Source of the DNA: an uncultured Actinomycetes bacterium
GTDB taxonomy: Bacteria > Actinomycetota > Thermoleophilia > UBA2241
Length of the DNA stretch: 40,000 nt
Reading direction: 5' to 3'
NCBI GenBank assembly: GCA_963760655.1
Contig: CAVXDR010000001.1
Span: 213,007 to 253,006 of the forward strand
Under the pieces are notes generated by a model. The model was not told the origin of the DNA, ran no database searches, and worked only from the letters and a program-made list of their open reading frames with translations. This document shows positions 1 through 40,000 of this stretch, piece by piece. Position 1 is the stretch's first letter. Each line of letters starts with the position of its first letter. Both the position numbers and the translations under genes were made by a program.

Positions 1-2
1 GC

Positions 3-305
3 GGCGACGGCCACACCGCCTCGCTGTTCCCGCACTCGCCTGCCCTGGCCGTCGAGGACCGGCTCGTCGTGCCCAACCAGGGCGAGGGCACGGGGCAGAG
101 GCTGACCGTGACCTACCCGGTCCTGAACGCCGCGCGGCGTGTCGTGTTCGTCGTCACCGGCGCCGCCAAGGCCGGCATGGTGGCCGAGGTGCTCGAAGGG
201 CTGCGCGCCCCCGAGGCCGTACCCGCCCAGGCCGTCGCGCCGGTGCACGGCGCCCTCACCTGGCTGCTCGACGAGGCCGCGGCCGGCGAGCTGAGCGGGC
301 GCTGA
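3..305 (+). CDS. pgl: 6-phosphogluconolactonase, C-terminal part (5' end outside window)
   Basis: Frame 3 reads GDGHTASLFPHSPAL...TWLLDEAAA, the conserved C-terminal half of the Pgl/DevB family. The ORF is open to the window edge and stops at 305. Confidence 0.8.
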   Translation, partial: GDGHTASLFPHSPALAVEDRLVVPNQGEGTGQRLTVTYPVLNAARRVVFVVTGAAKAGMVAEVLEGLRAPEAVPAQAVAPVHGALTWLLDEAAAGELSGR

Positions 306-349
306 AGCGGCCGAGTGGTGTCTGAGGCCGCTCGCGCGGTGGTATCCTG

Positions 350-740
350 TCCAGCGCAAGCCAGGTGGCCGCGGCGGGGCTGCGTCTTCCGTCTCTTCGG
401 AGCGGGCGAGGCGGCGCGTCGAGGAAAGTCCGGACACCGTAGAGCAGGGCGCTGGATAACGTCCAGGCGGCGAAAGCCGACGGCAGAGCGCAACAGAGAG
501 CAGACCGCCAGCGGCCCCTTCGGGGGTGCGGGCAAGGGTGAAACGGTGAGGTAAGAGCTCACCAGCGGTCCTGGCGACAGGCCGGCTCGGCAAGCCCCGC
601 CCGGTGCAAGACCAAATAGGGAGGCGTTCGAGGGTTGCTCGCCCGAAGCCTCCGGGTCGGTCGCATGAGCCCCGCGGCAACGCGGCGGCCCAGATGGATG
701 GCCACTCAACGACAGAATCCGGCTTATCGGCTTGCTGACG
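350..740 (+). ncRNA. rnpB: RNase P RNA, bacterial class A
   Basis: Universally conserved blocks are present: GAGGAAAGTCCGG (about 421-433), GGTAAGAGCTCACCAG, AGATGGATGGCC and ACAGAATCCGGCTTATCGG (about 712-730). The P1 stem pairs CAGCGCAAGCC (352-362) with GGCTTGCTG (729-737). Overall layout parallels E. coli M1 RNA. The ends are approximate. Confidence 0.9.
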
Positions 741-775
741 AAAGCCCCGCCGCGCAGCTGACGGCGGGGCTTTCC
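741..775 (+). terminator. GC-rich stem-loop immediately 3' of rnpB
   Basis: AAAGCCCCGCCG-cgcagctga-CGGCGGGGCTTT is a perfect 12-bp stem. There is no T-tract, which is common in high-GC genomes. Confidence 0.5.
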
Positions 776-789
776 AACGAGAGGAGAGG

Positions 790-1293
790 ATGGCGATGAG
801 CGCTGCGCCGACGGCCGCCGAGGTGATCGCCAGTCTGGGCCTCGCGCCGCACCCCGAGGGCGGCTTCTTCTGCGAGACCTGGCGCTCGGCCGACACGGTC
901 GACGCTCCTCAGGGCCGGCGCGCCGCGGCCACGGCGATCGCCTTCCTGCTCGCGGCCGACCGGCCGAGCCGGTTCCACCGGCTGCTGTCCGACGAGCTCT
1001 GGGCCTGGCGGGGCGGCGCGCCGCTCGAGCTCTGGCTGCTCGAACCGGCCGGCGCGGCCCGCGCGGTCGTGCTGGGCACGACCGCCGAGCGCGCCGACGC
1101 CGTGCCCGCGGTCCGCGTGCCGGCCGGCGTCTGGCAGGCCGCCCGGGTGGTCGCGCCGGCCGCTGCGGACTGGGCGCTCGTGTCGTGCGTCGTCGCGCCG
1201 GGCTTCGACTATGCCGACTTCGCGCTCGGCTCAAGCAAGGCGCTCACGGCCGGCTGGCCGCAGGCCGCCGCCGTCGTCGCGGCGCTCACGTAG
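790..1293 (+). CDS. Cupin-fold DUF985 family protein
   Basis: The N-terminus LGLAPHPEGGFFCETWRS and later FHRLLSDELWAW / ALVSCVVAPGFDYADF match the DUF985/YML079w cupin family. An SD-like GAGAGGAGAGG lies upstream of the ATG. Confidence 0.75.
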   Translation: MAMSAAPTAAEVIASLGLAPHPEGGFFCETWRSADTVDAPQGRRAAATAIAFLLAADRPSRFHRLLSDELWAWRGGAPLELWLLEPAGAARAVVLGTTAERADAVPAVRVPAGVWQAARVVAPAAADWALVSCVVAPGFDYADFALGSSKALTAGWPQAAAVVAALT

Positions 1294-1360
1294 GGCGATT
1301 GTGCCGCTTCGGCGCGGCGCGTATCCTTGCCGGTAGACCAACCCTGTGCAAGGAGGCCAC

Positions 1361-1738
1361 GTGGCCCGTCCACTCACACCCGACGAGCTCACCCGGTACC
1401 CCTGGGCCAGCCAGATCGGCGACTACGTCCCGGTCGGCCGGCTGCGGACGATCGCCGTGCTGATCGGCGTCGGCGGCTTCATCGTGCTGCTGATCGGCTG
1501 CATCGTGTCGCTGGCCGCCGCCGAGAACGTCCGCCACGCGGTCACCATGAGCCACTGGGCCACGGCGGCCGGCGTGTACGGCGGCATCGCGCTCGCGGGG
1601 CTCGGCGCCGCGCTCGGCATCGTCACGCTGGTGCAGTGGTTCTCGCGGCGCGGCTCGCTCGCGCCGCTCGTGTGGTCGATCTGCGCGTGCCTGCCGTTGC
1701 TCGTGATCGTCTTTCTGATCCGGCCCGCGATCCACTGA
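1361..1738 (+). CDS. Small integral membrane protein (about 3 predicted TM helices), unknown function
   Basis: GTG start at 1361 is preceded by a strong SD, AAGGAGG, at 1349-1355. Hydrophobic segments include IAVLIGVGGFIVLLIGCIV, AAGVYGGIALAGLGAALGIV and ICACLPLLVIVFLI. Confidence 0.6.
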   Translation: MARPLTPDELTRYPWASQIGDYVPVGRLRTIAVLIGVGGFIVLLIGCIVSLAAAENVRHAVTMSHWATAAGVYGGIALAGLGAALGIVTLVQWFSRRGSLAPLVWSICACLPLLVIVFLIRPAIH

Positions 1739-1836
1739 CCTTCCCGTGCGCCGCACGAACGCGGCGTCGTCGGCCCCGTCCGCGGCTCGCCGCCGCCGGC
1801 TCCGTCCCGACGGTCTGCTAGCGTAGGACGGGCGCC

Positions 1837-4800
1837 ATGCCGATCGGCTCAGACACCGTCCACTCTCCGCTCTGCCTCGCGGGCCGCGACCAGCTCGAAG
1901 CCGGCCTCGCCGGCTGGATCGCCGCCGTCAAGGCCGACGACCCGCTGCGCCGGGTCGTCGTCGTGACGGGCTCCAGCCTGGCGTGCGGCCGCCTCGCCCG
2001 GGTCGCGGCGGCCCAGCTCGGCGCCCACGCCGGGGTGCGCTTCGTCTCCATCCATAGCCTGGCGCGCGAGTTGGCCGGTCCCCGGCTCCAGCGCGATGCC
2101 CTGCACCTGCTCACGCCGCTGTTGCGCGAGCGCCTGGTGGCGAGCCTCTCGGCGGTCCACGCCGGCGCCGACTCGTTCTTCGGGCCGGTGGCCCGCACGC
2201 CGGGCCTGCCGCGCGCACTCACCCGCAGCATCGACGACCTGCGCGAGGCCGGCGTGCCGCCGGCCGCCCTCGGCGCCGTCCGCTCGCCGCGTGTCGCTGC
2301 GCTCGCGGCGCTGTACGGCGACTACGTCGCCGCGCTGCAGCGCCGCCGCCTGGTCGACGACGCCACGCTCTACGCCCTGGCGGCGCGCGCCGCCGCCGAC
2401 GGCTGCGCGCCGCTCGAGCCGGGCACGCCGGTCGCCGTGTACGGGCTCTACGACCTGCCCGCCATGCAGACCGGCCTCGTCACGGCGCTCGCGGCCGGCC
2501 GGCCGCTCGCCGCCTTCGTGCCGTGGGGCGCCGGCGTCGAGCCCTACGCCGCACCGGCGCGCGCCTTCTTCGAGCGGCTCGGTCTACAGGTCGTCGATCC
2601 GGCTGCGGCCGGCCGGCCTGATCCGACCGTCCGGAACGGAGTCGGCGCTGTGAGCGGTGCCGACGTGAGCGTGCTCTCGGTCACCGACGACGTCGCCCAG
2701 CGGCGCGCGGTCTGCGACGCCGTGCTGCGCGCGGCGGCCGGCGGCGTCGCCTTCCACGACATGGCCGTGGTGCTGCACGACGCCGCCGGTCGCGTTCGCC
2801 TGACCACGGCGCTCGCCGGGTACGACGTGCCGGTCGCGGCGCACGGGCCGGCCGACGACGTCGCGTCGCGCACCTGCCGGCTGCTGCTCGACTGTCTCGC
2901 GCCGGGCGCCGGCCGGCCGTTGCGCCGCGACGCGGTGATCGACCTGGCGGCCACGGCGCCGCGCCTGGCCGTGCCCGCCGACGCGGCCACGGTCGCCCTG
3001 TGGGACGACCTGTCGCGCCGGGCCCGCATCGTCGCCGACGACGAATGGCTCACGCGTCTCGGGCGCCTCGAGCGCGCCATCGCGTGGCGCGCCGGGCTCG
3101 CCGACGGTCACGAGGGCGCCGACGGCGAGCGTCCCGGCGGCGGGTCCGGTGCCGGTGGCGGCGCCGACGCCGCGGCGGCGGCCCAGGCGCTCGCCGCCGC
3201 CGCTTCGCTGCGCGAGCTCGTCGCTCGCCTCGGCGGGCTGCGCCGCCGCCTGGCCGCCGCACGTACCTGGCGGCAGGCGGTCGGCCTCTTCCTCGACGGC
3301 GCGCAGACGCTGTGCGGGGTGCCGGCCGGCGAGCCCGCGGCGGTCGCGCTGGCGGCTCTGGCCGACGTCGACCTGGTCGACGACGCGCCCCCCGGCGCGG
3401 CCTTCGCCGCGGTCGCCAGGCGCGCGCTTGAGCAGCTCGAGACGCCCGCCGCGCACCGGGTGGGGCGCGACGGCGTTGCGGTGCTGTCGCCGCAGCAGCT
3501 CCGCGGCCTGTCGTTTCGCCTGATCGTGTTCTGCGACCTTGCCGAGGGCGGTTTTCCGCCGCGCCCGGCGCCCGACCCCATCCTCCTCGACGCCGAGCGC
3601 ACGGCCGTGGCTGCGGCGTGTGGCGCGCGGCTGCCGCTGACGGCCGACCTGCCGGCCGAGCACGACGCCCTGTTCGCCCTGGCCCGGCAGGCCGCAAGCG
3701 AGTGCTTCGTGCTGCTCTACCCGCGCCTCGACGTCGCCGACGGCCGGCCGCGGCTGCCCTCGCGGGTGCTGCTCGGCCTGGCACGCGAGCTTGCCGGCCG
3801 GCCGGTGACGTTCGACGAGCTCGAGCGCGACGGCGGGTGCGACGGCCTCGTGCGGCGCCCCTTGCAGGGCCGCGGCGCGCCGCTCGACCTGCGCGACGTC
3901 GACCTCGAGGTGCTGGCCGTGGCCGCACGGCGCCCCGCGGCGGGTTGGCTGCGCGACTACGCCGCGGCGCTCATGGGCGGCGAGCGGGCCGAGCGCGGGG
4001 CGGCGGCCGCCGACGGCGGCCGCCGCCCCGCGCTCGGCCCCTACGACGGCCTGCTGTCGGCCGGCAACGCCGCCCGGGCCGCCGCCCGCGTGCTGGGCGC
4101 GCCGGTCTCGCCGAGCGCCCTCGAGACCTACCTCACTTGCCCCTTCCAGTTCTACCTGCGCCACGTGCTCGGCCTCGATGTGCCCGACGACCCCGACGAG
4201 GCCCTGTCCATCGACCCGCGCGATCTGGGCAGCCTGGTCCACGAGATCCTGCAGGCGGCCTATGGCGCCGCGACCGGCGCGCACGCGCCCACGGCCGAGC
4301 TCGCCCTCGCCACGCTCGAGCAGGCCGCGCCGCGCGCCTTCGACCGCGCCGAGGCGCACGGCCTCACCGGCTTTCCGCTCGCCTGGCGCGTGCTGCGCGA
4401 CGAGCTGCTCGACGACCTGCGCCACGTCGTCGCGGTCGACCCCTGCTGGCACGACGGTCTGCCGCCGGCCCGCTGCGAGTGGTCGTTCGGAACCGAGGCC
4501 TCGGCTGCGTCGGGCGGGGCGGGCGGTGTCGTGCCCGAGCTCGTCGTCGGCGACCGCGTGGTGCGCTTCCGCGGCCGCGTCGACCGGGTCGACGCGCGCG
4601 CCGACGGCGGCCTCGTGCGGCTCGTCGACTACAAGACCGGGGCCGGCGTGACCGAAGCCGAGCGGCTCGACCAGGGCTGCGACGTGCAGCTTGCCGTCTA
4701 CGTGCTCGCCGCGCTGGCCGCCGGCGAGCCCGCGCCCGCCGGCGTCCGCGCCGAGTACCGCATGGTGCGGCGCGCCGCCGGCTTCAAGGTCCTGCCGCTC

Positions 4801-5031
4801 GACGCCGACCCCGGCGCCGTGCGCGACGACCTCGTCGCGACCGTGGCGGTCGCCGTCGCCGGCATGACCGCCGGGCTGTACCCGCGCTGGCACGACCGGC
4901 GTCGCTGCCGCTTCTGCGACGCCGCCGGGCGCTGCGGCGTCGACCGGCTCGCCTTCGTCGCCAAGCGTCGCGACCCGCGCCTGCGCGAGCTGCTCGCCTT
5001 CAAAGAATCTCGGGGCCGAAGGCGGTCGTGA
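1837..5031 (+). CDS. addB: AddB-type helicase-nuclease subunit B (PD-(D/E)XK nuclease with Fe-S cysteines)
   Basis: 1064 aa. The C-terminal nuclease has YLTCPFQFYLRHVLGL ... LVDYKTG ... CRFCDAAGRCG, the one-plus-three Cys pattern of the AddB/Cas4-type 4Fe-4S nuclease. The stop overlaps the start of the downstream UvrD-like gene (GTGA). Confidence 0.8.
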   Translation: MPIGSDTVHSPLCLAGRDQLEAGLAGWIAAVKADDPLRRVVVVTGSSLACGRLARVAAAQLGAHAGVRFVSIHSLARELAGPRLQRDALHLLTPLLRERLVASLSAVHAGADSFFGPVARTPGLPRALTRSIDDLREAGVPPAALGAVRSPRVAALAALYGDYVAALQRRRLVDDATLYALAARAAADGCAPLEPGTPVAVYGLYDLPAMQTGLVTALAAGRPLAAFVPWGAGVEPYAAPARAFFERLGLQVVDPAAAGRPDPTVRNGVGAVSGADVSVLSVTDDVAQRRAVCDAVLRAAAGGVAFHDMAVVLHDAAGRVRLTTALAGYDVPVAAHGPADDVASRTCRLLLDCLAPGAGRPLRRDAVIDLAATAPRLAVPADAATVALWDDLSRRARIVADDEWLTRLGRLERAIAWRAGLADGHEGADGERPGGGSGAGGGADAAAAAQALAAAASLRELVARLGGLRRRLAAARTWRQAVGLFLDGAQTLCGVPAGEPAAVALAALADVDLVDDAPPGAAFAAVARRALEQLETPAAHRVGRDGVAVLSPQQLRGLSFRLIVFCDLAEGGFPPRPAPDPILLDAERTAVAAACGARLPLTADLPAEHDALFALARQAASECFVLLYPRLDVADGRPRLPSRVLLGLARELAGRPVTFDELERDGGCDGLVRRPLQGRGAPLDLRDVDLEVLAVAARRPAAGWLRDYAAALMGGERAERGAAAADGGRRPALGPYDGLLSAGNAARAAARVLGAPVSPSALETYLTCPFQFYLRHVLGLDVPDDPDEALSIDPRDLGSLVHEILQAAYGAATGAHAPTAELALATLEQAAPRAFDRAEAHGLTGFPLAWRVLRDELLDDLRHVVAVDPCWHDGLPPARCEWSFGTEASAASGGAGGVVPELVVGDRVVRFRGRVDRVDARADGGLVRLVDYKTGAGVTEAERLDQGCDVQLAVYVLAALAAGEPAPAGVRAEYRMVRRAAGFKVLPLDADPGAVRDDLVATVAVAVAGMTAGLYPRWHDRRRCRFCDAAGRCGVDRLAFVAKRRDPRLRELLAFKESRGRRRS

Positions 5032-8000
5032 CGCCCGCCGGCGACATCGTCGACGCCGCGCTCCGACCGGTCGATCACGCCGTGCGGCAGCGCGTGGCGA
5101 GCGACCTGCGCACCACGTTCCTGCTACAGGCCGGGGCCGGCACGGGCAAGACGAGCGCCCTGGTCGAGCGCTACGTCGCCTGCCTCTCGGCCGACGGCGC
5201 CCCGCCGGTCACCGAGGTCGTCGCCATCACCTTCACCGAAAAGGCCGCCGGCGAGCTGCGCCAGCGGGTGCGCGCGCGTCTCGAGCGGGCGGTCGCCGAC
5301 GCCACGCTCGATGCCGCCCTGCGCGAGCGCCTCGGCGTGGCCCTCGGCGGCCTCGACGACGCGCCGATCTCGACCATCCACTCGTTCGCGGCGCGCCTGC
5401 TCCGCGAGCGTCCGGTCGAGGCAGGGGTCGACCCGGCCTTCACCCAGCTCGACGCGGCGGGGTCGCAGCTTCTGCGCGAGCGTCTCTGGCGCGACTGGCT
5501 GGCGGGCCTGCTCGACCGCGACGACGCCGGCGGCGTCGCCGGGCCGCTCGCCCAGGCGCTGCGCGCCGGCGTGCGCATCGACGAGATCCAGAAGCTCGCC
5601 TTCCAGCGCTTCGGCGAGCGCTACGCGGTGGCCGACGCCCCCGTGCTGCCGGCGCCCGATCTGGCCGCCGCCTGCGCCGCCGCGCGCCGCGCTGCGGCCG
5701 GTCTCGTGCGTCTGGCCCAGGCCTGCGCCGACGACGCCGATCGCCTCAGGGTGTCGTGCCTCGACCTGGCCGCGCTGGCCGCCGAGCTGCCCGACGCAGG
5801 CGAGCTGCACGACCTCGGCCTCGAGCTCACGGTGGCGGCCGCCCGCGCCGCTCACCTGACCCCCCGCAACGCCGGACGCGCGGCGAACTGGCCCGGCGGC
5901 AAGGAGCCGGCGACCGTCGCTCGCGACGCCCTGCGCGAGCTGCTGGCCGACGCCGCCGCCGGCTACGGCGCTCACGTCGCGGCGCTCGCGCTCACTGTGG
6001 CGGCCGACTTCGCGCGCGCCGCCGCCGACGCCCAGCGCGACGCCGGCGCCCTCGACTTCGACGACCTGCTGGGCCGCGCCCGCGACCTGCTGGCCGGCCT
6101 GCCCGGTGTCGCGTCCGACCGGGTGATCGCCGTGCGGCGGCACTTCCAGCGTCGCTTCCGCTTCATCCTGGTCGACGAGTTCCAGGACACCGACCCGCTG
6201 CAGGCCGAGATCGCCTTTCTGCTGGCCGAGCGCGAGCCCACCACGCGCTCCTGGCGCGACGTCGAGCTCGAGCCCGGCAAGCTCTTTCTGGTGGGCGACC
6301 CCAAGCAGTCGATCTACCGCTTTCGCCGGGCCGACATCGCCACCTACGACGAGGTGCGCCGCCTGATCGAGGCCCAGGGTGGCGCGACCCTCGAGCTCGT
6401 CCAGAACTTCCGCACGGTGCGCTCGATCGTCGACTGGGTGAACGGCCTGTTCCATGGGCTCCTGGCCGACGCCGTCGAGGGCCTGCAGCCGCGCTACGCT
6501 GACCTCGCGCCGCTGCGCGACGACGCCGGGTCCGAACCGGGGGTCGTGCTCGTGACGCCGCCCGGCCAGCCGGCCGCCGCCGGGCTTGCCGGGGCCGCCG
6601 GCGAGCCGGGCGACTCCGACGCGCCAGGGGAGCGCGGCGCGGCACACCCGTCCGACGACGTCGAGCCCGACCGGCCGAGCCCGCCCTATAGTGCCGAGCC
6701 CGACCAGCCGAGCCCGCCCTACAGTGCCGAGCCCGGCCGGCCGGGCTCGCCCGACGACCTGTGCCGCCGCGAGGCGCTGCTCATCGCCGACCTGCTGAGC
6801 GGCATCGAGCGTACCGGCTGGCAGGTTCACGAGCCCGACCAGAGCTGGCGCCCGGCCCGGCCCGGCGACGTCGCCGTGCTGCTACCGACCTTCACGCGGG
6901 TCGGCTTCTACGAGCAGGCTCTGCGGCAGGCCGGCCTGCCGTACCGGGTCGACGGCGGGCGCACCTTCTACGAGCGGCGCGAGATCGTCGACACGCTCGC
7001 CGTGCTGCGCGCGGTCGACACCGCGGCCGACCCGGTCGCCGTGTACGCGGCCCTGCACGGCGGCCTCTTCGCCCTCTCCGACGATCGGCTCTACGCCTAT
7101 CGCGCCGCGGGCGGCGAGTTCGACTACCTGCGCGCGGCCGCGGTCGACGGATTCCCCGACATTGCCGCGGCCCTCGCCGACCTGCGCGAGCTGCACGACC
7201 TGCGCAACCGGCGTCCGGTGGCCGAGACCCTCGACGACCTCGTGCGCCGCTCGCACCTGCTCGAGAGCCTCGCGCTGTGGGCCGACGACGGCGAGCAGGC
7301 GATCGCCAACATCGGCGAGCTCGTCTCGCGTGCCGACCGGTTCGCGCGCAGCGCCGAGGCCGGCTTTCACGCCTTCGTCGCCGACGCGCTGCGCGACGCC
7401 GACGCCGCCGACACGGCCGAATCCCCGGTGGGCGAGCCGGGCGAGTTCGTGCGCGTGATGACGGTGCACAAGGCCAAGGGCCTCGAGTTTCCGATCGTCG
7501 TCCTGGCGGCCGCCATGTTCACCCCGCCGTCGCCCGAGCGCGACCCGCTGATCGATCGCGCCGCGCGCCGGCTCGACTGCTCGCTGTCGTGCCCGGCGCC
7601 CGACCCGGGCGGCGTCGCCGGTCGAGTGCGCTATCAGACGCTGGGCTACGACCAGCGCTTCGCGCGCGAAAAGCAGGCGCTCGAAGCCGAGCGCGTGCGC
7701 GTGCTCTACGTCGCCCTCACGCGGGCCGCCGATCTGCTCGTGCTGCCGCTCGTCACCACGGCGCCGCGTGCCGGGTCGCTGCAGGGGCTCTGGCAGGCGG
7801 CCGGCGCGGCGGCCGGCGACCGCCGGCTGCTCGAATGGACGGCGGGGGCGGCGGGGCCGCCGGCGGCGGCCCCGCCGCCCCCGCCCGCCGACCCGCTCGC
7901 GGCGCGCGCCGCGTGGCGCGAGGAGCGCGCCGCGCTCCTCGCGCGCGCCGCGCGCGCCGCCCCCGTGTTCGCGCCGAGCTCGCTCGAGCGCCTCGAACCG

Positions 8001-8651
8001 TCCGACTGGGACGACGCTGCGGGCCCGGCCGCAGCACCGTCGCCGGCGCCGGCGCGACCGGCCTCGGGCGCCACGAGCGACCGCGGCGCGCGCGCTCGCG
8101 CCCTGGCGCTCGGCACGGCGGTGCACGCGGTGCTCGAAGCCGTGTCGCTCCACGACGACGCCGGGCTCGACGACCTCGCCGCTACGGCCGCGCTGCGGGC
8201 CGGGCTGCCCGACGAAGCCGCGCGCGTCGCCGCCCTGGCGCGCGCCTGCTGGCGGGCGGCGCCGCTGCGCGCCGCCGCCGGCGCCCGCCACGAGCGCGAG
8301 CTGCCGGTGTGTGTGGTGCACGACGGTGTGACGATCGAAGGGGCCATCGACCTGGTCTACCGCGCGGCGAGCGGCGCCTGGACCATCGTCGACTACAAGA
8401 CCGACGCCCACCCCGACCCACGGGGCGTGTTCGAGCGCTACGGCGGGCAGGCCGGCGCCTACGCGCTCGCCTTCGAGGCGGCCGGCGGCGGGCGCGTGGC
8501 GGCCGTCGAGGTGCTGCTCGCCGCGCTGCCCGACCTGAGCGGCGCGGCGACCGTGGTGCATCTGCCGGTCGACGACGCCCTGCGCGACCTCGTTGCTCAA
8601 CGCCTGCGCGAGGCCGCCGCGCCGCCCGTGTCTGGGCTCACCGACGGCTGA
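5028..8651 (+). CDS. addA: AddA/UvrD-family ATP-dependent helicase with C-terminal RecB-like nuclease
   Basis: Real start is taken as GTG 5028, overlapping the addB stop. Motifs: Walker A AGAGTGKTS, ILVDEFQDTD, LVGDPKQSIYRFRRAD, TVHKAKGLEFPIVVL, VLYVALTRA. C-terminal nuclease motif IDLVYRA...IVDYKTD. The 470 aa upstream in the listed ORF (3618-) are an Arg-rich off-frame read-through of addB. Confidence 0.85.
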   Translation: MTPAGDIVDAALRPVDHAVRQRVASDLRTTFLLQAGAGTGKTSALVERYVACLSADGAPPVTEVVAITFTEKAAGELRQRVRARLERAVADATLDAALRERLGVALGGLDDAPISTIHSFAARLLRERPVEAGVDPAFTQLDAAGSQLLRERLWRDWLAGLLDRDDAGGVAGPLAQALRAGVRIDEIQKLAFQRFGERYAVADAPVLPAPDLAAACAAARRAAAGLVRLAQACADDADRLRVSCLDLAALAAELPDAGELHDLGLELTVAAARAAHLTPRNAGRAANWPGGKEPATVARDALRELLADAAAGYGAHVAALALTVAADFARAAADAQRDAGALDFDDLLGRARDLLAGLPGVASDRVIAVRRHFQRRFRFILVDEFQDTDPLQAEIAFLLAEREPTTRSWRDVELEPGKLFLVGDPKQSIYRFRRADIATYDEVRRLIEAQGGATLELVQNFRTVRSIVDWVNGLFHGLLADAVEGLQPRYADLAPLRDDAGSEPGVVLVTPPGQPAAAGLAGAAGEPGDSDAPGERGAAHPSDDVEPDRPSPPYSAEPDQPSPPYSAEPGRPGSPDDLCRREALLIADLLSGIERTGWQVHEPDQSWRPARPGDVAVLLPTFTRVGFYEQALRQAGLPYRVDGGRTFYERREIVDTLAVLRAVDTAADPVAVYAALHGGLFALSDDRLYAYRAAGGEFDYLRAAAVDGFPDIAAALADLRELHDLRNRRPVAETLDDLVRRSHLLESLALWADDGEQAIANIGELVSRADRFARSAEAGFHAFVADALRDADAADTAESPVGEPGEFVRVMTVHKAKGLEFPIVVLAAAMFTPPSPERDPLIDRAARRLDCSLSCPAPDPGGVAGRVRYQTLGYDQRFAREKQALEAERVRVLYVALTRAADLLVLPLVTTAPRAGSLQGLWQAAGAAAGDRRLLEWTAGAAGPPAAAPPPPPADPLAARAAWREERAALLARAARAAPVFAPSSLERLEPSDWDDAAGPAAAPSPAPARPASGATSDRGARARALALGTAVHAVLEAVSLHDDAGLDDLAATAALRAGLPDEAARVAALARACWRAAPLRAAAGARHERELPVCVVHDGVTIEGAIDLVYRAASGAWTIVDYKTDAHPDPRGVFERYGGQAGAYALAFEAAGGGRVAAVEVLLAALPDLSGAATVVHLPVDDALRDLVAQRLREAAAPPVSGLTDG
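6663..6752 (+). repeat. 33-bp in-frame tandem repeat (2.7 copies) inside addA
   Basis: GAGCCCGACCGGCCGAGCCCGCCCTATAGTGCC / GAGCCCGACCAGCCGAGCCCGCCCTACAGTGCC / GAGCCCGGCCGGCCGGGCTCGCCC encodes EPDRPSPPYSA-EPDQPSPPYSA-EPGRPGSP. Confidence 0.85.
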
Positions 8652-8786
8652 GCGGGGCGGTCGCGCGGGGGTCGCTGCGGAGCCTCTGCGGGCAACGTGT
8701 GAACGCCTCCGAACCTTGAAAGTAGCAGGCCGCGAGGCGTAACTTGGGCACTGCGGGTAGAGGGTAGCCAGTCCAGAGGGGGACAT

Positions 8787-10739
8787 ATGCGCAGATCCGT
8801 GCGACCCATTGCGCTCGCGTCGATCGCGGCAGTGGCGCTCATCGCGCTGCTCGTCGCGTCGGCGAGCGCCGCGCCCGGCCAGGGCGTCAAGCTGGGCGGT
8901 TCGGTGCCGTCGTGGGCGCGAGCCAGCGCGCTCAAGTCGGCGGCCAGCCCGGCCGCCAGGGTCAGCTTCCAGCTCCAGCTCGGCTGGCGCAACGCCGCCT
9001 CGGCAGCCGCGCTCGCCACGGCCGTCAGCGACCCCAGGAGCCGTCTCTACGGCCACTACCTCACGGCGCCCCAGTTCCGCGTCCGCTACGCGCCGACTCA
9101 GGCGTCGGTGGCGGCCGTGCGAGCCTGGCTCACGAGCCAGGGCTTCACGGTCACCGACGTGCCGGCCAACCATCTGTACGTAGCGGCGACCGGCACGGTC
9201 GCTCAGGTCGAGGCGGCCTTTGCGGTCAAGATGAACGTCTACCGCGTACAGGGCGCTTCGCTGCGCGCCCCGGCCCAGGCGCCCACCGTCCCGGCTTCGC
9301 TGTCGCACATCGTCACCGGCGTCGTCGGCCTGGCTCAGCACGTCATGAAGCCGGCCATCATCGCACCGCCGCCGGCGGGCTTCCGCAACGGCCAGCCGTG
9401 GTCGGCGTACTGGGGCCAGATGGTCGCGACCGACAAGCCGTCGGCCTACGGCGTCTCGCAGCCCTACGCGGTCGAGGGCTACACGCCCAAGCAGCTCCGC
9501 GGCGCCTACGGTACCGCGAGCGCGATCAGGCACGGCAACGACGGCCACGGCGTGACCGTCGCCGTGATCGACGCCTTCGCGGCGCCGACCATCCTCTACG
9601 ACGTGAACCGCTTCTCCACCGACAACGGCGTACCGGCGTTCCGGCACGACCAGTTCAAGCAGATCTGGGCGCCCGGCCTGGTGGCCGAGCCGGCCACCGG
9701 CGACGAGCAGGACTGGTACGGCGAGGAGACGCTCGACATCGAGGCCGTCCACGAGATGGCGCCCGGCGCTCGGGTCGTCTTCTACGCGGCCTACTCCGAT
9801 CAGGACTCCGACATGGACGCCGCCCTCAACTGGGTCGTCGACCATCACGTCGCGCAGATCGTGAGCAACTCGTACGGCGACCTCGGCGAAGACCTGCCGG
9901 CCGACCAGATCGCGCTCGAGCGCGCCATCTTCATCCAGGCCGCCTGCGAGGGCATCGGCCTCTACTTCTCGTCGGGCGACAACGGCGACGAGGTCGACAC
10001 GCTCGGCTACGCCACGACCGACAACCCGGCCTCCAGCCCCTGGGTCACCGCCGTGGGTGGCACGTCGCTCGGCGTCGGCGCCACGAACGACTACCTGTTC
10101 GAGACCGGCTGGGGCACGACCAAGAGCGTGCTCACCGACGACGGCGGCGCTTGGGATCCCACGCCGCCCGGCAACTGGATCTACGGCGGCGGGGGCGGCA
10201 CGAGCCACATCTTCGCCGAGCCCTGGTACCAGAGGCACGTCGTGCCGCGCTCACTGAGCGGCCTGTACTCGACGACCAGCCCCAACCGCGTCGTGCCCGA
10301 CGTGGCCATGGACGGCGATCCCACGACCGGCATGCTCGTGGGCGAGACCCAGACCTGGTCCGACGGCAGCGTCTCCTACGACACCTACCGCATCGGCGGC
10401 ACGAGCGTATCGTGTCCGCTCTTCGCCGGCGTCATGGCGCTGGCCGACCAGCGGGCGCATCACGCCCACGGCTTCGTCAATCCGCTGCTCTACCTCCTCG
10501 CCAAGAGCAGGGCCTACCGCGACATCGTGAATCCGGCCGGCACCATGGCGGCCGTCCGCAGCGACTATGCCGACGGCGAGAGCGCGAGCGGCGGCCTGGT
10601 CTTCTCGCTGCGCACGCTCAACCAGACCGAGTCGCTCCAGACGACCAAGGGCTACGACGACGTGACGGGCATGGGCTCGCCCAACGGCGGCGCCTTCCTG
10701 CGGGCGCTGGGCTGGCCCGGCTGGTGGCGCCACCGCTGA
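8787..10739 (+). CDS. Secreted S53 family serine-carboxyl peptidase (sedolisin/kumamolisin-like) with pro-domain
   Basis: Signal peptide MRRSVRPIALASIAAVALIALLVASASA. The N-terminal pro-kumamolisin-like activation region includes YLTAPQFRVRYAP. Catalytic motifs are GEETLDIE, SSGDNGD and GGTSVSCPLFAG. Confidence 0.85.
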   Translation: MRRSVRPIALASIAAVALIALLVASASAAPGQGVKLGGSVPSWARASALKSAASPAARVSFQLQLGWRNAASAAALATAVSDPRSRLYGHYLTAPQFRVRYAPTQASVAAVRAWLTSQGFTVTDVPANHLYVAATGTVAQVEAAFAVKMNVYRVQGASLRAPAQAPTVPASLSHIVTGVVGLAQHVMKPAIIAPPPAGFRNGQPWSAYWGQMVATDKPSAYGVSQPYAVEGYTPKQLRGAYGTASAIRHGNDGHGVTVAVIDAFAAPTILYDVNRFSTDNGVPAFRHDQFKQIWAPGLVAEPATGDEQDWYGEETLDIEAVHEMAPGARVVFYAAYSDQDSDMDAALNWVVDHHVAQIVSNSYGDLGEDLPADQIALERAIFIQAACEGIGLYFSSGDNGDEVDTLGYATTDNPASSPWVTAVGGTSLGVGATNDYLFETGWGTTKSVLTDDGGAWDPTPPGNWIYGGGGGTSHIFAEPWYQRHVVPRSLSGLYSTTSPNRVVPDVAMDGDPTTGMLVGETQTWSDGSVSYDTYRIGGTSVSCPLFAGVMALADQRAHHAHGFVNPLLYLLAKSRAYRDIVNPAGTMAAVRSDYADGESASGGLVFSLRTLNQTESLQTTKGYDDVTGMGSPNGGAFLRALGWPGWWRHR

Positions 10740-10752
10740 GTCACCAGGCGGC

Positions 10753-10786
10753 GCGAGGCGGCGGCCCGTACGGGCCGCCGCCTCGC
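10753..10786. terminator. Bidirectional GC-rich hairpin between convergent genes
   Basis: GCGAGGCGGCGGCCCG-ta-CGGGCCGCCGCCTCGC is a perfect 16-bp stem lying between the S53 stop (10739) and the stop of the minus-strand gene (10812). Confidence 0.6.
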
Positions 10787-10811
10787 GTGCGTTCGGAGAC
10801 CTTTTCGCGCC

Positions 10812-12059
10812 CTACGACAGCCAGGGCGGCCGCGGCGCGTCGGGCGGCGGCACGAACGACTGACCCGGCATCGGGTGGAACAGACCCGGCGTGATCGGTA
10901 GCGCGGGGGAGGCTGCCGGCGGGGCTGCGATCGGTTCGGCTGCCGGGTCGGCCTCAACGACAGCCTCGGGAGCCGGCTCGGCCTCAACGACCGCTTCGGG
11001 AGCCGGCTCGGCCTCAACGACCGCTTCGGGAGCCGGCTCGGGCTCGGCGATGACTTCGGGTTCGGCGGCCGCCGGCTCGGGCTCGCTCGTGACCTCTGGG
11101 GTGGGCGCCGGCACGGCCTCGTCGACAGGCCGGTCGGAGGGCTGCGCCTCGGGCTCGGGAGCGGCTTCAGCTTCGGGCTGCGCCGCGGCCTCGACCGCGG
11201 GCTGCGCCTCGGGCTCGGGAACGGCAGCCGCCTCGGGCTCGGCCGCGTGCTGCGCCTCGGGCTCGGGAACGGCAGCCGCCTCGGCGGCGGGCTCGACCGG
11301 CTCGGGGTCGATCGTCTGGGCGGCGACCGGCACGGCCGCGGCCACCGGCACCGCCGCGGCGAGCGGTACGGCAGTGGCGACCGGCGCCTCAGGTGCGGCC
11401 GGCGCGGCGTCGATCGGCAGGGGCGGCAGCGGCAGCGCGGGCGCGTCGTCGGGGGAGCCGAACGCTTCGGGCTCGTGCCCGAGCCCGAGAGAGTCCTCGA
11501 GGTCGGCCAGCGTCTCGCCCGTGCCGGGGGTGTCACCGGTGACGAGCGGCACGCCGATGAACGCCGCGAGCTCGTGGTCGATCGTGCGGTCCTTCGAGCC
11601 TGCGAACATGGCGCCGAGCCCGCTCACGTCCTCGCTCTCGAGCAGGACGGTCGACCCGTCCTTGAGCGCCAGGACGGATGTGTCGCACCGGCGCGTCTGA
11701 CGGTTCCAGAAGCCGTTGCGGTAGGTGCTCTCTGTGGAGTAGCGCTCCTGGTAGGAGACGCAGTCGACGTCGGCGATGGGCACGGCGCGGTCGCGGCCCC
11801 GCAGCACCGACTTGGAGGCGACGGAGATCATGCCCTCGGGCCGGTCGACGGCCACGGTGAGCCGGGTGGCGCTCAGGGCGAGCAGCATGCCCACCGCCGC
11901 GACCAGGGCGCCGATCACGCCGAACAGCGGCTTGCCGTGGCTGAGCGTGAAGCCGACGAAGACGGCGCCGCACACGACCACGACGCCGCCGCCGACCATC
12001 TGGCTGTACGGCGATCGCTGCACCACGAACCGTGAATCGGACTGTTCCAGGATCTTCAT
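10812..12059 (-). CDS. Membrane-anchored protein with a Pro/Glu/Ala-rich repetitive C-terminal tail, unknown function
   Basis: Start chosen at ATG 12059 (MKILEQSD...), preceded by GGGAGGG. There are two N-terminal TM helices (GGGVVVVCGAVFVGFTL, FGVIGALVAAVGMLLAL) and a small globular domain. About 190 aa of EPEA/EPAPEAVV repeats follow. The 107 aa upstream in the listed ORF are rejected. Confidence 0.65.
   Translation of the reverse strand: MKILEQSDSRFVVQRSPYSQMVGGGVVVVCGAVFVGFTLSHGKPLFGVIGALVAAVGMLLALSATRLTVAVDRPEGMISVASKSVLRGRDRAVPIADVDCVSYQERYSTESTYRNGFWNRQTRRCDTSVLALKDGSTVLLESEDVSGLGAMFAGSKDRTIDHELAAFIGVPLVTGDTPGTGETLADLEDSLGLGHEPEAFGSPDDAPALPLPPLPIDAAPAAPEAPVATAVPLAAAVPVAAAVPVAAQTIDPEPVEPAAEAAAVPEPEAQHAAEPEAAAVPEPEAQPAVEAAAQPEAEAAPEPEAQPSDRPVDEAVPAPTPEVTSEPEPAAAEPEVIAEPEPAPEAVVEAEPAPEAVVEAEPAPEAVVEADPAAEPIAAPPAASPALPITPGLFHPMPGQSFVPPPDAPRPPWLS
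10951..11040. repeat. 30-bp tandem repeat, 3 near-identical copies (coding, EAEPAPEAVV units)
   Basis: GCCTCAACGAC(A/C)GC(C/T)TCGGGAGCCGGCTCG occurs at 10951, 10981 and 11011. Looser related repeats continue to about 11290. Confidence 0.85.
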
Positions 12060-12235
12060 GAGCGTGGCCCTCCCATCGAAACACGCGTCTTCCCTGTGAC
12101 GGCCCATCAACGGCCCGCACCGTCGCACGGTGTCTATCGGCCGCTTTGCGGCAGTCCTAGAGGGGTCGCGTGTCGAGGCGGCCGGTGCGGTGGCCGCCAG
12201 CCGACGGCCGTCGCGTACGCGCGGCGGCGCTGGGC

Positions 12236-14674
12236 TCAGCCCGCGTCGTCCGTGGGCCGCCGGCGCGCGCCGGGCAGGGAATCGAGTCGCTTGCGCAGCT
12301 TCTCGTCGTCGGGTTGCGCCGCGCACAGCGCACGCAGCTCGCCGAGCAGCGCGTCGCAGCGCTCGTGCTCGCCGCTCCACGAGGCCTCGCTCAGGCTGTC
12401 GAGGAGGGCCACAGTGAGCCGCTCGTGGAGGGCAGCGTCGCCGGGCGGCGCGGCGTCGAGCTCGCGCAGCTCCTTGAGCAGCGCGTCGCGGTGCACTCGG
12501 TCGCCCTGCCAGAGCGCTTCGCTCAGGCTGCGGGAGAGCGCCTCGCCGAGCTTCTCACGCACGGCGATGTCGCCGGGGTGCACGGCATACAGCGAGCGAA
12601 GCGTCTCGAGCAGCGCGGTCCGCTGCGCGGGGTGGCGCTCGCGGCAGGCCTGCCGTACTGCGTCCACCAGCCCGGCTGCCAGGCGGACACGCACGGTGCG
12701 GTCACCCGGGTGATCGGCGTTCAGCCTGCGCAGCTCGCCGAGCAGGGCGTCCCGGCAGGTCTCGTCGGCTTCGGCGCAGGCTTCGTCCATGCCGTCAAGG
12801 AGCGCGGTCGCTAGCTGGGCGCGTACGGCCGCGTCGCCCGGATGGTCGGCGCACAGCCGGCGCAGGCCCCCGAGGTGCTCGTCTCGGTGGCGGTGGTCGG
12901 CATGCAGACAGGCCTGTTCGACGCTCGCCGCGAGCGCCAGCGCCAGCTGGTCGACCACGGCCGACTCATACGGATGGTCGCGGCACAAACGTCGCAGCTC
13001 CTCGAGCAGGGCGTCGTGGCCCGTCCGGTCACGCGACGTCGACGCGCGGCGCACGCCGTCGGCGAGCGCCTTGGCGAGCTGGTGACGCAGCGCGGGCTCG
13101 TCGAGGTGTCGTTCCACCAGCCCACGCAACTCCCCGAGCAACGCGTCGCTCGTGCCCTCGTCGCCCGCCACGGCGGCGCGGGCCATGGCGGTCCGCAGTG
13201 CCATGCCGACGAGCGCGCCGGCCGCGCTGTGATCGCGCACGGTCGACAGGCCCCAGCCGCGCAGTGCGGAGGGCTCGGGGCAGCCGGCGCGCGATGGGAG
13301 CAAGGCCGCCGCGCCGATGCAGAGTCGCAGCGGCGCGCCCTTGAGCCCCAGGGCGTCGCGGACGTCGAGCAGCGCGGCGAGCGCCGCCGCGGTGACCCGC
13401 GCGTCGGAGTCGCCGTCGACGATGCTGCTGGCCAGGAGCGGCACGATACGGCCGACCTCGTGGCGTGCGATCGTGCGCAGCACGTGCTCGTCGCCCGAGA
13501 GCCAGAGCTCGCGTGCCGCCCGCTGACGCCCCTCGCCGCCGTACGAGGGCACGTCGTCGGAGTCTGTCGCTTCGAGGACGCCGGCCGCCTGAAGCCGCGC
13601 GACGACCCCGGGGTCGAGGCCGGCCGTGAGCGTGTCGGTGAGGACGAGCCACGCCGAGCGGTTCGTCAGGCGCGGCAGCAACGCGAGCCCGGCGAGCAGG
13701 CCTGCCTCGCGCGGCCACGAGCGGCAGTGCTCAAGCAGAAGGGGACGGAGCTCAGGGTAGCGGTCGTGATGGGCGTCGTCGGCGATGCGCTCGAGCTGCT
13801 CGGGCGTGCCGGGCTTGAGCGCGAGCCAGCGGTGCAGCACGGCCGGGCAGCCGTCGAGCAGCTCGAGCGCGTCACCCTGGCCGATGGCGCGCAGGGCCAT
13901 CACCGTGCCGATCAGGGAGCGCATGAGGCGGCGGGCCTCGGCCGGGTCGCTCAGGTCCATGCGTCCGAGTTCGTGAACGTCGGCGGCCGGACCGCCGGCC
14001 CGGCCGCCGAAACGGGTCTTCGCCTCGCCGCGCACAGGGTCGCTCGCGTCGAGGGCGACGACCACACGGCAGCCCGGCGCCTCAGCGGGCCGCTCGAGCA
14101 GGTCGCGCACCGCGACCTCGGCGGGAGCGTCGGCCGCGGTCCAGCCGTCGAGCAGCAGCACGACCGGCCGGTCGTCGGCGACGGTGAGGAGAGAGACCAG
14201 GCCGTGCAGGTCGGCAGCGCTGAGTGGGGCGGGCTCGAGGCCACGTTCGGCAGGAGGCGGGGGTGGGCGCCATGGGCGCCCGGGGACGTCGAGGAGAGGC
14301 GCGGGCAGCACCGCCATGCGCGCCGCCTCGCCTACGTGGGCCAGGCGGGCGGCCGTCTCCGCGTCAGGGTGCTCGAGTGCGAGACGACGCTCGTCGGAGG
14401 CGAGCGCTGTCGCGTAGGCGTCGATCAGGGCACAGGCGGTAAGTTCGGGGCCGTAGAGGTCGGCCTCGGCATACCCGACGACGGCACCCTCGGTGATGAG
14501 CCGCTCGCGGGCCTCCAGGAGCAGCCGGGTCTTGCCGCAGCGTGGCCGGCCGACGAGGACGGTCACACCCGGAGTACGGGCCCGGCTGAGGAGCAGGTCG
14601 AGGTCGGCCGCACGGCCGAAGAACGGTCGCTTGGGCGCTCGGTCCGTGCCGGGCGAGGTGGAAGCATCCCCCAT
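12236..14674 (-). CDS. STAND/ATPase_2-type P-loop NTPase with C-terminal array of seven 44-aa alpha-helical repeats
   Basis: 812 aa. The N-terminus FFGRAADLDLLLSRARTPGVTVLVGRPRCGKTRLLLE (Walker A) and VVLLLDGW (Walker B) are typical of the archaeal-type ATPase/STAND family. The C-terminus has 7 repeats of consensus DALLxELRxLxxxHPGDxAVRxxLAxAL.... Confidence 0.75.
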   Translation of the reverse strand: MGDASTSPGTDRAPKRPFFGRAADLDLLLSRARTPGVTVLVGRPRCGKTRLLLEARERLITEGAVVGYAEADLYGPELTACALIDAYATALASDERRLALEHPDAETAARLAHVGEAARMAVLPAPLLDVPGRPWRPPPPPAERGLEPAPLSAADLHGLVSLLTVADDRPVVLLLDGWTAADAPAEVAVRDLLERPAEAPGCRVVVALDASDPVRGEAKTRFGGRAGGPAADVHELGRMDLSDPAEARRLMRSLIGTVMALRAIGQGDALELLDGCPAVLHRWLALKPGTPEQLERIADDAHHDRYPELRPLLLEHCRSWPREAGLLAGLALLPRLTNRSAWLVLTDTLTAGLDPGVVARLQAAGVLEATDSDDVPSYGGEGRQRAARELWLSGDEHVLRTIARHEVGRIVPLLASSIVDGDSDARVTAAALAALLDVRDALGLKGAPLRLCIGAAALLPSRAGCPEPSALRGWGLSTVRDHSAAGALVGMALRTAMARAAVAGDEGTSDALLGELRGLVERHLDEPALRHQLAKALADGVRRASTSRDRTGHDALLEELRRLCRDHPYESAVVDQLALALAASVEQACLHADHRHRDEHLGGLRRLCADHPGDAAVRAQLATALLDGMDEACAEADETCRDALLGELRRLNADHPGDRTVRVRLAAGLVDAVRQACRERHPAQRTALLETLRSLYAVHPGDIAVREKLGEALSRSLSEALWQGDRVHRDALLKELRELDAAPPGDAALHERLTVALLDSLSEASWSGEHERCDALLGELRALCAAQPDDEKLRKRLDSLPGARRRPTDDAG
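12275..13147 (-). repeat. Coding tandem repeats, period about 132 bp (44 aa), 7 units
   Basis: Repeat starts fall at aa 510, 554, 599, 642, 686, 730 and 774 of the ATPase (counted by hand). The units are diverged at nucleotide level. Confidence 0.7.
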
Positions 14675-14891
14675 GTTGCTTCGCCTCTTGTCGCGACGCT
14701 CGTGACTTCATGGTAGGCCGAAGCGGTTCGCGATTCCATGGGGTCGCCGTTGACTCGAGGCGGACGGCAGGCAGGGAAGGCTAGCCCGGGTGGGGGAGAA
14801 CGTCGGCTCGGCTGTGGCTCACCCGGCGCTCGCCGTTCACGAAGCCGCTCCCTTTCGCGTACCGCGCGGCGGTGATGCTAGGCTCACATGC

Positions 14892-15164
14892 ATGCGCTAT
14901 CGCTACGTCTACTGCCGCTCGTGCGGCGCGAAGCTCTCGGGCCTCGGCTCAGAGATGGACACCGGCCGCTGCCTGCACTGCCTGGCCGAGTCCGGCGTCC
15001 GGCTGCTGGCGTCCGAACGGCAGCGCCTGCGCGAGGAGACGGCCGACTGGGGCGCGCAGAAGGTGGTGCGGCGCTGCGTGCGCTGCCAGGCGGTGCTGTC
15101 GGTCTACAACCTCGAAACCTCGTGCGAGGCCTGCCAGACGAAGGCCCGCGAGGGCGGCGGCTGA
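14892..15164 (+). CDS. Small double zinc-ribbon protein (90 aa)
   Basis: MRYRYVYCRSCGAKL...GRCLHCL ... RRCVRCQAVL...TSCEACQ gives two CxxC...CxxC pairs. Third-position GC bias is strong. It is divergent from the STAND ATPase gene. The start within ORF 14790-15164 is uncertain. Confidence 0.55.
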   Translation: MRYRYVYCRSCGAKLSGLGSEMDTGRCLHCLAESGVRLLASERQRLREETADWGAQKVVRRCVRCQAVLSVYNLETSCEACQTKAREGGG

Positions 15165-15165
15165 G

Positions 15166-15752
15166 CGGCAGCCAGGGCGAGCCTGTCGCTCGTCGCGCTT
15201 CGCCTGGCCAGCGTCGCTTGTGGCCTTCACCAGGCACGACAGGCGCTTGCCGCAGTCGTCGCGGCTGACCCGGTGGGTGCTGCTCGTGGCGCCCTTGATC
15301 GCCGCACCGTCGCGCAGCCACTGGTAGGCATAGGTCGGATCGCCGCTCCAGGTGCCGGTCAAGCAGGTGAGCGTCCCGCCCAGCACGGCCTTGCCCGCAA
15401 GCGCCGGAGCGACCGTGTTCGCCGGGCCCGTGGCACCGCCGAACACGGCGAAGTGCTCGTGGGGCCGGCCGGCGATGTCGTGGAGCTCTCCGCCGACGGA
15501 GAGCGTGTCGTCCCAGACTGCCAGGGCGAACACGTTGCCGTCGGGGGCGGGAGCCCAGCTCGCGTCGAACGCGCCGCTCGCCAGGTCGAAGCGCGCGAGA
15601 TGGTCGATCGCCGTGTCGCCGACGTTGCCGAACCAGCCGCCCACGTACAGGTCGCCGGCGGTGACGGTCAGCGGCGGTGACCGCCCCGTCTCGAGTACCT
15701 GACTCGCGGGGAAGAGGTGCCCAGGGCCCGTCGAGAACGGCGTCGGCCGGGC
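15166..15752 (-). pseudogene. Remnant of a DUF5122-type beta-propeller / Ig-like-repeat surface protein (5'- and 3'-truncated)
   Basis: The frame reads ...TVTAGDLYVGGWFGNVGDTAIDHLARFDLASGAFDASWAPAPDGNVFALAV...LSVGGELHDIAG. It continues GTLTCLTGTWSGDPTYAYQWLRDGAAIKGATSSTHRVSRDDCGKRLSCLVKATS. There is no plausible N-terminus or signal peptide (in-frame TGA at 15753-15755). The ORF tail runs antisense through the zinc-ribbon gene. Confidence 0.45.
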
Positions 15753-15892
15753 TCAGAAGATGACGGGGCGAACGGCGGCGGCAACGCATCGTCTGGCATA
15801 GGATGCTCGCCGGGAGCAGACTCGTCTCCCTATCCGGCCAACTCTGGCGGCCGACCGGGGTCCCTTACGCGCCGCCACACGCGGAGGTAGTC

Positions 15893-17659
15893 GTGACCAC
15901 TGCAAGTGACGCAGCCGCCCCGGCTGCGCTTTCCAAGGTCCCCACCGGCATCCGGGGCTTCGACGAGATCACCGAGGGCGGCCTGCCCAAGGGCCGCGTG
16001 TCGCTCGTTGCCGGGGCAGCCGGCAGCGGCAAGACCGTCCTGGCCATGGGCTTTCTGGTCAACGGCGCCGAGCAGTTCAACGAGCCCGGCCTCTTCGTGA
16101 GCTTCGAGGAGACCGCGCGCGACCTCGTGACCAACTTTGCCTCGCAGGGCTTCGATCTCAAGCGCCTGCAGAAGAAGGGGCTGCTTGCCCTCGACCACAT
16201 CCACGTCGAACGCAACGAGCTCGAGGAGACCGGCGACTACGACCTCGAGGGCCTCTTCGTGCGCCTCGGCGCCGAGATCGACGCCATCAAGGCCAAGCGT
16301 GTCGTGCTCGACACGATCGAGGTCCTCTTCTCGGCCTTCACCAACGAGGTGATCGTCCGCAGCGAGATGAAGCGCCTCTTCCAGTGGCTGGCCGACAAGG
16401 GCGTCACGGCGATCGTCACCGGCGAGAGCGGCGAGAAGACCATCACGCGCCACGGCCTCGAGGAGTACGTCGCCGACTTCGTCGTCGTCCTCACCCACCT
16501 GGTGAACGACGAGACGGCCACCCGGCGGCTGCGCATCGTCAAGTACCGCGGCTCGGCGCACGGCACCAACGAGTTCTCGTTTCTGATCGACCGGCGCGGC
16601 GTATCGGTGCTGCCGATCAGCTCGCTGGGCTTGCGTCACGAAGCCCCGACCGAGCGTCTCTCGAGCGGTATCGCGCGCCTCGACGAGATGCTCGGCGGCA
16701 AGGGCATCTACCGGGGCAGCAGCGTACTGGTGAGCGGCACGGCCGGCACCGGCAAGACCTCGATCGCGGCCCACTTCGTCGACGCCGCCTGCCGCCGCGG
16801 CGAGAAGGCGCTGTACTTCGCCTTCGAGGAGTCGCCGGCCCAGATCGCGCGCAACATGGCGTCGATCGGCCTCGACCTGGACCAGTGGCAGAAGAAGGGC
16901 CAGCTGCGCATCCACTCCGAGCGCCCTCAGAACACCGGCCTCGAGATGCACCTCGTGCGCATGAACCGCGAGATCGAGGAGTTCGCGCCCTCGGTCACCG
17001 TCGTCGACCCGATCACCAACCTGACGAGCATCGGCACCTTCTCCTCGATCCGCTCGACCCTGACGCGCATGATCGACGCCATGAAGTCGCGGCAGATCAC
17101 GGCGCTCTTCACCAGCCTGACCGAGGGCGGCGGCAGCCCCGAGGCGACCGACGTCGGCGTCTCCTCGCTCATGGACACCTGGATCCTGCTGCGCAACCTC
17201 GAGGCGGGCGGCGAGCGCACCCGGGGGCTCTACGTGCTCAAGGCGCGCGGCATGGCCCACTCCAACCAGGTCCGCGAGTTCGTGCTCTCTTCGGACGGTG
17301 TCGACCTGCTCGACATCTACGCCGGGGCCGAGGGCTTCCTGACCGGTGCCGCGCGCTCGGTCAAAGAAGCCGAGGAGCGCGCCGACGCCCTGAGGCGCAG
17401 TCGCGCGATCGAAGAAACCGAGCATGAGATCGCGCGAAAGCGTAAGCTCATGGCGGCCGAGCTGGAGAGGCTCAAAGCCCAGTACGAGGTCGAGATCGAG
17501 ACCCTTGAGAACGCCGTCTTTGAGCAGCGCATGAGGCAAGAGGCCGCCGCCTCAGGCAAAGCCGCGGTGCGCGCGGCTCGCGGCGACGGCGGCTCTCGTT
17601 CCGCCGGCAAGAAGTCGGCCGCGCCTCGCCGCGGCTCCGGGCCGAAGGCACGGCCGTGA
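15893..17659 (+). CDS. kaiC: Circadian clock protein KaiC homologue (double RecA/DnaB-like ATPase) with C-terminal coiled-coil extension
   Basis: TGIRGFDEITEGGLPKGRVSLVAGAAGSGKT (CI Walker A) and SGIARLDEMLGGKGIYRGSSVLVSGTAGTGKT (CII Walker A). GVSSLMDTWILL aligns with HISTITDTIILL, the phosphosite region. GTG 15893 is preceded by GGAGG. The C-terminal roughly 100 aa are heptad-like (EERADALRRSRAIEETEHEIARKRKLMAAELERLKAQYEVEIETLEN). Confidence 0.9.
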   Translation: MTTASDAAAPAALSKVPTGIRGFDEITEGGLPKGRVSLVAGAAGSGKTVLAMGFLVNGAEQFNEPGLFVSFEETARDLVTNFASQGFDLKRLQKKGLLALDHIHVERNELEETGDYDLEGLFVRLGAEIDAIKAKRVVLDTIEVLFSAFTNEVIVRSEMKRLFQWLADKGVTAIVTGESGEKTITRHGLEEYVADFVVVLTHLVNDETATRRLRIVKYRGSAHGTNEFSFLIDRRGVSVLPISSLGLRHEAPTERLSSGIARLDEMLGGKGIYRGSSVLVSGTAGTGKTSIAAHFVDAACRRGEKALYFAFEESPAQIARNMASIGLDLDQWQKKGQLRIHSERPQNTGLEMHLVRMNREIEEFAPSVTVVDPITNLTSIGTFSSIRSTLTRMIDAMKSRQITALFTSLTEGGGSPEATDVGVSSLMDTWILLRNLEAGGERTRGLYVLKARGMAHSNQVREFVLSSDGVDLLDIYAGAEGFLTGAARSVKEAEERADALRRSRAIEETEHEIARKRKLMAAELERLKAQYEVEIETLENAVFEQRMRQEAAASGKAAVRAARGDGGSRSAGKKSAAPRRGSGPKARP

Positions 17660-17961
17660 GCGCGACGCTCGATCGCGCCTCGTCGCCGGAGACCTGGCAC
17701 TTGAGGCTCTACATCGCCGGCCAGACGCCGCGCTCGATCGCCGCGCTTGCGAACCTCAACAGGATCTGCCAGGAGAACCTGGCCGGCAAGTACACCTGCC
17801 AGGTCATCGACCTGCTCGAGAACCCGCAACTGGCCAAGGGCGACCAGATCCTCGCGGTGCCCACGCTGGTCAAGGACGTGCCGCCTCCGCTGCGCAAGAT
17901 CATCGGCGACCTCTCCGACACCGAACGCGTGCTGGTCGGGCTCGACCTGCGGCCGGTCTGA
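17656..17961 (+). CDS. kaiB: KaiB (thioredoxin-like clock protein), copy 1
   Basis: LRLYIAGQTPRSIAALANLNRICQENLAGKYTCQVIDLLENPQLAKGDQILAVPTLVK...IIGDLSDTERVLVGLDL. The GTG start overlaps the kaiC stop (GTGA). Confidence 0.9.
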   Translation: MSATLDRASSPETWHLRLYIAGQTPRSIAALANLNRICQENLAGKYTCQVIDLLENPQLAKGDQILAVPTLVKDVPPPLRKIIGDLSDTERVLVGLDLRPV

Positions 17962-18314
17962 TGGCCAAGCGGGCTGCGCTTGGCGGGGAGAGGTCGCTCG
18001 AAGAGCGCCTGGCCGATGCCGCGGCCGCGCCGGGCGAGGGGCGCTACGTGCTGCGCCTCTACGTGACCGGCCAGACGCCGCGCTCGCTGCGCGCCATCCA
18101 GAACATCAGGCGCATCTGCGAGGAGCACCTGAGCGGCCGCTACGACCTCGAGGTGATCGACATCTACCAGCGACCGAGCCTCGCCAAGGGAGAGAAGATC
18201 ATCGCGGCGCCCACCCTGGTCAAGAGTCTGCCGGCGCCCATCCGGCGCTTCGTCGGCGACCTCTCCGACACCGAGAAGGTCCTTTTCGGGCTCGACCTCG
18301 TTCCCAGGGAGTAG
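17961..18314 (+). CDS. kaiB: KaiB, copy 2 (with N-terminal extension of about 25 aa)
   Basis: LRLYVTGQTPRSLRAIQNIRRICEEHLSGRYDLEVIDIYQRPSLAKGEKIIAAPTLVK...FVGDLSDTEKVLFGLDL. The ATG overlaps the stop of copy 1 (TGATG). Confidence 0.9.
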   Translation: MAKRAALGGERSLEERLADAAAAPGEGRYVLRLYVTGQTPRSLRAIQNIRRICEEHLSGRYDLEVIDIYQRPSLAKGEKIIAAPTLVKSLPAPIRRFVGDLSDTEKVLFGLDLVPRE

Positions 18315-18340
18315 GTCGGGAGCACCCCCAGGCGCACACG

Positions 18341-20506
18341 ATGGCGATGCGGATGGAAAGTCAGCAGGAACTGCTCCGCGAGATCGAGGAGCTGACCCGC
18401 AGGCTGCAGGAGGCCGAGGACACCCTCGAGGCGATCCGCAGCGGCGCCGTCGACGCGCTCGTGGTCACAAGCCCGCAGGGCGGCGAGCAGCTCTTCACCT
18501 TAGACGGCGCCGACCGCGTCTACCGCGTCTTTCTCGAGTCGGTCAGCCAGGGGGCGCTCACGCTCGACCGCGACGGCACGATCCTCTATGCGAACGCCGC
18601 CGCGGCGCGGCTCCTGCCTGTCGGCGCGGGCCTCATCGGCACGAGCCTGCGAACCTGCGTGCGCCGCGACGAGCGTGACTTCTTCGACGCCGTCTTCGAT
18701 GCCGGCAGGCGCGGCGAGACGAGCGCCGAGATCCGCCTGCGGGGCAGGACCGGGGGCCGGCCCGTCTATCTGTCGCTGCGTCTCGTGGAGGATCGCGGCG
18801 ACCAGATGATCGTGGCCGTGCTCACCGACCTCACCGACAGAAAGAAGACCGAGGAGGTGCTCAGGGCGGAGCGGCTCGCCCGCTCCATTCTCGAGCAGAC
18901 CGGCGAGGCGATCCTGGTCTGCGACCGTGACGGCACGATCGTGCGCGCCAGCCGGGCGGTCGCCAAGCTCGCCGGCCAGAACCCGGTCTTGCGGGCCTTC
19001 GCCGACGTCCTGCCTCTGCAGAGCGACGGTCGCCGGCGCTTCTCGCTTACCCGGCGGGCGAACGCCCCGCGGACGCGCGGCCTCGAGGTCCACTTCGAGC
19101 GCTCCGACGGAGCCTCGTTCGACCTGATCCTGAACGCAGACCCGCTGCGCGGCGAGGACCGTGCCCCGCTCGGCACGATCGTCACCTTGACCGACGTCAC
19201 TCGCCTCAAACAGGCCGAGCAGGCCAGGGAGGAGCTGTTGCGCGCGGTCGAGCAGGCCAACAGGGAGCTTGCCGCGATCGAGTCGCTCTCGGTCGCCGGC
19301 CTGGGGCTGGCCAACCTCGATCAGCTCGTGCACTCGATCGTCAGCCAGACGGCGCTGGCGATGGGCGCCGACCGAGCGACGCTCCTGCTGGCCAGGGGCT
19401 CCCGCCTCGAGTCGGTGGCGCGCGTGCCGCCGCTGGAGGCGAACGACCACTTCTCCCTGCCGATCGGCAGCGGCTTTGCCGGCACCATCGCCAAGCTGCG
19501 CCGCAGCCTCTTCGTGGCCGACGTGAGAGCGAGCCAGCTCGTCAAGCGCGAGACCCTCAGGCGTCAGACGGGCTCGTTGCTCGGGGCTCCCATGATCGAC
19601 CGCGACGAATGTCTCGGGGTGCTGCACGTCGGTTGGAAGGCGCGGCACGAGGCCGACGTTCGTCAGCAGCGCTTTCTCGAGATCATCGCGCAGCGCGCCG
19701 CGGCGCTCATCGCGGCCCGCATGATGACCGAGGAGCTCGACGAGCAGCGACTGGCCGCCGAGTCGGCCGCCCGCGAGAACGCGCGGCTTTTCGAGGAGCA
19801 GCAGCGCATCGCGATCGTGCTGCAGAGCAACCTGATCCACCCGATGCCGGCGGTCGCCGGCCTCGACCTGGGCGTGGTTTCGGACGCCGCCAACAAGCCC
19901 GAGCTCGTGGGCGGCGACCTGAGCGACGTCTTCGTCGTCGACGACAGCCATGTCATGGTGCTCATCGCCGACGTCGCCGGCAAGGGCATCCACGCCGCCG
20001 GCCTGACCGAGACGGTGCGCAGCACGGTGCGGGCCCTGGCCGCGATCGACCCGGCCCCGGCGTTCGTGCTGGGCAAGACGAGCGAGCTGCTGCTGCGCTT
20101 CGACCCCGACGAACCCCACGTGACGGCCTTTCTCGCGGCGATCGACCCGCGCACGGGCCACGTGGGCTACGCCAGCGCCGGCCATCCCGCGCCGCTCCAC
20201 CTGAGCGCGACCACGTGTCACCCGCTGCGCGTGCGCTTTGGTCCGCCGCTCGGTTCCTTCGTGCGGCCCTACGCGAGCAGTCACATTATGCTTTCGCTCG
20301 ACGATTACCTGGTCTTCTACACCGACGGCGTCACCGAGGCCCGCCGTGACGGCGAGTTGCTCGGCGAGCAGCGCCTGGTAGAGATCGTCTCGAGTCTGCG
20401 GGGCCGCTCCGCCCAGCAGGTCGCCGAGGCGGTGCGCACCGCCGCCCTCGAGTTTGCCGGACGGCTGCAGGACGACCTCGAGGTGGTGGCGTTGCGGCTG
20501 GCGTAG
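18341..20506 (+). CDS. Coiled-coil/PAS-PAS-GAF-PP2C (SpoIIE/RsbU-type) serine phosphatase
   Basis: ATG 18341 lies 27 nt after kaiB2. PAS cores: GALTLDRDGTILYANAAAARLL and EAILVCDRDGTIVRASRAVAKLAG. GAF: ALAMGADRATLLLARG...LGVLHVGW. PP2C motifs: GGDLSDVFVVDD, VLIADVAGKGIHAA, YASAGHPAP, LVFYTDGVTEA. The upstream part of listed ORF 17747- is off-frame through kaiB. Confidence 0.85.
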   Translation: MAMRMESQQELLREIEELTRRLQEAEDTLEAIRSGAVDALVVTSPQGGEQLFTLDGADRVYRVFLESVSQGALTLDRDGTILYANAAAARLLPVGAGLIGTSLRTCVRRDERDFFDAVFDAGRRGETSAEIRLRGRTGGRPVYLSLRLVEDRGDQMIVAVLTDLTDRKKTEEVLRAERLARSILEQTGEAILVCDRDGTIVRASRAVAKLAGQNPVLRAFADVLPLQSDGRRRFSLTRRANAPRTRGLEVHFERSDGASFDLILNADPLRGEDRAPLGTIVTLTDVTRLKQAEQAREELLRAVEQANRELAAIESLSVAGLGLANLDQLVHSIVSQTALAMGADRATLLLARGSRLESVARVPPLEANDHFSLPIGSGFAGTIAKLRRSLFVADVRASQLVKRETLRRQTGSLLGAPMIDRDECLGVLHVGWKARHEADVRQQRFLEIIAQRAAALIAARMMTEELDEQRLAAESAARENARLFEEQQRIAIVLQSNLIHPMPAVAGLDLGVVSDAANKPELVGGDLSDVFVVDDSHVMVLIADVAGKGIHAAGLTETVRSTVRALAAIDPAPAFVLGKTSELLLRFDPDEPHVTAFLAAIDPRTGHVGYASAGHPAPLHLSATTCHPLRVRFGPPLGSFVRPYASSHIMLSLDDYLVFYTDGVTEARRDGELLGEQRLVEIVSSLRGRSAQQVAEAVRTAALEFAGRLQDDLEVVALRLA

Positions 20507-20567
20507 GGCGGGGCGGGCTGCGCGGCGACCGGATGGCTGGGCTGCCGCACGCCGGGCGTGAGCCCCG

Positions 20568-21185
20568 CTATCTGGTGGGGAAGCCGCGGACGAACCGACC
20601 GCTGCCGGCGTCGACGATGATCACCGAGTGCCGGACCAGCCGAGAAGAATCGGGACTCGGTGTCGGTGCACCCGGCGGACCGCCGAAACTCGGGTCGAAC
20701 GGCTTCGGAAACGTGAACACGAACACCCAGCACAGGAGGTCCCTGATCACCCTCCCCCGGTAGTAGTCGTTGGGCATGGTCACGTTGGCCAGGACGGTGC
20801 CGGTGAGGCGGGGGTGCGCGGTGGCGTGAGGGTCGTTTCGGGCCAGCGCCCGCGATGCAGAAACGCTCGCGCGAGACGTGGGCTTCGACAGAGTCGCCTC
20901 GACGGCCGCCGACGAACCCGCGCGGATCGTTGCGGGGAGCGTGAGGTCGACGGGTGGAGCGGCCGTTGGTCGAGAGGCAACGGGACTCGGCGAGACTTTG
21001 GCGCCGCTCGACCCGCTCGCGCAACTGCCGACAGAGGCGGCGAGGGCGCAGGCCGTCACCAGCAGTGCGATCACGGCGGCTCCGCTTCTCACTCTCACGC
21101 TTGGCCCCCCTGTCGATCGAGGGCTCGTCTTGCCCAGGCGATCCGGCATACTCCTCTCATGCCCGTCGGTGCGTCGGCGGGACAT
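20568..21185 (-). CDS. Putative lipoprotein/secreted protein, unknown function
   Basis: A signal/lipobox-like AAVIALLVTACALAAS is followed by a Ser/Pro/Ala linker and a short globular tail (MPNDYYRGRVIRDLLCWVFVFTFPKPFDPSFGG). The start codon is uncertain, and competing plus-strand ORFs look like junk. Confidence 0.45.
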   Translation of the reverse strand: MSRRRTDGHERSMPDRLGKTSPRSTGGPSVRVRSGAAVIALLVTACALAASVGSCASGSSGAKVSPSPVASRPTAAPPVDLTLPATIRAGSSAAVEATLSKPTSRASVSASRALARNDPHATAHPRLTGTVLANVTMPNDYYRGRVIRDLLCWVFVFTFPKPFDPSFGGPPGAPTPSPDSSRLVRHSVIIVDAGSGRFVRGFPTR

Positions 21186-21363
21186 GCGCGTGACAGCTTC
21201 ACCCCGGCGGGTGAGGCGCTTTGTTTGCCGCGATCGGCCGCCTGCTCGCAGGTCGCGTCCCTGACGGATTGGCGTTCCATCGCCATGATGGTGGTACTAT
21301 CACGTTCAGCAATCGCACCCGAAGTGTCGCCGGGGAGGTCAGCCCATAGAACCCCGTGGGAGC

Positions 21364-22143
21364 ATGGAAGGGCCGCACGTAGCTCACTTTCGCGTCCAGC
21401 ATGGCGGCGATCGTGTCGGGCTCGAATGGGACGTGCGGAACGCCGATGCTGTCCGCTGCCGTGTGCTGCGCTCGACCGAGGGCTTTGCCGACGACCCCGA
21501 GGCCCCGGGAGCAAACGGCCAGGTGCTCCTGAGCGAAAGCCAGGCGAACCACCTTGACGACGAGGGCCTGGACAAGCATGGGCGCTACTTCTACACGGTC
21601 TTCGCACAGATGGCCGACGGCGGCTGGCAGCGGCAGGTGAAGGCCAAGGTGCGGCCTCGAAAGCACGGACACCTGCCTCACCTCATCGATCGCTGGCCCG
21701 ACGACCCGACGGCCTTCCGCCCGTCGGTGAGGTGGGCGGGCATCGTGGTCGTGGCCATGATGTGCGCCATCCTTGGCCTCATCGGCACCTCCATGTGGAT
21801 GGCCGCCCACCACAACCGGGTCGTTGCAGAGTTCTCGCAGGAATGGGTCTTTGCGGGCCATGGCCCCAAGACGAGCTTCTCGATATCGCCTCAGACCCGG
21901 ACCTACGTGTACAGCCCCGAGGACACGGTCACACGCGAGACCGGCGACCTGCTCATCGAGGGCTGGGTCGACGGCCGGCCGGTCGACGGTCGGATCGCGG
22001 TGCCCCGCTTTCCGCCGTGGGGTTCCACCTTGAGTGTGACGCTGCTGGGAAAGAGCTGGACGTTGCGCTGCGAGGATGCCGGACGCAGGTTGCAGCTCGT
22101 GGGCGGTTCCGGTCAGGTCATGGTCCTGACCTGGAGCCAGTGA
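21364..22143 (+). CDS. Single-pass membrane protein, unknown function (N-terminal beta-sandwich-like region)
   Basis: Amino-acid composition is natural with good GC3 bias. It has a central TM helix WAGIVVVAMMCAILGLIGTSMWMAA. The overlapping 360-aa minus-strand ORF has an antisense-like composition. Confidence 0.6.
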   Translation: MEGPHVAHFRVQHGGDRVGLEWDVRNADAVRCRVLRSTEGFADDPEAPGANGQVLLSESQANHLDDEGLDKHGRYFYTVFAQMADGGWQRQVKAKVRPRKHGHLPHLIDRWPDDPTAFRPSVRWAGIVVVAMMCAILGLIGTSMWMAAHHNRVVAEFSQEWVFAGHGPKTSFSISPQTRTYVYSPEDTVTRETGDLLIEGWVDGRPVDGRIAVPRFPPWGSTLSVTLLGKSWTLRCEDAGRRLQLVGGSGQVMVLTWSQ

Positions 22144-22372
22144 CTGCCAGCTTGCTCGACTCCTGACGCCCGAGGAGCTCGCGGAGGCCGACCAGGTGGG
22201 GGCCGCCTGAGACCGATACGCTACGATGCCCTCAGGCGAAGACACGCGCCCTTCCTGGTACCGGGGAGGGGGGCATCCCACAAGCCGGATGCCATTCTAG
22301 CGACGCCCCCTTGGCTCAAGACCACCCATTATGGGGCTGTTATCGACCGCAGGGTAGCACGAAGCAAGCGGA

Positions 22373-23002
22373 TCAAGTTCCATCACCAGTTCGGGAACTT
22401 GTCGTGATAGCAGGCTCATCATTCAGGAGCGCGAGGATGCCCTGATCAGTCTCGAGGACGTCTCTTTTGCCGTCGACGTAAATCCATCGCCCAGCAGAGT
22501 CCTTCCGGTGGTGCCGATTGACCAGCCCTTCCTTGTGCACGATGCGGGCTGGCTGGGCGACGACCACCGAGTCGCTCGGCACATCGGTGGTCACGACGCA
22601 GTTGGCTCCGACACGGACCCGGTCGCCGATCCGGATACCGCCGATCAGGGCCGCACCGGCACCGACGAAGCAGTTGTCGCCCACCCGGGGCGCGCCCCTG
22701 CCCTTCGAGTCCGGCAGCACATTCGAGCCAATCGTCACGTGCTGGAAGATGACGGCACCCGCACCGATCTCGGCTTCACCCGAGATGAATACGCCGTAAG
22801 GTCCGTGGGGGAACGTGGGGGTGTCGCCGAAGACGGTGCGGTGGCCGACCATCGCCCCGAAGCACGCCCAGTAGGCGTAGTTGAGATCGGTGAACAGGCT
22901 ACGCAGGCGCGGGTCGTCGGCCTCCAGTGACAGGCGCCGGACGTTCCAAATGCCGCCCAGGGAACGGACCAGCACTCTCGCCGCCGAACCAGGCAGTCTC
23001 AC
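22373..23002 (-). CDS. Left-handed beta-helix (hexapeptide repeat) O-acetyltransferase, serine acetyltransferase/WcaB-like
   Basis: FISGEAEIGAGAVIFQHVTIGSN...GAPRVGDNCFVGAGAALIGGIRIGDRVRVGANCVVTTDVPSDSVVVAQPARIV is the classic hexapeptide pattern. The region has visibly lower G+C. Confidence 0.75.
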   Translation of the reverse strand: MRLPGSAARVLVRSLGGIWNVRRLSLEADDPRLRSLFTDLNYAYWACFGAMVGHRTVFGDTPTFPHGPYGVFISGEAEIGAGAVIFQHVTIGSNVLPDSKGRGAPRVGDNCFVGAGAALIGGIRIGDRVRVGANCVVTTDVPSDSVVVAQPARIVHKEGLVNRHHRKDSAGRWIYVDGKRDVLETDQGILALLNDEPAITTSSRTGDGT

Positions 23003-23276
23003 TGCGGCTCCTTCCTGTCGACTAGAGAGAACAGACGGATCGCAGACGGCACCCAGGCGACTCCAAGTATTCAGCCTAAGCCATCGCGGCTGTTGCGGAA
23101 ATGGGGAGTGGAGTCAACCTGGAGACGACGCGGCCTACGCGGACGTTCGGGGAGCGCCTAGGCAGGCGGCGCGCGGGGGCGTCGGCCACAGTATGTCGGC
23201 ACGGCGGACGTTCGGCGTGAAGCGGAGCTCGGTCAAGTCCCGAGTGGTGGTGTAGTCCGTCGTCGGACTGGTCTTC

Positions 23277-23840
23277 TCAGGCCGCCGGCAGCGCGTTCAC
23301 CTCGACGGCCGTCTTGGCATCCGCCCCTGCGAGCGCCGCCTCGAGCGACTCGATCGACAGATAGCGCCGGCCCACGAGCCACTCGTCGTTTATTGCTCGA
23401 TGATCAGGCTCCCGGCCAGGCGGATCAGGGCGGCGTCGTCGGGGTAGATCCGACCACGTCGGATCGGCGTCCGATCTCGCGATCGACGCGCTCGAGTGGG
23501 TTCGTCGAGCGCAGCTTTGACCAGTGCTCGGCCGGGAAGGCCATGAAGGCCAGCAGGTCGTCCTCTGGACTCGTCGCGAAGCACGGCGACACGCCCGTGC
23601 AACGCGGCGCAGTGGATGCCGACATTGACCCAGATGCCGACTGGCCCCTTCCGGTCTGGCACCGCCGTGCCAAATGCGATCCAGTCGGTAGCTGGTCCGC
23701 CCTGCTCGCGCAGAAGAAAGCCACGTCGAAGCGCGAAGCCATCTTGCGTAAGGTCGTGAGCGATGCCACGAACGGCGAGCGCCCTGATCTGCTTGGGGCT
23801 GAGCACGCACTGGAGCGCGGGGTCGCCAGAATGTCGCATA
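23277..23840 (-). pseudogene. IS256 (Mutator) family transposase, C-terminal remnant with frameshifts
   Basis: The conserved C-terminal motifs are spread over three minus-strand frames. These are LLAFMAFPAEHWSKLRSTNPLERVDREIGRRSDVVG, then IYPDDAALIRLAGSLIIEQ, then NDEWLVGRRYLSIESL. No intact N-terminal or DDE part was seen. Confidence 0.65.
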
Positions 23841-24146
23841 TGAGCGCCTCCCTCGGCTGCTATCGGTTCCCGTCAGCCGAGCCGCCGACCCCGCCCACAG
23901 CCGCCACCGACGCAACCACACCGGGGAGCTGACCGGCGACCCTCCACACCCGTCACCCTGACGACGTCCCCCGGCAGGTAGGCGAGCCGACGCGAAGCGT
24001 GGCGAGCCGAACCCGCTAGCTCGGCACCCCCTCAGCCGGCAGCCGCGCGCCGGTCGACGATCGGGCCGGCGAGCCGTCCCCAGTCAGCCTGACCAACGAG
24101 CACTAGCCGAAGCGGCGAGCCGCTCGAAGGGCGGCGCATCACGGCG

Positions 24147-24806
24147 TCAGGTTGATGTGCTTGCTGGGTGGACGTCTGCTTCTGCCGCCGAAGCGGGTTC
24201 GGCGGTGTGCGCACGACGAGACCTAGCGGAGCCTACCGCTGCCAAGGAGCAAACCCCGAGGGCGGCTCCTGGCCCTAGCGGCCAATCTGCCCGGAGGCCG
24301 ACCTCGAGCCTGTGCGGAATGCTGACCAGATCATGCCGCCCCCAGCCGAGCATGACGCCGAAGGCGCACACCGCAACGACCACAAGGATGAGCAGACGGC
24401 GAGCGCCGTGCCGGTGCTGGGCGAGGCGAACGACCGGCCAGACAAGGCTGCAGACAAGCCAGACGCCGATCACGGGCATGAGCAACCCCGCTGTCGCGAG
24501 GACGTCAGCCAATCGGAGCACCAAGAAGCCGCCCAAGACCATGCCAAGGAGCGCAGCGAACGGCATGAGCACATACACCACGCGTGCGGGCAGAGCGAGC
24601 CCGAGGGCGCGCACGAGCAGCACATAGCCGGGGACAAGCCACAGCGCGGCAAGCAAGCCGACAAGGCCGGGCGGCATGTCTCGTGTCCAGATTAGCCGCC
24701 AGACCGGCCATGCCCAGGCGCTGAGCAGTACGAGCGAGACGCTAAAGCGAACGGAGGCATCGAAGCTCTTAGCGACCTTCTGGTTCAGGCTGCCCTCCTG
24801 CGCCAT
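24147..24806 (-). CDS. Polytopic membrane protein (5-6 TM), unknown function
   Basis: There are successive hydrophobic helices (FSVSLVLLSAWAWPVW, LVGLLAALWLVPGYVLLV, VVYVLMPFAALLGMVLGGFLVL, LLMPVIGVWLVCSLVWPVV, LLILVVVAVCAFGVMLGW). No family was recognised. Confidence 0.55.
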   Translation of the reverse strand: MAQEGSLNQKVAKSFDASVRFSVSLVLLSAWAWPVWRLIWTRDMPPGLVGLLAALWLVPGYVLLVRALGLALPARVVYVLMPFAALLGMVLGGFLVLRLADVLATAGLLMPVIGVWLVCSLVWPVVRLAQHRHGARRLLILVVVAVCAFGVMLGWGRHDLVSIPHRLEVGLRADWPLGPGAALGVCSLAAVGSARSRRAHTAEPASAAEADVHPASTST

Positions 24807-25098
24807 TCCGAGTAAGACGCTACCACCAAACGGCGAGACCCGCGAGGGGCGAGCCGCGCAGTGGCGGTGAGGCGGTGCCGGTAGCCGTCACCCCCAACGA
24901 TGGCCTCAGCCGGCGGGCGGGTCCCTGAGCGCGTCGCCCGGCCAACGGCCGCCTGGCGAGCCGCGTCCGCAGTCCTGCACCCGCCGCCTGCCGGTCTGTC
25001 GACGACCGGCGGCAGATGGGCGGGCCGCGCCAAGCGCGGCAAGCTGGGCTTCGGGATGTGTGCAGGTTTGTGCCGCTTCGGGTGCCTCCGTCTACGTA

Positions 25099-25130
25099 CC
25101 CCCCCACCGGTTGACGGGATAGGAGATAGG
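25099..25130. repeat. Left junction of putative transposon: direct repeat CCC-CCCCACCGGTTGAC followed by 15-bp terminal inverted repeat GGGATAGGAGATAGG
   Basis: 25102-25115 is identical and in direct orientation to 35845-35858. 25116-25130 is the exact reverse complement of 35830-35844. Confidence 0.6.
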
Positions 25131-25361
25131 CGAGAGAAAAGTGAGCTATTGCGTTGCATCGACCGACAACGGGGGCCGCCTCGCCACCGCTTCGCCTTCG
25201 GTCCGGGGTGAGGGCTCACGGGCGACGTGTCCGGGCTGGCTCCGCGCTGCGCGGCGGCTCGCCTACCTGCCGGGGTCGTCGTCGGGGTGACGGGTGAAGA
25301 GGTCGCCCTGGGTTTCCGGTGTGGTCGCCCCGGTGGCGGGGGGGAGCTTGCGTGCCCCGCT

Positions 25362-26423
25362 TCAGTCGCTCGGAATGTTCTTGGCCGCGACTCCACAGAA
25401 AGAGGGGTGAGGAGCCGTCGACTTAGCCAACGTCCAACTCGTGCCACCATCGGTCGTGGCCAAGAGCGCCATGCCGTCCGTGACGACCCAGCCGTGCTGT
25501 TTGTCGGCGAATGAGACCGCGCTCGGATCCCAACCAACAGGCAAGCGGCTGAGCGTCCACGTCTTGCCGCCGTCGGTCGTGCGATAGAGAAGGCCGCCGT
25601 TGCCCACGACCCAGCCGTCGCTCGCATTCACAAACGAGACGCTGTTGAGGCCGTCGTGTGTCCCGGACAACTGCGTGTGCCAGTGCCTGCCGCCGTCGCT
25701 TGTGGCGAGGATGAAACCCGGCTCACCACCGACAATCCAGCCGTGTCGTGCGTCGGTGAATGTCACGTCCGTCGGCAACAGGTCCTTCAAGTCGCGTTGG
25801 ACGCGCCAGTGGGCACCGCCATCGCTTGTCACCAGAATGTCGCCACTCCAGCCCACGGCCCAACCGTGTCGTGCATCGGGAAAGGCGACACCTGTAAGGT
25901 TCTCGAGGCTGCCTTCGTACTGGGTGCGCCACCTCTTGCCGCCGTCGCTGGTGGCGAGGATGATGCCCGGAATCTGCTGGCCCACATTGTCGAAGCCGAC
26001 GACCCAGGCGTGCTCGGCGTCAACTGCCGCCACGGCTACGAGGTTCTCAGCAGATGAGCTGCGCTGCGTGGTCCAAGTCACGCCGCCGTTTGTCGTGGCG
26101 AGGATCGTGCCGCCCTTGCCGACGGCCCAGCCGTGGCGGGCGTCCGCGAAGGCGACGCCGCGCAGAAGCTGGTAGGCGAGGTTTCCGCTTGCGTCCTTGT
26201 GAGCGGTGCGCCAGGTCGCGCCGCCGTTTGTGCTCGTCACAACGAGGCGCGGCATGCCGACGACCCAAACATCGGCACCGGGTCGCACGGAAAGCGGCTG
26301 ACTGGGCGTCGTCATGAGCTTCTCGAACCACGAGGCCATTTGGGGGTGCGATCCGCACGAAGAGGCGCATGCCACGACGACGAGCAAACCGGCGAGTGCC
26401 GTGAGTCGCAGGATGCGCTTCAT
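25362..26423 (-). CDS. Ycf48/Hcf136-like BNR-repeat beta-propeller lipoprotein
   Basis: Signal and lipobox: MKRILRLTALAGLLVVVACASSCG. It carries repeated blades (T/S)xDGGxxW (STNGGATW, TTNGGVTW, TSDGGKRW, TSDGGAHW, TSDGGRHW, TTDGGKTW, TTDGGTSW) interleaved with ARHGWAVG-type strands. Start is preferred at ATG 26423 (SD-like GGTGGG). Confidence 0.8.
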   Translation of the reverse strand: MKRILRLTALAGLLVVVACASSCGSHPQMASWFEKLMTTPSQPLSVRPGADVWVVGMPRLVVTSTNGGATWRTAHKDASGNLAYQLLRGVAFADARHGWAVGKGGTILATTNGGVTWTTQRSSSAENLVAVAAVDAEHAWVVGFDNVGQQIPGIILATSDGGKRWRTQYEGSLENLTGVAFPDARHGWAVGWSGDILVTSDGGAHWRVQRDLKDLLPTDVTFTDARHGWIVGGEPGFILATSDGGRHWHTQLSGTHDGLNSVSFVNASDGWVVGNGGLLYRTTDGGKTWTLSRLPVGWDPSAVSFADKQHGWVVTDGMALLATTDGGTSWTLAKSTAPHPSFCGVAAKNIPSD

Positions 26424-26605
26424 GTCCCACCATATCGGCATTCGTGGTAATCAGCTCAACCAGGGTGCTCGTACCATCATGCTCCCGGCCCGTGGCGAGC
26501 AGGTCCGCCGGGCTCCCCCCGGTGTGGTCGCTCCCGGTGTCGGCGGTGGGCAGGGGGTCGGCGGGTCGACTGGCGCGGGACGTACGAGGACTGGAGTTGG
26601 AGTTC

Positions 26606-26708
26606 CACTGGCGCATTTTCGGCCAGCGCCGCTCGCCAATTACCGACTCGCCGCGCTCGGCCGTCAACCCCGCGAACGCGATACTCAATTACCTCTACGC
26701 ATTACTTG
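26606..26708 (+). pseudogene. Isolated 103-bp fragment of a second, diverged Cas1-family gene
   Basis: It encodes HWRIFGQRRSPITDSPRSAVNPANAILNYLYALL, colinear with aa 32-65 of the Cas1-like ORF at 28029. By manual alignment there are about 15 mismatches in 103 nt. It ends exactly at the IS3 terminus. Confidence 0.6.
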
Positions 26709-26760
26709 TGGAGTTGGAGTTGACCCGCTTTCGTTGACACCCTGAAAGTGGACACCAGCG

Positions 26761-27063
26761 GTGTCCGAGAAGGGAGTCAGCGTGGCGTACACGCCGGAGT
26801 TTCGGAGCGAGGCGGTCAGGCTGTACCGCGTCGGCGGACGTGGGGTCAAGGTGACGGCGCAGCAGATCAGCGTCGCGCCCGGCACCTTGCGCAAGTGGGT
26901 CCACCAGGCCGAGATCGACGAGGGTATCGAGGACGGCCTGACCAGCGAGGAGCGTGCCGAGCTGCGGCGCCTCAGGCGTGAGGTGAGGATCTTAGAAGAG
27001 GAGAAGGAGATCCTGCGCAAGGCAGCGCTTTTCTTCGCCCGGGAGACCGATCGTCGGCGATGA
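26761..27063 (+). CDS. IS3-family transposase OrfA (HTH + leucine zipper)
   Basis: [13 protein letters not shown]...[16 protein letters not shown]...[33 protein letters not shown] is the typical IS3/IS911 OrfA. Confidence 0.85.
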
Positions 27064-27950
27064 GGTTCCGGCTGATCGATGAAGAGAAGTCATGCCACTC
27101 GATCTCCCGCCTGGCCCGCGTGCTCGGCGTGACCGCCGCGGGCTACCACGCCTGGAGGAAGCGTCCACCCTGCGCGCGCCGGCTTGCCGATGCACGCCTC
27201 AAGGAGCGCATCGCCTGCCACTTCGCGGCCAGTCAGGGCACCTACGGCTCGCCGCGCCTGCTCGACGATCTGGCCGACGAGGGCATCCGCGTCTCGCGCA
27301 AACGCATCGCTCGTCTCATGGGCGAGATGGGCATCGCCGGTGTCTCGGGACGCGAGGGCAGGCGCCGGCGCCGCAAGGCCACCGCGCCCGAGAGCGCGCC
27401 GGCGAGAGACCTCGTGCGTCGCGACTTCACCGCCGGCGAACCCAACCAGCTCTGGTTTGCCGACATCACCTACGTGCCGACCTGGGAGGGCTGGCTGTTT
27501 CTGGCCGTGGTCATGGACGCCTGCACCAAGCGCATCGTCGGTTGGTCGATGCGCGACGACCTGAGGGCCGACATCGTCATCGACGCGCTGGGCATGGGAA
27601 CGACCATGCGCCGGCCGCAGGCCGGCCTTGTCCATCACTCCGATCGCGGCGCCCAGTATCGCTCACTGGCCTTCGGCAAGACGCTGCGCGACTGCGGCAT
27701 CCTGGCGTCGATGGGCGAGACCGGCGTTCCTCATGACAACGCCGTGACCGAGTCGGTGATGGCGACCATCAAGAAGGAGTGCGTGCACCGCCACCGCTTC
27801 AAGACCAGAGACGAGGCGCGGTTCGCGATCTTCCGCTACATCGAGGGCTTCTACAACCCGCACCGGCGGCACTCGTCACTGGGCAACTTGTCGCCGGCGG
27901 AGTTCGAGCGGAGACTGGAGCAGCAGCGGCCTGCCGCGGCCGCGTGCTAG
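27060..27950 (+). CDS. IS3-family transposase OrfB (DDE/rve integrase core)
   Basis: LWFADITYV (D), [11 protein letters not shown] (D) and [17 protein letters not shown] (E), followed by [20 protein letters not shown]. It is in the -1 frame relative to orfA, with an ATGA overlap. Confidence 0.9.
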
Positions 27951-28028
27951 TTCGCAGGTATCAACGGAACTGGGGCAACTCCATCACGGGAAATCGCGGA
28001 AAATGCGCCGTCAATTCCCGGAATACTA

Positions 28029-29057
28029 ATGTGCGAGGCACAAGGCGCGCTGGCTTATTGGGGAGCCTGGAAAAACGTTTCCCTGCGTTTTGCCAGAAAA
28101 GACAATAAATCAATTCCTGAGCACTGGCGCATTTTCGGACAGCGCCGCTCGCCGATAACCGACTCACCACGCTCGGCCGCCAATCCCGCGAATGCCATGC
28201 TCAATTATCTGTACGCGCTGCTTGAGGCAGAGGCTCGTTTTGCCTGTCTCGCCTGCGGGCTCGATCCGGGGCTCGGCGTATTTCACGCCGACCAGAAATC
28301 ACGCGACTCGCTAGCACTCGATCTGATGGAGGCGGTCAGGCCGCAAGTCGACGCCTATCTGCTCGACCAGATCGAAACGCGGACTTTCAGCGCCAAGGAT
28401 TTTATCGAGACGAGAAAGGGCGTCTGTCGAGTGCTCGCGCCGCTCACGCATACGCTCGCCGAGACAACACCGCGATGGGCAAAGGCCGTTGGCCCGGTGG
28501 TCGAGAACGTCACCGCGATGCTCGCTTCGGACGGTAGTCTGCAACTGAGCTTGCCGACGCCGCTCACTCAATCAAACCGCAGTTTGGGGCGCGGCAGGGT
28601 CCGTCGTAATCCAAAGCGGACTGAGTCGTCGAAGGCGAAGCTCGCGCCGACCTGCGCCACCTGCGGTGGACCGCTGCCGAGTGTGGATCGCATGGTCTGC
28701 GACGACTGCCTGCCCGGTGAACGGGAGCGCCACAATGTCGGGTTCGTCGCAGCGGGTGCGGCCGGGCTGGCGAAGATGCAGGCGGAAGGGCGCAACTGGA
28801 TGGACAGCGAGCAGTCCAGGCGCAAGCTGGGGCAGTCGAACGCAAAGCGGCAGCGCGAGAGAATCGAGTGGGAGCTCACACACGAGAAGCCCGACCCCGA
28901 GGTCTTCACGCGCGAGATCCTGCCAATGCTTCAGACGGTGACGCTGCCGCAGATGAGGGCGGCGACGGGGCTCTCGACAACGATGTGCGCGAGGATTCGG
29001 CGGGGGTACGTGCCACACCCGAGGCATTGGAACAAGCTTCGTCGGCTTGAGGTCTAG
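28029..29057 (+). CDS. Cas1-family integrase-like protein lacking the N-terminal domain (truncated by the IS3 element), with C-terminal Zn-ribbon and HTH-like extension
   Basis: Cas1 catalytic-domain motifs: ILMCEAQGALAYW (Glu), NPANAMLNYLYALLEAEA, GLDPGLGVFHAD (His), SLALDLMEAVRPQVD (Asp/Glu). In-frame homology continues upstream to the IS boundary at 27987. The C-terminus has CATCGG...CDDC and LPQMRAATGLSTTMCARIRRGYVPHPRHW. No cas2, other cas genes or CRISPR array are in the window. Confidence 0.75.
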   Translation: MCEAQGALAYWGAWKNVSLRFARKDNKSIPEHWRIFGQRRSPITDSPRSAANPANAMLNYLYALLEAEARFACLACGLDPGLGVFHADQKSRDSLALDLMEAVRPQVDAYLLDQIETRTFSAKDFIETRKGVCRVLAPLTHTLAETTPRWAKAVGPVVENVTAMLASDGSLQLSLPTPLTQSNRSLGRGRVRRNPKRTESSKAKLAPTCATCGGPLPSVDRMVCDDCLPGERERHNVGFVAAGAAGLAKMQAEGRNWMDSEQSRRKLGQSNAKRQRERIEWELTHEKPDPEVFTREILPMLQTVTLPQMRAATGLSTTMCARIRRGYVPHPRHWNKLRRLEV

Positions 29058-29069
29058 AGCACTTCCGGC

Positions 29070-29897
29070 TCAGGCCAGCCGCAGGACGACCACCTGCATG
29101 TCGTCTCTCAGGCGGCCGTCGGCGAACTCGGATGCGGCGTCCCGCACGCCATCGGTGACCTCCTGCGCGGAGCAGCCACGTAGACCCTCGACGATCTCGA
29201 GCAGCCGCCGCTCTCCGAGCAGCTCGCCGTCGCGGCGTGCTTCGGTGACGCCGTCGGTATAGAGCACGAGGCAGTCTTCGGGCGTCAGCATCGTGTGGGA
29301 CTCTTTGTAGGAGTGCGAGAAGGTGCCAAGCGGCGGACCGTAGACCACAGCGAGGGAGTCGCACGTATTCGCGCCGAGGTGGACTGGCGCGGGATGACCG
29401 GCGCTCGCGTAGCTCAGATGGCCGGTGTGCGGGTCGAGCACGGCGCAAAAGGCGGTCACGTGGGCCTCGTCGGGATCGTAGCCCAGGAGCAGCTCGCTGG
29501 TCTTCCCCAAGATGAAGGACGGCGACGGGTCGATCGCGGCCAGTGCCCGCACCGTGCTGCGCACGGTCTCGGTCAGGCCGGCGGCGCGCACGCCCTTGCC
29601 GGCAACATCGCCGATCAGCAGGACGACGTGCGACTCGTCGCCGACGAAGACGTCGCTGAAGTCGCCGCCCACGAGCTCGGGCTCGAAGGCGGTCTTTGTC
29701 ACCATGCCCAGCTCGAGGCCGGCGACCGCGGGCAGCGCGTGAAGGAAGTTCTCCTGCAGCGTTGTGGCGATGCGCTCCTGCTCTTCGTAGAGGCGGGCGT
29801 TGGCAAGGGCCGTCGAGATCGAGGCGGCAAGCTTGCCGGCGAACTCGACGATCTCCGGCGGGAAGGCGACGGCCGCCTCGTGGTGGTTGAAGAAGAT
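29070..29897 (-). pseudogene. 3' segment (end of GAF + PP2C phosphatase domain) of the giant sensor gene split by the IS66-family insertion
   Basis: It reads FFNHHEAAVAFPPEIVEFAGKLAASISTALANARLYEEQ... then PP2C motifs GGDFSDVFVGDE, LLIGDVAGKGVRAA, YASAGHPAP and LVLYTDGVTEA. It joins in frame to 31460-35296 once the IS and one TSD copy are removed. Confidence 0.85.
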
Positions 29898-31451
29898 GTA
29901 AGCGTTCAGTTGGTCCGGCCATGCAGCTGAGCAAGAGGCCGAGGGCCATGAGGCAGGCACCTGCTTCTGCGCAGCGAACCCTCGGCCATGGAGCGCGCCG
30001 AGGCGGAGGCGATCTACGACCAGGGACGCGAGGCGGTGGTCGCGGCGCTCCTCGCGCTCTCGGCTCAGGTCGCCGCCCTGGAGGCGCGCCTTGCCAAGCA
30101 GGAGGAGCGCATCGCCGAGCTTGAGCGACAGCTCAGGCGCAACTCGCAGAACTCCTCGCTGCCACCGAGCGCCGATCCGCCTGGGGCGCCGGCCCGCAGG
30201 CGGCCACCATCCTCAGGCGGCAGACGCGGCGCCCAGCACGGTCACAAGGGCCACGGCCGACACCTGGCCCCGATCGAGGCCGTCGACGAGCTCATCGATC
30301 ACTGGCCCGAGCACTGCGCCTGCGGCCACCGCTTCACCCCGGAAGAGCGTCACCCCGTTGGCAACCCGGCCCGATGGCAGGTCGCCGAGCTGCCCGCGAT
30401 CGCCATCACCTTAAGCGAGCACCGCCTCCATCGCCTGCGCTGCCCCGCCTGCGGTGCGATCACCCGCGCAAAGCTGCCCGCGGATGTGCCAGAGAGCGCC
30501 TTCGGCCCGCGCCTGTGCGCGGCGGTCGCCACCCTGGCCGTGCGCAACCGCGTCTCCCGGCGCGATGCGGTCGAGCTGGCCGGCGAGCTGTTTGGCGCCC
30601 GCCTCTGCGCCGGCACGGTCGATGCCATCCTGCGGCGCGCGGCGGCGGCGCTTGCCAGGCCCTACGAGGAGCTGCTGCACGAGACCCGTGCCTCGCCCGC
30701 CGTCAACGTCGATGAGACCGGCTGGCGCCTGCGCGGCGGGCGGCGCACCCTCTGGGGCGCTCTCACGCTTCGGACCGCGGTCTTTCGCATCGCCGCCGAC
30801 CGCCACGAGCGCGAGGCCGTGGCCCTGCTCGGCGAGCGCTTCGCAGGGATCACCTGCAGCGATCGCTGGTGGGCCTACAACTACCTGGATGTGGAACGGC
30901 GCCAGCTCTGTTGGGCGCACCTGACCCGCGACTTTCGGGCACACAGCGAGGGCCTCGGCCTGCAGAGGCAGTTCGGCGAGGCTGGCCTTGCGATCAGCGA
31001 GCGTCTCTTCGCCGCCTGGGGCGACTACCGGCTCGACGGCGACCGCGAACGCCTCGCGGCGCGCATCGGGCCCCTCAAGGAGGAGCTGCGGGCGCTGCTT
31101 GAGGAAGCGGCGCACAAGAGCCCCCGCAACCGCCAGCACCGCACCTTCGCCAAGAACCTGCTCAAGTGCTGGCCGGCGCTGTGGACCTTCGCCAGCGTGC
31201 CCGGCGTGGAGCCCACCAACAACCAGGCCGAGCGCGGGTTGCGTGGCGCGGTCATCTACCGCAAGCTCTCGCTGGGCAGCCAGTCCGAGGACGGCGAGCG
31301 TACCATCGAGCGGCTGCTCTCGGCCTCGGTGACCTGCCGCCTGCAGAAGCGCTCGCTCTTTGCCTACCTCAGCGAGGTCCTGGCCGCCAGCGCCCGCGGC
31401 GATCCCGTCCCCTCACTGGTCTGACCGAGTGCACACCGACTGAACGCTTAC
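29898..31451 (+). mobile_element. IS66-family insertion sequence, single-ORF (ISBst12-like) type, 1554 bp
   Basis: The inverted termini are GTAAGCGTTCAGTTGGT (29898-) and the reverse complement of ACCGACTGAACGCTTAC (-31451). They are flanked by a perfect 8-bp direct repeat AAGAAGAT (29890-29897 and 31452-31459). Confidence 0.9.
29988..31424 (+). CDS. IS66-family transposase (TnpC-like)
   Basis: The N-terminal leucine zipper is LSAQVAALEARLAKQEERIAELERQL. The Zn-finger region is HCACGHRF...RLRCPACG. It also has DETGWR, CWAHLTRDF and NNQAERGLRGAVIYRKLSLGSQSEDG motifs. Confidence 0.9.
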   Translation: MERAEAEAIYDQGREAVVAALLALSAQVAALEARLAKQEERIAELERQLRRNSQNSSLPPSADPPGAPARRRPPSSGGRRGAQHGHKGHGRHLAPIEAVDELIDHWPEHCACGHRFTPEERHPVGNPARWQVAELPAIAITLSEHRLHRLRCPACGAITRAKLPADVPESAFGPRLCAAVATLAVRNRVSRRDAVELAGELFGARLCAGTVDAILRRAAAALARPYEELLHETRASPAVNVDETGWRLRGGRRTLWGALTLRTAVFRIAADRHEREAVALLGERFAGITCSDRWWAYNYLDVERRQLCWAHLTRDFRAHSEGLGLQRQFGEAGLAISERLFAAWGDYRLDGDRERLAARIGPLKEELRALLEEAAHKSPRNRQHRTFAKNLLKCWPALWTFASVPGVEPTNNQAERGLRGAVIYRKLSLGSQSEDGERTIERLLSASVTCRLQKRSLFAYLSEVLAASARGDPVPSLV

Positions 31452-34400
31452 AAGAAGATGACGCCGAGCACCTCTTCTCTGACGATCAAGGGGATGCACA
31501 GCACGGAGCGCACCCCGAAGCGACGCTGCACCTCGGGGAGGCAGCGCGGGTCGCTTTCGCAGTCGTCGATGGCGATCGGCCGGCGCTCGGTCACGGCCAT
31601 GACCATGAAGGGCGCCTCGTCGGTGCGCACGCATTCGTGGATCAGCCCGGGGACCTCGGGATAGCCGTACTCGGCCACCCAGTCGTCGCCGTGGCGCAGC
31701 GCGACCATGGCGCTGTCGGATCCGACCGCGGCGACCGCATGCTCGACGACCGTCTGCATGATCTCGCGGCTATCGAGCGTCGAGTTGATCAGGCCGTTCA
31801 TCTCGTTTAAGACCTCGGTCAGCTCGGCCGCCGCGGCCTCACGCTCGGCGCGCTCGTGCAGCTCATCACGTTGGGTCGACAGCTCCTCACCGGCCGCCTG
31901 CAGCTCCTCGGTCTGCAGCTGGAGTCTCCGAGCGAGCTCCTCGACGCGCGCTTGCTCGGCGAGTTGGGCCTCGCGAGCGGCGTCGGCGCGAACCAGGGCG
32001 ACCGCGGCCGCGCGACGACGCTCGGCCTGCTCGCTTAGGGTCTTGGCGAGAAAGCCGGAGAGCAGGCCAGCCGCCACCCAGACCGCCGTCGATATCAGCG
32101 TCGTTGGTACGGTGGACAGGCTGCCCCGCCCGCCCACCGTCAGGTAGAACGCCCCGCCACCGGCGATGGCCACGAGCGCACCGAAAGGCGGGCCCGCCAG
32201 GGCGCCGGCGATGACTGAGAACAGCGCGATCATGGAGCCTGGCAGGCCCAAGACGTGGCGCGGGCTATGTGCGCTGTTCAGCGCCAGGAGGATCGCACTC
32301 TGGATCGCGATCGCACCGGCGAGCACGCGCCAACGATGGCCTCGGAAGCGGTCCACAAGCCGAGTGGTGCGGCTCCCCGGCAGGTGCTCGTCAAGCCGTG
32401 CGGCCTCGGTCTCGCGCTCGAGCAGCGCGCGCTCGGCTTGCTTACGGGCGCTGATGTCGGTCACAAACGAGCGGTAGTGCAGGAGTGTGCCGTCCTCGTC
32501 GAAGATCGGCTGCACGAGCAGCTCGATCGGCACGCGGCTGCCGTCCTTGCGCAGGTACTCCTTCTCGTAGGACACAGGGTGGCGTTCGCTCACCGCCCGC
32601 GCGAGGATCGTTGCCTCGGTCGCGCGCCACTCGGGCGGCGTCAGGTCGGTCGACCAAGTGAGCGCTCTCTCGTGAAGCTCGGCGCCGCTGTAGCCCGTCA
32701 GCCGCTCGAAGGCTTCGTTGAACAGAAGGAGACGACCATCGGGCGCTCCCATCCCGAAGGGCATCGCGGACTTCTGCAGCACATCGGCCAGGAGATGGGC
32801 GTTCTCCTCGCTCTCGCGCAGCGCCTCTTCGGCGCGCTTACGCTCGGTGATGTCGCGGTTGGACTCAAGGACGCGCTCGACTCCGTCTTCGCCCACCACG
32901 AGCTGAAGCCGCGATGCTACGGTGACTTGGCGGCCGTCCTTGGCGCGGTGGACAAGCTCTCCCTCCCAGCTCTCCCGTGTGTGGAGGGCGTCTTCGATTG
33001 TGGCCCACGGTTGCGGGAAGGCGGTGCGCAACAGGTCGCGAGTGACTCGGCCGATCGCCTCTTCTACACCGTAGCCGTAGAGCTGCTCGGCGCCACGATT
33101 CCAAGACTCGATCGCACCGCCGAGACGCCAGACGATGATGGGCTCGAAGGACAGGTCGAGCAGCTCGGCTTGGCGCTTGGCTTCCTGCTCGGCCAAGGTG
33201 CGCTCAGTGGTGTCGATGAACACCGTCGCGAAGCGTCCCGGCTCGGTCTGGTAGGCGCTCACCTCAAACCAGCGCCCCAGCGGTCCGAACTGCGACTCGA
33301 AGTGAGCCGGCTCGCCGGTCAGGGCCACCTTGCCGTAGATCTCAAACACCGGGTCGTCGGCGGCATCGGGGAAGAGCTCAAGCGTGGTGTGCCCCAGGAT
33401 GTCTGCGGCCTTTAAGCCCGTGTGGCGCTCGAAGGCGGGGTTGACCGAAAGGTAGCGCAGATCGTAGGGCTTGCCGTTCTCGTCGCAGATGATCTCGTCG
33501 AGGGCGAAGCCCTCGCTCATCGTGTCGAATAGGGTGCGGTAGCTCCCCTCACTCTCAAGCAGCGCCTCCTCGGCGCGTTTGAGGTCCGTGACGTCGTTGC
33601 CGATCGCCAGGATCTCAGCAACCTTGCCTTGGTCGTCAAGGATCGCCCGATTGGTCCAGTTCAGCCAGAGGCGACGGCCGTCCCGGCAGATGTTCTCGTT
33701 GGTGTTGTGCTCGTAGCGGTCGGGGTGCTTGACGATGTCGCTGACGAGGCCGGTCGGGTCAGTCCCGTCCGACTCCTGCTCTGGAACCAGGATGTTCACC
33801 GACTTGCCGACGGCCTCCTTGGCACTCCAGCCGAAGAGCCTCTGGGCGTACCCGTTGATGAAGGTGATCCTGCCGTCACAAGACCACCGCACGATCGCGC
33901 TGTTGGCGTTCTCCACGAGCTCACGGTAGCGACTCTCGCTACGCCGCAGGGCCTCCTCTGCTGCCTTGCGCTCGGTGACGTCGCTGTGCATGATCAGGTT
34001 CGCGATGTGGTTGCCTTGGGCGTCGAGGAGGGGAGACGCACTGTAGCGCGACCACAGAACCGCGCCGTCCTTGCGGCGCAGCTTGACCTCGCGGCGCAGC
34101 ACCTGGCCCTCATGAAGTTCGGCCCGTGCGTCGTCGGTTTCGGGCTTCCAACCTTCAAAGACGAGGTCGGAACCGGACATGCCGAGCAGCTCCTCGACTG
34201 AGTAGCCCAGCATGTCGGCCATGCGCTGGTTGGCAAACTGAAAGGCCCCCTCTGGCGCGCCGATGACGATGCCCTCGGTCGAGTTCTCGACCATGGCGCG
34301 GTACTTGGCCTCGCTCGCCCGGAGAGCCGCAAAGTACTGCTCGCGCTCCTCCTCGATGCGCTTACGCTCGCTGATCTCGTGGCCGAAGACGCTGACGCCT

Positions 34401-35296
34401 GAAGAGGTCGGGTAGAAGCGCGCCTCGATCCAGTCGCCTGAGATCTCAGTCTGGTACTCGAGCATCGAGAAGCGTCCCAGCTCGATCGCCTCGCGGAGGG
34501 CCTTACCCTCGACCGAGTCGCCCAGGGTCGGGGCGAACTCCCAGACGGACCTACCGATGAGCTCCTCGCGACTGCTACGCAGGAGGCGCAGGGCAGCCTC
34601 GTTGAGGTGTTGGTAGCGGTACTCCCAATCGATCACCATGACGAACTCGTCGACCTCGTCGAGCAAAGCTTGCCCGCGGGACTCGCGCTCGCCGGCAGCA
34701 CCGCCGCCATAGGTCTCGAAGGGGATGCCCTCCGGAATGGAGGGCTTACAGCGCGCTTCGGCGTGTCGCGTCATGCGCACCTCGAGGCCACCGTCAACGC
34801 TCAGTTTCAACGAGTCCATGAGCTTGGCGACGATGAACAGGCCGCGGCCGTGGTCGGACAGGACATCGGGCACAGAGTCACGATCGAAGCTCGTTACGTC
34901 GAAGCCTCGGCCGTGGTCTTTGACCACGGCGAGCAGGTCGCCGTTGACGAAGCGCAGCGAGATCTCGATGTCGTGCTCGCTGCCGCTGTGACGGATGGCG
35001 TTGGTCGCGGCCTCCTCGACGCAAAGCACGACGTCGTCGATGACCTCGGGCTCGGTGCAGTACTGGCGCAGGTAGTCACGAATGCGGTCGCGGGCGCGCA
35101 GCAGGTGGGAGGGCTCGGACGGGACGCGGAAGAGCAGGCGCGGTGGCGCGATCTGAGGCTTAACGTCGCTCTGCGACAACTGACTCCCCCGCACGGGCTT
35201 GCTTCGAGGGGAACGAATGGCGCTCAGTGTACGCCGAAGGTACAGGAAGTTGCGACCGTTCCAGGCCTCGAACAACCTTTGTGATGAGTCGCACAA
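31448..35296 (-). CDS. 5' segment of giant sensor: RsbW/SpoIIAB-like Ser kinase (HATPase_c) + 6 PAS + about 4 TM + coiled coil + GAF (interrupted; stop supplied by the IS66 end)
   Basis: The N-terminus has VLCVEEAATNAIRHSG...VKDHGRGFD...DHGRGLFIVAKLMD. Six PAS cores each end in a D(V/I)TERK-type linker. The TM block is RWRVLAGAIAIQSAILLAL...AVWVAAGLLSGFLA. The GAF runs MQTVVEHAVAAVGSDSAMVAL...VLGVIF. The terminal TAA lies inside the IS terminus GCTTAC. The true start may be the TTG at 35179, preceded by GGGGGAG. Confidence 0.85.
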   Translation of the reverse strand: MCDSSQRLFEAWNGRNFLYLRRTLSAIRSPRSKPVRGSQLSQSDVKPQIAPPRLLFRVPSEPSHLLRARDRIRDYLRQYCTEPEVIDDVVLCVEEAATNAIRHSGSEHDIEISLRFVNGDLLAVVKDHGRGFDVTSFDRDSVPDVLSDHGRGLFIVAKLMDSLKLSVDGGLEVRMTRHAEARCKPSIPEGIPFETYGGGAAGERESRGQALLDEVDEFVMVIDWEYRYQHLNEAALRLLRSSREELIGRSVWEFAPTLGDSVEGKALREAIELGRFSMLEYQTEISGDWIEARFYPTSSGVSVFGHEISERKRIEEEREQYFAALRASEAKYRAMVENSTEGIVIGAPEGAFQFANQRMADMLGYSVEELLGMSGSDLVFEGWKPETDDARAELHEGQVLRREVKLRRKDGAVLWSRYSASPLLDAQGNHIANLIMHSDVTERKAAEEALRRSESRYRELVENANSAIVRWSCDGRITFINGYAQRLFGWSAKEAVGKSVNILVPEQESDGTDPTGLVSDIVKHPDRYEHNTNENICRDGRRLWLNWTNRAILDDQGKVAEILAIGNDVTDLKRAEEALLESEGSYRTLFDTMSEGFALDEIICDENGKPYDLRYLSVNPAFERHTGLKAADILGHTTLELFPDAADDPVFEIYGKVALTGEPAHFESQFGPLGRWFEVSAYQTEPGRFATVFIDTTERTLAEQEAKRQAELLDLSFEPIIVWRLGGAIESWNRGAEQLYGYGVEEAIGRVTRDLLRTAFPQPWATIEDALHTRESWEGELVHRAKDGRQVTVASRLQLVVGEDGVERVLESNRDITERKRAEEALRESEENAHLLADVLQKSAMPFGMGAPDGRLLLFNEAFERLTGYSGAELHERALTWSTDLTPPEWRATEATILARAVSERHPVSYEKEYLRKDGSRVPIELLVQPIFDEDGTLLHYRSFVTDISARKQAERALLERETEAARLDEHLPGSRTTRLVDRFRGHRWRVLAGAIAIQSAILLALNSAHSPRHVLGLPGSMIALFSVIAGALAGPPFGALVAIAGGGAFYLTVGGRGSLSTVPTTLISTAVWVAAGLLSGFLAKTLSEQAERRRAAAVALVRADAAREAQLAEQARVEELARRLQLQTEELQAAGEELSTQRDELHERAEREAAAAELTEVLNEMNGLINSTLDSREIMQTVVEHAVAAVGSDSAMVALRHGDDWVAEYGYPEVPGLIHECVRTDEAPFMVMAVTERRPIAIDDCESDPRCLPEVQRRFGVRSVLCIPLIVREEVLGVIFL

Positions 35297-35349
35297 GCTT
35301 GACCGAGGCCCTTACGGCGCGGAGACTGGCGACAACGATCGGGTAGCTG

Positions 35350-35724
35350 ATGGAGTACGAGGTGGCAGACAGTCCGCAGTTCCAGGTCGAGCTCAGTAGG
35401 CCCAGCGCCGACGTCGCCGTCGTTGAGCTGAAGGGCGAGGTCGATCTCTACACCTCGCCTCAGTTCAAGGACGCTCTCTTGCAGGCCATCGGCGAAGGGA
35501 CCGCGCGCGTCGTTGTTGACTTAAGCCAGGTTCGCTTCATCGACTCGACAGGGCTCGGCGTCGTGGTCGGCGGCATCAAGGCGGTCACGGCTCGTGGCGG
35601 CACCCTCGACCTCGTCTGCCCCGAGGGGCGCATCAGGCGCACTTTCGAGATTACGGGTCTGGACCGAATCGTACACATCCACCACTCGCGCAGCGACGCG
35701 CTGGCGGCTACCTCGGGGGACTAG
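35350..35724 (+). CDS. STAS-domain anti-sigma-factor antagonist (SpoIIAA/RsbV-like)
   Basis: VAVVELKGEVDLYTSPQFKDALLQAI...VVVDLSQVRFIDSTGLGVVVGGIK...GTLDLVCPEGRIRRTFEITGLDRI carries the conserved DSTGLG phospho-Ser motif. An alternative start is GTG 35362. It is divergent from the giant kinase/phosphatase gene. Confidence 0.85.
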   Translation: MEYEVADSPQFQVELSRPSADVAVVELKGEVDLYTSPQFKDALLQAIGEGTARVVVDLSQVRFIDSTGLGVVVGGIKAVTARGGTLDLVCPEGRIRRTFEITGLDRIVHIHHSRSDALAATSGD

Positions 35725-35829
35725 CTCAGCAGTCCTTGGCAGCGCGCGGAGCTTTCCGGGTGTCGTTCTGAAGGTGCCAACGACCTTCCTTCTTCCGGTC
35801 TTGTCACGCTAGGGCGCGTTTCGCCGGCC

Positions 35830-40000: not shown

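Follow-up and report, generated by a model that had tools for sequence, protein, structure and literature searches.

The window analysed here (a DNA stretch of 40,000 nt) carries kai genes in front of a gene for a protein phosphatase. This locus raises the question of what a Kai timer would control through a Ser/Thr phosphatase at the end of its operon.

Gene order and type of KaiC

Four close-packed genes are located at 15893-20506 of the window in the order kaiC, kaiB, kaiB and PAS-PAS-GAF-PP2C. This cluster had been proposed in the initial annotation, and it is confirmed by the gene coordinates and domain calls.

15893-17659, plus strand: kaiC, GTG start with GGAGG five bases upstream; 588 aa, two domains, KaiC2 / Rhodobacter sphaeroides type
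17162-17167, plus strand: codons of Ser424-Ser425, the predicted phosphorylation pair, aligned with S413/S414 of R. sphaeroides
17345-17581, plus strand: C-terminal helix of KaiC, residues 485-563, a predicted coiled-coil stalk (AlphaFold2; ungapped alignment to the coiled coil in the R. sphaeroides crystal structure)
17582-17656, plus strand: disordered basic tail of KaiC (AlphaFold2)
17656-17961, plus strand: kaiB copy 1 (kaiB1), 101 aa, canonical type (PF07689, 90.5 bits)
17961-18314, plus strand: kaiB copy 2 (kaiB2), 117 aa, diverged paralog with a DIYQ signature (PF07689, 91 bits)
18341-20506, plus strand: sensor phosphatase, 721 aa, with a leader helix, PAS, PAS, GAF, a long linker helix and a SpoIIE-type PP2C (Pfam, AlphaFold2)

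The kaiC and kaiB1 genes overlap by 4 nt (GTGA), and kaiB1 and kaiB2 overlap by one base (TGATG), as first described; both kaiB genes are translationally coupled. The gap between kaiB2 and the phosphatase gene, given as 27 nt, is 26 nt, and the ATG is located at 18341 and not at 18342. No terminator-like site was found on the plus strand within the operon. The identical four-gene order is present in the loci L001, L004, L005, L007, L015 and L016 and in the P0132 contig. The four genes thus presumably form a single operon, and we infer that they are co-transcribed.

In KaiC, PF06745 is matched twice (365.7 bits), and the curated model NF006799 gives 709.8 bits against a cut-off of 408. A 588-aa protein in NCBI/ENA (P0001) is identical to this KaiC. 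The best PDB match is 8DBA, the hourglass KaiC of R. sphaeroides (590 bits), compared with about 342 bits for S. elongatus. The segment GVSSLMDTW, which contains residues 424/425, lies opposite GLSSLMDGW of R. sphaeroides KaiC, and both serines are invariant in 48 KaiC relatives (alignment A3). In the literature, Ser-Ser is a signature of KaiC2, and the published KaiC2 traits fit this KaiC (PMC10076222, PMC5520375). The alignment of the C-terminal extension with the R. sphaeroides coiled coil reaches residue 555, and AlphaFold2 predicts a single unbroken helix at 485-563, with a pLDDT of about 78-87 across residues 490-550. In R. sphaeroides KaiC, the C-terminal helix pairs two hexamers and permits autophosphorylation without KaiA. 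No kaiA was found within the 40,000-nt window. Judged from these alignments, this protein belongs to the KaiC2 / R. sphaeroides type. A Ser-Ser pair at the position of the cyanobacterial phosphosites, a C-terminal extension and a KaiA-less KaiC2-type system had been read from the DNA at the outset, and all three hold. There is no specific link between the coiled coil and the PP2C version of the operon.

The KaiB pair and the sensor phosphatase

The best PDB match of KaiB1 is R. sphaeroides KaiB (8FWJ_M, 111 bits), and the two KaiBs match solved KaiB structures with about 105-111 bits. KaiB1 and KaiB2 are 51% identical, and the N-terminus of KaiB2 is 16 residues longer. In 67 of 67 loci, the first kaiB copy is nearest to KaiB1 and the second to KaiB2. 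The first copies, as a group, are nearer to R. sphaeroides and Anabaena KaiB than the second copies, and the alignment columns that tell the two apart were identified. By these sequence groupings, KaiB1 and KaiB2 are ancient, position-specific paralogs. Among the 61 informative metagenome loci, each having over 700 bp of sequence upstream, 57 carry two kaiB copies; therefore, the tandem is typical of this operon family. The initial annotation was right that the duplication is tandem and diverged, with an N-terminally extended copy 2, and wrong to call it unusual.

The sensor phosphatase, which has about 14 orthologous clusters (53-95% identity), is divided as follows.

18341-19240, plus strand: N-terminal module, residues 1-300 (leader helix and two PAS), linked to kaiB/kaiC across phyla (alignment A1)
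19658-19834, plus strand: long linker helix, residues 440-498, which holds the putative domain-swap breakpoint (homology limits; AlphaFold2)
19940-20500, plus strand: SpoIIE/RsbU-type PP2C catalytic domain, residues 534-720 (PF07228, 140 bits)

The motifs GGDLSD, DVAGKG, YTDG and DD are all present in the PP2C domain. This part of the AlphaFold2 model has low confidence. The best solved relative of the PP2C is Rv1364c, which we take to be an RsbU-like multidomain regulator. A close paralog of the phosphatase is located in the same window, next to a STAS gene.

29073-29896, minus strand: C-terminal part of the paralog (end of GAF, and PP2C; PF07228, 153 bits), probably the type of gene that donated the PP2C
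29897-31451, plus strand: IS66-family insertion splitting the paralog (DDE_Tnp_IS66; terminal inverted repeats GTAAGCG...; 8-bp target duplication AAGAAGAT)
31460-35311, minus strand: N-terminal part of the paralog (RsbW-like HATPase_c_2, roughly six PAS, beginning of GAF; Pfam)
35347-35724, plus strand: STAS gene of the anti-sigma-factor antagonist type, motif DSTGLG (PF01740, 83 bits)

The STAS gene stands divergent from the RsbW-like-PAS-GAF-PP2C paralog, which is inactivated by the IS66 insertion. Residues 470-721 of the phosphatase are 69% identical to the PP2C of this paralog, whereas identity in the PAS regions is only about 25%. The homology to the sensors of kinase-type operons stops near residue 493, and the homology to the paralog PP2C starts at residue 470. 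According to these homology limits, the phosphatase is a chimera, in which residues 1 to about 493 are a Kai-linked sensor and residues 470-721 are a PP2C of the partner-switching type.

Role of the sensor and target of the phosphatase

The N-terminal module has kaiB directly upstream in 60 of the 61 informative loci, and kaiC upstream in all 29 loci with enough sequence. Its C-terminal ends (n=57) are HATPase_c in 40 cases, HD-GYP in four, and sigma-54 activator, GGDEF and SpoIIE in three each; GGDEF/EAL ends also occur, and most ends are histidine kinases. The PP2C end is rare, being found in one of the best 150 cluster representatives, and is restricted to a small Thermoleophilia-like clade. 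The initial statement that a PAS histidine kinase usually follows kaiBC, and that a PP2C stands here instead, agrees with this survey. The HisKA_3 kinases of sister operons share PAS-PAS(-GAF) and are 52-58% identical over the region of phosphatase residues 5-493. We presume that the N-terminal module is the reader of the Kai state.

The PAS-PAS-GAF protein might instead be an input sensor of oxygen, redox or a metabolite, which entrains KaiBC, with an unrelated target of the PP2C. Among solved structures, the PAS-PAS module is nearest to DosP and FixL, two heme-PAS sensors of oxygen; the resemblance is weak, and the module could therefore sense a ligand instead of, or besides, Kai proteins. 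The phosphatase has an extra GAF domain, and the R. sphaeroides kinase, which may feed a redox signal to KaiBC, was once proposed as an input (PMC5520375). However, the near-obligate position of the module behind kaiB suggests a physical Kai partnership over generic sensing. The sigma-54 enhancer-binding protein binds DNA and can only be an output, and the c-di-GMP enzymes likewise fit output better. We consider the input role unlikely. The input and output roles are compatible with each other.

We consider it reasonably likely that the locus encodes an hourglass-type KaiBC timer that works without KaiA and whose kinase transmitter was swapped for a SpoIIE/RsbU-type PP2C in one Thermoleophilia-like lineage. 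With a PP2C in place of the kinase end, the output of the timer is probably a stress sigma-factor switch and not a two-component pathway. In this scheme, KaiC would autophosphorylate when ATP is plentiful. The phosphorylated, post-hydrolysis KaiC would be bound by KaiB, and dephosphorylation would be hastened as ATP/ADP falls. The N-terminal module would read the KaiC/KaiB state, perhaps with KaiB2 as the adaptor, and the linker helix would carry the signal that turns the PP2C on or off. The PP2C would then dephosphorylate a phospho-STAS anti-sigma-factor antagonist, and an alternative sigma factor would thereby be released from an RsbW-like kinase. We infer that KaiC cycles, that the sensor binds KaiB/KaiC and that a phospho-STAS protein is the phosphatase substrate. 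If the scheme is true, the timer state is converted to a transcriptional response without two-component phosphotransfer.

The link of the kai phosphatase to partner switching, which the initial annotation had raised as a hint, gains circumstantial support. Besides the 69% identity to the paralog, the kai-linked PP2C gene of L015 and L016 overlaps at its stop codon with an rsbW-like gene, and a STAS gene is located just upstream of kaiC in the P0132 contig. The kinase-type operons L003 and L006 also have STAS genes nearby, and a STAS gene close by is therefore no distinguishing mark of the PP2C version. In the window, the kai operon has no STAS or rsbW gene next to it. The STAS gene and the paralogous PP2C noted earlier exist as stated, but the PP2C (29073-30212, minus strand) is about 8.6 kb and not 15 kb from the operon.

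The PP2C might instead act back on KaiC, at phosphoserines 424/425, or on one of the KaiBs, and reset or tune the timer with no relay. Both KaiC2 phosphosites are serines and acceptable PP2C substrates, the PP2C shares the operon with kaiC, and the lack of an adjacent STAS gene in the window agrees with such feedback. However, R. sphaeroides KaiC dephosphorylates itself, and KaiB speeds this step with no separate phosphatase (PMC10076222). The same slot is elsewhere occupied by kinases, c-di-GMP enzymes and sigma-54 activators, which are incapable of KaiC dephosphorylation, and the closely similar paralog PP2C stands in an RsbW-like/STAS context. Feedback on the timer is therefore quite improbable. 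It is hardly credible, and effectively refuted, that the cluster is a KaiC-like/RadA-type ATPase system with no clock function, or a defence island, that merely resembles Kai: PADLOC gives only a weak local match to mad8 (45 bits, 50 residues of the P-loop region), and the window contains mobile elements and a Cas1 fragment, but KaiC exceeds the curated KaiC cut-off by 300 bits and can be aligned over its whole length with the clock protein of R. sphaeroides, both KaiBs match solved KaiBs, and the RadA and DnaB models score far under their cut-offs.

Comparison with known systems

The KaiBC hourglass timer of R. sphaeroides was described by Pitsawong et al. in 2023 (PDB 8DBA, 8FWI, 8FWJ). The present locus resembles that of Rhodobacter (Cereibacter) sphaeroides in its two-domain KaiC with Ser-Ser phosphosites and a C-terminal coiled coil (590 bits), in KaiB1 (111 bits) and in the absence of kaiA. 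The gene following kaiB in R. sphaeroides, an HWE histidine kinase, also starts with leader-PAS-PAS (33% identity over 288 aa). Unlike R. sphaeroides, which has one kaiB and the HWE kinase, two KaiBs, an added GAF and a PP2C are present here, and the host belongs to a non-phototrophic-looking actinobacterial lineage and not to the purple bacteria. The host is described as a soil actinobacterium.

The sister Thermoleophilia operons L002, L003 and L006 have the same gene order, kaiC-kaiB-kaiB-HisKA_3. KaiC is about 81-83% identical to those of L002 and L006, but only 37% identical to that of L003, which is split into separate ORFs. In L002 and L003, the identities are 75-80% for KaiB1 and 77-86% for KaiB2. 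The sensors of all three are 52-58% identical up to about residue 493. These operons differ in that they end in a kinase (HisKA_3/HATPase_c), and that of L006 has a GerE-type response regulator nearby; their KaiCs are without the coiled-coil extension.

Like RsbU, RsbP, SpoIIE and M. tuberculosis Rv1364c, the phosphatase combines a SpoIIE-family PP2C and its metal-binding motifs with sensory domains and a helical linker. A further resemblance to the partner-switching systems is that its close paralog carries a fused RsbW-like domain and lies divergently to a STAS gene. To our knowledge, none of the RsbU/RsbP/SpoIIE phosphatases is encoded with Kai proteins or proposed to be under their control, and no paper linking KaiC to PP2C, SpoIIE or partner switching was found in the literature searched.

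In cyanobacteria, SasA binds KaiC via a KaiB-like domain of its own, and CikA uses a pseudo-receiver to bind KaiB. As with SasA and CikA in the KaiABC system, we propose that the state of KaiC/KaiB is read by a signalling enzyme, which passes it on to transcription. Unlike SasA and CikA, the reader here would be leader-PAS-PAS with a separate second KaiB, and the relay would be made by a Ser/Thr phosphatase and not by phosphotransfer to RpaA.

Gene content of the operon and type of KaiC

The window has a GC content of approximately 70%, and the following four genes are located on its plus strand.

15893-17659, plus strand, kaiC, GTG start with GGAGG five bases upstream
17656-17961, plus strand, kaiB1, GTGA overlap with kaiC
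17961-18314, plus strand, kaiB2, one-base overlap with kaiB1
18341-20506, plus strand, phosphatase gene of 721 codons, 26-nt gap after kaiB2

According to the ORF reading and the Pfam and NCBIfam searches, this is the kaiC-kaiB-kaiB-PAS/GAF/PP2C cluster recognized in the initial annotation. The coordinates proposed there are all right except for the gap between kaiB2 and the phosphatase gene, for which 27 nt had been counted. The promoter scan gave no match, which is uninformative at 70% GC. No terminator-like site was found on the plus strand inside the cluster, by a scan that stayed at background level and has little weight in GC-rich DNA. Just upstream of kaiC, genes for a large STAND-like NTPase (AAA_16 and TPR-like repeats; 12236-14674, minus strand) and a small four-CxxC zinc-ribbon protein (14790-15164, plus strand) are present. 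In loci L001-L003, the closest relatives that were compared, these two genes are not kept beside the operon, and no PADLOC match was obtained for them.

KaiC consists of two tandem RecA-like ATPase domains, CI and CII, and both contain Walker A and the catalytic glutamates (GSGKT/FEE and GTGKT/FEE). PF06745 is found twice, and NF006799 scores 709.8 bits against a cut-off of 408. In the alignment of relatives (A3), E72/E73, K47/K288 and E312/E313 vary little or not at all. A 588-aa database protein (P0001, NCBI/ENA) is identical to the window KaiC. Among solved structures, the best match is the KaiC of the R. sphaeroides hourglass (8DBA, 590 bits), which is aligned with residues 12-555, coiled coil included. 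The S. elongatus KaiC gives approximately 342 bits, and the cyanobacterial KaiC1 equivalog TIGR02655 gives 358.9 bits, under its cut-off of 546.25. The phosphosite pair Ser424-Ser425 (GVSSLMDTW) aligns with S413/S414 of 8DBA (GLSSLMDGW), and it is invariant in the 48 relatives of A3. The KaiC2 clade is described by Ser-Ser and a C-terminal extension of approximately 50 aa (Pitsawong et al., PMC10076222). Ser-Ser is also the KaiC2 criterion of Schmelling et al. (PMC5520375), and KaiC1 and KaiC3 have Ser-Thr. No match to the KaiA family was detected among the 32 window ORF translations scanned. The Ser-Ser pair noticed at first sight is thus substantiated, and the assignment to the KaiC2 or R. 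sphaeroides type is borne out by the solved relative, the Ser-Ser pair, the extension and the TIGR02655 score. Comparative genomics supports the central reading, in which a KaiBC system of the KaiC2 type has PP2C as its output.

The C-terminal extension of KaiC, which had also been pointed out, is real. It aligns with the crystallised R. sphaeroides coil, and AlphaFold2 with the 48-sequence alignment predicts one continuous helix at residues 485-563 (pLDDT approximately 78-87 over 490-550), followed by a disordered basic tail. In the KaiC2 subgroup, such an extension (approximately 50 aa or more) makes a coiled coil that links two hexamers. The putative coiled-coil assignment is based on this alignment and the predicted helix, and not on the home-made heptad count of the tail, which is weak (5-6 of 8 a/d positions). 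Natural KaiC variants of approximately 490 aa, in which the whole extension is missing, are found in L002, L006, L015 and L016, beside both kinase and PP2C partners. They share approximately 80% identity with the window KaiC, and their translational coupling to kaiB is retained. A tie between the coiled coil and the PP2C output was considered and rejected, because coil-less KaiC accompanies PP2C in L015, L016 and the contig of P0132. The coil is reported to permit KaiA-free autophosphorylation, and coil-less KaiC at approximately 80% identity fits this report poorly.

KaiB paralogs and the N-terminal module

PF07689 is detected in both KaiB copies (approximately 90 bits each, 81 of 82 positions), and the copies give 111 and 106 bits against R. 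sphaeroides KaiB (8FWJ_M). Two complete kaiB genes are present in 67 loci, and in each of these the window KaiB1 is the better match for the first copy and KaiB2 for the second. As a group, the first copies match the R. sphaeroides and Anabaena KaiBs at 63% and 58%, and the second copies at 54% and 50%. KaiB copy 2 is marked by the signature DIYQ. Since the copy order is kept in 67/67 loci and this signature sets copy 2 apart, these sequences indicate that the kaiB duplication is ancient, position-specific and the norm for this operon family. The tandem diverged kaiB genes had been regarded as unusual; this view is refuted by the two copies present in 57 of the 61 informative loci described below. 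The papers found make no mention of a second KaiB paralog, and its conservation provides a second testable lead.

The first approximately 300 residues of the phosphatase form a module, composed of a leader helix (LQEAEETLxAIRSGxVDALVV) and two PAS domains. In the window the module occupies residues 1-300, and the gene starts 26 nt after kaiB2. Many sensors begin with this module, at approximately 40% identity, and its position is N-terminal in nearly all matches. Metagenome contigs were scanned with this module, resulting in 80 loci, and the 61 loci with >700 bp upstream were treated as informative. A kaiB gene lies directly upstream of the module gene in 60 of these 61 (two copies in 57, one copy in 2 and three copies in 1), and kaiC lies upstream in all 29 loci with >2.8 kb upstream. 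The same arrangement is present in a 9.3-Mb genome (L009). In the cultured Geobacter sp. DSM 9736 (L092, 6001-10563), kaiC-kaiB-kaiB-PAS kinase is located between gyrB and gyrA, beside dnaA-dnaN-recF. The sole informative locus with no kaiB upstream is L032 (2356-5874), in which the module is joined to HD-GYP. The outputs were counted in the loci with sufficient sequence after the module.

Output domains in the 57 loci whose sensor extends 190 residues or more beyond the module
HATPase_c: 40/57 loci (HisKA 34, HisKA_2 2, HisKA_3 2)
Receiver domains: 9/57 loci
HD-GYP: 4/57 loci
Sigma-54 activator: 3/57 loci
GGDEF: 3/57 loci
SpoIIE: 3/57 loci, all close relatives of the window

Behind kaiC-kaiB-kaiB, sigma-54 enhancer-binding outputs were observed in L023, L029 and L031, HD-GYP outputs in L058, L076 and L085, and GGDEF(-EAL) outputs in L039, L040 and L074. 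The module is a concrete candidate reader of the Kai state, tied in nature to at least five effector types.

Origin and conservation of the phosphatase

The fourth protein contains PAS, PAS, GAF and SpoIIE-type PP2C domains according to Pfam (PF07228, 140 bits, 191 of 192 positions). The alignments show the metal-binding aspartate motifs of PP2C, GGDLSD, DVAGKG, YTDG and DD. The closest solved PP2C relative is Rv1364c, an RsbU-like multidomain regulator of M. tuberculosis. In the sister operons L002, L003 and L006, kaiC-kaiB-kaiB is followed by a HisKA_3/HATPase_c kinase, and the N-terminal PAS-PAS(-GAF) region of these kinases shares 52-58% identity with the window protein, up to approximately residue 493. 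A paralog of the phosphatase is also encoded in the window (29073-30212, minus strand), and its PP2C end has 69% identity with residues 470-721 of the phosphatase. The PAS regions of the paralog reach only approximately 25%. The window phosphatase is a chimera, because its N-terminal part matches the sister kinases and its PP2C end matches the paralog. The replacement of a PAS histidine kinase by a PP2C phosphatase, suggested in the initial annotation, is thereby supported. In the structure model, the chimera junction is placed in a long helix, 440-498, the linker from GAF to the effector. Confidence in the PP2C half of this model is low, the alignment being shallow.

The paralog is composed of an RsbW-like HATPase_c_2 domain, approximately six PAS domains, GAF and PP2C. 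A STAS gene with the motif DSTGLG (35347-35724) is divergent from it. The paralog is interrupted by an IS66-family element, and since the insertion splits the GAF domain, this partner-switching gene is inactivated in this genome. The element is listed together with other features of the window.

353-742, plus strand, RNase P RNA of bacterial class A (255.6 bits, full-length model match)
1822-8651, plus strand, AddB/AddA-like pair, a PD-(D/E)XK nuclease and then a UvrD-type helicase-nuclease
10928-11385, tandem repeats (periods 18-60 nt) that overlap one another, within a 580-codon minus-strand ORF without a family match, which probably encodes a repetitive low-complexity protein
26746-27950, IS3-family element (HTH_Tnp_1 and rve ORFs), abutting the next ORF
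27951-29054, ORF with a Cas1 match over its first approximately 158 residues that is limited to the C-terminal half of the profile (positions 142-267); it resembles a CRISPR adaptation gene that has been truncated, and the tandem-repeat scan showed no CRISPR array
29897-31451, IS66-family element with terminal repeats GTAAGCGTTCAGTTGGT and the 8-bp target duplication AAGAAGAT, located in the GAF domain of the paralog

The contig scan with the window KaiC (three loci) indicated that the nearest genomes are MAGs of uncultured Thermoleophilia or Actinomycetes. The four-gene arrangement with PP2C is found in L001, in which KaiC is 83% and the phosphatase 70% identical over the full length, and also in L004, L005, L007/L008, L010, L015, L016 and the P0132 contig. 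The PAS-GAF-SpoIIE architecture forms approximately 14 clusters at 90% identity (P0126-P0138 and P0141), 53-95% identical. The HMMER search of 1.84 billion representatives detected 17,688 proteins at E <= 1e-30, and among the best 150 of these 17,688 module matches, PP2C occurs only in the window's own cluster, P0126. According to the 3 of 57 loci given above and to this single cluster, the sequences indicate that the PP2C output is real, clade-conserved and rare. In one sister operon (L003, 7912-9568), both kaiB genes are intact and have 80-86% identity with those of the window. Its kaiC region reaches only 37% and is broken up into separate ORFs, for which nanopore frameshifts or a decaying kaiC could be responsible.

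Proposed output of the timer

If the operon works as in R. sphaeroides, KaiC would autophosphorylate without KaiA owing to the coiled coil, KaiB would bind phosphorylated, post-hydrolysis KaiC, and dephosphorylation would be sped up as ATP:ADP drops (PMC10076222). Comparative anatomy suggests that the fourth gene is the timer output, because the same slot takes DNA-binding sigma-54 activators and c-di-GMP enzymes, which are not possible KaiC inputs. For this reason, it is unlikely that the fourth protein is an input sensor. The two PAS domains are weakly similar to the heme sensors DosP and FixL, and therefore ligand sensing may contribute.

More weakly, the PP2C may act on a phospho-STAS antagonist. 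This is suggested by the setting of the paralog, by neighbouring genes in relatives and by Rv1364c as the closest solved PP2C. In L015 (4483-4773) and L016 (4328-4491), the stop codon of the kai-linked PP2C gene contains the start of an rsbW-like (HATPase_c_2) gene (TTGGCTGA), and the rsbW-like gene of L016 appears frameshifted. On the contig of P0132, a STAS gene lies ahead of kaiC. In the window, the STAS gene and the RsbW-like domain with the disrupted paralog are located 9-15 kb from the operon, and no STAS or rsbW gene adjoins it. STAS genes are also near kinase-type operons, and no sigma factor was identified in the partner-switching check. The hint of partner switching in the initial annotation finds circumstantial backing in the paralog and the relatives, but not in the immediate neighbourhood. 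We consider it slightly less likely still than the input reading that the PP2C is a feedback phosphatase on KaiC. The possibility that the cluster is a non-clock ATPase or a defence island merely resembling Kai genes is negligible in view of the curated KaiC model, the 8DBA alignment and the KaiB structure matches, and the defence reading was rejected by the PADLOC scan.

We tentatively propose that KaiC2 systems outside cyanobacteria possess a shared, general plug-and-play output device consisting of two ancient KaiB paralogs and the conserved reader module, with KaiB2 as an adaptor from KaiC to the reader, and that the PP2C gates a sigma cascade here. This proposal is possible rather than probable. 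If it is true, the device has received kinase, c-di-GMP and sigma-54 effectors in the course of evolution, and a PP2C effector in this lineage. A metabolic or daily hourglass would then gate a partner-switching sigma-factor cascade in these soil actinobacteria, and this would be the first link of a Kai timer to general-stress-type regulatory logic. The PP2C version would tie sigma-factor partner switching to Kai timing in soil bacteria that are not phototrophic, and it predicts a simple assayable read-out, the dephosphorylation of a STAS protein. The literature search for KaiC with PP2C, SpoIIE or partner switching, and for kaiBC with an HWE kinase, gave nothing relevant, most subscription journals being outside its scope.

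The biochemical characterisation of the R. sphaeroides hourglass did not include an output. R. sphaeroides, the sole characterised KaiC2 system, has a single kaiB. The HWE kinase downstream of its kaiC-kaiB carries the module found in the window phosphatase (33% over 288 aa).

Follow-up and report, generated by a model that had tools for sequence, protein, structure and literature searches.

An apparently orphan cas1 gene raises the question of whether it represents a new kind of stand-alone Cas1 protein or the remains of something already known. The gene discussed here lies in a 40-kb stretch of DNA, the whole of which was analyzed (the window). An earlier note, made from the sequence alone, had described it as a stand-alone Cas1-family gene with a C-terminal extension containing a Zn ribbon and an HTH. 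We conclude that the gene neither stands alone nor defines a new type but belongs, in degenerate form, to a known kind: the ORF is very probably the 3′ two-thirds of a family 3 casposase gene, left behind in a casposon that was gutted by insertion sequences. The features of the locus are collected in Table 1.

Table 1. Features of the casposon-derived element and its surroundings in the window.
Feature	Position (nt)	Strand	Details
Left target-site duplication, 14 bp, CCCCACCGGTTGAC	25102–25115	.	Identical 14-mer at 35845–35858; each copy abuts a terminus
Left casposon terminus GGGATAGGAGATAGG (terminal inverted repeat)	25116–25130	+	Exact 15-mer, inverted at 35830–35844
Subterminal casposon repeat, about 100 nt	25245–25339	-	More copies at 26505–26586 (-) and, outside the element, at 23878–24009 (+)
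BNR/Ycf48-like beta-propeller lipoprotein, cargo, 359 aa	25362–26441	-	Pfam PSII_BNR, 2.4e-39
13-nt copy of IS3 left end (TGGAGTTGGAGTT)	26592–26604	+	At the putative deletion junction; identical to 26709–26721
Second casposase gene copy, 106-nt fragment	26606–26711	+	cas1 nt about 601–706 (..HWRIFGQRRSPITDSPRSAVNPANAILNYLYALL); direct repeat D2
IS3-family insertion sequence	26707–27986	+	orfA 26761–27063, orfB 27060–27950; Pfam HTH_Tnp_1, HTH_21, rve, rve_3
5′-truncated family 3 casposase gene	27987–29057	+	Residues ~153–511 of full-length homologues
HATPase_c_2-PAS(xN)-GAF-SpoIIE sensor phosphatase, cargo	29070–35296	-	Pfam; split by IS66 into 31448–35296 and 29070–29960
IS66-family insertion sequence	29898–31451	+	Pfam DDE_Tnp_IS66, 6.6e-33; inverted repeat I21
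STAS-domain protein (anti-sigma-factor-antagonist type), cargo	35350–35724	+	Pfam STAS, 1.4e-23
Right casposon terminus, inverted GGGATAGGAGATAGG	35830–35844	-	84% identity between 35802–35852 and L083 15398–15448 (terminus region)
Right target-site duplication CCCCACCGGTTGAC	35845–35858	.	14/14 match to left copy
Sequence flanking the element			..ACGTACCC on the left, CGCCGCCC.. on the right
Predicted unoccupied site			..CCGTCTACGTACCC-CCCCACCGGTTGAC-CGCCGCCCTCCGCC..

The ORF at 28029–29057 (+) encodes 342 amino acids from a predicted ATG start at 28029 and contains no stops over its 1029 nt. Its proposed Cas1-family identity was confirmed by profile searches: Pfam Cas_Cas1 matched with E = 5.5e-24, over profile positions 155–267 of 283 only, corresponding to the C-terminal catalytic domain, and TIGR00287 gave 79.7 bits, above its cut-off of 71.7. 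All subtype-specific Cas1 models fell far under their cut-offs. The Cas1 active site (Glu, His, Asp/Glu) is intact. The candidate residues, E3 (28035–28037), H86 (28284–28286), and D98 and E101 (28320–28331), which the earlier note had picked out from the sequence, align with E172, H255, D267 and E270 of the full-length relative P0003, all in columns that are invariant among 50 family members. The NxxLNYxYALL motif of the note is present as NAMLNYLYALL. Of 100 highly conserved columns, the ORF deviates in 3, compared to a family mean of 3.1. The reported AT-richness of 27990–28130 also held, with 51.1% GC compared to a window mean of 70.8%, which places this segment in the lowest 0.1% of 141-nt windows.

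The protein continues past the Pfam match into a C-terminal tail that is conserved along its whole length in the full-length homologues. The presence of a Zn-ribbon/HTH-type tail was thus borne out, but its length is ~210 aa beyond the Pfam match rather than the ~170 aa previously given. Four invariant cysteines in a CxxC..CxxC arrangement (28653–28709) make up the Zn ribbon, the ATGLS..G..PH..HW segment is also invariant, and HTH-like helices are found at about 28896–29045. A fold search with the tail alone gave no significant match (best E about 1). Nearly all of the weak top matches were XRE/Cro-type HTH domains of about 50 residues, which would be consistent with an HTH, short of proof. 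The tail is not the novelty that it had appeared to be, since a fusion of Cas1 with a zinc-binding domain and an HTH has been known since 2014, when this architecture was published for the family 3 casposon AceAut-C1 (PMC4046053).

When the protein was compared by blastp to the published 2014 casposase alignment, the five family 3 references ranked first: AceAut-C1 at 55% identity, S. spinosa at 46%, StrAlb-C1 at 42%, and NitAL212 and HenMar at 39–40%. Family 2 followed at 33–35%, then family 1, and then the CRISPR Cas1 proteins at 25–30%. The window protein, its family and AceAut-C1 grouped together with an NJ bootstrap value of 82/100, and family 3 as a whole with 78/100. A profile of 50 homologues found the M. 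mazei casposase (PDB 6opm) as its best match (E = 4.5e-36), and an AF2 model of full-length P0003 (pLDDT 83.7) had the same structure as its top Foldseek match (E = 4.4e-18). The ranking, the bootstrap values and the top position of 6opm by both profile and fold agree with the earlier suggestion that the protein is casposase-like rather than adaptation Cas1-like.

A scan of 185,579 species-representative genomes yielded 263 relatives. The full-length proteins are about 510 aa long and occur in the MAGs of many soil bacteria; the nearest are from Thermoleophilia/Actinomycetes MAGs, and the clade is also found in MAGs of Chloroflexota, Acidobacteriota, Gemmatimonadota, Eremiobacterota, Dormibacterota and Myxococcota. 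Homologues are named “CRISPR-associated endonuclease Cas1” by JGI. A PolB homologue is present within 10 kb of the casposase gene in 59 of 82 loci. Among the 55 loci whose upstream flank spans 8 kb or more, PolB lies beside the casposase in 47, a 162-aa HTH protein in 42 and a 144-aa HNH protein in 27. The HNH assignment is based on the alignment motif CxxC..HH..N..CxNCH and on a match to McrA (6ghc, E = 2.9e-5) in a PDB profile search; single-sequence Pfam searches with the 144-aa and 162-aa neighbors returned nothing useful.

The PolB proteins of the relatives have all exonuclease and polymerase motifs, including CDTDS. Their matches to PDB profiles were too weak to decide the type, a single-sequence PDB search found nothing, and in Pfam only PF03175 was matched, below or near threshold. 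Based on motif C, the weak profile matches and the family 3 Cas1, we assign them provisionally to the PolB_CDTDS group (family 2/3 type), which includes the PolB of the A. boonei casposon (PMC7544198). A protein-primed, family 1-like PolB, suggested by the sole PF03175 match, was rejected because of the CDTDS motif C and the family 3 Cas1.

Elements of 12–20 kb with terminal inverted repeats (TIRs) and target-site duplications (TSDs) of 12–14 bp were delimited in L068, L018, L028, L060, L081, L005, L036, L055, L065, L067, L040 and L002 (related loci are designated by L numbers), and related termini were seen in about 10 further loci. The PolB+Cas1 elements of L005 and L001 end in exact copies of GGGATAGGAGATAGG, and those of L002, L004 and L083 in versions with 1–2 substitutions. 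In L001, a 109-nt inverted repeat (1188–1296 / 13544–13652) was considered as the TIR and discarded, as the true right terminus is at 14844; the repeat of 109 nt has a subterminal or internal position. The TSDs of the clade have a common GTCAA/TTGAC motif at their edge, and tandem insertions have exactly one 14-bp target copy between them.

These loci bear on the possibility that the gene is the leftover of a decayed CRISPR-Cas adaptation module from which cas2, the array and the effectors were lost. Generic Cas1 models did match above threshold, and a simple k-mer spacing scan of the related loci picked up CRISPR-like repeats in 1 of 83 (L018, a possible array 8 kb away). However, the subtype-specific models scored far too low, and the nearest relatives are casposases, located beside PolB, HNH and HTH genes in elements bounded by TIRs and TSDs. 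The neighborhoods of the full-length homologues, to which the earlier note had pointed, thus hold polB, TIRs and TSDs, with a candidate array at that single locus. The note had envisaged cas2 and an array beside the homologues for an ordinary decayed CRISPR locus; these were looked for, and most full-length homologues were not found to have them as neighbors. In the window, a simple repeated-k-mer spacing scan detected no CRISPR-like array; its sole repeat, three copies with a period of about 54 nt at 11140–11248, was interpreted as a short tandem repeat and not an array. A Pfam scan of 24 ORFs of the window revealed no accompanying cas family, and the neighbors of the cas1 remnant are IS3 and the SpoIIE gene, not cas2. 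The lack of CRISPR-Cas context that had been noted before therefore stands. With no array found by the spacing scan, no cas genes among the ORFs scanned and a protein that groups with casposases, the decayed CRISPR locus was rejected, and we give it hardly any credence.

The gene cannot be called stand-alone, since it sits within a 10.7-kb element that has casposon termini at its ends and is flanked by a 14-bp TSD. The TIRs are perfect over 15 nt only and patchy further in. Termini and TSDs (25102–25130 and 35830–35858) had been overlooked in the earlier note. By blastn, the subterminal repeat is 82–87% identical to L001 13520–13672 and 1205–1296, L002 14155–14295 and L083 15594–15697, all of which are close to casposon ends. 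The segment 25849–26591 matches, with 96.6% identity, the left part of the L001 region that holds the casposon and includes a full-length PolB ORF, and BNR genes are found at the ends of the L002 element too. No homologues of PolB, HNH or HTH were found in the 40-kb window by tblastn (with PolB queries from L001 and L002), and the missing PolB indicates that the element is a defective derivative and not an autonomous casposon. The PAS-SpoIIE and STAS cargo was seen in no other casposon examined. The upstream piece of the sensor phosphatase gene ends in a cut GAF domain, while SpoIIE is in the downstream piece, and the intervening IS66 is flanked by the 8-bp TSD AAGAAGAT (29890–29897 and 31452–31459).

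A search of metagenome contigs for the empty site with a 30-nt junction pattern gave no match, and the window contains no further copies of the target motif. The target is similar among independent insertions in related genomes (GTCAACCG..GGG). Given this similarity of targets, the identical TSD argues strongly for a single integration event without proving it absolutely.

The IS3 element has overlapping orfA (HTH; Pfam HTH_Tnp_1) and orfB (DDE; Pfam rve) genes and TG...CA-type ends, TGTGGAGTTGG... (TGTGG...) on the left and ...CAACTCCATCA (...ATCA) on the right. The right end is at nucleotide 27986, and the homology to cas1 begins at 27986/27987, confirming the earlier observation that the gene is truncated at its 5′ side by the IS3 end. 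The homology starts at residue ~153 of 511, and the N-terminal beta-domain is lost. IS3 has no 3-bp TSD, as its flanks differ (ctt / cgg), which fits a later rearrangement. The 106-nt cas1 fragment upstream of IS3, also overlooked before, is 85% identical to 28122–28227 and 83% identical to L001 10601–10706, and the 13-nt copy of the IS3 end sits between the end of the L001 homology (26591) and the start of this fragment. The fragment was considered as a TSD of IS3 and rejected, since it is 106 nt long, shares only 85% identity and covers another part of the gene.

Based on the literature and the related loci, an intact casposon is a self-synthesizing transposon with kinship to CRISPR: the Cas1-type integrase joins the TIRs to the target, generating a 14–15-bp TSD, and the element is copied by its own PolB. 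We propose that one casposon integrated between 25115 and 25116, with its ends and the 14-bp duplication surviving to the present. The core, comprising PolB, HNH, HTH and the first ~150 codons of cas1, would have been lost through an IS3-associated deletion or recombination. A later IS66 insertion split a cargo gene. The resulting 10.7-kb element would be non-autonomous; since its termini are intact, a complete casposon at another site of the same genome could at most mobilize it in trans. Casposase dimers form via the N-terminal beta-domains, and the tetramer contacts use residues 39–67 (PMC6977970). The truncated protein, which lacks this domain and with it the dimer and part of the tetramer interface, should be unable to carry out integration and is most likely dead as an integrase. 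The truncation is probably recent, judging from the lack of stops and of excess substitutions at conserved sites. An undecayed ORF would also be expected of a selected, functional truncated protein.

Such a protein, retained for its function, might repress transposition by binding to the casposon ends or target, a role that truncated transposases play in other systems, or might have been domesticated as a DNA-binding or nuclease protein. This would agree with the intact ORF, with its unremarkable rate of change at conserved positions, and with the preservation of all catalytic and Zn-ligand residues. In addition, L083 has two copies truncated near the same residue (~146), gene-called as 347 aa and 351 aa. 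The latter, however, belong to a single inverted duplication of 1612 nt, whose arms are 92% identical, and thus represent one truncation event that was copied; the identity of the window copy to them (80%) does not exceed its identity to full-length genes. Moreover, the break point in the window is set by the IS3 end, and other short database entries begin at an internal Met of disrupted genes. We therefore consider retention for function to be quite unlikely. Casposon copies are numerous in the genomes of this group, as are tandem insertions and deletion derivatives, which makes a retained trans-acting factor plausible; taken jointly, the prospect of either such a factor, devoid of the beta-domain and modulating casposition at casposon ends or a GTCAAC-type target, or a large, barely described soil clade is a slim one.

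The element could also be a composite, in which two casposons inserted at paralogous copies of one target and recombination, or a rearrangement mediated by insertion sequences, trapped the chromosomal PAS-SpoIIE and STAS genes between two half-elements. The cargo indeed has no counterpart in other casposons, the two ends agree over no more than their first 15 nt, and the closest relatives of the two sides differ, the left flank being 96.6% identical to L001 and the cas1 remnant 80%. The genes that flank the L001 element are found inverted, 10–15 kb away, in the window, and L001 and L083 also contain this 14-mer as a target. Against this, the 14-bp repeats match at 14 of 14 positions, whereas other TSDs of the lineage differ from one another by at least three, and a deletion or inversion between independent insertions would leave flanks that do not match; the target motif has no other copy in the window. 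A composite origin is thus very unlikely, and a single casposon, inserted once and later gutted, remains our preferred interpretation.

The apparent orphan Cas1 is thus most likely a dead transposon gene, an ordinary case, and the name “CRISPR-associated endonuclease Cas1” would imply a CRISPR system that is absent. Casposons of the AceAut-C1 type, with their sharply defined ends and 14-bp duplications, occur commonly in soil phyla, among them Actinomycetota, Chloroflexota and Acidobacteriota; the surveyed literature describes ~8 bacterial casposons, and the clade is barely described there. The perfect TIRs and TSDs of the clade point to recent mobility, and the cargo looks adaptive. The clade offers many natural before-and-after examples of target choice by a Cas1 integrase with a Zn-ribbon and HTH tail.

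Among known systems, the closest is the family 3 casposon AceAut-C1, which shares the fusion of Cas1, zinc-binding domain and HTH, 55% identity and the 82/100 grouping (PMC4046053, PMC4779613). Family 3 casposons and the relatives described here alike have a PolB (CDTDS), an HNH nuclease, HTH proteins and TIRs; insertion is intergenic in both, with tandem insertions at the same target. The TSD is 14 bp in the window, 14 bp in NitAL212-C1 and 15 bp in AceAut-C1 (PMC4046053, PMC4779613). In contrast to family 3 casposons, the window element has no PolB, HNH, HTH or 5′ third of cas1 and carries two insertion sequences; its perfect TIR is 15 bp, compared to 36–602 bp in published members; and its cargo of BNR lipoproteins, a partner-switching-type sensor phosphatase and a STAS protein is different. 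The hosts of the clade are high-GC soil lineages that are barely represented among the ~8 published family 3 elements.

The family 2 casposase of M. mazei (PDB 6opm; Hickman et al. 2020, PMC6977970) is the best match of solved structure and has an E/H/E-type active site and a C-terminal HTH that is essential for activity (PMC6977970). It differs in its 23–33% identity and in having neither a Zn ribbon nor the long helical linker between catalytic domain and HTH; it targets a tRNA gene, and the window protein lacks the dimer-forming N-terminal domain. CRISPR-associated Cas1 proteins have the C-terminal domain fold and catalytic residues in common with the window protein, and generic Cas1 models match both; however, at 25–30% identity, they have no C-terminal DNA-binding tail, and the window gene has no cas2 or array and is in a transposon context. 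Cas1-solo group 1 (Makarova 2013; Krupovic 2014) also comprises Cas1 homologues outside CRISPR loci, but these proteins do not have the full catalytic residue set (PMC4046053), whereas the window protein and its family keep every catalytic residue. Rather than an intact Cas1-solo of a new type, the gene is the remnant of a known family 3 casposase, whose relatives are the integrases of PolB casposons.

The Cas1-family ORF (342 aa) matched the Pfam Cas_Cas1 profile with E = 5.5e-24, covering only profile positions 155–267 of 283, which represent the C-terminal catalytic domain. It scored 79.7 bits against the NCBIfam model TIGR00287 (cut-off 71.7), and all subtype-specific Cas1 models in NCBIfam fell far under their cut-offs. 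In-frame Cas1 homology (..REIAENAPSIPGILMCEAQGA..) continues 5' of the ATG from 27987 onward, immediately past the right end (...CAACTCCATCA, 27986) of an IS3 element whose orfA and orfB carry the Pfam domains HTH_Tnp_1 and rve, respectively. The tail past the Cas1 domain is ≈210 aa long. The GC content of 27990–28130 is 51.1%, against a window mean of 70.8%, placing it in the bottom 0.1% among 141-nt windows. The earlier note had described the ORF, its catalytic domain, the cut at the IS3 end, the tail and the low GC, all of which were borne out.

The window holds exactly two copies of GGGATAGGRGATAGG, the motif found at the termini of the closest elements; they are inverted relative to each other, and each is abutted externally by the same 14-mer, CCCCACCGGTTGAC. 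These repeats delimit an element of 10,729 bp between the termini (see table; L001 and L002 are metagenomic loci of full-length relatives, and L083 is a further locus). Positions 25849–26591 share 96.6% identity with the left portion of the L001 region that bears a casposon and includes a full-length PolB ORF. The IS66-family element is flanked by a perfect 8-bp duplication of its target, AAGAAGAT (site 29890–31459). No homologues of PolB, HNH or HTH proteins were found anywhere within the 40-kb window, nor was there a tRNA gene. The earlier note's reading of the gene as casposase-like rather than CRISPR-derived stands, but it overlooked that what survives is a broken piece of an element of a recognizable known kind, and both the fragment of a second cas1 copy and the casposon ends had gone unnoticed.

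Features of the casposon in the window
Feature	Position	Strand	Remarks
Target-site duplication, left	25102-25115		14 nt
Left terminus	25116-25130		inverted relative to right
Subterminal repeat	25245-25339	-	common to L001, L002, L083
BNR/Ycf48-like lipoprotein gene	25362-26441	-
IS3 left-end copy	26592-26604		TGGAGTTGGAGTT, 13 nt; exactly at end of L001 homology
cas1 fragment	26606-26711		106 nt; beyond IS3; 85% identity to 28122-28227
IS3	26707-27986
Truncated casposase gene	27987-29057
cas1 ORF	28029-29057	+	342 aa
HATPase_c_2-PAS(xN)-GAF-SpoIIE gene	31448-35296 + 29070-29960	-	split by IS66; pieces 1282 aa, 296 aa
IS66-family element	29898-31451		ends GTAAGCGTTCAGTTGG; one 478-aa DDE_Tnp_IS66 transposase
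STAS gene	35350-35724
Right terminus	35830-35844		inverted relative to left
Target-site duplication, right	35845-35858		14 nt

The subterminal repeat belongs to a ≈100–130-nt family that is also found at 26505–26586 (-) and 23878–24009 (+) in the window, and near the casposon ends in L001, L002 and L083. The copy at 23878–24009 lies outside the delimited element and could be left over from an older neighboring insertion; the sequence immediately left of the target-site duplication (TSD; ..CCGTCTACGTACCC) bears only a weak resemblance to a terminus. BNR/Ycf48-like genes lie by casposon ends in the window (where the copy has a lipoprotein-type signal sequence), L001 (1–593 and 15047–16294), L002 (668–2990 and 12529–13434) and also the locus L003, and look like habitual cargo of this casposon sub-lineage. 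Outside the casposon, at 15803–20506, a second gene for a PAS-GAF-SpoIIE phosphatase comes after one for a KaiC-family ATPase; sensor phosphatases of this type are multi-copy in this genome.

A protein search returned thousands of relatives; among the best 120 matches listed, the full-length ones were ≈510–520 aa and covered ≈91–100% of the query, including the tail. The catalytic Glu, His and Asp/Glu residues, the four cysteines (CxxC..CxxC) and the C-terminal ATGLS..G..PH..HW were invariant across a 50-member alignment. Of the solved structures, the M. mazei casposase (PDB 6opm) gave the best match to the profile of these 50 members (E 4.5e-36), with A. fulgidus Cas1 a close second. An AlphaFold model of P0003, a full-length homologue, has a beta-domain as well as the catalytic domain, plus a small ribbon, a pair of long helices and a four-helix bundle at its terminus (pLDDT 83.7); Foldseek again placed 6opm first among PDB structures (E 4.4e-18). 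A fold search with a tail-only model (pLDDT 82.3) gave no significant match; its weak top matches were nearly all XRE/Cro-type HTH domains, and so are consistent with, without proving, the predicted HTH.

We examined two metagenomic loci (L001 and L002) and 80 from species-representative genomes, all MAGs. These MAGs came from Actinomycetota (Thermoleophilia, Gaiellaceae, Solirubrobacteraceae and Acidimicrobiales), Chloroflexota, Acidobacteriota, Gemmatimonadota, Eremiobacterota, Dormibacterota, Myxococcota and Deltaproteobacteria. A divergent gene for a ≈1000-aa protein (PolB) lies upstream of cas1 in 59 of the 82 loci, and in 47 of the 55 whose upstream flank reaches 8 kb or more. The PolB alignment contains ExoI–III and polymerase motifs A, B and C (DxE, NxxxFD, YxxxD, DFxSMYPT, KxxANAxSYG, CDTDS), and DNA_pol_B_2 (Pfam) matched 22 of 34 members; CDTDS is the name-giving motif of the PolB group that includes the A. 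boonei casposon polymerase (PMC7544198). Between PolB and cas1 lie two further conserved genes, encoding a 144-aa protein with the motif CxxC..HH..N..CxNCH, whose profile matches the McrA HNH domain (6ghc, E 2.9e-5), and a 162-aa HTH protein. Inverted repeats 12–20 kb apart bracket these modules, and are abutted by 12–14-bp direct repeats in L068, L018, L028, L060, L081, L005, L036, L055, L065, L067, L040 and L002. This combination of Cas1, PolB, HNH and HTH within terminal inverted repeats (TIRs), with a TSD of ≈14 bp, matches how casposons are defined in the literature (PMC4046053, PMC4779613). A possible CRISPR array was present in only one of 83 loci (L018, 19181–19605; repeat with GTCGTCCCCACGCGCGTGGGG, ≈61-nt period), ≈8 kb downstream of the casposase gene. 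PolB is missing despite an upstream flank of 8 kb or more from eight loci (L020, L039, L049, L050, L054, L069, L075 and L077), and in at least four of these (L020, L049, L069 and L077) the match to cas1 likewise stops short at its N or C end; defective derivatives resembling the window element therefore seem common.

L083, from the same sample as L001, contains a 1612-nt inverted duplication (92% identity; arms 9391–11002 and 18122–19733) flanking an ABC-transporter operon. Each arm carries ≈540 nt from the left end of a casposon and then a cas1 gene truncated at residue ≈146, and a third, tail-only cas1 fragment (3591–4142) adjoins IS21. Right and left casposon termini in L083 (15426–15469 and 9356–9392) face each other exactly 14 nt apart (GTCAACCGCGGGGC; CCGCACAGGTTGAC) and look like tandem insertions with one common target copy, a repeat-spacer-like arrangement reminiscent of the tandem casposons described for Methanosarcina. 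In L001 (14830–16359), a BNR segment (14845–16344) lies between two outward-facing termini, with the 14-mer GTCAACCGCGGGGC, also a target in L083, on both sides. Nine of 13 insertions with a readable TSD (L002, L005, L018, L055, L060, L065, L067, L081 and the window) have GTCAA at its start or TTGA(C) at its end, in either orientation relative to cas1, which suggests a sequence preference at one target edge.

We infer the following history for the window locus. Because the cas1 pieces on either side of IS3 overlap in gene coordinates (nt 601–706 and 465–end), differ by 15%, and IS3 has no target duplication, they would have come from different casposon copies, joined through recombination at IS3 copies or an IS3-mediated deletion. 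IS3-end sequence borders both edges of the short fragment, and the 13-nt remnant at its far edge supports such an event. Genomes like those of the window and L083 clearly carry many casposon copies and derivatives.

The M. mazei casposase dimerizes via its N-terminal beta-domains, makes tetramer contacts through residues 39–67, and requires its HTH (PMC6977970). Since the window ORF begins two residues ahead of the catalytic Glu and lacks these N-terminal contacts, its product should not be able to form an integration complex. The ORF deviates at three of 100 highly conserved columns (family mean 3.1), and this lack of decay is in keeping with a truncation that happened recently. The same observation leaves some room for an alternative that we consider improbable, in which a truncated putative DNA-binding protein has been kept, for instance to modulate casposition.

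Compared with reference sequences (from the alignment in the supplement to Krupovic et al. 2014), the window Cas1 domain is closest to family 3: 55% identity to the published casposon AceAut-C1, 46% to S. spinosa, 42% to StrAlb-C1, and 39–40% to NitAL212-C1 and HenMar-C1, against 33–35% for family 2 casposases and 25–30% for CRISPR Cas1 proteins. An NJ tree grouped the window sequence and its family with AceAut-C1 (bootstrap 82/100) within family 3 (78/100). The AceAut-C1-type clade in soil bacteria, with its sharp TIR/TSD boundaries and recurring GTCAA/TTGAC motif at the TSD edge, deserves a proper survey; it does not form a new category. The tail is a feature already described for the AceAut-C1/family 3 lineage, and the window element is a new defective casposon of an already known kind.

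Follow-up and report, generated by a model that had tools for sequence, protein, structure and literature searches.

The window, a 40-kb stretch of DNA, carries a gene for a large sensor protein on the minus strand (29070-35296) and, divergent from it on the plus strand, a gene for a STAS protein (35350-35724). An earlier note on this DNA had placed and oriented both genes correctly. The sensor gene is divided by an insertion sequence (IS) of the IS66 family, which occupies 29898..31451 on the plus strand and is 1,554 bp long. The N-terminal fragment of the sensor (31448..35179, minus strand) encodes a kinase domain, six PAS domains, four transmembrane (TM) helices, a linker and the larger part of a GAF domain, and the C-terminal fragment (29070..29897, minus strand) encodes the end of the GAF domain and a PP2C phosphatase of the SpoIIE/RsbU type. 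The order kinase, six PAS, four TM helices, GAF and PP2C, which the earlier note had proposed for a repaired protein, is recovered in the repaired frame but is not present in the DNA as one open reading frame, as the IS splits the GAF domain. Removal of the IS and one copy of its target-site duplication in silico gives a single frame of 1,554 amino acids from a TTG at 35296, or 1,515 amino acids, also in frame, from a TTG at 35179 that is supported by homologues.

Three start codons on the minus strand are candidates. TTG 35296 gives the longest reading frame, GTG 35194 is the choice of the gene caller and yields a product of 1,248 amino acids (P0001), and TTG 35179 is preceded by GGGGGAG and agrees with the N-termini of homologues. 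The alignment of these homologues reveals a common N-terminus, MSQS..PPRLxFRVP, that matches translation from TTG 35179 and supports this codon as the probable start. The true start thus lies upstream of the kinase domain, and not downstream of it as the earlier note had allowed. From TTG 35179 the N-terminal fragment (35179 to 31452) comprises 1,243 residues before the IS, and the intergenic region shared with the STAS gene (35180..35349) is about 170 bp.

The RsbW/SpoIIAB-type GHKL serine kinase domain spans residues ~14-140 (34760..35140, minus strand). In the reading frame 31448-35296, Pfam identifies this domain as HATPase_c_2 (79 bits, profile positions 1-126 of 127), and further recognizes six PAS stretches and a GAF domain that is cut short. 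The kinase domain can be aligned to RsbW (6M36; E=3e-10), and the NCBIfam models that match it best, neither of them above cut-off, are those of anti-sigma-B factor RsbW and of the RsbA anti-sigma family. The ATP-binding residues, which the earlier note had singled out for careful alignment, are present in the N box (EEAATNAIRH, with E56 and N60), the G1 box (DHGRGF, D88xG90xG92) and the G2 box (GRGLF, G111-R-G-L), and E56, N60, D88, G90 and G111-L114 are invariant in an alignment of 19 family members. The six PAS domains follow at residues ~160-925 (32405..34702, minus strand), where PAS_4 and TIGR00229 each match six stretches, and each domain ends with an S-box motif of the D(I/V)TERK type (residues 268, 400, 529, 656, 776 and 908). 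Hydropathy indicates a four-helix membrane module at residues 952-1046 (32042..32326, minus strand), and since the number of helices is even, both catalytic ends are predicted to lie in the cytoplasm. The module is kept in 32 of the best 120 homologues. Its Pfam matches in the window sequence and 16 homologues (DUF4118, 5TMR-LYT and ECF_trnsprt) are all below threshold and mutually inconsistent. A helical linker of ~85 residues rich in A, E, R and Q (31775..32041, minus strand), which reads as a putative coiled coil, connects the last TM helix to the GAF domain. The first ~108 residues of that GAF domain (31452..31774, minus strand) match GAF_2 over profile positions 2-108 of 136, and the match stops where the reading frame stops.

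The C-terminal fragment has no start codon of its own, and the reading frame listed for it (29070-29960) begins at a GTG within the IS. This frame matches SpoIIE/PP2C at 154 bits, with the PP2C domain at ~29076-29636 on the minus strand. The fragment contains the motifs GGDF, DVAGKG, TDG and DD, and the corresponding metal-binding motifs (GGDF, DVxGKG, TDG and DD) do not vary across 61 sequences. The PP2C piece aligns with the structures of Rv1364c (3KE6), RssB and SpoIIE, of which Rv1364c is the best solved-structure match (E=2e-10). The STAS gene on the plus strand encodes a single-domain protein of 124 amino acids belonging to the anti-sigma-factor-antagonist type (Pfam STAS, 83 bits; TIGR00377, 96 bits, where the cut-off is 53) that aligns with RsbV (6M36_B) and SpoIIAA. 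The conserved serine noted earlier in DSTGLG is the predicted phosphorylation site Ser66, which lies within the RsbV/SpoIIAA-type motif FIDSTGLGV (codon 35545-35547). Judged from their sequences, the kinase, phosphatase and STAS motifs are all intact.

The insertion within the GAF domain belongs to the IS66 family. Its transposase gene (29988-31424, plus strand) encodes a DDE_Tnp_IS66 protein (PF03050, E=6.6e-33) that reaches 268.5 bits with NCBIfam transpos_IS66 (NF033517), for which the cut-off is 180. The terminal inverted repeats, GTAAGCGTTCAGT, begin with GTAAGCG and match at 17/18 positions, and the element is flanked by a perfect 8-bp target-site duplication, AAGAAGAT, at 29890-29897 and 31452-31459. 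The element has one reading frame and lacks tnpA and tnpB, which we take to place it in the ISBst12-like subgroup. The TAA stop codon of the N-terminal fragment (31448-31450) is contributed by the end of the IS. A second copy of the IS, 100% identical, is found at the end of contig C1, and neither half of the sensor gene nor the STAS gene contains any further stop or frameshift. The insertion is recent, since the two copies are identical and both halves are free of other lesions. The sensor gene in this genome is a disrupted family member, and the two activities that the earlier note had assigned to a single polypeptide no longer reside on one.

The sensor and STAS genes are themselves part of a larger insertion of 10.7 kb (25116..35841), which also contains a gene for a repeat protein, remnants of Cas1 and an IS3 element. 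It is flanked by a 17-nt direct repeat, CCCCCCCACCGGTTGAC, at 25099-25115 and 35842-35858, as well as by 15-nt inverted repeats, and genomes of the same genus carry the uninterrupted site without it. One interpretation of this arrangement is that the sensor-STAS pair is cargo of a Cas1-bearing, casposon-like insertion, that is, a portable two-gene phospho-switch that a self-synthesising or Cas1-dependent transposon carried from one Thermoleophilia genome to another and that the IS struck only later. We consider this unlikely. Neither a Cas1 homologue nor a terminal-repeat motif occurs near any homologous sensor locus, which leaves the idea of a conserved casposon cargo unsupported. Base composition is uninformative about a foreign origin, as the GC content of the sensor gene (66-68%) falls inside the range of the genome's own paralogues (66-74%).

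The same surroundings bear on whether the locus is alive. It is possible that the two pieces are a dead pseudogene in a decaying mobile insertion, with nothing expressed and the STAS gene left as an orphan. The severed GAF domain, the startless PP2C piece, the Cas1 remnants and IS3 element that share the 10.7-kb insertion with the pair, and the absence of that insertion from the same-genus genomes are all consistent with this. The lack of additional lesions in the fragments and the STAS gene argues against it, and the identical IS copies imply that there has been little time for decay. Moreover, the 1,243-residue N-terminal fragment retains the promoter side of the gene and its kinase domain is undamaged, which means that a product with kinase alone could still be made. 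We put the pseudogene explanation at only slightly below an even chance.

Several described systems combine the same activities. In the Bacillus modules RsbU/RsbV/RsbW-SigB and SpoIIE/SpoIIAA/SpoIIAB-SigF, the three domain families and the STAS phospho-serine motif are the same as those found here, but the kinase and phosphatase are separate proteins and a sigma gene lies in the operon, whereas here there is one gene for both activities and the window lacks a sigma gene. The separate genes and clustered sigma gene that define the canonical RsbU-RsbV-RsbW-sigma module are therefore not found at the sensor locus. The closer parallels are fused proteins. OsaC of Streptomyces coelicolor (SCO5747) is described as having an N-terminal kinase domain that binds SigB, with PAS and GAF domains preceding the phosphatase (PMC10117811, PMC12143880). 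By this published domain description, OsaC resembles the sensor in its RsbW-like kinase/anti-sigma domain, its PAS and GAF domains and its C-terminal PP2C domain, and both proteins come from Actinomycetota. The sensor differs from OsaC, as far as the latter is described in these sources, in its six PAS domains, its central four-helix membrane module and its disruption by an IS, and it has a STAS neighbour where OsaC is associated with osaA/osaB; no osaA/osaB-like genes are seen beside the sensor.

SypE of Vibrio fischeri has an N-terminal serine kinase and a C-terminal PP2C domain that set the phosphorylation of a serine in the STAS protein SypA, and a sigma factor is not known as an output of this pair (PMC10120452, PMC8256260). 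SypE-SypA and the sensor-STAS pair are alike in that a single protein with the kinase first and PP2C last is matched with a single-domain STAS protein bearing a conserved serine. In the middle of SypE the input is a REC domain, which a phosphorelay feeds, whereas the inputs of the sensor are six PAS domains, the TM module and the GAF domain, and SypE, unlike the sensor, is soluble, proteobacterial and encoded in a polysaccharide locus. In HsbR of Pseudomonas aeruginosa and CrsR of Shewanella oneidensis, a PP2C domain and an RsbW-type kinase/anti-sigma domain are fused as in the sensor, and both enzymatic domains control one STAS antagonist, HsbA or CrsA (PMC6482189). Their domain order is REC, PP2C, kinase, with the kinase last and not first. 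Rv1364c of Mycobacterium tuberculosis is likewise a multidomain protein from an actinobacterium in which sensor, PP2C and RsbW-like kinase are fused (PMC12143880), although it joins PAS, PP2C, kinase and STAS domains in one chain and has a single PAS domain and no membrane module. The N-terminal kinase, the C-terminal PP2C domain and the single-domain STAS protein with a phosphorylatable serine, which characterize the OsaC/SypE type, are all found at the present locus. The placement of both enzymes on one polypeptide with sensory domains between them applies to the allele before insertion, as the present allele is split.

Homologues of the sensor number 1,828 at E<=1e-3, and among the best 120, for which domain order was examined, 113 have an uninterrupted order with the kinase N-terminal and PP2C C-terminal. 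The genome itself (4.16 Mb, Thermoleophilia-type) contains 11 kinase-first fusion genes. The earlier suggestion that this architecture is at least uncommon does not survive these counts or the published precedents; the fused kinase-phosphatase sensor is an already-known design that is abundant. The tight sensor family is present in 12/20 genomes sampled from the same GTDB family and was found in 0/100 genomes from other families of the class, and in 14/14 long fusion reading frames from other families of Actinomycetota the order is phosphatase first, as in HsbR and CrsR. Those homologues that carry a name come from Thermoleophilia/Actinomycetota MAGs from soil and peat. In a tree of 52 sequences built from the kinase and PP2C domains, the copy in the window clusters weakly (82/79) with loci L002 and L006, a placement too weak for a donor to be named. 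We conclude, with a probability of roughly 0.8, that the sensor belongs, as a disrupted copy, to a lineage-specific family of dual regulators of the OsaC/SypE type that is found in one GTDB family of the Thermoleophilia.

At 8/50 homologous loci a STAS gene is found no more than 2.5 kb upstream, and 3/11 of the copies in the genome have one as a neighbour, against a chance adjacency of ~1% reckoned from 16 STAS genes in 4.16 Mb. An adjacency so far above chance supports a functional link between sensor and STAS protein. The remaining 42/50 loci and 8/11 copies have no adjacent STAS gene, which shows that sensor and STAS gene need not be paired. Among the homologue loci, the four closest (L001-L004; P0014, P0002, P0005 and P0015) lack an intact STAS neighbour, and L003 has a STAS remnant of only 60 amino acids. 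A conserved gene pair, for which the earlier note had suggested looking among homologues, is thus reduced to a recurrent and enriched adjacency. Because most members lack an adjacent STAS gene and the genome encodes some 16 STAS domains as well as several small RsbW-like kinases, cross-talk among STAS proteins and kinases is likely, and the cognate substrate of the sensor could be a protein other than its neighbour.

These observations are pertinent to the proposal that the locus encodes an uncommon and novel self-contained switch, in which one giant membrane sensor alone both writes and erases the phosphate on the STAS protein next to it and a sigma factor takes no part. The catalytic domains and phosphorylation site are intact, the two genes are divergent and about 170 bp apart, and SypE-SypA is a precedent for a dual-enzyme/STAS pair that works independently of a sigma factor. 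The absence of sigma genes from the neighbourhood also stands, as Sigma70_r2 has no match in the 40-kb window (213-253 kb), and the nearest matches that contig C1 contains lie at 18.5 kb and 490 kb. The abundance of the architecture, on the other hand, speaks against novelty, and the principle is already in print for SypE, HsbR/CrsR, Rv1364c and OsaC. The STAS neighbour is missing from most paralogues, one paralogue of the same genome that has a STAS remnant (C1:715014-718892) also has a sigma-70 gene about 1 kb away, and the gene is cut by the IS in its own genome. The self-contained switch is not borne out, and we regard it as improbable, the more so given the number of STAS domains in the genome.

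Before the insertion, the gene would have encoded an inner-membrane protein of 1,515 amino acids with an RsbW-type serine kinase at its N-terminus, a PP2C phosphatase at its C-terminus, and the six PAS domains, the four-helix membrane module, the helical linker and the GAF domain between them as signal inputs. We infer that the likeliest substrate for both catalytic domains is Ser66 of the divergently encoded STAS protein. The kinase domain would phosphorylate the STAS protein, and signals perceived through the PAS, TM, GAF and linker regions would turn on the phosphatase, which would remove the phosphate. The phosphorylation state of the STAS protein would in turn govern a partner. By precedent, this partner could be the kinase domain, in the role of an anti-sigma factor whose cognate sigma factor has its gene elsewhere, or it could be some other target that binds the STAS protein.

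The first of these outputs amounts to an explanation in its own right, in which the N-terminal domain serves chiefly as an anti-sigma factor, on the model of OsaC and CrsR, and holds an alternative sigma factor with its gene elsewhere until the neighbouring STAS protein, dephosphorylated by the PP2C domain, displaces it. This explanation is compatible with membership in the OsaC/SypE-type family and specifies the output. The kinase domain of OsaC is described as interacting with SigB (PMC10117811) and those of CrsR and HsbR bind RpoS (PMC6482189). The RsbW and RsbA families are the best, though sub-cut-off, NCBIfam matches to the kinase domain here, the genome has 22 sigma-70 region-2 matches, and in the paralogue at C1:715014-718892 the sigma gene lies beside the STAS remnant. 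The lack of a sigma gene in the window of the sensor weighs against it, as does the fact that targets other than sigma factors are also acted on by SypE-SypA and HsbA. We consider an anti-sigma role plausible but somewhat short of even odds. Whatever the original output, the recent insertion in the GAF domain has uncoupled the two halves, leaving at best the kinase-only fragment of 1,243 residues. With the halves uncoupled and the start of the PP2C part lost, the switch is broken or locked. Since the gene is broken here, its present-day function is uncertain.

The value of the finding is descriptive, as it introduces no new signalling principle. For annotation, the two reading frames and the IS are best recorded as one interrupted gene. 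For the family, the finding documents a lineage-specific expansion in which one uncultured soil and peat family of the Thermoleophilia has multiplied the kinase-first, OsaC-like form, with up to 11 copies in a 4-Mb genome, whereas all other actinobacterial families sampled here use the phosphatase-first form. The clean insertion that parts kinase from phosphatase constitutes a natural experiment, one that might be turned to use should the organism or its genes come to be studied. The conserved four-helix membrane module, which roughly one in four homologues has and which fits no assigned family, is a possible new input domain.

As it stands, the minus strand from 29070 to 35296 does not hold the sensor gene as a single open reading frame (ORF). 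An upstream ORF (31448-35296, minus strand; 1,282 amino acids from the first TTG) carries the HATPase_c_2 domain, PAS matches in six stretches and a GAF match ending at profile position 108 of 136, while the SpoIIE/PP2C phosphatase is encoded by a second ORF (29070-29960, minus strand). Between the two pieces lies a 478-amino acid transposase ORF on the plus strand, with DDE_Tnp_IS66, DUF6444 and zf-IS66 domains and a score of 268.5 bits against the NCBIfam IS66 transposase model (cut-off 180). The IS66-family element spans 1,554 bp (29898-31451), its inverted ends, GTAAGCGTTCAGT, are complementary at 17 of 18 positions, and on either side of it stands an identical 8-bp direct repeat, AAGAAGAT (29890-29897 and 31452-31459). 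The stop codon of the upstream sensor piece (TTG TAA GCG) is supplied by the end of the IS, and deletion of the element with one repeat in silico gives an in-frame join (...VLGVIF joined to FNHHEAAVAF...) and a single ORF. The earlier note described one repaired protein running from kinase to PP2C, an observation which is real but which applies only after repair, since the IS splits the gene and takes the final ~25 residues of the GAF domain, along with the PP2C domain, out of the sensor reading frame. The only other copy of the element in the assembly, located where contig C1 ends (G000:C1:766932-768450), is 100% identical, and this repeat probably broke the assembly there. Because the IS copies are identical and neither half of the sensor gene carries other lesions, the insertion is recent. 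The locus is now either dead or the source of a kinase-only fragment. A GTG located 63 nt inside the left IS end opens the frame (29070-29960, minus strand) that runs out of the IS into the end of the GAF domain and the PP2C domain; a phosphatase-only hybrid initiated there is conceivable at most.

The N-terminus of the homologues, MSQS..(A)PPRLxFRVPPEPSHLLRARERIRDYL, aligns with LSQSDVKPQIAPPRLLFRVPSEPSHLLRARDRIRDYL in the window, which places the sensor start at TTG 35179, preceded by GGGGGAG, or at GTG 35194, the gene caller's choice (P0001, the truncated product). Both codons are upstream of the kinase domain, which covers 126 of 127 HATPase_c_2 positions and aligns with Bacillus subtilis RsbW (6M36; E=3e-10). 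Counting residues from TTG 35179, the N box (E56, N60, H64), the G1 box (D88, G90, G92) and the G2 box (G111-R-G-L114) are invariant or nearly so in 19 family members. The two objections foreseen in the earlier note, missing ATP-binding residues and a true start beyond the kinase domain, therefore fail. The kinase domain is followed by six PAS domains, each closed by a D(I/V)TERK-type motif (residues 268, 400, 529, 656, 776 and 908), and by four hydrophobic helices (residues 952-1046), an even number that leaves both ends of the sensor in the cytoplasm. This membrane module is kept in 32 of the top 120 homologues, and comparison with Pfam assigned it to no family. An A/E/R/Q-rich linker of ~85 residues, a putative coiled coil, precedes the GAF domain. 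The PP2C piece aligns with Rv1364c (3KE6), Pseudomonas aeruginosa RssB and SpoIIE, and in 61 sequences its GGDF, DVxGKG, TDG and DD motifs show no variation.

Searching 5.8 billion proteins at E<=1e-3 returned 1,828 sensor homologues; PF13581 and PF07228 occur together in almost every one of the best 120. As judged by BLAST placement of the end domains, the kinase is N-terminal and the PP2C domain C-terminal in 113 of these best 120; two are kinase-only (the window's own truncated product and P0053), and no kinase match was detected in the other five. The window's own assembly (4.16 Mb, 96% complete, 5% contamination) contains 11 kinase-first fusion genes, the present one included, and ~20 PP2C domains in all. 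A scan of species-representative genomes yielded 61 loci with kinase domains 48-80% identical, all from uncultured Thermoleophilia/Actinomycetota MAGs (soil, bog, palsa). When these loci are taken together with four homologue loci (L001-L004), the kinase matches include 41 in-frame kinase-first fusions and 16 more with PP2C in another frame. Kinase and PP2C are in different frames of the same strand at 16 of 57 family loci from MAGs, including L005, L012, L016, L017, L022, L024, L055-L057, L064 and L065, which reflects either frameshift errors in long-read assemblies or frequent pseudogenisation of very long genes. Sampling within the class detected the tight family in 12 of 20 genomes from the window's GTDB family and in 0 of 100 from other families, and across 300 sampled genomes of the phylum the kinase matches from other families were no more than weak. 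The opposite order, with PP2C first and an RsbW-like kinase last, is found in all 14 long ORFs retrieved from other Actinomycetota families (L091-L104), two of which have a STAS gene or domain downstream. Among the genomes sampled, no GTDB family other than the window's shows the kinase-first order. Given these counts, fusion of kinase and phosphatase is routine in Actinomycetota, and the architecture cannot be called uncommon, as had been suggested.

The divergent gene at 35350-35724, whose start is ~170 bp from that of the sensor, passes the Pfam STAS and TIGR00377 cut-offs. Its product aligns with RsbV and SpoIIAA and keeps the phospho-serine motif as FIDSTGLGV, with the serine at position 66. 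STAS is not generally a conserved partner of the sensor family: of the 50 fusion loci for which 1.5 kb or more of upstream sequence was available, eight carry a STAS gene no further than 2.5 kb away (five divergent, three on the same strand), and none of the four closest homologue loci has an intact one upstream. STAS adjoins three of the 11 kinase-first sensors of the own genome. With 16 STAS matches in 4.16 Mb, adjacency is expected by chance at ~1%, so the enrichment is strong, although related loci do not count as independent observations. STAS neighbours in other MAGs share 47-55% identity with that of the window, and a tree built from the kinase and PP2C domains places most STAS-adjacent copies, that of the window included, in one well-supported clade of 24 members, which fits ancestral adjacency followed by repeated loss. 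Often the pair is joined into a triad by a small stand-alone RsbW-like gene, which is transcribed divergently from STAS, with the large sensor lying downstream of STAS. Three other loci of the own genome pair a kinase-first sensor with STAS. At G000:C1:715014-720443 the STAS gene is a 79-amino acid remnant and a sigma-70 gene lies ~1 kb away; G000:C3:75999-81885 and G000:C3:5024-6370 are triads of the arrangement just described, and the sensor at C3:5957 (1,195-amino acid frame) lacks PP2C. None of the genome's 22 Sigma70_r2 matches falls inside the window, in agreement with the earlier remark that no sigma factor gene is nearby.

The pair lies within a 10.7-kb segment (25116-35841) with an exact 17-nt direct repeat on both sides (25099-25115 and 35842-35858) as well as 15-nt inverted repeats (boundary regions 25074-25130 and 35817-35858). 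In two genomes of the same genus (G009, G008; loci L087, L089) the sequences left and right of the segment adjoin each other across one repeat copy; because these sites are uninterrupted, the segment is a strain-specific insertion. It also holds Cas1 remnants and an IS3 element, and no Cas1 or terminal-repeat motif was found near homologous sensors elsewhere. Base composition is uninformative on the origin of the pair. At 74% identity, the direct repeat can be followed over 42 nt. The right terminal inverted repeat, CCTATCTCCTATCCC, is partly present, with two mismatches, in the empty site of G008, so the true ends of the element need care; part of this repeat may be native, att-like target sequence. 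A short way in from the left boundary of the insertion, one strand carries a tandem series of four to five repeats of 123 bp (25434-26146; 41-amino acid period), which suggest a beta-propeller or BNR-like repeat protein, and PSII_BNR proteins also adjoin sensor homologues in L002 and L003. Elsewhere in the window (15764-20506), a KaiC gene encoding both of its two KaiC domains precedes, in the same orientation, a gene for a 933-amino acid PAS-PAS-GAF-PP2C protein, a second PP2C sensor, which lacks a kinase domain.

Several systems set precedents for opposing activities in one protein. SypE sets the phosphorylation of the STAS protein SypA on Ser56 (PMC10120452, PMC8256260). HsbR and CrsR consist of a REC domain, then PP2C, then the kinase/anti-sigma domain; they use both enzymatic domains to control HsbA and CrsA, and they also bind RpoS (PMC6482189). 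Rv1364c fuses PAS, PP2C, kinase and STAS (PMC12143880). In Streptomyces coelicolor OsaC, the N-terminal kinase domain binds SigB, and PAS and GAF domains precede the phosphatase (PMC10117811, PMC12143880); as compared by published description, this is the order of parts in the window's sensor. In light of these precedents, the phosphorylation switch proposed earlier is mechanistically reasonable but not novel. Linker-mediated control is known for RsbU-type phosphatases (PMC12143880), and PAS, membrane-module and GAF inputs could similarly reach the PP2C domain by way of the helical linker. The N-terminal kinase would place phosphate on Ser66 of the STAS protein, and the phosphorylation state of that protein would determine whether it binds the kinase/anti-sigma domain or another partner. 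The sensor locus belongs to a known kind and has been inactivated by an IS; the kinase-first form of this kind is the rarer, yet strongly expanded in this lineage.
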